Positions 1 to 48,289 of a DNA stretch of 48,289 bases are shown here, piece by piece. The translations under genes were made by a program, and so were the position numbers. The DNA lies in IMG/VR virus record IMGVR_UViG_3300042808_000082, positions 1 through 48,289 of that record; one strand, 5' to 3'. The stretch is from a virus (Duplodnaviria; Caudoviricetes). The notes below the pieces were generated by a model, which had not been told where the DNA came from, searched no databases, and was given only the letters and a program-made list of their open reading frames with translations. The number at the start of each line of letters is the position of its first letter. The stretch's first letter is position 1.

Positions 1-127
1 AGGAAACATCAAGTACGGTGCTCCTAAAGGGTTTTTTGATGACTGTGTGTGTTCTCTGATGCTCTGTAACTACGGGATGAACGGAGGCGTCGCATTATGC
101 CTTGGCGGGTTTGAGATGGAACTTACT
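1..127. repeat. 127-bp exact terminal overlap (copy 1); circular assembly
   Basis: Identical to 48163-48289; the terminase ORF stays in frame across the junction. Confidence 0.97.
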
Positions 128-307
128 CAGGAAGAGTATGATGCAAGAACTATTTCAAAAGATGTTGAACTGAATGAAGACTCGATTTTTGATTGGTCAT
201 CTGACTCGCTGTGCAATGATGAGACCGGAGAGCCAGTGGATGACATTTATGATTGGGCTGACGATGAGCCTTCACAATACAAAAGGGGGGCAATAATAGA
301 GTATTGA
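1..307 (+). CDS. terL: Terminase large subunit, C-terminal part (continues from 47075 across the junction)
   Basis: In frame with ATG 47075; nuclease motif FFDDCVCSL, followed by an acidic tail. Confidence 0.93.
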   Translation, partial: GNIKYGAPKGFFDDCVCSLMLCNYGMNGGVALCLGGFEMELTQEEYDARTISKDVELNEDSIFDWSSDSLCNDETGEPVDDIYDWADDEPSQYKRGAIIEY

Positions 308-308
308 A

Positions 309-1049
309 TTACCAGGTGACTGTGGGTTCTGCCCACGAGTTCCACCATTTTATTAATTGTGGGGGAATTGCTTGTTCTGGCAATTTTCCTATCATGCTTC
401 GGTCAATGTTGGTCGGAGATGTTGCAAACGTGCCTCTTATGTTTCGTCTGTTGTCAAATAGGTATTTGAGATGCAAATACGGCGCAGATGTCATCAGATA
501 TTGGTGCCCTCCTTCTACCCCTTGGTCAAGGTTTAGTCCATCGACTGTTCGTTTGTACCCTGATAACTTCCCGAATATTTTCAGGTGCGGGGACGGGTAA
601 TGTGAAAAGTTTGTAGTTGAGTTAAACACGATAAATGTGTCAATATTTGAAATCAAGTCGCAAATTGGGAAGTATATACCACTTGTAGGAGGCGTATGCC
701 GCAGTTCGGTCAAGATGAATTCTTCCATAAATCTTGAAGGGATTTCGTCTATATCGATACAAAGAACCCAATCGATTCCCGATTCGTATGCATGTCTTAA
801 CACCCGGTTAATTTTTGTGCTTTCTGCTTCGGTTTCTTGGAAATAGTTAGATTTTGGAGATTCGAATTGGATTAGGGTTGTATTATGATTGCATTTTGAA
901 AATTCTTGGCAGATTTGTTCGGATGTATCTGTGGACCCATCGTTGCAAAGGTAGATTTTGTCTGCATGGAGTTTTTCAATTGATTCAAGAAACAATGGAA
1001 GAAGCAATTCTTCGTTCCAATATTTTGCAATTATTCCAAATTTATACAT
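309..1049 (-). CDS. Glycosyltransferase family 2 (GT-A fold), about 246 aa
   Basis: WNEELLLP...CNDGSTDTS...DWVLCIDIDE (DxD) motifs; likely start MYKFG at 1049 because the longer ORF overlaps the portal gene. Confidence 0.85.
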   Translation of the reverse strand: MYKFGIIAKYWNEELLLPLFLESIEKLHADKIYLCNDGSTDTSEQICQEFSKCNHNTTLIQFESPKSNYFQETEAESTKINRVLRHAYESGIDWVLCIDIDEIPSRFMEEFILTELRHTPPTSGIYFPICDLISNIDTFIVFNSTTNFSHYPSPHLKIFGKLSGYKRTVDGLNLDQGVEGGHQYLMTSAPYLHLKYLFDNRRNIRGTFATSPTNIDRSMIGKLPEQAIPPQLIKWWNSWAEPTVTW

Positions 1050-1143
1050 ATAAAATAAGGGGGATACTGAAACTTCAACATATCGGGCCGAAATTCCACA
1101 AGTTTTTTCAATTTTGAGATGTGTCTTTATTAAGAGGCACATA

Positions 1144-2940
1144 ATGGGGGAAGCATTACCAAAACCATCAATAAAAGATAGCAATATATATAACACCCTT
1201 GACAAGATTCCGTCTGAACAGTTGACCGACATTCTTTTGAAAGCCTTTGCTGCACGCGAAGGGTTTACTCTCCCTATACCTTCTTCTATCTCGACCAATT
1301 ATGAACCAGATATCGCAGACGCGAGACGGTGGGATGAGTTTGTCGAGTGGGAACGTGCCATACACCCCATTTCTAACTACTACAACACCCTTGGAGTAGC
1401 AAGGCCATACTTTTCTAAGGCTGCGAATGATGTGCTTGCCACGACCCCATATTATGCGATATGCGAGAAATCAATCTGCGACTATACTGCAGCACTTGAG
1501 TTTGGAGTGTATGATCGCGATAACAAGCATGTGCAGGATCTTGATGACTTTTTAGATTATCCGGGGAACCAGACATCGTTTGGCGACCTGATGAAAAAGT
1601 GTCTTCCTGACATTACCCGGTATGATGCGGGTGCTCTGGTAAAAACGTTCAATCGGAAGGGTAAATGTGTCGAACTTAATTCATTCCTCGGTACTGAATT
1701 CTGGAAAGAAATTGACCGGGTTCCGGTTGGAATCAATCTCGGTAGCCAACCACTCGCGAAACAGATTGGTTACTATTCACATGGTCATGTCCAAAGATAC
1801 TGGCAACGTTCAAGGACTGGAGTATATGTTTCATTCGACCCAAACGAACTTGCCTATATGTCTATGTATCCTCGTAATGACACGATATATGGGACTGACT
1901 GGATTTCTTCTCTTAAGGCGCCTATTCAGTATCTAATCGATTCTACTCGTGCAGCAGGTAAAACATTCCAGAACGGTGTGGTCCCATCTCTTATCTACAA
2001 ACACCCTCAGGTCACTGACAGAAAACAATTGATACAGCGACTTGCTGACTTGAAACAACAGAACCAGGGTCCACTCAAGTTCGGGTCTACGCTTCATCTG
2101 GTCAAAGATGAAGAAGTCGAGACCCTTTCTCATAAACTGCACGATATGGAATGGTTAGAGGGTCAGAAGTTCATGGCTCAACTGGTATGGTCGATGTGGG
2201 GGTTCCAGCCCCAGGAGTTTGTGGGTGAGTCTGCTAACCGTGCAACTGCGTATGTAAGCCGAAACATCACCAAATCGAAGATGCTTTACCCGATTATGAA
2301 ATACCTGGAGACGGTGTTCTCCCGGGACATTCTCCCATACCTTAACGGGTATGAGAAAGGCATGCGGTTTAAGTTTGAGGTTGAGCAAGACCTCGATGAT
2401 ACGATGAAGGTAGCTGAGACAAAACTTGCACAATCCCAGGCTGCAAAGACAATGTTCGAGATGGGTATCAAAAACAAAGACGCAGCCCGTCTGGCAGGAC
2501 TGACGACAGAACATGACGTGGTTGATTTTGATGAAATATCTGTAATGGATCTAAATAAGAGTCAGATGGGTGAGGGAGGGAAACCGTCTGAACCTAATAG
2601 AGGTCATAAGACCGACCAGGGAAAACCCGATAAAGGGAAGTCTGGTCAATCGAAAATTAAGTTTGGAGACAAAGAAGAACGGTCTGCCGGAATTAAGAAG
2701 GCAACTACTGAAATCAGGTTAGTGGGAGACGATGGTGCTGAAATCACCATTGTGCCCTCTGGGCCATCGGTTACAACAAACCGTAAAGGGTGTTCTACAG
2801 AAGCCGCCCGAGGAATGACAAAAGAGGTTCGGGAAATTACTAAGCACAACAGGGAGAAAATGAGAGACCCTGAAATTTGGGATTCGGTGGTTGCAAAAGC
2901 AATCGAAGATTTTGATTTAATGCTATTTATGGGAGAGTAA
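1144..2940 (+). CDS. Portal protein
   Basis: About 600 aa after terL; portal-like motifs IYGTDWI, FQNGVVPS, WGFQPQEFVG, ANRATA. Confidence 0.88.
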   Translation: MGEALPKPSIKDSNIYNTLDKIPSEQLTDILLKAFAAREGFTLPIPSSISTNYEPDIADARRWDEFVEWERAIHPISNYYNTLGVARPYFSKAANDVLATTPYYAICEKSICDYTAALEFGVYDRDNKHVQDLDDFLDYPGNQTSFGDLMKKCLPDITRYDAGALVKTFNRKGKCVELNSFLGTEFWKEIDRVPVGINLGSQPLAKQIGYYSHGHVQRYWQRSRTGVYVSFDPNELAYMSMYPRNDTIYGTDWISSLKAPIQYLIDSTRAAGKTFQNGVVPSLIYKHPQVTDRKQLIQRLADLKQQNQGPLKFGSTLHLVKDEEVETLSHKLHDMEWLEGQKFMAQLVWSMWGFQPQEFVGESANRATAYVSRNITKSKMLYPIMKYLETVFSRDILPYLNGYEKGMRFKFEVEQDLDDTMKVAETKLAQSQAAKTMFEMGIKNKDAARLAGLTTEHDVVDFDEISVMDLNKSQMGEGGKPSEPNRGHKTDQGKPDKGKSGQSKIKFGDKEERSAGIKKATTEIRLVGDDGAEITIVPSGPSVTTNRKGCSTEAARGMTKEVREITKHNREKMRDPEIWDSVVAKAIEDFDLMLFMGE

Positions 2941-2941
2941 C

Positions 2942-3040
2942 ATGGAGGACGAACTAATTTTAATTGATACTGACGGAAACCCGGTTGGAATTTCAGGCAA
3001 CCCAATATATTGTGTTGTTGCATCTCCTGAGGTAGAATAA
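2942..3040 (+). CDS. 32-aa peptide paralogous to the N-terminus of the next gene
   Basis: MEDELILIDTDGNPVGISGNPIYCVVASPEVE; starts 2 bp after the portal stop, TAATG overlap with 3040. Confidence 0.65.
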   Translation: MEDELILIDTDGNPVGISGNPIYCVVASPEVE

Positions 3041-5865
3041 TGGCAGAACGAACTGCAATTTTAATCGATTCAAACGGAGACCCGTTGGGAGTTGACGGAA
3101 ACCCGTTGTACATATCTGGGATTGTTGCTGTTGCATCTCTTGTAGAACTTACAGATGTGGCTATAACAGATCCTGCGTCTGGAGATTATATCGGATACGA
3201 TGCAAGCACTGGAAAATACATCAATAAACAAGTAACGGGAACCGGACTTGGCGATGTTGTTGGGCCTGCTGGTGCAACCGCAGGCAATTTGCCAATTCTC
3301 GATTCTTCGGGGAAGATTTTGCATGACTCTGGATTGGCGGTTTCAGAGGTTGCGTCGATTGATTATGTGACGGAATATGTTGAACAATATATCCACGGGG
3401 TTGTATGGCAAGACCCAGTGATTTCTGTAGCGTCTGCAGCACCAGTATCCCCAACTGACGGAGATCGATATATTGTTTCAGATACTCCAGAAGGAGATTG
3501 GATTGGGCATGAGAACTGTATTGCAACATGGTGGGAAGGTGGACCAACCTGGCTGTATTTGTCTCCGGGTGAAGGTTGGGCATGTTATAATCGGGCAACA
3601 GACACGTTGATGATATACAACACCACTGAACAGCGGTGGGTTGATACCGGGTCTTCTGGAGTGCCTGAAGCACCGTCTGATGGTGAAATATATGGTAGAC
3701 TAAATGGAACCTGGTCAATTGCACAATCAAAACTATTCTATGAAAGTGGCGTTGGCCAGATTTCACCAGTTCCGGTTCCTATTCCAGGTTTAACTGATAT
3801 TGTACAGGTGTGCAGTTATGAAATCGGACCTCACCCGGGAACCCATACATGGCCAGAAGTTACGGTATTCTTCTCAGAAGGAGCAACTGTAATTCTTCGT
3901 GGTGCAGACGGTGCATTTGACATTGATGACGCCATTGAACTGCATACTGCAGTTGGAACTCTCACAATTGAGTCTCCTGGTCAAACGGTATCTCCTAGAG
4001 ACGTATCTGCATATTTCAATGTGGGAACAAACACAGTCTACGTAAAGACGTATTCTACGGTCCCAGATTCTTATGGGTGTCCTGACCTGTTCTTGTATGT
4101 TACTCCAGGTCAGTCACGTGACATTGTTCCAAGAACCGATACCGTAGGGAATATTGGAACTGCAACAAAGTCGTGGGGTGAAGTTGTCGGACAAACGATA
4201 ATTGCACTTGGTGAGTTCAAAGTCGGGGACGAACAGTTATCATATTCTCATGTCGGGGCTGCACCTAGTAGCCACGTTCACTCCATAGCAACACAGGTGG
4301 CATCAGGATTCATGCCAGCACTCAATGGGGATCCTGCATCGTATATGCGTGGAGATGGAACCTGGGGTGCAGGAGGGGCGCCTGCAGCACATGCTACTTC
4401 ACATCTCTCTACCGGGGACGATCCAATACTTCCTGCTTCTCCTGATGGATATTCTGGATTGATGACCGGAGCAGATAAAACCAAACTTGATGGGATTGCC
4501 ACCGGGGCAGAAGTCAATGTCAATGCTGACTGGAACTCTGGGTCTGGCGATAGCCAGATATTGAATAAACCAACTCTGGGGACGGTTGCATCTTGGGACG
4601 TTGGAACTGGTGCAAACAATATCCTTCAGTTAAACGCAAGTGCTCAGATACCTGCAGTTGATGGAACACTCATAACCGGGGTATCTGCATCAAATCTTTC
4701 GATATCGTCTAGGTCTGCAGTAGCGACAAAAAAAGGTCAGGCAGTATACATTATCCCCGGGAATTCGGCACTTCCAGACGTTGCTCTTTGTGATAACACG
4801 ATTGCATCAAAATCCAGGATATTTGGTATAGTCGTCGCAGACGGGTCTATTGGAGACACGATTTCAGTGCGTAGGGGAGGCGTTCTTACTAATGTTGATA
4901 CCAGGACATCGAACACGGCTGTAAACCCGAATGGAGAGACCTGGGTTGAAGGCGACCTGCTGTTTGCAACAACTAACGGTGGACTTACAAAGGTCAGGCC
5001 TACCTCTGGAAGAAGTGTAAAAGTTGGGTATTCAATAAAAGGGTCGAATGTAACCGATTCGATTCTGTTACATCCAATGGAGAACCCGGTATGGGTTGCG
5101 TGTGCATCTGGTGAAGATGTTGTACTTAGACTTGGAGATAATGGAGGGGCAAATAAAGTCAGCATCCGTGATTACGCTAACAACGAAGTTGCATCTATCA
5201 ATTCCGATGGTGTGATAACGGGTGTGGGATCCGGATTGACCGGGGTTAATGTTACTGCTTCAACGTGGATACAAGAGAGCGGGTCGTTTACCGCGACTCC
5301 TGCAAGTACGTCAACGCTGACAATGACCTCTGATAAGACGGGTACGATTAAGGTCGGTATGGGTCTTAAGTACGTTATAGGTGGGGTAACATATTACGGG
5401 ATGGTATCTGCAATTGTTTCGAATCTTCTGACGGTTAGGGGTGCCCCACTCGGGGGAGATGTAACCGCGTTGTATTATTGCGACTCAACAAGACTGGTTC
5501 AGATGCCCCTGCTTATTCCTGGGTATTATGAAGATGCAAATAATACGGCATTAATATCATCAGATTTGGGACAATATTTGATTTGGAGGCAAAGCACATC
5601 ATATCTTGTCGCTATTGATGCTAGGTCAAGGGTCGCAGACGCTAGCAGCGATGGGAAAATTAATGCACGAGTTAACGGATCTGATGTGTGCTCGACTTCC
5701 GGAGGGTTGACATTAAACTCTACAAATTGGGTGTCTACTGCAGTAAATATCGATACCACTACATACGACATTTTGTACGGAGAAGCAATCGAACTTAATG
5801 CAACCAAAGGCACTGGGGGAGACGCTCAGGATCTTTCAATGTGGCTGGTATTTGTGGTGGCATAA
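3040..5865 (+). CDS. Mosaic fibre/adhesin-like virion protein (DUF2793-like and DUF2190-like segments)
   Basis: WQDPVIS...GDRYIV...W.GHEN.IA.W (DUF2793-like); VPEAPSDGEIYGR and GLMTGADKTKLDGIATGAEVNVNADW fibre motifs; G/T/S-rich. Confidence 0.72.
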   Translation: MAERTAILIDSNGDPLGVDGNPLYISGIVAVASLVELTDVAITDPASGDYIGYDASTGKYINKQVTGTGLGDVVGPAGATAGNLPILDSSGKILHDSGLAVSEVASIDYVTEYVEQYIHGVVWQDPVISVASAAPVSPTDGDRYIVSDTPEGDWIGHENCIATWWEGGPTWLYLSPGEGWACYNRATDTLMIYNTTEQRWVDTGSSGVPEAPSDGEIYGRLNGTWSIAQSKLFYESGVGQISPVPVPIPGLTDIVQVCSYEIGPHPGTHTWPEVTVFFSEGATVILRGADGAFDIDDAIELHTAVGTLTIESPGQTVSPRDVSAYFNVGTNTVYVKTYSTVPDSYGCPDLFLYVTPGQSRDIVPRTDTVGNIGTATKSWGEVVGQTIIALGEFKVGDEQLSYSHVGAAPSSHVHSIATQVASGFMPALNGDPASYMRGDGTWGAGGAPAAHATSHLSTGDDPILPASPDGYSGLMTGADKTKLDGIATGAEVNVNADWNSGSGDSQILNKPTLGTVASWDVGTGANNILQLNASAQIPAVDGTLITGVSASNLSISSRSAVATKKGQAVYIIPGNSALPDVALCDNTIASKSRIFGIVVADGSIGDTISVRRGGVLTNVDTRTSNTAVNPNGETWVEGDLLFATTNGGLTKVRPTSGRSVKVGYSIKGSNVTDSILLHPMENPVWVACASGEDVVLRLGDNGGANKVSIRDYANNEVASINSDGVITGVGSGLTGVNVTASTWIQESGSFTATPASTSTLTMTSDKTGTIKVGMGLKYVIGGVTYYGMVSAIVSNLLTVRGAPLGGDVTALYYCDSTRLVQMPLLIPGYYEDANNTALISSDLGQYLIWRQSTSYLVAIDARSRVADASSDGKINARVNGSDVCSTSGGLTLNSTNWVSTAVNIDTTTYDILYGEAIELNATKGTGGDAQDLSMWLVFVVA

Positions 5866-5867
5866 CC

Positions 5868-6551
5868 ATGATTTGTGTAGGTGTTGGCGCTGGAATCCGG
5901 CGCCCCGATGCGTATACTAAACTGCTGGTTCGTATGAATGGAGACGGGACGGCATTCAGATCGCTAACCGGGCAAACAATTTCACAATATGGTGGAGCCA
6001 CCCAAGATGTATCTGGATCTCGGTATGTTGGGTCTGCTGGAGTATTTGATGGGAATGGCGATTGGCTATCGTATTCTGCTGATGCTACCATCAATTTTTC
6101 ATCTGGGTCATGGACAATCGAATGCGAATATTATCCGCAATCAGAAACGCAATACGGAGGTATATTTTTTACAAATTCTGATGGGTTTTCCAAAAACAGC
6201 GTGATGGTTCGATATAACGATACTGGAAAAATATGGGTTGCTGTGGGAGATGGATCTACGTATAAAGGAGCATCTACAGCAAATAACCCCGGGGTGGGGC
6301 AATGGGCACACATTGCGGCGGTAATTAATAGAACAACAAATATGCTGGAGTTGTTTATAAATGGGGTGTCTGTTGCAACAACTAGCATTTCTGGATTCTC
6401 AATTATTGATACTGGGAGTGTTGGTACATACATCGGAAAGTATGCATTTTCTCCAACCGATTATCCGATAAATGGAAAAGTTTCGGAATTTCGAGTGTCG
6501 AACATAGTTAGATATTCATCAGACTTTACCAGACCAACTCGGAGAAAATAA
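5868..6551 (+). CDS. LamG/concanavalin A-like lectin domain protein
   Basis: FDGNGDWL, WTIECEYY, WAHIAAV, LFINGV, GKVSEFRVS..RY motifs. Confidence 0.85.
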   Translation: MICVGVGAGIRRPDAYTKLLVRMNGDGTAFRSLTGQTISQYGGATQDVSGSRYVGSAGVFDGNGDWLSYSADATINFSSGSWTIECEYYPQSETQYGGIFFTNSDGFSKNSVMVRYNDTGKIWVAVGDGSTYKGASTANNPGVGQWAHIAAVINRTTNMLELFINGVSVATTSISGFSIIDTGSVGTYIGKYAFSPTDYPINGKVSEFRVSNIVRYSSDFTRPTRRK

Positions 6552-6567
6552 TTTAGTTTGTCCATCT

Positions 6568-6620
6568 TATACCCACGGATTTCCCCGTGAGTATATCCGG
6601 GTCTTAACCAATCTTTTTTA
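6568..6620 (+). terminator. Hairpin followed by a T-tract
   Basis: tatacccacgg/ccgtgagtata inverted repeat (1 mismatch), then tctttttta. Confidence 0.4.
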
Positions 6621-6656
6621 TCTTTCTCGTCTAAATTGTTAGAAGAGGCAATTTAA

Positions 6657-7322
6657 TTGAAGCTAAGCACACGATGGACTCAAAATGAAGACAGTTATGT
6701 CTATCATATGACAAACAAGATGAAACTGACGACAGCGATGTGTGAACTGGTAACAGGGACTGGTGTCGGGTTCGACAACCTGGCGGGACTCGTTATAAAG
6801 ACCGAATGGTGTGTTCCTGAATCAACAGACTTCCCAAACTATCCGTTCGTGTACAAACTTGCAAACGAGTATTGTAAGTATGCCCAGACCATCGACAAAC
6901 CGTTAATCGAAGGAATGGTATATGAGAACGCTGTCCGGTATCTTGCGTCTCTTGCAAAACAAGACCCGGCATATTATAGCCGGTTCAACGGTATCATGTT
7001 CCGTGTTCTCCATGATTATAAAAACGGGAAAATCTCTCGCCAAAATGGTGAAAACTTGAACTATTTCAAAAGTCTGGTGAAGTGGTGGGACACGTTTGAC
7101 GGTAGAGAAAGAAACCACGATTTGTACTTGAAATTTCTCAACTATATTGTTGACAAATATTCAAACGTCGAGTTTTACCAGTTCTCAATAGATTTCTGCC
7201 TGAACTGGATAGGAGAGCATTCTCGGGAGTTCGTGTACTCCGATGACATGAACCCTAAACGGTGGTATGGGAACAACGGTGTCGGATTCATGGACAACTT
7301 AACCATGGCGGGAATGGGATGA
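6657..7322 (+). CDS. Hypothetical helical protein of the head module
   Basis: 221-aa ORF with GAGG upstream; ATGA overlap with the next gene. Confidence 0.7.
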   Translation: MKLSTRWTQNEDSYVYHMTNKMKLTTAMCELVTGTGVGFDNLAGLVIKTEWCVPESTDFPNYPFVYKLANEYCKYAQTIDKPLIEGMVYENAVRYLASLAKQDPAYYSRFNGIMFRVLHDYKNGKISRQNGENLNYFKSLVKWWDTFDGRERNHDLYLKFLNYIVDKYSNVEFYQFSIDFCLNWIGEHSREFVYSDDMNPKRWYGNNGVGFMDNLTMAGMG

Positions 7323-7963
7323 GAACAATGGCAAAACCCCCCAAAGGCGGCGCACCCCGCCCAAAGTCTCCCCTTTCTGTTGAACAAATGCTTGATGATA
7401 TGCACAAGTATCATCATCTGATGTTCAAACCGGGCCAGGTGAAATCCCCGGAAGGTATGGAGACAACCGAATCGTTTTTGTCTCAACTAGATGTGCTGAA
7501 ATCGTTCCAAGATATTATCATCAAAGCACCGGTGTTCGATAAGTACCAGACAACATACAGCAACCACCAGTCATACCAGGAATGTATGGAGTTGTCACAT
7601 GACAGCAACCTCATGGTTTTGCTTGAGTGCCTCTCTATCGCAACGATATACTCGGATCGCGATGACCCCTATGATAAGGGGTGGCTCAACATACTGCGGA
7701 TGCTGGTGGCGCTCTATCAGGGTAATCCGTATACCCGGGATAGGATTGGGTGGTTTATGTGGGCTGTCGGAAAGCATATTCATACACAATGCTATTTCCC
7801 ATTAGCGCTTGACTTATACTATGACCCCCGACTCTGGCACAGGCCAGGACAAGCATCTAAGCCACCTCTCCCCATCCCACAGTCCCTTACTTTTGACGGG
7901 ACAAATCAAGTCTTTGGGCCAGAGGATGATATCTGGGATTGCGAACTCCCCGATACCGGATAG
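7319..7963 (+). CDS. Hypothetical protein, weakly similar to the preceding gene
   Basis: ATGA-coupled start at 7319; shared pattern in the C-terminal half. Confidence 0.7.
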   Translation: MRTMAKPPKGGAPRPKSPLSVEQMLDDMHKYHHLMFKPGQVKSPEGMETTESFLSQLDVLKSFQDIIIKAPVFDKYQTTYSNHQSYQECMELSHDSNLMVLLECLSIATIYSDRDDPYDKGWLNILRMLVALYQGNPYTRDRIGWFMWAVGKHIHTQCYFPLALDLYYDPRLWHRPGQASKPPLPIPQSLTFDGTNQVFGPEDDIWDCELPDTG

Positions 7964-8945
7964 AGAAAACGAACTAATTTCATCAAAGGCAATGGAGGAT
8001 GCAATCCCAGCCTTTATGAAACTCCCTATTTTACACGTTGACCATTCTGAGAGACCTGCAGGTGGAGTAACAACGTGCCGGGTTCTCAAAGCAGGAGACC
8101 CGGTTCTTAACCCTAATCACAGAGATTTTGATATCAAAGCAAAAGAGGGAGACACGTATTTCAAAGCGTATATTCCCGATGATGGAGATTGTGATGATAT
8201 CTGGGAAAAGATTGAGAAAGGGCATTACAACAAGATTTCGATATACGGTGTTCGGACAATGGCATCAGATGAATGCAAACTCCGGCCACATGAGCGGGTG
8301 ACTCCATGTGTTACCAAAGGAATCCGCCTTTGGTCGTTCTCCCTGGTCGGCGAGAACGCAATCAATCCAAACTCATATATAAAAATTGCAAAGTCGTTTT
8401 CGGAGAATCTGTGCCAGGATTTCGAGCAAAAAACCGCTGCGCTTATTAAGGCTGCCTTCCCTGATTCTAATATGGCACCAATTCCTGATCAGGATGTCAC
8501 GGATGCCGGAGAAGCCGTAAAAATTACAACTGATGTTGTGATGAAATCGGAACTTGATCCGGTAATCCAGGATGTTACCCTTATTAAGGGCGACATGACA
8601 GAACTAAAAACCGGTATCACCGGTATACTGGAATATCTCAAGAAATCTTCGGATGCGCCTCTTCCGGTTGATACTCCTGCTGACCCCGTGGTCGGAGATT
8701 ATATCACCAAGGCTGCACTTGAATCGACTCTCGATATCATTGTCAAAGCAAAACTCGAACTTGCAGTTGCAGATATCAAGAAGTCGTATGATGCAAAGAT
8801 TTCGGAGTTCGAAAAGAAAATGGAAGAGTTTGGTAGCGAGACCATCAAGAAAGGTGGGAACACCGTTGTGCTGACTATGGGAGACCCATCATCAATTGAG
8901 TCAAACCCGTTCCTGGCAAACCTCGATGCCCTGGGAGATGAGTAA
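7821..8945 (+). CDS. Prohead protease (HK97-type) fused to a coiled-coil scaffold
   Basis: SGIANSPIPDRENE, ILHVDH, ISIYG, SFSLV..AINP motifs; directly before the capsid gene; start uncertain (7821 or 7926). Confidence 0.85.
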   Translation: MTPDSGTGQDKHLSHLSPSHSPLLLTGQIKSLGQRMISGIANSPIPDRENELISSKAMEDAIPAFMKLPILHVDHSERPAGGVTTCRVLKAGDPVLNPNHRDFDIKAKEGDTYFKAYIPDDGDCDDIWEKIEKGHYNKISIYGVRTMASDECKLRPHERVTPCVTKGIRLWSFSLVGENAINPNSYIKIAKSFSENLCQDFEQKTAALIKAAFPDSNMAPIPDQDVTDAGEAVKITTDVVMKSELDPVIQDVTLIKGDMTELKTGITGILEYLKKSSDAPLPVDTPADPVVGDYITKAALESTLDIIVKAKLELAVADIKKSYDAKISEFEKKMEEFGSETIKKGGNTVVLTMGDPSSIESNPFLANLDALGDE

Positions 8946-8947
8946 GT

Positions 8948-10315
8948 ATGGCGTTTAAAGTAGGTGGTGGGAACAACGGCGACGTTGTGAGTAAAGCCGC
9001 GTTCGGCGGATACGGGATGTCTGGTCTGTTTGACAATGTTGACCTTATTGGAGAGGCTCTCTGGGCAGGTATTCCAAATGGGTCTCCGGTAGGTGTTCAG
9101 CAGATTCAGATGCAGCAGAAGGCTTTCAAGAAAGCCAAAGGGTCAGGCAAACAAGTTGCAATGATGCCGATGCTGGCACCTATCCAGGACCAGTTTGTGA
9201 AGAAAGCGATTTTCTGTGACTCTTTCATGGATGCCGACGAGATTGCACATCTCAGGAAGGCTAACAAGGAAGAGATGGACAAGATGACCAGGCAATACCT
9301 GGACCAGGTTATCAAGAAAGCAGATACGACTGAAAGCAACCTGATGCACGTCATTGCCGATGAACAGGTCACATATCTCTATAAACGACCATACCCGTTC
9401 CAGTCCCTTATTCCGGTTGAGGCTAATAAAGGCAAGTGGGCTGCGTGGGATGTCATTGGTCCATACGACATCACCAGTGCATACTTCGATAGTGAAGACC
9501 CGAAACTGACCGAAACTAACATGAAATCCTACAACCGGTTTGACCGGATTAGGTACATGTACACCGTGGGTCGGCTGACAAAGGCTGCACAACTTGCAGG
9601 ACTTACCCAGATTCCAGCACGAGACCTCCGGGCTATTCGTGTGGATATGGCACAGGACGCTCTGCGTGCGCTTCGTGAGAGGTCTATGCTTGGTGTTACT
9701 CGTAACCTGCAGTCAGTGAAGAACTACTTTGAAACTGCAGGACCACTGGAATATCCGGGTCTGTCAGAACTCATCATGAAGAACACCGGTGCTACCGGGT
9801 CTGGCGTGCTCAAGGACAGCACTTGGATTAATGCAGCAGACGTTGGTGGTATCAAGACGTTCACTGATATCAACTTCTACCTGGACGAGGTTTACAGCAA
9901 GATGGTGCTGTATGGAATGAAACCAAACCTCGCGCTGTGTGACTACAAGACCTTCGGTCTGATTCGCCGTGGTATGACTGACTTCATCCGATACATCGGA
10001 GAACCTGTCAAGACTATCGTACCTGGTGTTTCAAAGATTGACCTGGTGTTCCCCAACGAAGGAGCACTTCCGCTGGTTCCACATCCGTTCCTGTCAATGA
10101 TGCCAGGAGACAACGGCTGTATCATGCTCGCAGACACTCGCCTGCTTGCTCGCAGAACTCTCTGGCAGGACACGTACGAGAACCTGGCCAACATCAATAC
10201 CAGTGACAAGTTCGTGATTTCATCTGCAGAGACACTGATTGACAAGTCTGGCGTGTCTGAGTATGACTCACTGCACGGTGGTCTCTTTGGAATAACCATC
10301 AAAGGGAGAGTGTAA
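8948..10315 (+). CDS. Major capsid protein (HK97 fold inferred)
   Basis: 455 aa, 2 bp after the protease; helical N-terminal region, then capsid-like ALRALRERSMLG and YPGLSELI. Confidence 0.85.
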   Translation: MAFKVGGGNNGDVVSKAAFGGYGMSGLFDNVDLIGEALWAGIPNGSPVGVQQIQMQQKAFKKAKGSGKQVAMMPMLAPIQDQFVKKAIFCDSFMDADEIAHLRKANKEEMDKMTRQYLDQVIKKADTTESNLMHVIADEQVTYLYKRPYPFQSLIPVEANKGKWAAWDVIGPYDITSAYFDSEDPKLTETNMKSYNRFDRIRYMYTVGRLTKAAQLAGLTQIPARDLRAIRVDMAQDALRALRERSMLGVTRNLQSVKNYFETAGPLEYPGLSELIMKNTGATGSGVLKDSTWINAADVGGIKTFTDINFYLDEVYSKMVLYGMKPNLALCDYKTFGLIRRGMTDFIRYIGEPVKTIVPGVSKIDLVFPNEGALPLVPHPFLSMMPGDNGCIMLADTRLLARRTLWQDTYENLANINTSDKFVISSAETLIDKSGVSEYDSLHGGLFGITIKGRV

Positions 10316-10366
10316 AAATGGCTGATCACTTCGTTGCATCCCTGTTAAAAGGGGAGGAATATTAAC

Positions 10367-10921
10367 ATGGCTGAAATTACTGGTGCAAACTTCTGCCAGA
10401 TTGTTGGATACCCGGAGAACTATGTTGTCGCGAGCAAAGCCGCTCAAAACGACTACATTCTTTTCCCAGATCCAATGGTGCTGATTCAGTCTGCATATTT
10501 CGATACTGCAGTTGAAACATTTGCCCACGGGCTTATTACAACCGCATCAATTGACGAACTCGTCACTCAGGTGACATATTCCGGAGGGTCCGGGGTTCCG
10601 CGTCTCCAGGGTGACTACTTCCTCAAGATGGGTCATGAACTGGTCCATGTCAAGGCAGACACCGATGAGACGGCTGCGACTGGCACACTGACCATGGTCA
10701 GGGGGGCACTTGGCACGACACCCGCCTCGCATGATGCGGGTAGTGCATACATCCAGAACTGTCTGAAACTCACAGGTTCGACTACGGGCGATGTGAAAAT
10801 CCTGTATAAGGGAGTTCCAGCGTTCCGCGATGGACTCAACATGAGTGCGGCATCTAACCGCGTGTGGTCTTCAACTAACCCTAACCGGGTATATGGTAGT
10901 GATTATACAACCCCTGTATAA
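10367..10921 (+). CDS. Putative capsid-associated/decoration protein
   Basis: Strong GGAGG RBS; follows the capsid gene; E..V...RGALGTTPASHDAG virion beta-domain motif. Confidence 0.65.
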   Translation: MAEITGANFCQIVGYPENYVVASKAAQNDYILFPDPMVLIQSAYFDTAVETFAHGLITTASIDELVTQVTYSGGSGVPRLQGDYFLKMGHELVHVKADTDETAATGTLTMVRGALGTTPASHDAGSAYIQNCLKLTGSTTGDVKILYKGVPAFRDGLNMSAASNRVWSSTNPNRVYGSDYTTPV

Positions 10922-10946
10922 TACACTTTTAATTAACTTTCCCCCT

Positions 10947-11148
10947 CATTTCAAAATTTTTTGAAATCAATGATTATATGATCTATGATCATTATGATCA
11001 TGTACTCCCCTCCCCCGGCAACGCCGGGTAACGATTCTCACAGAACTATCACACGGAGGCCCAGGGGCCGACACGCAATATAATTCATTAATTATTATAT
11101 TGTACATTGTCCACTTGCGAATTTTCACATTTCAAAATGTTTTGAAAT
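10947..11148. promoter_or_regulatory. Non-coding element A: two 20-bp palindromes flanking a GATC cluster, C-tract and GC hairpins
   Basis: atttcaaaa-NN-ttttgaaat at 10948-10967 and 11129-11148; motifs shared with 33257-33430. Confidence 0.6.
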
Positions 11149-11191
11149 AGGTTTGTCAACTATTATTATATCAGGGGGTTAATTGGAATAC

Positions 11192-11329
11192 ATGGTTCCA
11201 TTTGATGATTCTGTCTTTGGCCGGCCTCTTGATGCAGAGGTCCGGGCAAAGGAAGAGAAGCCGGTGAAACAGACCTGGCTTCGCAAACAGTATGAACGGG
11301 TGAAATGTTTGCTCACGGGTTCAACATGA
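11192..11329 (+). CDS. 45-aa hypothetical protein
   Basis: MVPFDDSVFGRPL...; ATGA overlap with 11326. Confidence 0.55.
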   Translation: MVPFDDSVFGRPLDAEVRAKEEKPVKQTWLRKQYERVKCLLTGST

Positions 11330-12084
11330 GATTTTGTCTCATTGTTTTATTTTTAGTAATTCTGGTATCAGTTGGACAATCTGCAGTATTTACATCAAAG
11401 ATGTCTGCCCAGGGTCTCGGCTCGATGGTTGTGAATTCGGATCGCCAGTGGGCGTCCGGGGATAACCTTGGGAGAATCAATCCAGCCGACCAATATATCG
11501 GCGGGGATGCAATGTCGCAGTTGCTTACTGCCCCTGGTAATTACCAGTATCAATCGATTGAAACTGTAGATGCTACCCAGAACAACCGGTATACGAAGAC
11601 CGGGTTTACTAAATTTGAGAATGGAGGTACGTTTACTGAAACCTCGTCTGCGAACAAAAATGTTCCAAACCTGTCACCGATTCGGTGTGACACTGGTAGC
11701 ATGGGCCAGTCTGGCGGGTTTGTTTCAGGGAACCCGCCATCACATCAATGGATTTCTGGATCTGTTGGTGGTATACTGCAAAGTGCTGAAATCGATACCG
11801 CGAAGTTTACGAGCGATATGAACTGGTCTCTGTCTCAGCAGGCTGCATGGGATGGTGCCGGACTGTATACAGGTGAAACAATTATGGGTGCCCATGTGGG
11901 CGCTGATAGAAACTCGACTGTGGCGAACTACGATATGTGGGCACGAGATAAGTTCTTCACATCGACAAACACCACTGGAGGATCGATTGCGAGACCGGAA
12001 TGGTCTCTCATTGATTTTTCGGATTCGTTTGTATCGAATTCTTCAAGTAACGAGACAGTGAATATAACGGTGAACCAGTCATGA
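11326..12084 (+). CDS. Secreted protein with signal peptide and multiple N-glycosylation sequons
   Basis: MRFCLIVLFLVILVSVGQSA signal; S/T/G/N-rich; C-terminal NSSSNETVNITVNQS. Confidence 0.75.
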   Translation: MRFCLIVLFLVILVSVGQSAVFTSKMSAQGLGSMVVNSDRQWASGDNLGRINPADQYIGGDAMSQLLTAPGNYQYQSIETVDATQNNRYTKTGFTKFENGGTFTETSSANKNVPNLSPIRCDTGSMGQSGGFVSGNPPSHQWISGSVGGILQSAEIDTAKFTSDMNWSLSQQAAWDGAGLYTGETIMGAHVGADRNSTVANYDMWARDKFFTSTNTTGGSIARPEWSLIDFSDSFVSNSSSNETVNITVNQS

Positions 12085-12383
12085 TAGACTTTATTCCCAT
12101 TTTAACTGCCGTTGGAACGGGTGTAGCATACTCGCTCTTCTGGTATCTGAACAAAGTGGCAGACCCCACGGTTGAATCCCCGGACATTGATCCATACCCA
12201 ATTATCGCTACCGCTTGCGTGGGCGCATTTCTAGGGGGTATCAGTGTCCTAACTGGTGGCGAGTTGACCCAGGTATCGATTGAAGTGCAAATAGGTGCTT
12301 ACGGGTTCTTTATTGCAGTTATAGAAAGAACGTTGAAAACCGCAGTCCATTTATTGGAGTCGCGGTATGGAGTGATTAGTTAA
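12081..12383 (+). CDS. Holin-like membrane protein (about 3 TM segments)
   Basis: 100 aa with three hydrophobic segments, in the late operon. Confidence 0.55.
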   Translation: MIDFIPILTAVGTGVAYSLFWYLNKVADPTVESPDIDPYPIIATACVGAFLGGISVLTGGELTQVSIEVQIGAYGFFIAVIERTLKTAVHLLESRYGVIS

Positions 12384-12836
12384 ATGGCAGCACAAGGAGA
12401 ATGTAGAATTGTTGGTCTCGGGCTTTCGGAAGAGGATGCCAAGTATCGCTACGCAACTGCTGTATCTACCACGATACAGGAAATTGCAGCGACGACTGCT
12501 GGTAAGATTTTTGTTGCGCTTGAAGCACTTGTCCCTGGTGAAATCCGTCTTGGTCTTTCGGTTGACGGCATGGCAGTTGCAGCGTTTAACAACAAGATGG
12601 AAGGCGCTACGTATCTTAACCCTACACCGGAGCACCCGCAGTCTTATGCAGTAGACTTGCCGATGCGGATCATTGGTGACGAGTCAGGCACGTTTCCCAA
12701 ACCGCATACCATTACGGTGTATTGGGGGAAACCCGATTTGCGCAGCATTGGGTGGCAGGGTCGTGCAGACTTTACCCTGCTCATTACGGGTAAGTCGCCG
12801 GTTGTGAAATACAACCAGAAAACTGATGGCGATTAA
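12384..12836 (+). CDS. Hypothetical protein
   Basis: 150 aa, abuts the previous stop codon, followed by a T-tract. Confidence 0.7.
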   Translation: MAAQGECRIVGLGLSEEDAKYRYATAVSTTIQEIAATTAGKIFVALEALVPGEIRLGLSVDGMAVAAFNNKMEGATYLNPTPEHPQSYAVDLPMRIIGDESGTFPKPHTITVYWGKPDLRSIGWQGRADFTLLITGKSPVVKYNQKTDGD

Positions 12837-12877
12837 TTTCGCTTAACTTTTTTTATCTTCCCGATGTAATTCATTGG

Positions 12878-13243
12878 ATGCCAGATATCCCTCATTCTAT
12901 TAGAATTGAAAATATCGAAGAATTGATAAACGCCAAACATCGGTGTTCGAGCATTTCAGACATCACAGACATACGAATCGGTGTTGCCGAAATGGGAAAA
13001 GATATGATTAATTTGTCGGCGTTTTTTCAAGAACTGTCTGCAAAGATTGATGAGAATGCGGCAGAGCAAGCACGTAATTGGGAACGTAATTGGAATCGGC
13101 TTCAGGATCTTGAGAAATCTGAACTCATTCGAAGAGGGGCCAGTAAGTGGGAAGCATGGATTCTTGATGCTGCAAAATCTGTTCTTGTTGCCATTGTTGT
13201 AATAATCGCCGCGTATTTAATGAGCGGTGGCCATATTACTTAA
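12878..13243 (+). CDS. Coiled-coil protein with C-terminal membrane anchor
   Basis: Heptad-like core, then SVLVAIVVIIAAYL. Confidence 0.65.
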   Translation: MPDIPHSIRIENIEELINAKHRCSSISDITDIRIGVAEMGKDMINLSAFFQELSAKIDENAAEQARNWERNWNRLQDLEKSELIRRGASKWEAWILDAAKSVLVAIVVIIAAYLMSGGHIT

Positions 13244-13244
13244 T

Positions 13245-13979
13245 ATGGCTTATATTTCCCGACTTGACGTTGAAGCGTTCACCGGATTCGGGGCCGAAGA
13301 CATGCTCCAGGGTTCGCTTATCATGACTGCTTCCCAATGGGAAGACTATTGTTCCAACGACCTGATTCCCCGGGTAGAACAGATGGTCAACCGGTTCTGT
13401 GGTGTGGCTTCGTTTGAGACGCACACAGTGATAGAATACAGGAACTCTCCGGGCGAGATGGACTATCTTAACGACTATATGTCTTGGATGACTCCTGGTG
13501 GCCCTGGTGTGAATACTACGCAAGTTCCAGAGTTCATCCTGGTGGAACCCTGTATCCAGGTTGCAAGTGTTGCAATCAAACCCAATGCATGGATTGATGA
13601 GTGGACCGATTTGTCCCAGGTTGGTGTGGACGAAGGGAACTGGTATTCGATTACCCAGGACGAACTGACTCATGTATACATCAATTTGCTCCCCATGCAA
13701 GGAAACTCCAATATCAGGTTTACGTATACGGCGGGATACCCGGCAAATTCCGAACAGTTCAGGGAAATCCAGATGATTGTTCTCAGGATAATCAGAATAA
13801 ACCTGGAAGAAAAACTAAAGTTCCAGCAGGCGGGAACGATCCGGAATGTCGGGACGAAGGATTACGCGGAGATGTATGACATCAGCAAAGACAGGAACCA
13901 GGACCGATACTACATCCCAGAAGATATTGTCAACCAACTGAAACGGTATCGTCGTCTCTTGTTATCCCAGGTGATTTGA
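13245..13979 (+). CDS. Head-tail adaptor/connector protein
   Basis: MAYISRLDV start, VNRFCG, NIRFTYTAGYP and C-terminal LKRYRR, typical of gp6/gp15-like adaptors. Confidence 0.78.
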   Translation: MAYISRLDVEAFTGFGAEDMLQGSLIMTASQWEDYCSNDLIPRVEQMVNRFCGVASFETHTVIEYRNSPGEMDYLNDYMSWMTPGGPGVNTTQVPEFILVEPCIQVASVAIKPNAWIDEWTDLSQVGVDEGNWYSITQDELTHVYINLLPMQGNSNIRFTYTAGYPANSEQFREIQMIVLRIIRINLEEKLKFQQAGTIRNVGTKDYAEMYDISKDRNQDRYYIPEDIVNQLKRYRRLLLSQVI

Positions 13980-13980
13980 C

Positions 13981-14544
13981 ATGGCAATAGAACGCGGCGG
14001 GTCTCCGATAATCACTTCTGCAGGTCTTGTAGTGGCATCCCCGAATGCGCACCATGGGACGCATGTGTTTCGTTCAGCCACTAATTTTAATGTGGTTGTC
14101 GATGCGTTGGTGAGTTGTATCATCGATCATGCAGGGGATCTGGGTAATATTAAATACATTAAGGAATGGTGGGAGGAACCCGCGATAGTGGGTGAAACGG
14201 ATGAGTTCCCGTGTTTCTATATTCTTCCATTGCATCCTGATTCAACGAAGGTCGCAAAAGATGCTCCGTATAAGTCGGAACCATATATCGGCGACCCGTT
14301 GTCTATGACAACATACCCAATCACTCTTATGGGGTATTACAAGTATACGAATGTTCGGCATCCCGTTCGGGACGTTCGAAACTACGCATGGAACTTATGG
14401 GACATCCTATCAACCGACAAACGCACATATTGTCTTCCTGCTGGTCTCCAGGCAATGACTCCTGATGTTGGATGGCATATTGCTGGAACCAATTACGTTG
14501 TTCAGTGGTGGTCAATGCGACTAAAAATGTCTGCAATCCTCTAA
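13981..14544 (+). CDS. Tail completion/terminator-like protein
   Basis: Position before the tail tube gene; FPCFYI motif. Confidence 0.55.
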   Translation: MAIERGGSPIITSAGLVVASPNAHHGTHVFRSATNFNVVVDALVSCIIDHAGDLGNIKYIKEWWEEPAIVGETDEFPCFYILPLHPDSTKVAKDAPYKSEPYIGDPLSMTTYPITLMGYYKYTNVRHPVRDVRNYAWNLWDILSTDKRTYCLPAGLQAMTPDVGWHIAGTNYVVQWWSMRLKMSAIL

Positions 14545-14603
14545 AATTTCAAATAGGCATAAATCTTTTTTAAGCGATTTGGGTTTACCAAGGTTGTACA
14601 ACT

Positions 14604-15152
14604 ATGGCAGATATGTATAATGATCGGCGAGCATTCTTCGCCGACTACGGGGCTATGACGCTTACCGTCGCGTCTGATGACGGCACATTTCCTGAAGTGC
14701 AGGTTGCTGCACTGAAAGGGGTTTCCATTACACCAAAGTTTGAGCATGTGTCTCTCTATGGAATGGAACGTGTTACGAGAGCCGCAGTTGCAAAACATTC
14801 TCTCGCGGTTGACGTGTCCATGGAAGTCGCCATGTGGAACCCTGATTCTGATATTATTCTCCAGGGGGTTCTGCTTGGTCACATCTCTGGTGCTTCTCCG
14901 ATTACTGAAGCAAACATCAATGACGCTGCATGGAAGAACAAAGTGGCTCGGTTCACAATTTCCATGGACATGATCGATACTGACGCTCAGAGAAAGGTCA
15001 CGGTCACGGCATCCGATGTATACTTCGAGTCTGTCCCATACGAGATGAAGGAACACGAGTTCATTACTCGTAACTTGTCCGGGACCGGGAAGTCGGTGAG
15101 TGTTGCCAGATACATCACAGATGGATCTGGTGGATGGACTCTCCAGTCCTAA
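14604..15152 (+). CDS. Major tail tube protein
   Basis: 182 aa, beta-rich, upstream of the chaperone and tape-measure genes; no sheath gene seen. Confidence 0.72.
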   Translation: MADMYNDRRAFFADYGAMTLTVASDDGTFPEVQVAALKGVSITPKFEHVSLYGMERVTRAAVAKHSLAVDVSMEVAMWNPDSDIILQGVLLGHISGASPITEANINDAAWKNKVARFTISMDMIDTDAQRKVTVTASDVYFESVPYEMKEHEFITRNLSGTGKSVSVARYITDGSGGWTLQS

Positions 15153-15202
15153 ATTTAACGCACCCTTTTTTATTAATCGGCTCAATTACTCTGTTGAATA
15201 AC

Positions 15203-15607
15203 ATGGCAGAGTCAAAAGACCTGTTCAAGCGCCTTCAGGCTCTTGAATCAAAAGAACTCGACGACAATGAACTTGTCCAGAAGATCCTTTCTAATGAAGC
15301 GGATCGTCACCTGATCTTTGACCTGGCGGGTGTGCCAATCAAAATCGTTGCAGCGTTTCCACGGGCTGTCCGGTATTTCTACGAACAGAACCGGAAAAGA
15401 CCGAAAGACACTCCAATCGAGTTTTCAGAAGTAGAAGCAGATGCATACAAGATTGCTGCTCAGTTATGCATTGAAGCACCGTTCAACACTCCGGCGTTTT
15501 GGGAATATTATGACACAAAGACCGGGAAGTTCTGGGGTGTGTTTAACTCAATCTACGCCGGCGTGGAAAAGAGCGAAGAGAAGATAGGCGACTTTCGCAA
15601 AAAGTAA
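15203..15607 (+). CDS. Tail assembly chaperone (G)
   Basis: Between tail tube and tape measure; ends GAC TTT CGC AAA AAG TAA. Confidence 0.75.
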   Translation: MAESKDLFKRLQALESKELDDNELVQKILSNEADRHLIFDLAGVPIKIVAAFPRAVRYFYEQNRKRPKDTPIEFSEVEADAYKIAAQLCIEAPFNTPAFWEYYDTKTGKFWGVFNSIYAGVEKSEEKIGDFRKK

Positions 15608-15752
15608 TCTTGGAGAATTCATGTTTATGAAATGTCAGATGTTCAAACGAACGCCGTCAGGGAATTGGCCGTGTAGTATTGAAGAAGACATTTTCATAAG
15701 CGAGTCAATTGCGAACTATAATTCTAAGATGGCAGCACGACAGCAGGGGTAG
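15594..15752 (+). CDS. Tail assembly chaperone extension (T), reached by a +1 frameshift
   Basis: The +1 frame is open from TTT-CGC to TAG at 15752, 3 bp before the tape-measure start. Confidence 0.65.
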   Translation, partial: FAKSNLGEFMFMKCQMFKRTPSGNWPCSIEEDIFISESIANYNSKMAARQQG

Positions 15753-15755
15753 AGA

Positions 15756-18700
15756 ATGGCATCAAATCATCCAACAAGAGACCAGATTGCAGTTGAATTG
15801 TATCAGAGACCATTCTCTCAACTTTCTGTTGAAGCGAAATCGTCTGTAAACAAAGTCTATGGCATAATGCTCCAGACCATGCGGTCTGGTGGAGATCCGA
15901 AGCAACCTATCCGGGCTGCTGCTAACAGCGAAGCCATACTGATAGTAAAGCAACTGAAAGAGATTGCCGCCAACCCTGGCGACCAGATAACATTACCTAA
16001 AGGAGTCCTTGAAGACGCTGCCCGTGTTGTTAAGATGCATTATGAGGCACAGGGTAACAAGAAACCATTGAGTGCCGGTGACATCAATGCAATCAGACGA
16101 GAAGTCAAAGTAGTTTGGAGAACCGCGAACCCAGAAGTCGTAAAATGTGTTGCTGACTATCTGACGAACTCGAAAGGTAGATTTTCGGGCGTAGGTCCGA
16201 AGACTCTTCGGAGGAAGTTACGGTCTTTTCTTTCTTCGGACGAGTTAGAGAAAATATCCGATAAAGAAATTCTCTCTACCCGAGACATTACAATTTCGCA
16301 CTTGTTTGACAAATGGACCCATGGGAACCTCACATCATTTGTAAGACCCAAAGTAGAGGATCTCCTTGAACATGATGTCAAGCAACTCCAGAAGAAGACG
16401 AAAAAGATTCAGCCCGTAGGGATTGCCCAGGTTGAAGAGACTCTGAAATCGTTAGAGACTCTTCACAACATCCATAATTCTCCTACCAGGTCTTTTTCAA
16501 ACCCGTTTGTAAGACGGGCAATGTATAACCTGGGTCTTACCCCTGACCAGATTATATCGCCTACCACAAAAGAAGCCATGGGCGATGTGGTGAATGCTGC
16601 ACATGCCATGGCAATGAAGGTGGCGAAAGGCCACCCGAAACTTGGTGGTGGTATACTCATATCGAAGAACCCCAGACTTCACACCAGAGCATCATCAGAG
16701 TATCGAGAATCCATTCCAACACGAAATGTGCATTCTGGTATAGGTAAGAGGACGACCATAGCCTCGACCCGCTATAAGGGTCGGTATAGTGAAGGTTGGA
16801 AATATGATATCCCGTCCCGGTGGTCCGGTAGTGAAGATACTGAGAACCCGTTCGGGGGAAGTGCTCTTGGCACATGGTTAGAATCAGACGAAGTTAATTT
16901 CGGGTTTGACCCGAACGCAGAAGCAGAATACAATGGTGCAATAACTACTGCAGCATCAAAAGCGCTGCGTAATGCGTTCAAACGCCAGTATGGATATGAA
17001 GCATCGAATGCAGGATTCTCTACATTTCTTGATGATATCGAATACCGCTACGATAAACCGCTGTTGATTCCCGTGCGTCGTGCTGGTGGATTACCTACAC
17101 GGCACGATGCTGGCCCTAAACGAATCAACAATTTCTCAACCGGACTGATACCGCAACACGCTGGTTCGGTAACTGCTGCCGAAGAACGTATGGGGATTTC
17201 TCAACTTGCACTGCAGCAGCATGAAGAAGACATTGCAATGTATAATGAGAACCTGGAACTATACCAGTCCAGGTATGGGAACTCGTTGGGTGCCCGTCTT
17301 CTTGAAGGACATGTACCCCTGGATATTGCAGACCAGATAATGCGGTTGCCTGGAAAGGCACGGTGGGCAAAGGCAACCGAAGTTATTGATTGGTATTCGT
17401 CGGGATTGAAACGACATGAGACCGATATTTTTGGTTCGTCTCCTGGAATGAAGGTAGATGACTTCACTCCGTTCTCCCCGTTCCAGACTCTTGCAGGGCA
17501 CACTGAAAAGATTACCCCAAACAGCCCGTTAATGAAATCGGTTGCAAAATTTTATTCGTCGTATGAGAACGATGCTCCGACTGCTCTACCTGACGAGATT
17601 GCAAACGTGGTGTCTGATGTCGCCCATGGCAAGACATCGATCCCTGGCACCACCCGGGTGGGGATTGTAGGGTCGAAGGGTATCCAGGATCCTCGTCTCA
17701 TTAACAAGTGGCTGAAAGCAAATTGGGACGATTCCAAGTTGATGATAACGTCAACCGAAGTGGGGAAGAACGGACGACTGAAAGGAACCCCGGAATACAA
17801 TAATGAGAACTATGGTGCTGCGTTCCATGCGTCGAATTTTGCTCACCATAACAAGTTCTTGCAATATAAATTCCCTGTGCGGAGTGGTGGGAAGTACAAC
17901 AAAGACATGACTACTGCAGACGTTATTAATGCGTCTGATGAAGTTGTGGCTTTCTTTGATTCTCAATATCTTTCGGCATCCGATGTTACTCAGTTAAAGA
18001 AACTCCGGGATGCTATTGGAGATAAACCTGCACGGATCGTGTGGATGCCTTCAAAGATTGGGCCTTCTCCAGACATGAAGACCCAACAGTCGTTCCTGGG
18101 ATACTACCAGCAGCATATGTCAGGTATTCCACTTGAGGCAATTTACCCAGGTTCGTTGCCCAAGTCGCTCATGATGGACCTTGCCATGCAAGATATACCA
18201 CTAAAATACCTTGCCAAAGGTGGCCCACTTAAATCAAATGAGATGGCTATAGTAGGTGAGGCTGGCCCGGAATTGCTGGTTCCAGCCGGCGCAGGAGGCT
18301 TTAACGTGCTACCTAACAAAGACCTACGAAAACTATACAATGGGACAATCGGGTTATCGTCTGTAGCCCGTGACGTTACCGGAGAACCACAACCAGATGC
18401 CCATGATTATACTGACCCCGCGACAGGTGAAATTTGGCCGTCAGTAACCAAGATTATGTCTCTGGGCAAGAAGGCAAACATTGCGCCGTACTATGGATCT
18501 GTCGGCGATGTTGCCCACTATACTGCTGCTAAAGCACTTGGTGCACAACACGGGATAGATGTGTCTCATGTGAACCCACCAAAGGTGGTAGATGCAGCAG
18601 ACTACCATGGGAACGTCCATTCTGCAGCAGATATTGCAGCAGAGGGAACCCGGCTTGGTGAAGAGTTTGTAAAGATTGCAAACGACATTGGGTTCATTCC

Positions 18701-21700
18701 GACGATGATTGAGCGTCGGTTTGTTAATATGGCTGACAAGTATTCCGGGACTGTCGATATGGCAGGGAACCTCCGGGACGAACTTGGCAACCTTGTACCC
18801 GCAGTAGCAGATTTCAAGACCGGGACGGTTAAGGGTAACAAAGACATCCAGAAGTTTGCTGAGCAGATGGGTGGGTATGCCCAGTTCTTCTCTAACCAGG
18901 TTGACGGTGTGGTAATCCATATGTCCAGGGACATGAACGGTCTTGGACCGGTGACTGTGGATATCATCAAGGGTGCAGAGAATTTCCGTGACAAACTTGC
19001 AAAATACAACGAGATGCACGGCCCTCGTCCAGTGAGACAGAGCGGTCCAAAATATACTGAACGCCAGTCATTTGATGCAATGGTCCGTGACCAGACATTG
19101 CAGAACACTCCAATAGAGTTCTACGATGCAATGAAGAAGGAACGGTATGTCCGTGCAGGACTGTCCACCACTGTTCCTGGTCATGCTGTTGCACTTGAGA
19201 AGACTCTCCCGAAGTTTGAAGCAGTTGGTCCTACGCCTGACGAAACCTGGGATAAGAACCCGTCACGACTTGCAATATTTGGTGCCCGACTGAAAGAGAT
19301 CGAAACATCGCTTACTGGAGAAGGTGTTCATCCGGCAATACGGAATGCTATGGGGAACCTGGCGGCCCGTGGATGGGACGCTGACACGCTGAACATGCTT
19401 GCCGGTGGCAGGATGGGTGAAGAGGAAGACGACAAACCTACAATCGATCTGTTCAACCGGGTATACCAGTCATTGAAACCCCATATCAAGGGAACTGGAC
19501 TACTTGATTCCGGTGAGAACATGGACAAAATGCTCTGGGAAGATGCCAGAACGATTCTCAATGTCCTCGAAGAAGCGGCAAAAACATTTGAATCGATTCC
19601 CCGGCTGCCACATATGGCAGCATCTTCCTCTTCCTCGCCAGGTATATTGCCCAACATCCCTGGAAGTGCAAATGCTCCCCGTAGTGCACCCCAGAATGGA
19701 GGATCGGCATCTTACCCGAACGATGTATTGGGTGGCCCTGTAAAGGCAACCATGAGTGCTCCAGTGAAGTCTGGTAGCAAATGTAAAGGTGTTGACCTTT
19801 GTGCCCCTACAATGTCGAGATTCGAAGGGTGGTTCAAGGCAATCAAGGGTATGGGAGGTATGGGCGGTGGCCCGGCACCCCGGACAAGTTCTGGTCGGGG
19901 TGATAGTGATGAAGGTGATAGTCCTGAGAAAGCATTTGCTAAAAAGTATCTCGGGAATGTTGAACATGCTACCGGGTTCTGGAAAAAGTTAGAACATTCT
20001 CCAATCATCGGGACTCCTCTTAAGATGTATCGACAGAGAGAGGAATGGACATCCCGTACAAAACGTGCTGACCAGGATCCCTTGACTCATGATGCTCCAA
20101 TGGGATACTGGAAACTTCTTGAGAAAGAAGACCAGGCACGGAGTAAGTATCTCCGGTCCATACGTGGTGCTACCACTTCGTTCCTGATTGCACAACACGT
20201 CATGCGTATCTTTGGACAGACTTCTCAAGTGTATGCAAAAGGTGCCGAATCAGTTGGAAAAGGACTTGGATACATTTATGATATGTTTCTCATGCCCCTG
20301 GTTCCGATTATTGCACCCATCACCAGGGCTGCAGTAGGTTTTGGAAATTTCATCCGACAACTTGGGATGCTGCCTCTTGCAGCAGTTGCACTCACCGGGC
20401 TTGCATATGCAGCCCATAAGGTGAAATCAAATGCGGAAGCAGCACGGGCTGCGTATGAGTCTGGTGAGAGAATCCCCAACTTGTTGACCCGGATGGCCGA
20501 CTCGTTTGACAATCTCGGCAATGTGCTGACTGGCATACTTGCAAAGATGTACCCAATGCCAGACGAGATTTCCAATCTGTCTATGCAGGAGTATCATCCA
20601 AAGGTAGACGAGTTCGACCAATTGGGAGACATAACACCAAAACTGTCTAAAGGTATCAATAAGGTTCCGGGAACCGGTAACTCTGATTCTGTGCTTGCAA
20701 TGCTCACTCCTGGCGAGATGGTTATTCCTAAGGGAATAGCAACCCAGATACGTGGATACGCAGAAGGCGGTATTGTTGGTGGTGCGTCTGGTCTGTTGAC
20801 AAGTGGTATGGGTATGCTGACCGGTGCATACTCATCTGCGATATCATCTGATGTGGGTATTGCTGCAATGACTGGCCTTGGCATGGTATCCAAGACGGTG
20901 GGTGCACTGATGGCACCTATGGCCCCGGCACTTGCTGGTATGGCTATTGCAGGTAAAGGGTTTGCAATGGTTAAGGGTGCAGTCGAGAGAGGCACCCAGG
21001 TTACTCAGCAAGTATCACAGGGCGGCTTTGCCGGACTTCGGACGATGGCTGCAGCACAACTTGCAGGCACCATTGGTGGACTTGCACCATTGCTCCCTAT
21101 TGGGGTCGCCATTGCGGGCATCTATGCATGGACCCAAGGATTCGGTCCAATGGCCGAATCAACAATGCGTGGCCTTGGTGATGCAATGAGAGGAACACTG
21201 AAGGTTCTTGGTGATGCGTTCAACTGGCTTAAGGACAGGTTCAAGGCACCCGAGATCCCTGGGGAAATTAAGACTGACAAACTGCCTGATGGCAAACTTA
21301 TCGAGGCTGAAGAGAAGCGCCGGGCAGACGCGAAACGTAGATATGGTGAGGCTCGGGTAGACGAGGTAAAAGTTGACGAACGGGGTGATAGAAGTGAAAA
21401 GGTTCGAACATGGAGAGATGAAGCCAAAGAGTTCCTGAAAGAAGGTCCAAAATCCATGATGGAAGGGGTTCCCGGCATGGCTCTGACAGGCGGGGTTATT
21501 GGAGCAATGGAATCAAAGAACCCTATGGATTGGGCAATATCTGCAGGACTTGGTGGAGCAGCACAGGCTGCATTCAATATCATTGGGAAGATCCCCTACG
21601 TTGGTGGAATCCTTGCACCCGGTATCGGTGCTGCAGTAACGCCAGGGTTCTCCAAATCGGTTGCACATGCAATAACCCAGGGTGAAGGCCCATTATCCCC

Positions 21701-22046
21701 ATCACAATACATTCCAGCACTAAAGGGGAACGAAGGTGCATCCAGAGGGATTGAAGCAACTGCATCAATGCTGTTGAGTTCTGGTCTTGGTGGGCTTGCA
21801 ATATCCCCCAATCTCCTGATAAAAGATTCCGAAATGAAACAACTGTATACCAATTCGGATTCCGGGAACAACTCACTGCAGCAGATTCTTACAACATTGA
21901 AAGACCTGATGGGATACATGAAACAACCTACGATTAACCAGAATACGTTTGAAATCAAGTCGGATGACGACTACCGGATTATGCAGATGATAGACCAGCG
22001 ACTTGCCCAGGTTGGGAAACAATCTGGAGCACAATTCACAGGATGA
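15756..22046 (+). CDS. Multidomain tape-measure protein with SLOG-like and PD-(D/E)XK nuclease domains
   Basis: Tape-measure position; LAKGG..VGEAGPEL and VPGTGNSDSVLAMLTPGE..YAEGG motifs; Gly/Ala-rich helical C-terminal part; internal enzymatic motifs. Confidence 0.85.
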   Translation: MASNHPTRDQIAVELYQRPFSQLSVEAKSSVNKVYGIMLQTMRSGGDPKQPIRAAANSEAILIVKQLKEIAANPGDQITLPKGVLEDAARVVKMHYEAQGNKKPLSAGDINAIRREVKVVWRTANPEVVKCVADYLTNSKGRFSGVGPKTLRRKLRSFLSSDELEKISDKEILSTRDITISHLFDKWTHGNLTSFVRPKVEDLLEHDVKQLQKKTKKIQPVGIAQVEETLKSLETLHNIHNSPTRSFSNPFVRRAMYNLGLTPDQIISPTTKEAMGDVVNAAHAMAMKVAKGHPKLGGGILISKNPRLHTRASSEYRESIPTRNVHSGIGKRTTIASTRYKGRYSEGWKYDIPSRWSGSEDTENPFGGSALGTWLESDEVNFGFDPNAEAEYNGAITTAASKALRNAFKRQYGYEASNAGFSTFLDDIEYRYDKPLLIPVRRAGGLPTRHDAGPKRINNFSTGLIPQHAGSVTAAEERMGISQLALQQHEEDIAMYNENLELYQSRYGNSLGARLLEGHVPLDIADQIMRLPGKARWAKATEVIDWYSSGLKRHETDIFGSSPGMKVDDFTPFSPFQTLAGHTEKITPNSPLMKSVAKFYSSYENDAPTALPDEIANVVSDVAHGKTSIPGTTRVGIVGSKGIQDPRLINKWLKANWDDSKLMITSTEVGKNGRLKGTPEYNNENYGAAFHASNFAHHNKFLQYKFPVRSGGKYNKDMTTADVINASDEVVAFFDSQYLSASDVTQLKKLRDAIGDKPARIVWMPSKIGPSPDMKTQQSFLGYYQQHMSGIPLEAIYPGSLPKSLMMDLAMQDIPLKYLAKGGPLKSNEMAIVGEAGPELLVPAGAGGFNVLPNKDLRKLYNGTIGLSSVARDVTGEPQPDAHDYTDPATGEIWPSVTKIMSLGKKANIAPYYGSVGDVAHYTAAKALGAQHGIDVSHVNPPKVVDAADYHGNVHSAADIAAEGTRLGEEFVKIANDIGFIPTMIERRFVNMADKYSGTVDMAGNLRDELGNLVPAVADFKTGTVKGNKDIQKFAEQMGGYAQFFSNQVDGVVIHMSRDMNGLGPVTVDIIKGAENFRDKLAKYNEMHGPRPVRQSGPKYTERQSFDAMVRDQTLQNTPIEFYDAMKKERYVRAGLSTTVPGHAVALEKTLPKFEAVGPTPDETWDKNPSRLAIFGARLKEIETSLTGEGVHPAIRNAMGNLAARGWDADTLNMLAGGRMGEEEDDKPTIDLFNRVYQSLKPHIKGTGLLDSGENMDKMLWEDARTILNVLEEAAKTFESIPRLPHMAASSSSSPGILPNIPGSANAPRSAPQNGGSASYPNDVLGGPVKATMSAPVKSGSKCKGVDLCAPTMSRFEGWFKAIKGMGGMGGGPAPRTSSGRGDSDEGDSPEKAFAKKYLGNVEHATGFWKKLEHSPIIGTPLKMYRQREEWTSRTKRADQDPLTHDAPMGYWKLLEKEDQARSKYLRSIRGATTSFLIAQHVMRIFGQTSQVYAKGAESVGKGLGYIYDMFLMPLVPIIAPITRAAVGFGNFIRQLGMLPLAAVALTGLAYAAHKVKSNAEAARAAYESGERIPNLLTRMADSFDNLGNVLTGILAKMYPMPDEISNLSMQEYHPKVDEFDQLGDITPKLSKGINKVPGTGNSDSVLAMLTPGEMVIPKGIATQIRGYAEGGIVGGASGLLTSGMGMLTGAYSSAISSDVGIAAMTGLGMVSKTVGALMAPMAPALAGMAIAGKGFAMVKGAVERGTQVTQQVSQGGFAGLRTMAAAQLAGTIGGLAPLLPIGVAIAGIYAWTQGFGPMAESTMRGLGDAMRGTLKVLGDAFNWLKDRFKAPEIPGEIKTDKLPDGKLIEAEEKRRADAKRRYGEARVDEVKVDERGDRSEKVRTWRDEAKEFLKEGPKSMMEGVPGMALTGGVIGAMESKNPMDWAISAGLGGAAQAAFNIIGKIPYVGGILAPGIGAAVTPGFSKSVAHAITQGEGPLSPSQYIPALKGNEGASRGIEATASMLLSSGLGGLAISPNLLIKDSEMKQLYTNSDSGNNSLQQILTTLKDLMGYMKQPTINQNTFEIKSDDDYRIMQMIDQRLAQVGKQSGAQFTG

Positions 22047-22050
22047 TTAA

Positions 22051-22635
22051 ATGACAGAGAGCACAGTTGGAATGTGGCACGATTATGCATGGGCTGCGGG
22101 TAGTCCGATAACTCCTGCCAGTTTTACCGGGGTTTTAGCACTCGGGTTCGTCCCGATATCGACCATGGGGGACGGGTATGGGCAGTTTACTATACCTGGT
22201 GCAAATGTTACGTTTACTGCAGTTGATTTAACTGAGATAGCAGAATCCCCAAACAACACAACATCATACAGGGGAGGCATCCAGTCAGTAGACAAATCGT
22301 TCTCCGCGAACCCCATACTGATAGCAATCCCACAAGAGTTCTCAACCGGGTATGACATCAATTACATCGAGTCTGCGGTCATTACGATAGCAGGGGTGTG
22401 GTTTGACGGGCTTATTATATCGGGTAGGGACGCAATTCTCGAAGACCTGAGAACATCCAAACATTGGGTAAATCCAATGTATTACCAGTCTCCGTTTGTT
22501 CTCCTGTTGTCAAACCGTGCATATTTTGTTTATATTACGGGATACTCGTCTAACATTGTTGGTGGACAGGGGGGCGTAATATCGTTCCGATTAGGGCTAT
22601 CTATTTGTTCAATAAAAGGTCATTATGGTAACTAG
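22051..22635 (+). CDS. Distal tail (Dit)-like protein
   Basis: Directly after the tape measure, 194 aa, beta-rich. Confidence 0.55.
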   Translation: MTESTVGMWHDYAWAAGSPITPASFTGVLALGFVPISTMGDGYGQFTIPGANVTFTAVDLTEIAESPNNTTSYRGGIQSVDKSFSANPILIAIPQEFSTGYDINYIESAVITIAGVWFDGLIISGRDAILEDLRTSKHWVNPMYYQSPFVLLLSNRAYFVYITGYSSNIVGGQGGVISFRLGLSICSIKGHYGN

Positions 22636-22641
22636 ATTACC

Positions 22642-24846
22642 ATGGTGTTTTTCAAGAACTACTCTTTTGAATATAACGCACAACGAGTAGACGTTTTCAA
22701 ATCTACGGTTGTGTGTTCGGTAAGTTCAGATGCCGACGATTACCGGGAAGGTGTATCGATAGCAATTGACCCTCCCGGATTCTATGGTGTTATTGTCGAT
22801 TGTAAGAACTCTGGAGACAAACGCACGCTTGACATATCAGCAGAATCCTGGGGCCGGGAACTTAGAAACACCGCAGTATCGGATTCAGGAGAGTTCAGAC
22901 AGATAGACGCAATCCAACTCATTAAGGATCATCTGTTGCCACCAGGGTGGACTCTCATCTATCCACCAGAGTTTGACACCTATATCAGACGAATATCATA
23001 CATATTGAGAAACGGGTCTTATTTAAGTCACATTTCGACGGTGCTTGATTCCCTTGGTCTTGACTTTACCATTTACTCAGAAATGGTTGGGAATGAGTTG
23101 CAAAAGTTCGTCAAAGCATATTACCGGGATGAGTTTACTGATCGTGCAACAAAAACGGTTATTGAACGAGTCAATATTGGAAACTTGACCATTACATCAG
23201 ATTATGGAAAGGTTGCCACTTCGATTACGGTGATGGGAGCCGAGTCAGAACAGGGTATAATTCAAGCATCTCTCGATGCCGAGATAGGAGACTGGCACAA
23301 CGCTCCCCGTGCATTGTCTATCAGAGACTTGCAGATGAGCAACCCGGAGTTTTCAGCAGACGCAAAATATTTTGGGTATTTCCCGGCATCCGAAGACGAT
23401 TATACAGTTGAGAGGCTTAACGCTGGAGATATTGTTAATATTGGAACCGATAGGGTTCTCATCGATTCAATATGGTTTATGCCTGCCATCAGCGTTTCGT
23501 CTTGGGAATCTCAATTGTTAAGTGAATCGGGATTCCCTGCGGTGCTTCGCCCAATAACAGAATATATTCCATCTGGCATGATTGTCGCATCGGTTTACTC
23601 AGGCACAATATCGCAATACCTGGAATCAGCAAAAACCAGTTACTCATTCAAGAATGGGAGAAACATTTCAAATTATTTTGAAGATGCATCTCAACACGGG
23701 ATCTATGACCCGGTTCTCGACTCTTTGGCAAGTGTATCTGTGGGCAGTTACCTGACGTTCGATAAGAACGTCCCAGCGGCATCGGGAATCATCTGGATAG
23801 GATCTGAACGTATGTTCTATCGTCTTGCAACTGATGGTGGTTCTCATATCCATGTAAGTGGTCTGGTGAGAGGTGTGCCAACTTGTGCAGATTCACAGTG
23901 TGAACATTGTGGAACCAACCCTCTCCAGGTGTCTGCACAATGTCATCTACTTCAACAGTCGGGATATCTGTACAATTTTTGCGATCTGGCAAAAGCAATT
24001 AGAGCAAAGTTCCCGTCTGCGGGAACGACTGATTTTACGTGGTGCCCTCTTTGTTTTGATAACTCGTCAGTGTGTCCTGCACTCAAATGTCCACACATTA
24101 AGACCGATGCTGATTTTGCTATCGTGTGTCCTAAAGGACTCACGAAACCCGAGATTGTGTGGACCCCCCAATACCAGCACCATACTGGTGCTCTTGTCTT
24201 ACCTGCATCGTATTACTACCCAACCGATTCTAACGGGGCAACTGCTGACACATACGAGATATATGCCAGGGACTCGTTAATCCATAAGTATGGGTATCTT
24301 CCAACCAGAATATCGGTAAAAGGGATTGCTGATATGGATGGTCTTGACAAGATTGCAGAAGGCAGGCTTCGATTGTCTGCAATTCCAAGCGTCGGGAAAT
24401 GCACATTGTTCAATTACGATCCATGGACTGTTCCTGCATCGTGTTTCCCGGGAGACGTAATTGATGTAACTGTTGCAACCATGTCACGATACGATCATTC
24501 GACGTTCCATTGGATTCCGTCTCAATGGTTTGATGTCTCTTCAACTGACCCGAATTCTCCCGATTGGGTTGTGGTTGCCACTGGTCAATGGGTAAAGATT
24601 CGCGAAAAGTTTACTATCCAAAAAACGACAAAGAATCAGCGAGGAATGCCAGAAATTTCGTTTGGTGCTGGTGAAATCGGGTTCCAGAACCTTACTGACT
24701 ATATTGCAGACACGATGGATGTGACCAGTCAACGACATAGGAACCAGGACGAATCAGTAGTGATAGGTGCATCCGAAACCGGGATTGCTGCTAAAGTCCA
24801 GGATGTTAAGACTGGCAAAACTACCTGGGTCAGGATGGTCCGGTAA
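22642..24846 (+). CDS. Baseplate hub/Tal-like tail protein with a Cys-rich insert
   Basis: Position; DYGKVATSITVMG and DSLIHKYG hub-like motifs. Confidence 0.65.
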   Translation: MVFFKNYSFEYNAQRVDVFKSTVVCSVSSDADDYREGVSIAIDPPGFYGVIVDCKNSGDKRTLDISAESWGRELRNTAVSDSGEFRQIDAIQLIKDHLLPPGWTLIYPPEFDTYIRRISYILRNGSYLSHISTVLDSLGLDFTIYSEMVGNELQKFVKAYYRDEFTDRATKTVIERVNIGNLTITSDYGKVATSITVMGAESEQGIIQASLDAEIGDWHNAPRALSIRDLQMSNPEFSADAKYFGYFPASEDDYTVERLNAGDIVNIGTDRVLIDSIWFMPAISVSSWESQLLSESGFPAVLRPITEYIPSGMIVASVYSGTISQYLESAKTSYSFKNGRNISNYFEDASQHGIYDPVLDSLASVSVGSYLTFDKNVPAASGIIWIGSERMFYRLATDGGSHIHVSGLVRGVPTCADSQCEHCGTNPLQVSAQCHLLQQSGYLYNFCDLAKAIRAKFPSAGTTDFTWCPLCFDNSSVCPALKCPHIKTDADFAIVCPKGLTKPEIVWTPQYQHHTGALVLPASYYYPTDSNGATADTYEIYARDSLIHKYGYLPTRISVKGIADMDGLDKIAEGRLRLSAIPSVGKCTLFNYDPWTVPASCFPGDVIDVTVATMSRYDHSTFHWIPSQWFDVSSTDPNSPDWVVVATGQWVKIREKFTIQKTTKNQRGMPEISFGAGEIGFQNLTDYIADTMDVTSQRHRNQDESVVIGASETGIAAKVQDVKTGKTTWVRMVR

Positions 24847-24847
24847 C

Positions 24848-27800
24848 ATGCCAATGTTTCGGGGCAGATGGGGGCCGAACTCAGAATATGGGATAGAGTC
24901 AGCAGACCCGGAGATAGGGAGTAAAATCCATGTCATAAACGGCAAATATGCAATCCAGTCTGGCCCTGCTGTAGAAGGAGCACATCTCGGGATAAATGGT
25001 GGGATGTCTCCTACTACCACCTTGCCAGGATGCAACAAAGAGTTCTGGACGTGCAAACAGGCATGGCTACATGACACGGTAACTGATAACGTGATAGATT
25101 CATCGATCCAGTTGCTAAACATGACTCCTAGTGGCACTGTGATTGGCTCAATTGATTTGGACCCGGTGATTTACTCAATTATTAAAAATATCCAAGTGAG
25201 AACTGACCAGTATGAACGGGTGTCAGTTGCACCCTGGTGGGTCAACCCGTATTATTACGATAGATACTCAAGATATGAACCTTTCTCGACTGTTGCATCC
25301 CCTGCATATATGGATCTCCCTGTGTCGTACGATACCCACACGGTGAGACATCTGGGAGGAGATGTTAATGTTGCTGCAAATTATATTCGGCCAGCGTCAT
25401 ATGCTGGCCCTCTTGGCCCTGTATTTGCAGGACTTACTGCAATTGGTGACATTGTTTCAGGATGGCCAAAGTCTCCCTGGAACCTTACAAATGGCCCGGT
25501 TGACCCCTGTAACATCCAGGTCAGGGATATAAAACTCGATGCAAACGACAACCTATGGGTTATCCTGCAAATAGGATGGGAATACTGTAAACCTACACAG
25601 TCTCAGCAATCGTCCCAATTTTTCGACCAGGAAGTATCAACCTGGGTGGGATATGATGACAGCAGCGGGATCCCATCTACCCGGAAACTCTATGACGACT
25701 CGTTTTTCTCACGCCAGTATAATCCATCTGGCGACAAATATCGGGCCGGGCCAATTCGTCCCCGTGTCGTTATCATATGTTTTGACAAAACTAAAAAATA
25801 CAAAACATGGGATTATGTTCCGTTCAGACCCGGCACCTGTGGGTTTAATGGAACGCCAAGGGATGCCAGGTCTCGCGGCCCTGCATATTATGGGATAACG
25901 GTTCCCCCTTCTCGTCTTGACGTTGACAAGTATGGGAACGTCTATTATAGCGTCGGTACTGCTGACATCTGGGAACAGACTACATCGTATAGCCAACTTC
26001 ATTGCATGGGTATTGCAAAGAACGAAATGGGGTATTTGTATGTCAGACCCGAATCAGAATTCGCACGCATCATCGATGAAGGGCTTGCTGTAGGGTTAAT
26101 CGGGCCATACCCATACCAGTGTGCGTTACTGATTACCGATACCAACACGGTTGGATATTATAACAAAAATATTGGAGACCAGACCCGGCCAGCGTTCCGC
26201 ACACCGTGGACATGGACCATTGGTGGTGACGGGATAACTGTTACTCAGCTAACAACTAAAGCGGAAACCGCAAAGACGTTCCAACTGACGCTTGCGACAT
26301 CTACACCCGTTGCTATAAACGAAGAAATCTGGTATGCTACTGGCACAGGGAACGCGACAATGATTCGCGGTGCGTTCTTCTTAACCGCATCATATGATTT
26401 TCCGCATCCGAAAGTGAAATATCCCCCGCTTACCTGGGGACCATCTTCTATCCGGGCCGTTGATAACGAATGGTTGACTACAAACCCGTCAACCAAAAAC
26501 GCGAACAAAGATTGGGATTTGTTGTTTGCTGCTTGTGATTACCTTACCAGGAACTATTCGTATCTCGCATCTCCAACGACTTATGATTGCTCGTTGTGGT
26601 GGACCCATGAAGTCCCCTGGACAAAACAACTGAACCAGTATACTCAATTACACCCTCAAAAATCCCCGTTCTTTCAAATTGGGAACAGTGGTGTTGAACT
26701 TCAGTCTGGATGGAATCCTGCTGAAGCGCCAGGTGGGTGGTATACCCATTTCACCAATAAATCTGGGACGTATATGGACATGGAATGCCGTGCATACACG
26801 TTCAAAGATACCAGAGGATATCCTTTTCAGGGGTTCCTACCGCTTCTCGGGGGTATATCATCCACACAAGATGCAATATTCAGGGTAGCATCGTCTCCAT
26901 ATTCGCAAACCGGTGTGGTTGCAGGAACCGACTACTTTGAAAACTGTAATGTGTGTGGGATGCTTCCTACAACCATTTCCCGGGTACAACAAGAAGACAC
27001 CTTAATCATACCTGGATTTGATTTCAAACACGAGACGTTCCGGTTCACCGGGATAACCTGGGACAGTTATGCTGCACTAAAAGTTACGTCTCCCTTAAAC
27101 GTGTCTACTGTAGCATACCCATGGAGAATGCATTCAATGAAGTCTATAATGTCTACCGCGTCTTCAGACGGGTTAGACCCGTCTAACTATGGACCTGCGT
27201 CGTATTCGTTAGACCCCTCATCGGAACTTCCAGCAGACCAGTATTTAGTCCCCCAAAAGGATCGCGTCTTCTTTTTTGATGAGTCGTTTGATTTGTTCTG
27301 GGCAGACGTTGCAAGCAAAATGGGTAGACCGGAAGTACAAACTGTGGTAACAGGGATACGCAAAAGAATTGCAGACTCAAAGTTCCATTATTATAACACA
27401 GGGTTGCCAAACCTTAATTTCGGGGCGTATGCGTCTGCAATAAACTGCGAAGACTCCGTTGGACTGTTTGTTCCTCGATACAAGATGTCAATTGAGTTCC
27501 AGGACGATTACCCGAACCCGGGTGACTATTGGGCATACATGACCACTGACACTAGACCGTTGCGCAGGCTCTATATTGCAAAGGTCAGCAAAAAAGGAGA
27601 GTTGTCTTGGAAACCCGATGGGACTAAAGGTACAAAAACGTGGTGGGCACCTACTGCAACCTGGGAGACTCCTGCGTCTCCTGCATTGTTCGAACCTCCG
27701 GTAGTATCGTTTACCTATTACGACTTTGAATCGGGTCAGATTGCAAAACTAAAAGAGTGGGAACCTGATTATACCGTTGAAAAGTACCAACAAATATGTT

Positions 27801-27850
27801 TCAAAAACTGGTATCCAAAAGGGGTGAGACGGTCTCCTCAGTTCTACTAA
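24848..27850 (+). CDS. Large tail-tip/receptor-binding protein
   Basis: About 1000 aa, aromatic/Pro-rich, last gene of the tail operon; beta-propeller-like LDANDNLWV and VDKYGNVYY. Confidence 0.6.
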   Translation: MPMFRGRWGPNSEYGIESADPEIGSKIHVINGKYAIQSGPAVEGAHLGINGGMSPTTTLPGCNKEFWTCKQAWLHDTVTDNVIDSSIQLLNMTPSGTVIGSIDLDPVIYSIIKNIQVRTDQYERVSVAPWWVNPYYYDRYSRYEPFSTVASPAYMDLPVSYDTHTVRHLGGDVNVAANYIRPASYAGPLGPVFAGLTAIGDIVSGWPKSPWNLTNGPVDPCNIQVRDIKLDANDNLWVILQIGWEYCKPTQSQQSSQFFDQEVSTWVGYDDSSGIPSTRKLYDDSFFSRQYNPSGDKYRAGPIRPRVVIICFDKTKKYKTWDYVPFRPGTCGFNGTPRDARSRGPAYYGITVPPSRLDVDKYGNVYYSVGTADIWEQTTSYSQLHCMGIAKNEMGYLYVRPESEFARIIDEGLAVGLIGPYPYQCALLITDTNTVGYYNKNIGDQTRPAFRTPWTWTIGGDGITVTQLTTKAETAKTFQLTLATSTPVAINEEIWYATGTGNATMIRGAFFLTASYDFPHPKVKYPPLTWGPSSIRAVDNEWLTTNPSTKNANKDWDLLFAACDYLTRNYSYLASPTTYDCSLWWTHEVPWTKQLNQYTQLHPQKSPFFQIGNSGVELQSGWNPAEAPGGWYTHFTNKSGTYMDMECRAYTFKDTRGYPFQGFLPLLGGISSTQDAIFRVASSPYSQTGVVAGTDYFENCNVCGMLPTTISRVQQEDTLIIPGFDFKHETFRFTGITWDSYAALKVTSPLNVSTVAYPWRMHSMKSIMSTASSDGLDPSNYGPASYSLDPSSELPADQYLVPQKDRVFFFDESFDLFWADVASKMGRPEVQTVVTGIRKRIADSKFHYYNTGLPNLNFGAYASAINCEDSVGLFVPRYKMSIEFQDDYPNPGDYWAYMTTDTRPLRRLYIAKVSKKGELSWKPDGTKGTKTWWAPTATWETPASPALFEPPVVSFTYYDFESGQIAKLKEWEPDYTVEKYQQICFKNWYPKGVRRSPQFY

Positions 27851-28152
27851 TATTTTTTAGCGTCTTTCCATTCTTCGTCTGATATTACCCGTCCACATTT
27901 TAGGCATTTGTAATAATCAATTTCCGCAGCATGTCCTTTCAACCAGGGAACCTGGTCGTATAAATCTACAAGTTTCAGGTCAGTGGACCCACATTGTGGG
28001 CAATACGCTGTCTCTCCGACAATGCCATTTGCAATCCCGGGATCTATTTCAAATTGTTTTAAAGTGGTGTAATCTTTCATCAGCTCATACAAGACGTACA
28101 TCAAAGAAACAGCGATAACAAATCCTACAAAAAGTGATGGTATATCTATCAT
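27847..28152 (-). CDS. Membrane-anchored Zn-ribbon protein
   Basis: N-terminal TM segment, CPQCGS...CLKCG. Confidence 0.7.
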   Translation of the reverse strand: MIDIPSLFVGFVIAVSLMYVLYELMKDYTTLKQFEIDPGIANGIVGETAYCPQCGSTDLKLVDLYDQVPWLKGHAAEIDYYKCLKCGRVISDEEWKDAKKY

Positions 28153-28304
28153 GTTGGCGGTTTTGGGATCAATGATTCTAGGATGTCGTCAGCGTTCACT
28201 GAAGGCACCCTGGTTCGAGTTCTATACACGTTCCATACAAGTATGGCACCCATAGCGAATATCGCAATACAGATGCCTCCAGTGATGATATACACATCAA
28301 TCAT
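28149..28304 (-). CDS. 51-aa single-pass membrane protein
   Basis: MIDVYIITGGICIAIFAMGAILVW...; overlaps both neighbouring genes by a few bp. Confidence 0.6.
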   Translation of the reverse strand: MIDVYIITGGICIAIFAMGAILVWNVYRTRTRVPSVNADDILESLIPKPPT

Positions 28305-28827
28305 TTTTTATCGTCTCTTCTTTGATAACAATGAATTCTTTGCCCCAACCTTTTGGTAGTTTAGGGAACACCATCTCCAGACGTTTGCCTGGGTATCTAA
28401 ACTCAAATAGTTTTTTCTTCAGTTTGAATATTTCCGTCTGGAAAAACTTACTGGACTTAACGTCTATCACACTCACCGACCCATCGAGATTGGTAACATC
28501 AAAGTCAGACACGTATGTCAGGGAATGAAACAGTTCTAACATATGCTCGCATTCCGGGCACTGTCTGGCTTTCTTGTATCGTGGGAAGTCTGGTGAAGTG
28601 TCTTCTGGTTTCTCCCATACAAAGTCGCATCCTGCCCGGGAACATTTCCGGAACTGAGGTTGTAACAAGTATGGCACTTGCATCCTGAACCCTGCTATTT
28701 CACCAAGTTCACACTGTGATTTGAGGAGGGTATAATAGAACGCTTCTGTTCTGGACGAGAATTGCTTGCCGTCGATGACGACTTGCATCACATTTTTTAC
28801 TCTTGACTTCCCCATACGCCTTGACAC
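28297..28827 (-). CDS. DUF1064-family PD-(D/E)XK endonuclease with a Zn-binding insert
   Basis: IDGKQFSSRTEA, LQP, YVSDF, VIDVKS, FKLKKKLF motifs. Confidence 0.82.
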   Translation of the reverse strand: MSRRMGKSRVKNVMQVVIDGKQFSSRTEAFYYTLLKSQCELGEIAGFRMQVPYLLQPQFRKCSRAGCDFVWEKPEDTSPDFPRYKKARQCPECEHMLELFHSLTYVSDFDVTNLDGSVSVIDVKSSKFFQTEIFKLKKKLFEFRYPGKRLEMVFPKLPKGWGKEFIVIKEETIKND

Positions 28828-29075
28828 TCCGCATCTTTGAGATAAATATTAGACACACATTTGTTATGGATTTCACAGAACGGCCTTACCCGGCCTTTCT
28901 CAACACGGTAATACAAAAAAGCACATTCCTGTAACTTGCAGATTTTTACCTTACACCGGATCTGGTTGAACTTCCGGGTTCTCCATCCTTCGGTGGCAGC
29001 CTTCACTCTGGCTAACACCTTTGCAGTTTCAAGTGCTTCGCTCAACAACATTTTAGATTGTCTTAAGTGTAACAA
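28797..29075 (-). CDS. Basic Cys-rich hypothetical protein
   Basis: Fits the packing of the operon; start uncertain. Confidence 0.55.
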   Translation of the reverse strand: MLHLRQSKMLLSEALETAKVLARVKAATEGWRTRKFNQIRCKVKICKLQECAFLYYRVEKGRVRPFCEIHNKCVSNIYLKDAECQGVWGSQE

Positions 29076-29086
29076 AAGGTGAAATG

Positions 29087-29770
29087 TTATCTGTAACTGT
29101 CTTCAGGGCTACCATACTCATCGATCTCATCTTCCCCGTATGTTTCATCATCTTCGTGTATGGATCGATTCTTGATGCCTCCAGACTTGTAATATGAGCA
29201 TTTGGCAAACTCTCCAAGACACGTACCATCCTGGTCAGCAAGCAGTCCAGGGGTATCTCCTGGGGTGTTAGATGTTGCTTCGCACATACCCGTAGGGAGA
29301 ACAGACCCATCACTCATATATCCACAAGGGAGTAGTGGCAGAGCCTTCTGTCGGGGACCAGTCAGGTCATCAGATATCTCACCTTTCTTTGCATTGACTG
29401 ACCTGTCGTAAGCGCAGGCTTCGCATAGCATCTGGTCGCCTTCTCTGACCAGGATCTCAACACCACACCCTACACAGGGAACCAAGGTGGTTTTGATATC
29501 GGCCTTTGAATCCATCACATCTTTAAATTCAGATAATGGCGTTTCTGCTCTGACTGATACATTTGCCTTTACCTTTGCTTTGATTGCAGGGACTTCCACA
29601 ACTACTCGCTTTGTAGTATTGAACGTGTCAATGAACCATTTCTCAATTTTCTGGGCCATCAGTTTGCTGACTGAAATGATGTCTGCGCCTTCAACTTCCA
29701 ACACCGGGTCTGCGCATGTCGCAGTCCAGGTCTTACCATTCGTTGTTTCAACGGTGAATGTGATGTCCAT
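29087..29770 (-). CDS. Protein with a HicB-like N-terminal domain, Zn finger and acidic tail
   Basis: WTATCADPVLEVEG.D..SV pattern; CVGCG...CEAC. Confidence 0.6.
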   Translation of the reverse strand: MDITFTVETTNGKTWTATCADPVLEVEGADIISVSKLMAQKIEKWFIDTFNTTKRVVVEVPAIKAKVKANVSVRAETPLSEFKDVMDSKADIKTTLVPCVGCGVEILVREGDQMLCEACAYDRSVNAKKGEISDDLTGPRQKALPLLPCGYMSDGSVLPTGMCEATSNTPGDTPGLLADQDGTCLGEFAKCSYYKSGGIKNRSIHEDDETYGEDEIDEYGSPEDSYR

Positions 29771-29833
29771 GTTTAATCATCCATCTCTCGCAAATTGCGC
29801 GTTCTTATATCTTAACTAGCAAGAATAAAAAAG

Positions 29834-30055
29834 TTACTCTGTAGAGAATTTCATGTCGCCCTTGATGTAGATAAGGGCTGACGTGTCTCCCAGGTATGTA
29901 TCAATTGCCGTCTTTGCTGCTGATAGAACTGTTGTCAAATCTGTTCCTTCGGCAGACAGTCCAATGTCAGAAGCGTATGCCCGGAACCCTTGCACTCCGG
30001 TTCCATCGGCAGACGCGACTTCCACCATTTCAAACCTCATACTGACCGTGGTCAT
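29834..30055 (-). CDS. HicB-like small protein
   Basis: FRAYASDIGLSAEGTDLTTVLSAAKTAIDTYL resembles the HicB N-terminal domain pattern. Confidence 0.55.
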   Translation of the reverse strand: MTTVSMRFEMVEVASADGTGVQGFRAYASDIGLSAEGTDLTTVLSAAKTAIDTYLGDTSALIYIKGDMKFSTE

Positions 30056-30087
30056 AGTTACTCATCTATTGCGTGACTATTTTAAAG

Positions 30088-30324
30088 TCAGGCAAATTTT
30101 CCATCGTCTCTTAACCATACCTCAGGTATCAACCCGGCATCAAGTCCATCCTGGAACGCTTTCAAATCAGATTCCATTCCAGTTATCGTTACTGTTACCC
30201 GTTTCCCTATTGGGTATGTGACTCGGGTAGAATCAGGGATAGGAGACCCATCAGGCACAATATGGTGCATCTTGGTTCTCCATCCGTTTATCATTCCAGT
30301 CAGGTTTATTGATTTAACGGGCAT
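30088..30324 (-). CDS. Hypothetical protein
   Basis: ORF within the packed operon; start may be internal (MHHIV). Confidence 0.5.
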   Translation of the reverse strand: MPVKSINLTGMINGWRTKMHHIVPDGSPIPDSTRVTYPIGKRVTVTITGMESDLKAFQDGLDAGLIPEVWLRDDGKFA

Positions 30325-30500
30325 TCTTGCAATCTCCCATCTCCGATATCTTCAGGGATTATCCTAAAACTTAATTTCATTACACCGTTTCGGTTTGCGT
30401 GCGCCATAAATGGTTTCGAACAGTAGTTTACCGATTCAAAGGTTCTGCTGATATAGCACCCGTTACACCCTTTTCCATCTACTCGTTTAATTTCACTCAT
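30306..30500 (-). CDS. Small Cys protein (CxxC...CPL family)
   Basis: CNGC...YC...ECPL. Confidence 0.6.
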   Translation of the reverse strand: MSEIKRVDGKGCNGCYISRTFESVNYCSKPFMAHANRNGVMKLSFRIIPEDIGDGRLQECPLNQ

Positions 30501-30759
30501 CCATTTTCACCTCTAATGGATAATTCTCAACTGTTATCTTATCGATACTCGTTTCACAGTCACCGCATCGAAGATTAATCATCGAAAACACAAACTTGTG
30601 TATCATATATTCCATATCATGAAATGGGCTGCTGTTATCATGATTCATTTTGTTATCAGAAAACCATAATTTTCCTTGGCAAATCGGGCATTTTATATAT
30701 CCCGATTTCGGTATGGTTTTCGACATTGTTATTTCAAGTGGCTTTCTGTCATCGGTCAT
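30493..30759 (-). CDS. Zn-ribbon protein
   Basis: CPIC...CGDC. Confidence 0.65.
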   Translation of the reverse strand: MTDDRKPLEITMSKTIPKSGYIKCPICQGKLWFSDNKMNHDNSSPFHDMEYMIHKFVFSMINLRCGDCETSIDKITVENYPLEVKMDE

Positions 30760-31052
30760 GGCTGTCTCCAGGTTTTAGCAGGGCTGCTTCCTCTTACCAT
30801 TTTACTCTCTTTGCTATGTTCGGGGTAAGGTCCACCAAAATAGGTATGACATGCGAAACACACAAAGGTTGCCGGGTTCTGGTTCCCGGGTCCTTGTATG
30901 GTTCCTGTGGATTGTTCCCATTGCACTTTTCCTCGTCCACAGAATGGACACCCCATTCCAGGGACAATCAACCCTACTCGCGGTATCCCGTCTACCGGGA
31001 TGGATTCACCCGCATTCGGCGATGTTAAACGGGTTATCAGTTTGTATCCCAT
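30756..31052 (-). CDS. Zn-ribbon protein
   Basis: CPFCG...CFACH. Confidence 0.65.
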   Translation of the reverse strand: MGYKLITRLTSPNAGESIPVDGIPRVGLIVPGMGCPFCGRGKVQWEQSTGTIQGPGNQNPATFVCFACHTYFGGPYPEHSKESKMVRGSSPAKTWRQP

Positions 31053-31341
31053 ATTGGTGTGACTCGGTTCGTAATGCCAGGTCTTTCAGGCTTCGTTTAG
31101 CATGTTCTACTAGTTTCAATGTGTTTGCGTCGAACAGGTTTCGACTATGGAAAAACATGACTCCTAACTGGAGTATCGGTGCTGCGGTTCTGGCGTGACC
31201 GTGGTATTTGAGAGCAATTCGCGATTCATCAGAGTTGTAGTCGACAACACTGAACTGGTAATTTTTCTTTTTCAGGTATTTCACAAGTTTTCTCGTGCAT
31301 TTTGTATGCTCGTTGATATACAGGATGCAGGGGTATGGCAT
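31006..31341 (-). CDS. Glutaredoxin/NrdH-like protein lacking a full CxxC
   Basis: ILY..HTKC..LVKYL......VVDY...TAAPILQLG thioredoxin-fold pattern with the cis-Pro motif. Confidence 0.6.
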   Translation of the reverse strand: MPYPCILYINEHTKCTRKLVKYLKKKNYQFSVVDYNSDESRIALKYHGHARTAAPILQLGVMFFHSRNLFDANTLKLVEHAKRSLKDLALRTESHQYGIQTDNPFNIAECG

Positions 31342-31342
31342 C

Positions 31343-31786
31343 CTACCCCCTCCGCTTTACGATTGACGACGACCTCCGCATTTTTGTATCAATTTCTTCT
31401 GCATCTTTTACTGGAATGCATGGTGTCACATTCTCATTCACTGGAATGCATTCTACAGCAACGCCAATTGCTTTGGCATCATCAATGATACCTTGGAGCA
31501 CCTCTACAGGCGATACGGTATCCTCGACCCCTTGGCGCTTGTCTGATAGCAAATCTATCACCTGTCGGAGTAACACATTGGTGGTTCGACACTCAAAGAA
31601 GATCAGTTTTTCAAACTCTCCTTCTGAGTACAGATGTTCCACAAACGGGTCCATCTTCAGTTCGTCTTCGAGTTCGATTCGTTGTGCTCTTGCTTCTTTG
31701 TTGACTTTGTTTAGTTCAGCAAGTTCTTTCTGGAAAATTTCGATAGAATTGATTGGAGTTTCGTTTACCATGGTATCACCATGCAT
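31343..31786 (-). CDS. Hypothetical protein (coiled-coil N-terminus)
   Basis: 147-aa ORF within the operon. Confidence 0.6.
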   Translation of the reverse strand: MHGDTMVNETPINSIEIFQKELAELNKVNKEARAQRIELEDELKMDPFVEHLYSEGEFEKLIFFECRTTNVLLRQVIDLLSDKRQGVEDTVSPVEVLQGIIDDAKAIGVAVECIPVNENVTPCIPVKDAEEIDTKMRRSSSIVKRRG

Positions 31787-32078
31787 CAGATAACATTAGA
31801 GCGGTCTTCTTTCCATCCGGGAATCTCCCCTTTACACAGGGAACCATCTGGAACGTGTTCAAATCAAGCGAGAATCCAGTATGAGTCATTATCCGGTGTT
31901 TCTGGTTCGGGCCAATGATTGGGAGAGATTCCTCATACTCAATGCATTTCTCAAAGTTTAACTTTATTTCATCGGTGTTCCCACATTTTATTGGTTGCCA
32001 TCCTCCATCAGTGACAAAATTCGTGTATCTTCCGTTCCGGCATCGTTTACATTGGTCTCTTGCTTTCCAGTCTTGCAT
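31776..32078 (-). CDS. Cys-containing hypothetical protein
   Basis: CKRC...C...C. Confidence 0.6.
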   Translation of the reverse strand: MQDWKARDQCKRCRNGRYTNFVTDGGWQPIKCGNTDEIKLNFEKCIEYEESLPIIGPNQKHRIMTHTGFSLDLNTFQMVPCVKGRFPDGKKTALMLSDAW

Positions 32079-32259
32079 CTTGCTCCTGCTGGTTGTGCTG
32101 AACGATGAGTTCCTTAATTTCTTCCTTCGAGAAATGAAACTCGCAATTCACCAATACCGGGGAATTATAAGATCTTGCATTCCGGGTTCGTGGATTACTA
32201 CAAATTGCACATGTAATGCACGGCCTGACCTGCCGGACTGCTATAGGGGGTATGATCAT
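32047..32259 (-). CDS. Small Cys protein, tandem paralog B
   Basis: PPIAVRQVRPCITC...HNQQEQ. Confidence 0.7.
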   Translation of the reverse strand: MIIPPIAVRQVRPCITCAICSNPRTRNARSYNSPVLVNCEFHFSKEEIKELIVQHNQQEQDARLESKRPM

Positions 32260-32489
32260 GATTGTTCCTGCTGGTTGTAATGATCGATGAGTTGTTTCAT
32301 TTCCGAAATCGTAAAGTTATCATCACATGGTTGGTGCTCTCGATAGTTATACCCATAAAAATCAGCAAATTTATTAATTGTGCATATATGAGTCCATTCT
32401 CCTCTATGAACTACCGGGTGCCCACGATTAAAAATACAAATCTCACATGGTCTGACCTGCCGGACTGACAGAGGGGGGGTGATCATCAT
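32256..32489 (-). CDS. Small Cys protein, tandem paralog A
   Basis: PPLSVRQVRPCEIC...YNQQEQ; ATGA-coupled start at 32489. Confidence 0.7.
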   Translation of the reverse strand: MMITPPLSVRQVRPCEICIFNRGHPVVHRGEWTHICTINKFADFYGYNYREHQPCDDNFTISEMKQLIDHYNQQEQS

Positions 32490-32659
32490 AAGGCATCCTC
32501 TAAAGGGCACCATGTAGGTATCGGATGCCACGCAATCTTTGTTTTAGTGTCAGGCAAAGTCTCTACACATCTCCCGGTCAATTTGCACTTCATCTCCATA
32601 AAATCAGGGATTAATTGTTTACATTCACGATAGTCTTTGATGTCAACAATTTTTCTCAT
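32486..32659 (-). CDS. 57-aa Cys protein (IPxWCPL family)
   Basis: MRKIVDIKDYREC...CKLTG...PIPTWCPLEDAL; not in the ORF track. Confidence 0.65.
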   Translation of the reverse strand: MRKIVDIKDYRECKQLIPDFMEMKCKLTGRCVETLPDTKTKIAWHPIPTWCPLEDAL

Positions 32660-32812
32660 TCACTCATCCCCTGTACATGCTGGTTGTGATTTGTATACTG
32701 GGCAATCTGGACCACACCACCCAGATATTCCGCATATTTCACAGTCATCCATTCCACGCCCATAATCCAACGATGGATCATGGCTTACAACTGGGCTATA
32801 GATGTTGGTCAT
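32660..32812 (-). CDS. 50-aa Cys-rich protein
   Basis: CEICGISGWCGPDCPV; fills the gap exactly. Confidence 0.55.
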   Translation of the reverse strand: MTNIYSPVVSHDPSLDYGRGMDDCEICGISGWCGPDCPVYKSQPACTGDE

Positions 32813-32818
32813 TTTATT

Positions 32819-33187
32819 TCAGTCTCTCATCAGTGGATGCTTATCTCTTGGTTGCATTCTATGCCCCTGGCTATCGAACCTGGGCAATGGGCAATGGGTC
32901 AGTTCTTTGATGGGATACCTCCCATAGGGAGAGTCGCAGGTAGCACCAAAACAGAAATGGCATGGCCCTGTATCTTTCCCACAATGGTTGCAATACGTGT
33001 TTGCATACCCACCATTGGGGAACCAATGGAATGCTGGGTCCAGGTCAATTGATGGGCCTCGTGCCTCCATAGGGCATCTCACCATCAGGAACAACAGTTG
33101 ACCCGTCTGGGTGCAAATCTTACCATCACAGAAATCTTTACCAATCTCTGTGCATTGCTCGCAGTTCTTCCGTTTCTCTTTATTCAT
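32819..33187 (-). CDS. Cys-rich two-module protein
   Basis: CEQC..C..CTQTG..CPM and CNHC..CHFC..C..CPL; GGAG upstream. Confidence 0.6.
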   Translation of the reverse strand: MNKEKRKNCEQCTEIGKDFCDGKICTQTGQLLFLMVRCPMEARGPSIDLDPAFHWFPNGGYANTYCNHCGKDTGPCHFCFGATCDSPYGRYPIKELTHCPLPRFDSQGHRMQPRDKHPLMRD

Positions 33188-33232
33188 CGTTCCAATCTCC
33201 AAAATAAGGTCAATTTGGGCTGCGATTCGCAT

Positions 33233-33527
33233 ATTCGCGCGCGCTCGCGATCATTAATGATCTAAGATCATTATGATCATCATTCTTTTTTCCCTCTCTT
33301 TGTTGATATGTGAGTCGAGACCCATGGGGTCTCGTTTACACTCGACCCGGAGAAGAACCCGGAGCAGAGCGGAGGGAGCGGAGGGGAGAGGGGATGGGAG
33401 CCCGGCATACGCCGGGGGAGGGGATGTACACTTAGATTATTAATTAATCATATATATAGAAAATTTACATGATAAATCATGTAGAATCGTGATAGATCGT
33501 GTAGAATCATGTAGAATCGTGTAGAAT
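33233..33527. other. Non-coding element B: candidate replication origin
   Basis: Four GATC sites, two GC hairpins, G-tracts, an AT-rich segment and six 10-bp repeats; 1 kb from mcm. Confidence 0.55.
33468..33527. repeat. Six tandem 10-bp repeats, consensus CRTGTAGAAT
   Basis: catgataaat catgtagaat cgtgatagat cgtgtagaat catgtagaat cgtgtagaat. Confidence 0.9.
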
Positions 33528-33865
33528 TAATCAATGTGTTCCATTAAGTAATTTGGGTAAAACAATTCGTTTTGGTTTACCTCATAGTATGGTTCTATCT
33601 GTTCTAATGCATCGCTTAATTTCATCATTGCATTTGCAAGCAGTTTTATGTGTGGAATTAATGTTCTAAATTCGCTCATTTTTTCTCTCTGTTCTGTATA
33701 CGTGTAAAATGCGTAAAACACATGATGGCATTCCATACATTCCATGGTGAAACACACCTTTTCTGCGGTGAACCATTGTGGTCTATCTGATCCTCCTGCT
33801 GAGAACCCTTTGCGCAGATGCCCACATTTTGGGCATCTTAATCTTATTTCTGGTTCTGGTGTCAT
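33527..33865 (-). CDS. Zn-ribbon protein
   Basis: CPKCG...CMEC; ATGA-coupled start. Confidence 0.65.
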   Translation of the reverse strand: MTPEPEIRLRCPKCGHLRKGFSAGGSDRPQWFTAEKVCFTMECMECHHVFYAFYTYTEQREKMSEFRTLIPHIKLLANAMMKLSDALEQIEPYYEVNQNELFYPNYLMEHID

Positions 33866-34062
33866 TTTATATCTCCTTTTGGATGATGAAAATCCCAATA
33901 TTTTTTCATTCTGATTGCAAACCCTGGGCAATTTTTGTCTGGTGTTGCTTCGTATTTGTTTCCACAATCGTTACATGTTCCAATTACTGAAATATCGGTT
34001 GGTTCAAGGAGAACCATTGTTACATGCCCGCACCAGGGGCATCTGCACCCTTCAAAATTCAT
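33862..34062 (-). CDS. Zn-ribbon protein
   Basis: CPWCG...CNDCG. Confidence 0.65.
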   Translation of the reverse strand: MNFEGCRCPWCGHVTMVLLEPTDISVIGTCNDCGNKYEATPDKNCPGFAIRMKKYWDFHHPKGDIK

Positions 34063-34364
34063 TTGTATTCCTTGAGCAAATCCGTGATTTTCTGGTCGTA
34101 TCGTTTCTCTTTCCTCGCACCCCGGATGATATACGATTTTTTAATCTCCCTGGTTTGTGCGTCGTTGGACTGTGGTTTGTATTGTTTCTTCTTCACTGGC
34201 GCTGGTGTTGGGTCTTCTTTAGGACAAGAAATGATGGAAGAGATATCGATGCCGCACTCCCCACAGGGATGCAAGATTCTCCCATTAAGGATCACCCTAG
34301 ACCAAGCATCACACGAAAGACGGAAACAATTCAGTGCAGTTGGCTTTGTGAACTTGGATGGCAT
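34059..34364 (-). CDS. Cys-rich basic protein
   Basis: Cys motifs and a Lys-rich tail. Confidence 0.55.
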   Translation of the reverse strand: MPSKFTKPTALNCFRLSCDAWSRVILNGRILHPCGECGIDISSIISCPKEDPTPAPVKKKQYKPQSNDAQTREIKKSYIIRGARKEKRYDQKITDLLKEYK

Positions 34365-34502
34365 ATTGTTTCATCCGGCGATTTTTTAGATTTTCTGCAT
34401 ATTGGATACATGGTGCGGTTGCTTACATCTCCAATTGGCTTTTCCTTAGTCCAGGTCAAAGACCTGCACATTCTTGCGATACATTCTCTTGATGATGGCA
34501 TG

Positions 34503-36455
34503 TTAATACCCAAATATCCCGAGTTCTTTCCATAGCGCTTTTACAGTTGCTACGGCTTCATCAGTCTCCATTCCTTCTGCAATTGCTTTGTCGGTGAGTT
34601 CTGCTTTTGTAGGCCATTTCCCGTTGTCTTCGTATAACTGGAACCTCATTTTTTTGATGTCTTCAATATCCATCCGGTTAGAGAAGGAGAGTTGTCCTGC
34701 TGCTTTATCAGCATCTAACTCTCCGGTCTTCGGGTCTGTGCCCGTGATTCTCATCGCTTCTTCATAGATGAATATTGCTCTATTAACGTCAATTGCTTCA
34801 ACAAAACTCGATAACCGAGTTTTTGCTGATGCTTCTGACATTCTAATGATGTCCTCAATCTGACGAGGTGTGATGGGAATTGCGGATTGTGTTCTGTTTC
34901 TAATCTTGGCATAGTAGTCCTCATACATCTGTGCTGCTTCATCGCTGATTTCAGGTGTGCATGACTGCTTTGCATGGGCGATATATTTTCTGATAGTTTC
35001 AACCGGGATCTTCTTTGTTTCACTTCTTCCTCGGTGTGAATTGATGATATGCTTTGCAATTGCTCTGTCTTTCTTTGCGTCTGGTTCGTCAGTAAGCAGG
35101 AATATGAGACCAAACCTGGATAGCAATGATGGAGCAAATGTAACCTGGCTGCCAAGGTCTGCAAATCTATCAAATCTGGATCTTTTTGGATTTGCTGCCA
35201 TTAGGCATGATTCCTTTGTAGACAAGTCTGCAGAAATCCCTGCCTTGTTAATATGCAGAACCTGTTCTTCCATTATTTCATGGAGAGATGATACTGCGTC
35301 TTTGTCCACTTTGTCTAGTTCATCCAGGAATAACATCCCTTTGTCGGCTAATACGGCTGCACCAGCCTCAATTTCCCAGGCTCCGTCTGCCCCCTTTGTG
35401 GCCGCCGCTGTGAGTCCAGCAGCTGATGTAGCCTTGCCAGATGCGTAAATACCTCTGGGGCATAGGTTAAAGGCAGACTTGAGTATTTTGGACTTTGCAA
35501 CGGAAGGATCTCCACAGAGCAGGATATGAAAATCTGCTCTAAAGCGGTCGCCATCGTCGTTGATTTTCTCGACGCCTCCAAGCAACTGGAGTAATATCGC
35601 TTGTTTGATACTTTCGTACCCTTTGACCACTCCTGCGATGCTTGTCCATAGATTGTCATATATTGCAGGGTCTTTTGCAAGTTCTTCGAACTCTCTGATT
35701 TCATCATCGGTAATCTCTATTTTACTGAAATCCTTGTTTTTCACTTCAACAGACTTTGCATCCATGAACGTGTCCAGCGTAGCCCCATTTTTTTTCTGAG
35801 CACCTTTGAACACACCATTGATTACAACGATGTTACCTGGTTGAACTTTTCCAGTTAAATCGTCCAGCAACTTCACCGTGAGAATTTCTGGTTTAGTTCC
35901 ACCACCGTCTTCCGGTGGGTCTTGCACTTGGATTAACTGGTAGTCTTTTTTGATTGATTGCTTGAGCAGGAATCTCCATGATTTTCCACCACATATGCAT
36001 TTGTCGGCAGGTGACACGATTTCATCTTCTTCAACTGGCATATAGACAATTTTGTCTTTACATGCATTGCACTTGAACGCTGCATGGACAAGCCTTGGCT
36101 TAACAGTAGTGACCTTACGAACTATCACCCGAAGAGAGGCAAATTTGTCAAGATATGCTGAATTTAGGTCTTTGACCTTAATTCTAGTAGGGAACCCAAT
36201 GAATCGTAGTCCAATGGAATGTTTTGACCCGTTCCATCCAGGGATTGCACGAGTTTCCATTAATGCTGAATATAATGCATTTTCAGCCAGTAATGGGTCT
36301 TTGACAATTGAATCAAACAATTCCTGGGTGGTATTGTTTACATTAATTGTCAGTGTAGTCTTTTTTGGGTATGTGGCTTTCAGTAATTCTACTTGCGGTT
36401 TGTGGGTGGTTGCTAGATTTTCTTTCCATAACGCTACAGTGCTAGTCATATTCAT
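34503..36455 (-). CDS. mcm: MCM replicative helicase
   Basis: Zn finger CNAC..CICG, Walker A GDPSVAKS, Walker B LDELDK, AANP, SRF arginine finger, TPRQIE. Confidence 0.97.
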   Translation of the reverse strand: MNMTSTVALWKENLATTHKPQVELLKATYPKKTTLTINVNNTTQELFDSIVKDPLLAENALYSALMETRAIPGWNGSKHSIGLRFIGFPTRIKVKDLNSAYLDKFASLRVIVRKVTTVKPRLVHAAFKCNACKDKIVYMPVEEDEIVSPADKCICGGKSWRFLLKQSIKKDYQLIQVQDPPEDGGGTKPEILTVKLLDDLTGKVQPGNIVVINGVFKGAQKKNGATLDTFMDAKSVEVKNKDFSKIEITDDEIREFEELAKDPAIYDNLWTSIAGVVKGYESIKQAILLQLLGGVEKINDDGDRFRADFHILLCGDPSVAKSKILKSAFNLCPRGIYASGKATSAAGLTAAATKGADGAWEIEAGAAVLADKGMLFLDELDKVDKDAVSSLHEIMEEQVLHINKAGISADLSTKESCLMAANPKRSRFDRFADLGSQVTFAPSLLSRFGLIFLLTDEPDAKKDRAIAKHIINSHRGRSETKKIPVETIRKYIAHAKQSCTPEISDEAAQMYEDYYAKIRNRTQSAIPITPRQIEDIIRMSEASAKTRLSSFVEAIDVNRAIFIYEEAMRITGTDPKTGELDADKAAGQLSFSNRMDIEDIKKMRFQLYEDNGKWPTKAELTDKAIAEGMETDEAVATVKALWKELGIFGY

Positions 36456-36513
36456 TCCAAATTCAAAAGACGGTGTAACCCCCGTCTAACAGGGAGATCC
36501 GAATCTCGATGCC

Positions 36514-36639
36514 TTATATGATGTCTAATGCAATTAGTTCTGTATCTCTCTCATCGTCATAACATGCGTGGCATACATTGTGATCATCTGACATCTCTTC
36601 ATTTTCGAATTCATATCCACAAATTTCACATTTGAACAT
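36514..36639 (-). CDS. 41-aa acidic Zn-finger protein
   Basis: MFKCEICG...CHAC; GGAGG RBS; not in the ORF track. Confidence 0.6.
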   Translation of the reverse strand: MFKCEICGYEFENEEMSDDHNVCHACYDDERDTELIALDII

Positions 36640-36741
36640 AGAACCCCCTCCAGATAGGGATAACCACCACCTGGAGTTAACAAAAAAATAAAAGAATCAA
36701 TCAGTTTAGCGAGCAACCCCGCTAACCAAAATTGATGGTGG

Positions 36742-37293
36742 TTATTCTGGACTTTCCATATAGTCCGTTTGCGGTGCTGATGTCACTACTGGTTGTGGTG
36801 GCATCATTGGTGGTTGTGCCATTGGCGGTGGTGTAACCACTGGTGGTTTTGGTGGTGCTCGCAGCATTGCTGCCAGTTCTTTGATTTTGATTGGGTCTAA
36901 CTGGTATGCTAGTGCAATGGTTGCAGCCAGTGTGAACATTCCCAGGTCAGATGGTTGTGATGGTGCTGCTGGTGCTGCAGGCCTTGGGGCCTGGGTCTGG
37001 GGCTGATATGCTGGTTTGTTGTAACCTTGATTCTGGTATGGTTGTCTCTGATATCCCCCCTGGTTTCCACCATAATGTGGCGCGTTTCCGGCAGGTGCTC
37101 CGAATCCTGCTTTTTTGAGGAATGTCACCATTGGAGTTCCTTCAACGTCTTTGACGGTTACTTCAACTTCCATGCCTGGTGTGAAGTTTCCAAGAAATCT
37201 TTTGACGTTCTCTGCGACCCAGAAGCATGTATCATCGAATGCAACGGTGTCGTCTCCGACACTTTGTAATACTTTCTTTGCCATTGTATTCAC
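36742..37293 (-). CDS. Putative OB-fold ssDNA-binding protein with Q/P-rich tail
   Basis: Short beta domain (PGMEVEVTV), then low-complexity linker and acidic end; upstream of mcm. Confidence 0.5.
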   Translation of the reverse strand: MNTMAKKVLQSVGDDTVAFDDTCFWVAENVKRFLGNFTPGMEVEVTVKDVEGTPMVTFLKKAGFGAPAGNAPHYGGNQGGYQRQPYQNQGYNKPAYQPQTQAPRPAAPAAPSQPSDLGMFTLAATIALAYQLDPIKIKELAAMLRAPPKPPVVTPPPMAQPPMMPPQPVVTSAPQTDYMESPE

Positions 37294-37410
37294 CTAATTT
37301 GTAAGATGTTAACCCTGAAAAGGGTGTTCATGCCCAAAAGATACGGGCAATAATCCATAGTATTGTTGCTAATGCAACATACCGTATTATTTGGCATCCT
37401 GTTTCAATGA

Positions 37411-38019
37411 TTAACGGGGTTTCTCCCATATCTGGACATCAATGTTTAACCCTGCGTTTCTGCTCCATCCGTAGCAATACTGACAGTGTATACATTGTTT
37501 TTGACATTTCCAAATTTCATTATCTGGTGGAGTTTTGCTCACGTTAAATGTGGGGTATCCACGAATACGATCATTGCTGAGATACTTTCCGCTTGCGATT
37601 ACTTGAAGATTGGTTGGCCAGTTAAGGCCGTCCGATTCTATCAAGTCTATCCGTTTTGTCCAGATAGTGAATTTCGATGCTGGATTTAGTTCTGCGAGTC
37701 GTTTACAGTTTCTCCAGTGTTGCATGTTGAGTAACTCGCCGAATGCCTGAATTCTATGGCTACCAAGTGGAGCCCATGATAGTAAATTGTCTTTCATGGG
37801 TTTGCTTAATATTTCGCCATTGCGTGTGTATGCTGCGTTCATGTTTGGTCTAATCATGCAATACCGTTTGGCATAGCAATGATTGGCAAATGAACATTCA
37901 AACATACAGAATTCGTTTGACAGTGGGCTGGTGTTTCCCCAACTCCACATACCTGCCATCTTTCCGCCTTTGGACATTGGATGCTGTGTCCAAAGTGAGA
38001 GGGGTGTCATTTCTTTCAT
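37411..38019 (-). CDS. GP88-like protein (radical-SAM-related fold)
   Basis: SKGGKM...CxxxC...CYA, RIQAFGEL, WTKR, C-terminal CxxxCxxCxxC. Confidence 0.7.
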   Translation of the reverse strand: MKEMTPLSLWTQHPMSKGGKMAGMWSWGNTSPLSNEFCMFECSFANHCYAKRYCMIRPNMNAAYTRNGEILSKPMKDNLLSWAPLGSHRIQAFGELLNMQHWRNCKRLAELNPASKFTIWTKRIDLIESDGLNWPTNLQVIASGKYLSNDRIRGYPTFNVSKTPPDNEIWKCQKQCIHCQYCYGWSRNAGLNIDVQIWEKPR

Positions 38020-38023
38020 TTGT

Positions 38024-38923
38024 TTATCTCACTTCTAATGTGATTGCTTGTTCTGTGATTCTACCAATGGTATGCTCATAAGATTCACCAATGCATTTTT
38101 CGGCTGCCCCTTGGATAGACTCATACAGTCCTGGTGTCAGTTTTGACCAGGTTGCATATTCGGTGAGGCTGTTGTATATGTCATACCTTGATGTGTTGTC
38201 AAGCGTGAATTTACCACGAGACATGATATCTTTGACTCTCTTCTCACTGATACCATATGATGCAATAGTCATTGTCAGTTCGTCTTCGCATGAGAATCGG
38301 AATGTTTCACTGGTTGCTCTGTTGAACATATCCAGATACACTCCTTTCGCTTTCATTGTTGCCTGAAGCATATCCTGGATTTTTGATTTTACTTTTTCTA
38401 TGACATCTCCCATATGTCTCACAGACAGTATGTCTAATTTGAGGTCTGGCGTATCTTTGAATATCATTCCATTACTGCATATACCTCTTACAGCAAAGGG
38501 GAACAGGTTGAGTCCAGTCTCTTTGTTATATGAGTTTCGGACTGAGTAACCAAGGTTGATGTCAGACCCAGTTGGGTCAGATATACACAGGTTACTGAAT
38601 GTTAGGTCCATCCATGCCTGTGTGCCAAAGTCGTTTATTCTGCCATTCATTTCGATACCTGCTTTTTGGATAGCAGATAGCACAGTTACAAATGCATCCT
38701 GGTGTTGAACTAATTCATATTTATTTGAAATGCAACTTACTTCCTGGTTGTTGACTATCACTGTGCTGTATTTTGACAGTTTGTAGTCGTTAAGGTCTCC
38801 TTGGCGATACAGTGGCAGTTTCTTTGCAGATGAAAGAGAGTTGAATCTCTCTGATTCTAGTAGTTCATCTATGCTGATGAATTCCTTTTCAGGTTTGCTG
38901 ATTGCTTGGTTTGTGAATGACAT
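38024..38923 (-). CDS. DUF932/DUF945-family protein
   Basis: SNKYELVQH.DAF, NSYN, RGICSNGM, RHMG, YNSLTEY motifs. Confidence 0.8.
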   Translation of the reverse strand: MSFTNQAISKPEKEFISIDELLESERFNSLSSAKKLPLYRQGDLNDYKLSKYSTVIVNNQEVSCISNKYELVQHQDAFVTVLSAIQKAGIEMNGRINDFGTQAWMDLTFSNLCISDPTGSDINLGYSVRNSYNKETGLNLFPFAVRGICSNGMIFKDTPDLKLDILSVRHMGDVIEKVKSKIQDMLQATMKAKGVYLDMFNRATSETFRFSCEDELTMTIASYGISEKRVKDIMSRGKFTLDNTSRYDIYNSLTEYATWSKLTPGLYESIQGAAEKCIGESYEHTIGRITEQAITLEVR

Positions 38924-38925
38924 GT

Positions 38926-39336
38926 TTACTCACCTTCTTCTTTGTAGAAGTCTTCTCTGGTTTTCTTTTCAGGATACTCGTAATCGGTCGACTTACGGTA
39001 TGCGTAGTATTTTTCTTCGGCGTTTTTGCGTTGGTTTTCTGTGATACCGAACTTCTCACAGTCTCGTTCTTTAATCCAGTTACTGAAATCGGCATTATAT
39101 TCCGATTTTGCTGAATTGTAGTCATCCCACATTTTCTTTGCAGATGGGACAACAACTTTGATTATAAGTTCGTTTCCATCGCTTTTGTCTATCTGTGCGG
39201 ATGTTATCAGAACATCCTTTTCTTTTGCAATTGCTGCAATAGCAACTCCCATTGCTTTGATGAGAGTGTATTTTGTCTGTTCAGAGATTTCCGGGCGGTT
39301 TGGTTCAATTGGCTGGTCTCTTACCATTTTACTCAC
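38926..39336 (-). CDS. Hypothetical protein
   Basis: 136-aa ORF within the operon. Confidence 0.65.
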   Translation of the reverse strand: MSKMVRDQPIEPNRPEISEQTKYTLIKAMGVAIAAIAKEKDVLITSAQIDKSDGNELIIKVVVPSAKKMWDDYNSAKSEYNADFSNWIKERDCEKFGITENQRKNAEEKYYAYRKSTDYEYPEKKTREDFYKEEGE

Positions 39337-39745
39337 GTTCTACTTTTACTGGAGATTTTTTTACAACTCGCTTTTTGCGAACCACTGGTTGTTTTTCAAC
39401 TATTAATGCACAAAGTTCCGTGCAGGCAAATACGCTCACTGGAGCAATTGCATAGATGTACGATTCTGTGAGGTCTTGTGCTCCTAAAGTGTTCAGCACT
39501 ATCGATGTTATAGTGAAGAACCCTAAAATCATCGCTGGTATGATTGATGGTTTGCCTATTTTACTAAAGTATACCCTTATGAACATTGAGAGAGCCATAG
39601 TGCCATCTACAACGATGGGGAACAAGAATGCCACAACTATCCGGTGTTCGACTGCTAACTCATACAAAGTGCCATATGAGACGGCACATGCGATTGTAGC
39701 CATGGCTATAGTTCCAGCCATGACCCATCCGAATTCGCGTTTCAT
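39329..39745 (-). CDS. DUF2637-like membrane protein
   Basis: SYGTLYELA...FPIVVDG; four hydrophobic segments and a basic tail. Confidence 0.72.
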   Translation of the reverse strand: MKREFGWVMAGTIAMATIACAVSYGTLYELAVEHRIVVAFLFPIVVDGTMALSMFIRVYFSKIGKPSIIPAMILGFFTITSIVLNTLGAQDLTESYIYAIAPVSVFACTELCALIVEKQPVVRKKRVVKKSPVKVERE

Positions 39746-39832
39746 GATCGTTTACCTAAAGGAGCATGTTTCATAGTAATCGAAAAAAAAGAAACAGAAT
39801 TAATCAGATTGGCGACTATAAGAGACAGTCTG

Positions 39833-40000
39833 TTATTCTGATTGGATGAGTTCAATGCCAACTGCAATCCATGCCGCTGAATTATCGGTTTCTGTTGGTT
39901 TTACACATGCGGTTGGAGTGTGGTATCGTTCCATAAAACAGAAACATGGGTTAGATTGGCATTTTGTGCATTTCCATCGGGTGTATTCAATTTCTCTCAT
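39833..40000 (-). CDS. 55-aa Cys protein
   Basis: WKCTKCQSNPCFC; ATGA-coupled to the upstream small ORF. Confidence 0.55.
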   Translation of the reverse strand: MREIEYTRWKCTKCQSNPCFCFMERYHTPTACVKPTETDNSAAWIAVGIELIQSE

Positions 40001-40129
40001 TGTGACACCTGGGGAGAAAGGTGTAGCATGTCTCGGTTAAGCCATGCTCCTTCGATTTCCGGGCATTCGTCATCAATACCACAGTCATGCATTGACTGGT
40101 AAATCTCGAACATCATATCCATTCTCATT

Positions 40130-40276
40130 TTACTCACCATACTTACATTGCTGGGTTTCCATCAGAAGACACTTAACACGCTTACATTTGCTGCAAGGTT
40201 TTAGTCGAGGGTTATACTCGACTTCGCAATCTTTGCACCTCACACATGCATTAGGACCGTCATATGTGCATATCAT
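40130..40276 (-). CDS. 48-aa Cys-rich protein
   Basis: CVRCKDC...CSKC...C...C; ATGA overlap. Confidence 0.5.
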   Translation of the reverse strand: MICTYDGPNACVRCKDCEVEYNPRLKPCSKCKRVKCLLMETQQCKYGE

Positions 40277-40530
40277 ACTTGGTTGTAGATTTGTTCGTCA
40301 AAGAGTGACATCCACCAGGTAGCAATAGCCATTGCTGTAGGTTCAGTGATACACATCTGGAGCAATATTGCACGAAGATACTCTTTTGTCTGTGCGTATC
40401 CTTCACCGGATACTTCTATCTTGATATTGGCATATCCCGGGAGGGGGATAGTGCCACCTAGACTCATCATATTGGCCATCGTTATTTTCTCCATTCTGGT
40501 AAGTTTTTCCATCTGTTGTAATAGTTGCAT
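40273..40530 (-). CDS. Hypothetical protein
   Basis: LGGTIPLPGYANIKIEV; start probably internal. Confidence 0.6.
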   Translation of the reverse strand: MQLLQQMEKLTRMEKITMANMMSLGGTIPLPGYANIKIEVSGEGYAQTKEYLRAILLQMCITEPTAMAIATWWMSLFDEQIYNQV

Positions 40531-40682
40531 TGCTTTACTTGCGGGCAGTTTATACAGTCATCATTGCAATTTGGCGACCATGCAATGCAATGTATTTCAT
40601 CTGCGGTTTTGGGTAAACATGGTTTAGCAATGTCTTTACAGTTAAGACATGACATTTGTGTTAAGCATGGGCGTCGTGTCAT
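40482..40682 (-). CDS. Cys-rich small protein
   Basis: Nine Cys in 66 aa; ATGA overlap. Confidence 0.55.
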   Translation of the reverse strand: MTRRPCLTQMSCLNCKDIAKPCLPKTADEIHCIAWSPNCNDDCINCPQVKQCNYYNRWKNLPEWRK

Positions 40683-40841
40683 TCATTTCTCTCATTACTT
40701 GATATTGCACCCGATACCGGGGTAGCGTGAGCACGGCGTGATAGGATAGCCCATGCCCATTCGTGTTCTTTAGGCGATAACTTACCGCTATTGATATGAC
40801 ACAATAGTAGGCTCGACTTCATTCTTTCCATTTTGTGCATA

Positions 40842-41108
40842 CTAATTTCTCCATTCTTCATTTGCAAGAAATGCTAACAAATCTCCATGGCATCTTAACG
40901 GGGCACAATAACATCCCAACACTTTTCCTTTCAACTCGGTTAATGCGAGAACTAAATCGGGCCTTGATGAGAGATATGCTTCATACTTATCACATACTTC
41001 ATCTCTATTGCCATCTTTACCAATAACAAATGGATTGCCCCATTTGCTGCCTCTACCAATATACACATCATAATTGGCAGATTTTACATTAACGACCATT
41101 TTATGCAT
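40842..41108 (-). CDS. DUF4326-family protein
   Basis: YDVYIGRGSKWGNPF...LKGKVLGCYCAPLRCHGD; AGGTG RBS. Confidence 0.9.
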   Translation of the reverse strand: MHKMVVNVKSANYDVYIGRGSKWGNPFVIGKDGNRDEVCDKYEAYLSSRPDLVLALTELKGKVLGCYCAPLRCHGDLLAFLANEEWRN

Positions 41109-41139
41109 GATACACCTAAAAACAAAAGAATTAATCAGA

Positions 41140-41421
41140 TTAGATATAGCCACGGGCAGTGGCTATTATCTCGGACTCGGTCAGTGCTTGGAATGCCATG
41201 AACTTGGCATACTCACGCTGTTCAATAGCCCATATTTGTGCTTGGTCTCTCTCATTTAATTCGACTAGGATGGTGTCATAGGTAAGCGAGAGAGCGTCGA
41301 AGTGTTCACATATCCCTGGTAAGTCCCATTCATTACTGCTCTCGATGATTTTCATATCTCTCAAGATGCGGGTAGCAATCAGTTCTAGTTGGCTAGTAGC
41401 CATCTCTTCTATTTTCATCAT
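41140..41421 (-). CDS. Acidic helical hypothetical protein
   Basis: Bounded by two copies of the intergenic motif. Confidence 0.6.
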   Translation of the reverse strand: MMKIEEMATSQLELIATRILRDMKIIESSNEWDLPGICEHFDALSLTYDTILVELNERDQAQIWAIEQREYAKFMAFQALTESEIIATARGYI

Positions 41422-41485
41422 GGTTATCGATAGAAAGAAAAGAATTAATTCGTGACCTTCGGGTAAGGCCCATTGGGCACCTTGG

Positions 41486-41742
41486 TTTCCACTGGAGTTC
41501 ACACTGTGAATGCAATGTATATTAATTAATCAATAATAATCAATATTTATTGAATTAATCATTGTATAATCATTGAATTGATCATATCATGTGCCGCCAT
41601 ATTCATATGATAATATGATGAAGTCTCAATCATCACATACATCATCAATCATACATTGGGGCACTAAAAGAGGGTACAATATGATTGATGATAATACTAT
41701 AAATAACTATGTGCGGCACGGGGTATTGATTTCCAGTGGAAA
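41486..41742. promoter_or_regulatory. AT-rich non-coding control region
   Basis: AT-rich with many (A/T)ATCA repeats; flanked by TTTCCA(C/G)TGGA quasi-palindromes. Confidence 0.5.
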
Positions 41743-41871
41743 GATGGATAAATTGGGCTCCGATTCACATCAAGGATCAGTGATTTCCGGTCCCATCAAG
41801 GGATAACCACCCCGCCCACTTAACACATGGAGAGACAGGGAGAGCCGCCTCCAGCAATAAACGAAAAAAGA

Positions 41872-41970
41872 TTAAAAGGGTGTGAAGTCTGTGTTGTCTG
41901 CCCAGGTTGCGTCTTCGCTCTCTTCTCTTTCAAGTCTTGCTTGCCATTCTTCATATGTTTCTTCAGCCAT
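41872..41970 (-). CDS. 32-aa acidic peptide, first leftward gene
   Basis: MAEETYEEWQARLEREESEDATWADNTDFTPF; preceded by the conserved motif, followed by a T-tract. Confidence 0.6.
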   Translation of the reverse strand: MAEETYEEWQARLEREESEDATWADNTDFTPF

Positions 41971-42181
41971 GATTATCGATCTCGATCCAAGAATCAATCA
42001 GATTGGTGTGGATAAGATCAATTGACGTGCTGGCATCGCCAGCACAAAGCATCACGCGGTGCACGATTTGTTTAGCTGAGCCCCCCATCAAAAAATTTCA
42101 AAAAATCAAAGCCCTCCATAAAAAATTTTATTTTTCAAACTTGGCCGAATACATATAATCAAATACAATAAAATACAATCT

Positions 42182-42322
42182 ATGTATATGCAAGTGAACT
42201 TGCCAGAGGACACCGTTGAGCGGTGTAAATCGCTGATGAACAAGAAAGAGAGTTGGGGTGCGTTCATTGAACGGATTCTCGATGAGAATGAAGAAGCGGC
42301 ATTGAATGTTCAGGGGTTGTAA
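42182..42322 (+). CDS. Ribbon-helix-helix-type regulator (46 aa)
   Basis: MQVNLPEDTVERCKSL...ESWGAFIERILD beta-alpha-alpha pattern; first rightward gene; not in the ORF track. Confidence 0.65.
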   Translation: MYMQVNLPEDTVERCKSLMNKKESWGAFIERILDENEEAALNVQGL

Positions 42323-42323
42323 A

Positions 42324-42692
42324 ATGTCTGATGAATTGGTAAGGGTATTGGATTCTGTGGCTAAGGGGTATGAATGCGCAGATGTGTGGGTTAGGAGATA
42401 CGAGACTCTGTTTGCAGAGTATACTGCGTTGAACGCCAGGTGCGAAGAGAATCGCAACCATGGCCAGTATACAATCGGGAAATATAATGCACGGGTTTCA
42501 GAATTGGAGGACTTGAAAGCCCTATTGGAAACAACGGTTTCCGAATTGAAATCCAAAATTGAAAAACTGGCAACGGAGAGACTTGCGTTGTATTCAGCGT
42601 TGGGAGATTCGCGAAGATCGATTTCAAATTATAAGCGCCGGGAAAGTGTCAGAATGGGGATGGTGATTTTCGATTTGGGAGATGGTGAGTAA
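42324..42692 (+). CDS. Coiled-coil protein
   Basis: Heptad-rich; ATG 1 bp after the previous stop. Confidence 0.65.
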   Translation: MSDELVRVLDSVAKGYECADVWVRRYETLFAEYTALNARCEENRNHGQYTIGKYNARVSELEDLKALLETTVSELKSKIEKLATERLALYSALGDSRRSISNYKRRESVRMGMVIFDLGDGE

Positions 42693-42936
42693 GATGATCA
42701 AGAAAGTAACAGTAAAATTTGATTCATGTTCAGAATGCCCGGTAAACCGGTATTCTGGGTGCGAAGTGTACAATGGTTCCAACATTCCTGAAGATTGCCC
42801 GATTGAGACCAGCGCTATGCTGAACCGGTATACGGAGTTTTCCAGGTCGCGCGGACAAGAATACATGGATGACATGACTGCATGCAACGCTGGAGATTCT
42901 CAAAAGCAACGTCAACCAAGAAGCGGAGAAGAATGA
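42682..42936 (+). CDS. Small Cys protein (CxxC...IPxxCP family)
   Basis: SCSECP...C...IPEDCPI. Confidence 0.65.
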   Translation: MVSKMIKKVTVKFDSCSECPVNRYSGCEVYNGSNIPEDCPIETSAMLNRYTEFSRSRGQEYMDDMTACNAGDSQKQRQPRSGEE

Positions 42937-43316
42937 TGGAACCGATTCGAACTTTGTTCGTAAAAAAATACCCGAATTTGATTAAGTATTTGTCGGACAA
43001 ATTGGCGACTGATTTTAGATCAAACTATGACAAGAGCAAATATATCGCTAGCGTGTTAGAAGGATCTCATCAGACCCTTGAGGAACTGTTCGAAGAACAT
43101 CTTGCATCTCAAGCGGTTGGTCGTACCACCCCTGTGAAACGGTGTGCGTTTGATTCCACCATGGGGTGTAGGTGTGGGGTTACGGGTCAAATGATTGATT
43201 ATGAGAACCATGTGCAATTCAAAGAATCCGGGGTTATATGTGCAGCATGGAGTACCGGGAGATGTGTCCGGCTCCAGCCGTTTGCTCAAGTCGGGGTAGA
43301 TGTGAACAATGGCTGA
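42933..43316 (+). CDS. Hypothetical protein
   Basis: ATGA overlap; C-terminal CAAW...C motif. Confidence 0.6.
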   Translation: MMEPIRTLFVKKYPNLIKYLSDKLATDFRSNYDKSKYIASVLEGSHQTLEELFEEHLASQAVGRTTPVKRCAFDSTMGCRCGVTGQMIDYENHVQFKESGVICAAWSTGRCVRLQPFAQVGVDVNNG

Positions 43317-43605
43317 CTTACCAGGTATCAAACCGGCAGCCTGGTGCCCTGCGTATCATAAGACATCTGACCGCCAGGTGTGTGGTGATAGGAGATGTAA
43401 GTTCTATGTTGACCATATTATCACAATTTCATCCCAGACGCACACAGAGACATCGCCAGACGTGGATGAAGAGTTAAACGCATTGAGTATCGAAGTTGCA
43501 GTTATCCGGGCGCCTCGGGTGCACTACGTGATAGGTGCAAAATGTGACTGGCATTGTTGTAGATATGATGAACCTTCTAAGTTGGAGACGCTGCCATGGG
43601 AGTGA
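43309..43605 (+). CDS. Cys-containing hypothetical protein
   Basis: WCP...C...CKFY. Confidence 0.6.
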   Translation: MADLPGIKPAAWCPAYHKTSDRQVCGDRRCKFYVDHIITISSQTHTETSPDVDEELNALSIEVAVIRAPRVHYVIGAKCDWHCCRYDEPSKLETLPWE

Positions 43606-43811
43606 CTCTCGACATGGTAAAGGCCACACGCCAGACACTTGCCCTGGCGGCATTAATTGCTTTTTGTGGAGTGTATTTTGTAATTGGGGTGGGGTTGTGT
43701 TTGAAAGTGAACCCGATTATAGGGGTTGTCTGGTTAATATGGGGAATGTTTTTCATTATGGCTATTGCAGATAGGGTTATTGAACCAGTAATGAGATGGG
43801 GTGAGTTGTAA
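43596..43811 (+). CDS. Small two-TM membrane protein
   Basis: Two hydrophobic segments. Confidence 0.6.
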   Translation: MGVTLDMVKATRQTLALAALIAFCGVYFVIGVGLCLKVNPIIGVVWLIWGMFFIMAIADRVIEPVMRWGEL

Positions 43812-44056
43812 TGGATGTAAACACAGAAATTTGGAAAATTTTACCAAATGGGCGCATGGCACGGCTATGCGATGCGTGTAGTTTTAAACGCACGGACGAG
43901 ATTCAGTCGTATACCAAATATTATAGGTCTCACTGTATGCTTACAGGTGATGCCTTGATTGCAACTATGTCGGGAGATAATAGATATCCAATTCCAGAGT
44001 CGTGCACTCTTAATAATGCGATCATCGAGGACTCAACTGATGGCAACACAATCTGA
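43811..44056 (+). CDS. Small Cys protein (CxxC...IPxxCxL family)
   Basis: CDAC...CMLTG...PIPESCTL; GGTGA RBS. Confidence 0.65.
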   Translation: MDVNTEIWKILPNGRMARLCDACSFKRTDEIQSYTKYYRSHCMLTGDALIATMSGDNRYPIPESCTLNNAIIEDSTDGNTI

Positions 44057-44375
44057 AAAGATGTACAAATGCCACCGATGTATGATTTTCCTACCGGAAG
44101 GTGCATTGAACAGCATGATGACATGCCCCCAATGCAACCAGGGTGACATGGTGAAAGAGATGTGCCCAAACGATGTGGCCATCTGCATCCATGATATCGT
44201 TGACGGTATTGCATACTGCGAGAAGTGCGGGGAACCCATGTGCCCAATCTGCAAAAGCCATGATGTTTCATGCGTCAGTCGGATAACTGGATATTTGTCC
44301 GATGTTGCCGGATGGAACGCGGGTAAAGCACAAGAATTGAAAGACCGACACAGGGTTGATATAAATGGAAACTGA
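44040..44375 (+). CDS. Stand-alone NrdD C-terminal (Zn finger + glycyl radical) domain protein
   Basis: CPICKSHDVSCVSRITGYLSDVAGWNAGKAQELKDR matches the class III RNR C-terminus; four CxxC; 111 aa. Confidence 0.85.
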   Translation: MATQSEKMYKCHRCMIFLPEGALNSMMTCPQCNQGDMVKEMCPNDVAICIHDIVDGIAYCEKCGEPMCPICKSHDVSCVSRITGYLSDVAGWNAGKAQELKDRHRVDINGN

Positions 44376-44583
44376 GAACGTGCACCGGGTCAGGTTTGGG
44401 TGCGGTACTGGGTTTACCGAGTTTTTCATTGACGATATGAAATTGAAGCGAGTTATGAATTTTGACACGAAATATATCGGAGACCGGTATCATCAGGTAA
44501 CAGTAACGTTCATTGCAAGGATGGGAGAAGGCGATAGCGCATCACCATCGTTTTCTATAGGAGGTAACAATGAACCTGTTTGA
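44365..44583 (+). CDS. Hypothetical protein
   Basis: Overlap-coupled ORF. Confidence 0.55.
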   Translation: METENVHRVRFGCGTGFTEFFIDDMKLKRVMNFDTKYIGDRYHQVTVTFIARMGEGDSASPSFSIGGNNEPV

Positions 44584-45421
44584 GTATGCAGTAAAGCATA
44601 CCTCGACATACCCCAACATCCTGGGGTATCATTACCGAGACGTAATAACTCCCGAACTGCTTAATGAGTTGAACAAACATGAATTTGTGTTTGTATCGTC
44701 TGATTATGCGGTCCCGATAGACGGGTATAACGGGTTCCAGTTCATGACATCTTCGGATTCAATTGACACCTGGATGTGGTTGCAACAGGAGTTTTCTCAA
44801 CTCCCAACACTTCCGTACTCAGAATACACTGAAGTGCCCACCGTAGGGTTTGTAGGCCGTGTGCCAGTCTTTGCACGAAAGTCTGGTAATTATGCATTAC
44901 ATGCAGGATTTGAACCCAGACAGAAGGCACTTGCAATCTTGTATGCGTCAAATGAGATATGCACGGATTTCCATATTCATCATGAACCAGACGGCGATAG
45001 TGCCGGGTTCTGGAACCAGACCCGTCCAGACTTCAAAAAGAACGGTCCTTTGTTCAAGACGAACATGCTGGCGAACCAATACCAGGTATGTGCCAGGGGG
45101 AACGCCAACTGGTCGCTCCGGTTCTATGAGACCCTGGCGTACGGCAGGATGCCCATCTTGATAGATTCTGGCGGTAAGTTCCCCCTATTCCAGGGAACTA
45201 TGGAACAATTTGAAGAGGGTTTAGGGTGGGTTCCATTTCCGATTGTGTATCCGGGAGACGATATAGAAAAGGCTGTATTGTTGTTTCATGAGGGCATATG
45301 CAACCAGGATGAAATGAATGAGGCCCAAGCAGATTGTCGAGAGTTCTATGAGATACATTTCAGCCAAGAAGCGCAAATTAAAAAATTCGAAGAAAATTTC
45401 GAAGATTACGGAGACTGGTAA
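44570..45421 (+). CDS. Exostosin/GT47-like glycosyltransferase
   Basis: VGFVG, CARGNANWSLRFYETLAYGRMPILID; GGAGGT RBS. Confidence 0.8.
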   Translation: MNLFEYAVKHTSTYPNILGYHYRDVITPELLNELNKHEFVFVSSDYAVPIDGYNGFQFMTSSDSIDTWMWLQQEFSQLPTLPYSEYTEVPTVGFVGRVPVFARKSGNYALHAGFEPRQKALAILYASNEICTDFHIHHEPDGDSAGFWNQTRPDFKKNGPLFKTNMLANQYQVCARGNANWSLRFYETLAYGRMPILIDSGGKFPLFQGTMEQFEEGLGWVPFPIVYPGDDIEKAVLLFHEGICNQDEMNEAQADCREFYEIHFSQEAQIKKFEENFEDYGDW

Positions 45422-45423
45422 AC

Positions 45424-45675
45424 ATGGATGAAGAGAACTGTTCGTATTGTGGTCGCCTGACATGGCGAACAACTGGCAGATTGCATATAGCGAACCTGAA
45501 GGGCACGCTAATCAATTTTGACAAAGAGATCGATATCAACATCGTTGATGAGACGTTCTGTGATTCTGATTGCCTTCACAGTCGTATCATGGACCACCAA
45601 TGGCTTAATGATGCGGAACGCGATATAGATACGAATGGCAAATGTCGAAGACAAGATAATCAGGGAACAGTCTAA
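45424..45675 (+). CDS. Small Zn-finger protein
   Basis: CSYCG...FCDSDCL (TRASH-like spacing). Confidence 0.6.
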   Translation: MDEENCSYCGRLTWRTTGRLHIANLKGTLINFDKEIDINIVDETFCDSDCLHSRIMDHQWLNDAERDIDTNGKCRRQDNQGTV

Positions 45676-45886
45676 AAAACTGTGCGCACTGCTTATAATA
45701 CCCGAAAACACTTTTTTCGAGATTTCTGAACTGGAAGCAATTGAGAAAGCATCATGGAACGAAATCATCCCGTTCAGGGGTGTAACTGTCAGAATTAGTC
45801 CGTCTGCTAAAGCGTTAGCAGGTATACTGTTAGAAAAGATCAAAGCAAAGGCAGAATCCGAAACGCTTAGAACATTTAAGAAGTGA
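45635..45886 (+). CDS. Hypothetical protein
   Basis: 83-aa ORF. Confidence 0.55.
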   Translation: MANVEDKIIREQSKKLCALLIIPENTFFEISELEAIEKASWNEIIPFRGVTVRISPSAKALAGILLEKIKAKAESETLRTFKK

Positions 45887-45899
45887 GTATTACGAGGAT

Positions 45900-45925
45900 G
45901 GTGGGAAGGCTCCCAACTTCCCACC
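45900..45925. terminator. 9-bp-stem hairpin
   Basis: ggtgggaag-gctcccaa-cttcccacc. Confidence 0.45.
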
Positions 45926-46097
45926 GAGTGTGTTCTGGATGTTAGTATGGAATATCAAGACGCCAGAGAAACTGCTCGCAAGAGATGGGTGAAACGTAAC
46001 CATGCACTGAACGATGAAGACTGCACCACAATCACACGATCCCTGCCTAGGTCATTTCGTGCGACATCTACTTTGTTCGATGTGAAAGTATAAAAAA

Positions 46098-46322
46098 TTA
46101 GTTGGATATAGACTCGATATACGCTTCGAGATCCTGTTTCATGACCATGGTTCCTTTCCGGTGTGATGTGAAGTGTTTTGCACCTGTAAACAGTTCTTCG
46201 ATATACTTTTCTGCTTCATCTCTTGCAAAATCGATTGCTGCTGACTGAATTCGCATCCCTGGTGCTGCGTGTGCTAACCGCGATACTGCTGCATGTGCGA
46301 TTGCACGAGTCCTTTTTGACAT
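46098..46322 (-). CDS. Archaeal-type histone-fold protein
   Basis: Aligns without gaps to HMf-type histones: AAVSRL..MRI..AI...AKHFTSH...V..QDL. Confidence 0.8.
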   Translation of the reverse strand: MSKRTRAIAHAAVSRLAHAAPGMRIQSAAIDFARDEAEKYIEELFTGAKHFTSHRKGTMVMKQDLEAYIESISN

Positions 46323-46339
46323 GAATACCTGGTTTATTG

Positions 46340-46365
46340 GCGGTATTATAAAATATATACCAAAT
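46340..46365. promoter_or_regulatory. Divergent TATA-type promoter between the histone and packaging genes
   Basis: ttataaaatatata about 25-40 bp from both start codons. Confidence 0.55.
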
Positions 46366-46389
46366 TAACCCATCTATGAGTTGAATCAT

Positions 46390-47013
46390 ATGGATGTAGA
46401 TTTTTACACTAAAATCGACCAGGAACTCATAAAAGTTCCATATTGCTCCTCTAAATGCAATTATTTCATGATTTGTCCGGTTTGTGACCGGTCAGGGACC
46501 GATTTGGGTGCATGTGCTCTTCGAATGCTACCAGAAGACAAGCGCAGACGGTTTGTCAATCTATACCTGCGTGGGCGCGAAGGCATGCGGGCTGAAGCAA
46601 CCGAGTTATTGTTCAACTTAGCAGCAAAAATGGACCTCCATAACAACCCTGCCCATATGACACAATACATCGATACAATATTGAAGATTGACCGGGCGTT
46701 CAAGGTAACAAACGCCGAAATTAAGCGGGTTGAAGACATAGAAGACGCAGAACTCATTCCAGAGAGAGTAGAAGTAACTATCAACCAAAAAGCGAAACGG
46801 ACTGACCCCGATGAAAGAATTGTCCGAAAAGTGCTTTCTGAACTTGATGACAACCCTGATTCCTTATTCAATTCCCCGATTCTGAACAAAATGAAAGCAA
46901 AAGTCAAGTTAGGGGAAATGAAGATGCCAACCACTCAAATTCCGATAGAAATCAAGATTGACCCGTATAAATCTCCTGAACCGGACCCTATAGACTTTAC
47001 TGGTGAGGATTAA
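46390..47013 (+). CDS. Putative terminase small subunit
   Basis: Immediately upstream of terL; helical with an N-terminal Cys cluster; positional call only. Confidence 0.5.
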   Translation: MDVDFYTKIDQELIKVPYCSSKCNYFMICPVCDRSGTDLGACALRMLPEDKRRRFVNLYLRGREGMRAEATELLFNLAAKMDLHNNPAHMTQYIDTILKIDRAFKVTNAEIKRVEDIEDAELIPERVEVTINQKAKRTDPDERIVRKVLSELDDNPDSLFNSPILNKMKAKVKLGEMKMPTTQIPIEIKIDPYKSPEPDPIDFTGED

Positions 47014-47074
47014 TCAAGATGCAGGCGTGGCGTTGCCACTCACATTTAGTTCCTAAATGCGATGGGTGGATAAT

Positions 47075-48289
47075 ATGCAGATAGGACTGCACGAAAACCA
47101 AATCAAAGTTTACAACTCCAAAAAGAGGTTTGTGTGTGTCAACGCGGGCAGGAGATTTGGGAAAAGCTGGTTTTCAGCATCTAAAATTATTGCAAAGGCG
47201 TTGGGGAACCCTGGAGGGGTGTATTGGTTAATTTCTCCATCTTATAGTCAAGTTGAGATTATGTGGAGAATGGTTGATAAGTTGCTACCAAAAAAATACA
47301 TTGACCAGGTTTACCTGGGTAAACTGTGTATTAAACTGAAAAACGGTGCAACTATCTGGGCAAAGTCTGCAGAGAAGTACGATAACCTTCGAGGAGAAGG
47401 TCTTGACGGTATCGTGCTTGACGAAGCAGCGATGATCCACCCTGATGCCTGGTTCAAGGTTATTCGGCCAGCATTGATGGATAAACAAGGATGGGCGATG
47501 TTCTGTACTACGCCCAGAGGAAAGAACTGGTACTACAAACTTTACAAAAAAGGGGTGAAAGGTGATCCAAACTATAACGAGAATTGGGAATCGTTTACGT
47601 TCTCTTCTTACGACAACCCGTTCCTTGAACGAGACGAACTCGAAGAAGTTGTGCAAGACTTGTCAGAACTCGAATTCGAACAGGAAATCCTCGCAATATT
47701 CTTGTCCGATGGAGGAACAGTCTTTAAAAACCTCGATTCCTGTACCAGACATCATATTGATTCTACGTATATTCCAGGGCGAGTATATACAATGGGGGTC
47801 GATTTGGGCAGACATCAGGATTTCACAGTTATCACAGTTGGAGATACTGCGACAAAAGAGATTGTCTACTTTGAACGATTCAACAAAACCGCCTGGTCAT
47901 ACGTCAGAGCCAGAATCCAGCATGTCTATGGAACCTACGGACGACCCCCGGTCTTCCTAGACACTACTGGTATTGGTGATGCCATACAGGAAGACCTGGA
48001 GACTGCAGGGGTTACTGTTGTTTCATACAAGTTCACATTAGAGTCAAAGAAGGAACTGGTAAAGAGATTAAGCATAGCGTTCCACAACTGCAATATTTTC
48101 ATCCCCGATAATCCAATTCTCCGCGATGAGTTGGATTCATTCACCTATCAACAAACAGAGGCAGGAAACATCAAGTACGGTGCTCCTAAAGGGTTTTTTG
48201 ATGACTGTGTGTGTTCTCTGATGCTCTGTAACTACGGGATGAACGGAGGCGTCGCATTATGCCTTGGCGGGTTTGAGATGGAACTTACT
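47075..48289 (+). CDS. terL: Terminase large subunit (464 aa including the part at 1-307)
   Basis: Walker A AGRRFGKS, Walker B IVLDEAA, TTPRG, nuclease GVDLGRHQDFT; missing from the ORF track because it runs off the end. Confidence 0.96.
   Translation, partial: MQIGLHENQIKVYNSKKRFVCVNAGRRFGKSWFSASKIIAKALGNPGGVYWLISPSYSQVEIMWRMVDKLLPKKYIDQVYLGKLCIKLKNGATIWAKSAEKYDNLRGEGLDGIVLDEAAMIHPDAWFKVIRPALMDKQGWAMFCTTPRGKNWYYKLYKKGVKGDPNYNENWESFTFSSYDNPFLERDELEEVVQDLSELEFEQEILAIFLSDGGTVFKNLDSCTRHHIDSTYIPGRVYTMGVDLGRHQDFTVITVGDTATKEIVYFERFNKTAWSYVRARIQHVYGTYGRPPVFLDTTGIGDAIQEDLETAGVTVVSYKFTLESKKELVKRLSIAFHNCNIFIPDNPILRDELDSFTYQQTEAGNIKYGAPKGFFDDCVCSLMLCNYGMNGGVALCLGGFEMELT
48163..48289. repeat. 127-bp exact terminal overlap (copy 2)
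   Basis: Identical to 1-127. Confidence 0.97.

Follow-up and report, generated by a model that had tools for sequence, protein, structure and literature searches.

A tape-measure protein with SLOG and exonuclease domains as a candidate carrier of early-acting enzymes in tailed archaeal viruses

Tape-measure proteins (TMPs) with peptidoglycan-hydrolase domains are described for mycobacteriophage TM4, S. aureus phage phiIPLA35 and T5 (pb2), with cell-wall-acting cargo placed C-terminally (PMC12494034, PMC12617516, PMC13277306). The TMP is ejected and forms a channel (PMC12617516; PMC12494034), and that of lambda is labelled by TurboID-ManZ during injection (PMC13190303). The solved archaeal TMP, from HFTV1, comprises 341 aa and is described without a proteolytic domain (PMC12494034). 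Polyvalent proteins of phages and conjugative elements include GNAT, ART and RadC among their named domains, GNAT typically beside ART (Iyer et al. 2017, PMC5512222). The same source gives MuF as their virion anchor and a zincin peptidase as central, confines RadC to conjugative-element types, and reports that polyvalent proteins >1000 aa are almost all bacterial and archaea poor in them; 'tape', 'slog' and 'YspA' have no occurrences in its main text. Sle1 and Tme, TMP-related effectors of contractile injection systems, are described as TMP-derived modular cargo ejected from the tube lumen, in which a globular domain is proposed to be unfolded (PMC13277306). Viral SLOG proteins of the YpsA-like clade are mostly standalone, with sporadic nuclease fusions read as sensing ADPr derivatives, and the available text of the source mentions no TMP fusion (Iyer et al. 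2022, PMC9503650). Our literature search found no description of a TMP with SLOG and nuclease domains or of an exchangeable-enzyme architecture.

We analyzed a stretch of 48,289 nt (hereafter the window), which is a complete 48-kb tailed archaeal virus whose host probably belongs to the order Methanomicrobiales. The preliminary description had taken it for an archaeal virus, and the MCM helicase gene bears this out as a marker of an archaeal host; the top named match of the helicase beyond the virus clade is Methanoregula sp. (38%). The tail genes and the helicase are arranged as follows.

14604..15152 (+): tail tube protein, HFTV1-like, non-contractile type, by profile match to PDB 9FKB
15134..15752 (+): tail assembly chaperone G/GT; G spans 15134-15607 and a 52-codon extension ends at 15752 (GT form)
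15756..22046 (+): TMP with enzymatic cargo, P0001, 2096 aa, assigned by position and core homology
22051..24846 (+): distal-tail-like and hub-like genes, named from position; gene order is the same in relatives
34503..36455 (-): MCM helicase, archaeal-host marker, Pfam MCM E 7e-76

A profile of nine tail tube homologues matches the tail tube in PDB 9FKB (E 1.5e-8), which is the HFTV1 tail (PMC12494034). Chaperone G is probably extended into GT by a +1 frameshift at TTT CGC: this sequence lies close to the G stop, with the +1 frame open, in 6/6 loci inspected, and the extension peptide is conserved in five clade members among these six loci. Pfam and PHROGs profile scans returned no family match for the genes in 22051..24846.

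Gene order and core homology identify the 2096-aa product as the TMP of this virus, with the TMP-like part at the C-terminus as the preliminary description had it. Its gene follows the tail tube and the frameshifted chaperone and precedes the distal-tail-like and hub-like genes (these two named by position). The C-terminal third is homologous to recognizable TMPs: aa 1435-1830 align to P0029 (E 2e-31), and P0029, P0028 and P0020 match TMP PHROGs (E 3e-20, 8e-12 and 7e-7, respectively). Direct matches of P0001 are weak (five TMP PHROGs, E 0.013-0.57) and fall at motif copy A; as a control for this motif, matches to a TMP Pfam family were obtained for 16/19 unrelated viral proteins that bear it. 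Two TM-like windows, at aa 1504 and aa 1769, represent hydrophobic membrane-inserting segments. The 11-residue aromatic repeats that are common, though not universal, in TMPs form runs of 7-13 in P0020, P0028 and P0029, where they give length, and no run of at least three in P0001. No conserved internal ribosome-binding site with an ATG for a core-only product was found. In cargo-less relatives the core lies at aa ~180-260. The protein is organized as follows.

15756..17615 (+): charged N-terminal region, aa 1-620, conserved within the clade, no significant family match
17634..18149 (+): SLOG-superfamily domain, aa 627-798, divergent, nearest the YspA/YAcAr and DprA types
18198..18350 (+): TMP motif copy A (LAKGG..GEAGPEL), internal in P0001, with weak TMP PHROG matches
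18372..19034 (+): PD-(D/E)XK exonuclease, aa 873-1093, MGME1/Cas4/RecE/AdnA-like, with its catalytic motifs preserved
19053..19610 (+): helical domain downstream of the nuclease, aa 1100-1285, with confident helices in the model
19623..19925 (+): Pro/Gly/Ser linker
20058..20435 (+): TMP core with the first hydrophobic segment, aligning to P0029 together with the next region
20643..20783 (+): TMP motif copy B (VPGTGNSDSV..LTPGE..YAEGG)
20784..22046 (+): Gly/Ala-rich hydrophobic region with a charged insert (aa 1831-1900) and the C-terminal tail-tip end

In the predicted structure, aa 627-798 adopt a SLOG fold, which gives a name to the Rossmann-like domain first noticed there. Its ligand loops are divergent; the PF10686 profile (YspA/YAcAr clade) matched 0/7 segments (E 0.05 for P0006), and an Atlas value of 0.89 is a mere lead. 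Likewise, the suspected nuclease domain (aa 873-1093) models as a PD-(D/E)XK exonuclease fold of the MGME1/Cas4/RecE type with predicted activity. It retains the catalytic D, DxK and QxxxY motifs, and seven motif residues are invariant in 7/7 diverged relatives. It shares fold and motifs with the MGME1/Cas4/RecE/AdnA/lambda exonuclease group but is embedded in a virion protein; the four-cysteine Fe-S set of Cas4 was not seen in the nuclease alignment. In the sole unsaturated pair, dN/dS was 0.07 for SLOG, 0.08 for the nuclease and 0.06 for the TMP core, consistent with purifying selection on both cargo domains. The invariant catalytic residues and a dN/dS as low as that of the core argue for enzymatic selection. 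The helical domain (pLDDT 70-92 across most of model residues 551-660) has a dN/dS of 0.07. Profile searches with aa 1-620 gave no significant family match; dN/dS in this region was 0.08-0.13, and aa 1-300 are 43-56% identical to five of six diverged relatives and 20% identical to P0007. The nucleases fall into two subtypes, 23-45% identical between subtypes, which disagree with their flanks: P0001 and P0004 share 54% identity in SLOG, 30% in the nuclease and 56% in the core, and P0001 and P0006 share 25% in the nuclease, 61% in the next domain and 66% in the C-terminal part.

Both SLOG and nuclease were present in 20/20 full-length clade members, one of which (1/20) has a JAB-like domain added just ahead of motif A; by sequence comparison the pair is fixed in this clade, not variable. 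In a sister lineage that shares the TMP core, the cargo slot lies between two TMP motif copies. Across 22 sister sequences the slot was empty in 1, GNAT-like in 14, ART-like in 5 and occupied by both in 2, and a 540-aa N-terminal region lay upstream of it in 22/22. GNAT-like adjoins ART-like in L020 and P0231. Sister N-terminal regions are 80-100% identical, and viruses with near-identical TMP N-termini have TMPs of 1581 to 2219 aa, cargo being the only difference. The ART-like insert of L020 is flanked by a repeat of the TMP motif end. P0009 represents a third type, with a GNAT that exceeds the Pfam cut-off (E 4e-7) and a JAB-like motif. The RadC match in L009 is below cut-off; ADP-ribosyltransferase (ART-like) assignments are motif-only calls. 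These comparisons indicate gain, loss and exchange of cassettes beside the TMP motif among relatives. P0001 itself lacks GNAT, ART and RadC domains. The expected pattern of variable N-terminal cargo on a conserved C-terminus thus needs revision: it fails in the P0001 clade, where the pair occurs in 20/20 and conservation of aa 1-300 is similar to that of the C-terminal part. Real swapping occurs in the sister lineage, in a slot that is internal and not a loose N-terminal tag.

Like hydrolase TMPs, including the control protein L022 (glucosaminidase and CHAP), P0001 has enzymes embedded in a TMP chain and would eject them with it; unlike them, its cargo lies upstream of the core, is predicted to act on nucleic acids or nucleotides, and serves a virus of an archaeal host. 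With polyvalent proteins it shares several unrelated conflict-type enzymes in one large late-gene, virion-linked product. The suggested link to that class gains from the GNAT, ART-like and JAB/RadC-like domains in relatives' TMPs but not from SLOG, a name missing from the main text of PMC5512222; moreover, HExxH (zincin-like peptidase) occurred in 0/12 TMPs and MuF had no profile match. The likeness to Sle1 and Tme is that of modular TMP-borne cargo, but these serve as effectors in bacterial nanomachines and do not act as the ruler of an infectious virus; in Sle1, the C-terminal domain carries no known enzymatic motif (PMC13277306). As in the viral YpsA-like clade, a SLOG fold occurs in a tailed virus, here with divergent ligand loops and within a TMP.

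We hypothesize, as the probable reading, that the TMP of this long non-contractile tail has been turned into a carrier of early-acting enzymes that are loaded unfolded and ejected with the DNA. Because the cargo is part of a single unbroken chain and the tube of a siphovirus measures ~36 Å across, it would be threaded unfolded into the tube and counted in tail length; at the lambda ratio the full-length TMP predicts ~325 nm, as against ~110-125 nm for a ruler made of just the C-terminal 700-800 aa. During infection the C-terminal hydrophobic part would exit first and build a membrane channel, and the cargo would follow just ahead of the DNA and refold on reaching the cytoplasm, perhaps once it has been cut at the TMP motif copies. 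We infer delivery into the host before viral transcription, so that the exonuclease may be at work on DNA while all viral genes are still silent. Its target may be host or rival DNA and defence intermediates, a suggestion we rate just short of evenly balanced; trimming of incoming genome ends for circularization is also possible, though somewhat more doubtful. The SLOG domain may bind a nucleotide signal or single-stranded DNA, and could gate the nuclease or soak up an immune signal. In relatives, this chassis would carry enzymes that modify proteins (GNAT, ART-like) and a JAB/RadC-like domain. That relatives hold different enzymes in the TMP suggests that the tail also serves to deliver early weapons.

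The cargo could instead consist of real enzymes that are cut off during tail assembly and act in the producing cell, where they might degrade host DNA, resolve intermediates of replication or packaging, or exclude rivals, with the TMP gene merely giving late stoichiometric expression. We consider this unlikely but worth serious attention: lambda and T5 TMPs are cleaved in maturation (PMC12617516), motif copies and a low-complexity linker flank the cargo, folded domains are too wide for a 36 Å tube, and a standalone exonuclease family appeared in 0/62 other window ORFs (27 scanned by Pfam, 26 of them by PHROGs too, and 35 more by PHROGs). However, if any late gene could serve, it would be difficult to see why enzymes as unrelated as GNAT, ART-like, JAB-like, SLOG and nuclease domains entered this one protein repeatedly, and cargo removal in the sister lineage would need two cuts, because of the N-terminal region preceding it, and would lose the head-proximal end.

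Still less probable is that the domains travel in the virion to fill out its length, or that their activity is confined to the channel or to the outside of the membrane, where they might attach to the front end of the DNA or remove DNA outside the cell. As P0001 lacks the length-giving aromatic repeats, cargo may supply most of its ruler, and the divergent SLOG ligand loops fit such a role; yet catalytic residues stay invariant across subtypes of 23-45% identity, with dN/dS as low as in the core, and GNAT and ART chemistry requires acetyl-CoA and NAD, respectively, both cytoplasmic. We found no supporting point for an assembly chimera, which the preliminary description had raised, or for accidental read-through between neighbouring genes, and regard the chance of either as negligible. 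Both are refuted by full-length diverged relatives (36-41% identity) with the same domain order and by both domains in every full-length clade member. In addition, a second assembler yielded a single 48,192-base contig with zero differences across the TMP gene (possibly the same data set as the source), and a stretch of 26,288 bases matches another contig at 100% identity (possibly the same sample).

The enzymes known from TMPs cut the cell wall, and the known early effectors with several enzymes are packaged in the head and mostly bacterial; the P0001 family unites TMP cargo with multi-enzyme effectors in archaea, where such effectors are reported to be scarce. Sister viruses differing only by cargo constitute a built-in experiment, in which tail length and virion proteomics can show whether globular enzymes ride unfolded. 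The repertoire of cargo (exonuclease, SLOG, GNAT, ART-like, JAB-like) points to methanogen defences in the first minutes of infection, with relevance to anaerobic digesters and methane cycling. More tentatively, at somewhat less than an even chance, we propose that the TMP of Methanomicrobiales tailed viruses is a reloadable magazine, in which motif repeats define slots for recombined nucleases, nucleotide sensors, GNAT, ADP-ribosyltransferase and JAB domains, and cargo is stored unfolded, alters how long the tail is and enters the cell in front of the DNA to counter archaeal defences. If true, such a magazine would play in the tails of archaeal viruses the part that polyvalent effectors packaged in heads play elsewhere, and would offer a natural path by which proteins of choice could be delivered to methanogens.

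The gene at the tape-measure position (P0001, 2096 aa) was confirmed as encoding a tape-measure protein (TMP), with a tail tube and a G/GT-type chaperone gene upstream and a core homologous to TMP-family matches. A nine-homologue profile of the tail tube (gene at 14604) matched the HFTV1 tube (E 1.5e-8). In all six loci examined, including the distant locus L020, the following gene ends in TTT CGC, past which the +1 frame stays open for ~50 codons and reaches the TMP start; a gene ending in a frameshift into an extension before the TMP is the G/GT chaperone arrangement. At TTT CGC, ribosomes translating the chaperone gene appear to shift into the +1 frame. Chaperone frameshifts are mostly −1; in some RNA viruses, UUU-CGN acts as a +1 signal. 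Three related loci carry two tandem tail-tube paralogues (L002 9481-10570, L003 9480-10564, L007 8312-9399), while the window has one.

15590-15752: tail chaperone +1 frameshift region, TTT CGC conserved
15756-22046 (+): TMP, with predicted SLOG (aa 627-798) and PD-(D/E)XK exonuclease (aa 873-1093) domains
18198-18350: motif A, LAKGG..GEAGPEL
20643-20783: motif B, VPGTGNSDSV..LTPGE..YAEGG

TMP residues 1435-1830 align with the related protein P0029 (E 2e-31), which matches TMP PHROGs (E 3e-20), as do P0028 (8e-12) and P0020 (7e-7). Because the same core begins at aa 139-181 in P0020, P0028, and P0033, the window TMP carries ~1250 additional residues ahead of it. Motif A is a TMP signature, since 16 of the 19 unrelated viral proteins that it fetched match a TMP Pfam family (one other has wall hydrolases, two are without a match). 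None of the 19 matched nuclease, SLOG, GNAT, JAB, or ART families at E 0.01. The motif usually lies within ~80 residues of the C-terminus in unrelated proteins; the window TMP has one internal copy. In two further motif-bearing proteins, P0031 (aa 736-785) and P0015 (aa 196-261), a CAP domain (E 2.5e-9) or a weakly matched DUF6932 sits close to copies of the motif, a hint that motif-adjacent cargo is more widely spread.

A chimeric origin of the TMP gene was rejected, as diverged relatives retain the domain order. A second assembler produced a single contig with zero differences over 14500-23500, and contig L010 is identical to the window over 26,288 bases; both may come from the source sample and alone are weak support. 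Searching 1.84 billion representatives recovered six full-length relatives (2142-2452 aa). Variable N-terminal cargo had been expected among relatives, and within the window's own clade this did not hold: SLOG, nuclease, and core follow in identical order in 20/20 full-length proteins (cluster members included, many of them near-duplicates), so the cargo is called fixed there. The nuclease forms two subtypes, whose distribution conflicts with the flanking regions, and P0007 (L001/L009) has an insert of roughly 200 aa with a JAB-type HNHP motif immediately ahead of motif A (RadC E 0.014, under cut-off).

Cargo exchange did appear in a sister lineage, at an internal slot. This lineage shares the TMP core, capsid-protein family, and gene position with the window clade (L020) and differs in the N-terminus. 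Across 22 full-length sister TMPs the N-terminal 500 residues are 80-100% identical, and the slot between motifs B and A is empty (1), GNAT-like (14), ART-like (5), or holds both (2). Relative to P0029, L020 has a 334-aa insert, at whose boundaries the motif's closing residues are repeated.

L020 (8001-14447), aa 579-912: candidate ART-like cassette, likewise in P0191 and P0231

Two copies 39% identical retain an Arg, Ser, Glu-x-Glu pattern, which we take to be ART-type; the insert had no ART match in the libraries searched. Sister-lineage GNAT matches (E 0.22 and 0.047) were under cut-off. P0009 has GNAT above cut-off, a JAB-like motif, and motif A; the core probe detected no TMP core in it, and no genomic locus was found. 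The slot strengthens the injected-effector reading of the preliminary description, which these comparisons support in part.

The window TMP would resemble polyvalent proteins in mode of action but is without two of their typical features: the HExxH peptidase motif occurs in 0/12 TMPs, and no MuF was found. Iyer 2017 (PMC5512222) names GNAT, ART, and RadC as polyvalent-protein domains and calls such proteins scarce in archaea; its main text contains neither 'tape' nor 'SLOG', though TMP fusions may be listed in its online files. A precedent for globular cargo borne on a TMP comes from the TMP-related effectors of contractile systems (PMC13277306). In the available text on other methanogen viruses (PMC9796341), the TMP appears only in a legend. 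We found no description of a TMP with such enzymatic cargo in the mostly open-access literature searched.

The window encodes a portal, a prohead protease, and an MCM helicase (E 7e-76). The same 127 bases stand at both ends of this complete circular virus genome, and a terminase-like frame runs across the junction. No relative was found by TMP, nuclease, or capsid-position protein among 50,697 GenBank phage records. All 19 MCM-matching records are archaeal viruses, the first named MCM match outside the virus clade is from Methanoregula, and TMP-family pieces occur in four Methanomicrobiales records and three bacterial bins. The archaeal MCM matches and the Methanomicrobiales pieces make Methanomicrobiales the likely host. 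A clade MCM of 1005 aa (P0071) contains PF14528 (LAGLIDADG), probably an intein. No window ORF scanned matched an integrase.

47075 through the circular junction to the window start: frame of ~470 codons, presumably terminase-like from its motif, absent from the linear ORF list
309-1298 (-): glycosyltransferase family 2 match (E 7e-10), frame overlapping the terminase-portal junction
3040-6551: DUF2793/tail-fibre-like gene (941 aa) and laminin-G lectin gene, sited between the portal and protease genes, where adhesion-type genes are not usually found
37411-38923 (-): GP88-like and DUF932 genes, adjoining MCM
39329-39745: excisionase-like gene

The HFTV1 tube is 36 Å wide; inside it is the TMP, a hexamer of 341-aa chains, which is lost when the DNA is ejected (PMC12494034). 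Folded domains cannot fit such a tube, so the cargo would be threaded unfolded or excised first. Release during assembly, with the cargo acting in the producing cell, is the main rival and seems unlikely to us. In lambda, a TMP of 853 aa sets the tube at 132.7 nm; it undergoes cleavage close to the C-terminus and makes the entry channel (PMC12617516), and TurboID-ManZ labels it during injection (PMC13190303). The lambda ratio gives ~325 nm for the whole window chain and ~110-125 nm for its C-terminal part. The whole chain is favoured as ruler because the window TMP lacks 11-residue repeats, which lengthen its cargo-poor relatives, and the gene has no conserved internal start. From this and published TMP behaviour, we consider it fairly probable that the TMP is ejected C-terminus first, that its hydrophobic segments insert in the membrane, and that the cargo reaches the cytoplasm just ahead of the DNA. 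The scan of 62 other window ORFs turned up no standalone exonuclease family. SLOG-nuclease fusions have been interpreted as sensing ADPr derivatives (PMC9503650). Once delivered, the exonuclease may act against the DNA of the host or of rivals, or it may trim the ends of the incoming genome; the SLOG domain would have a nucleotide signal or ssDNA as its ligand.
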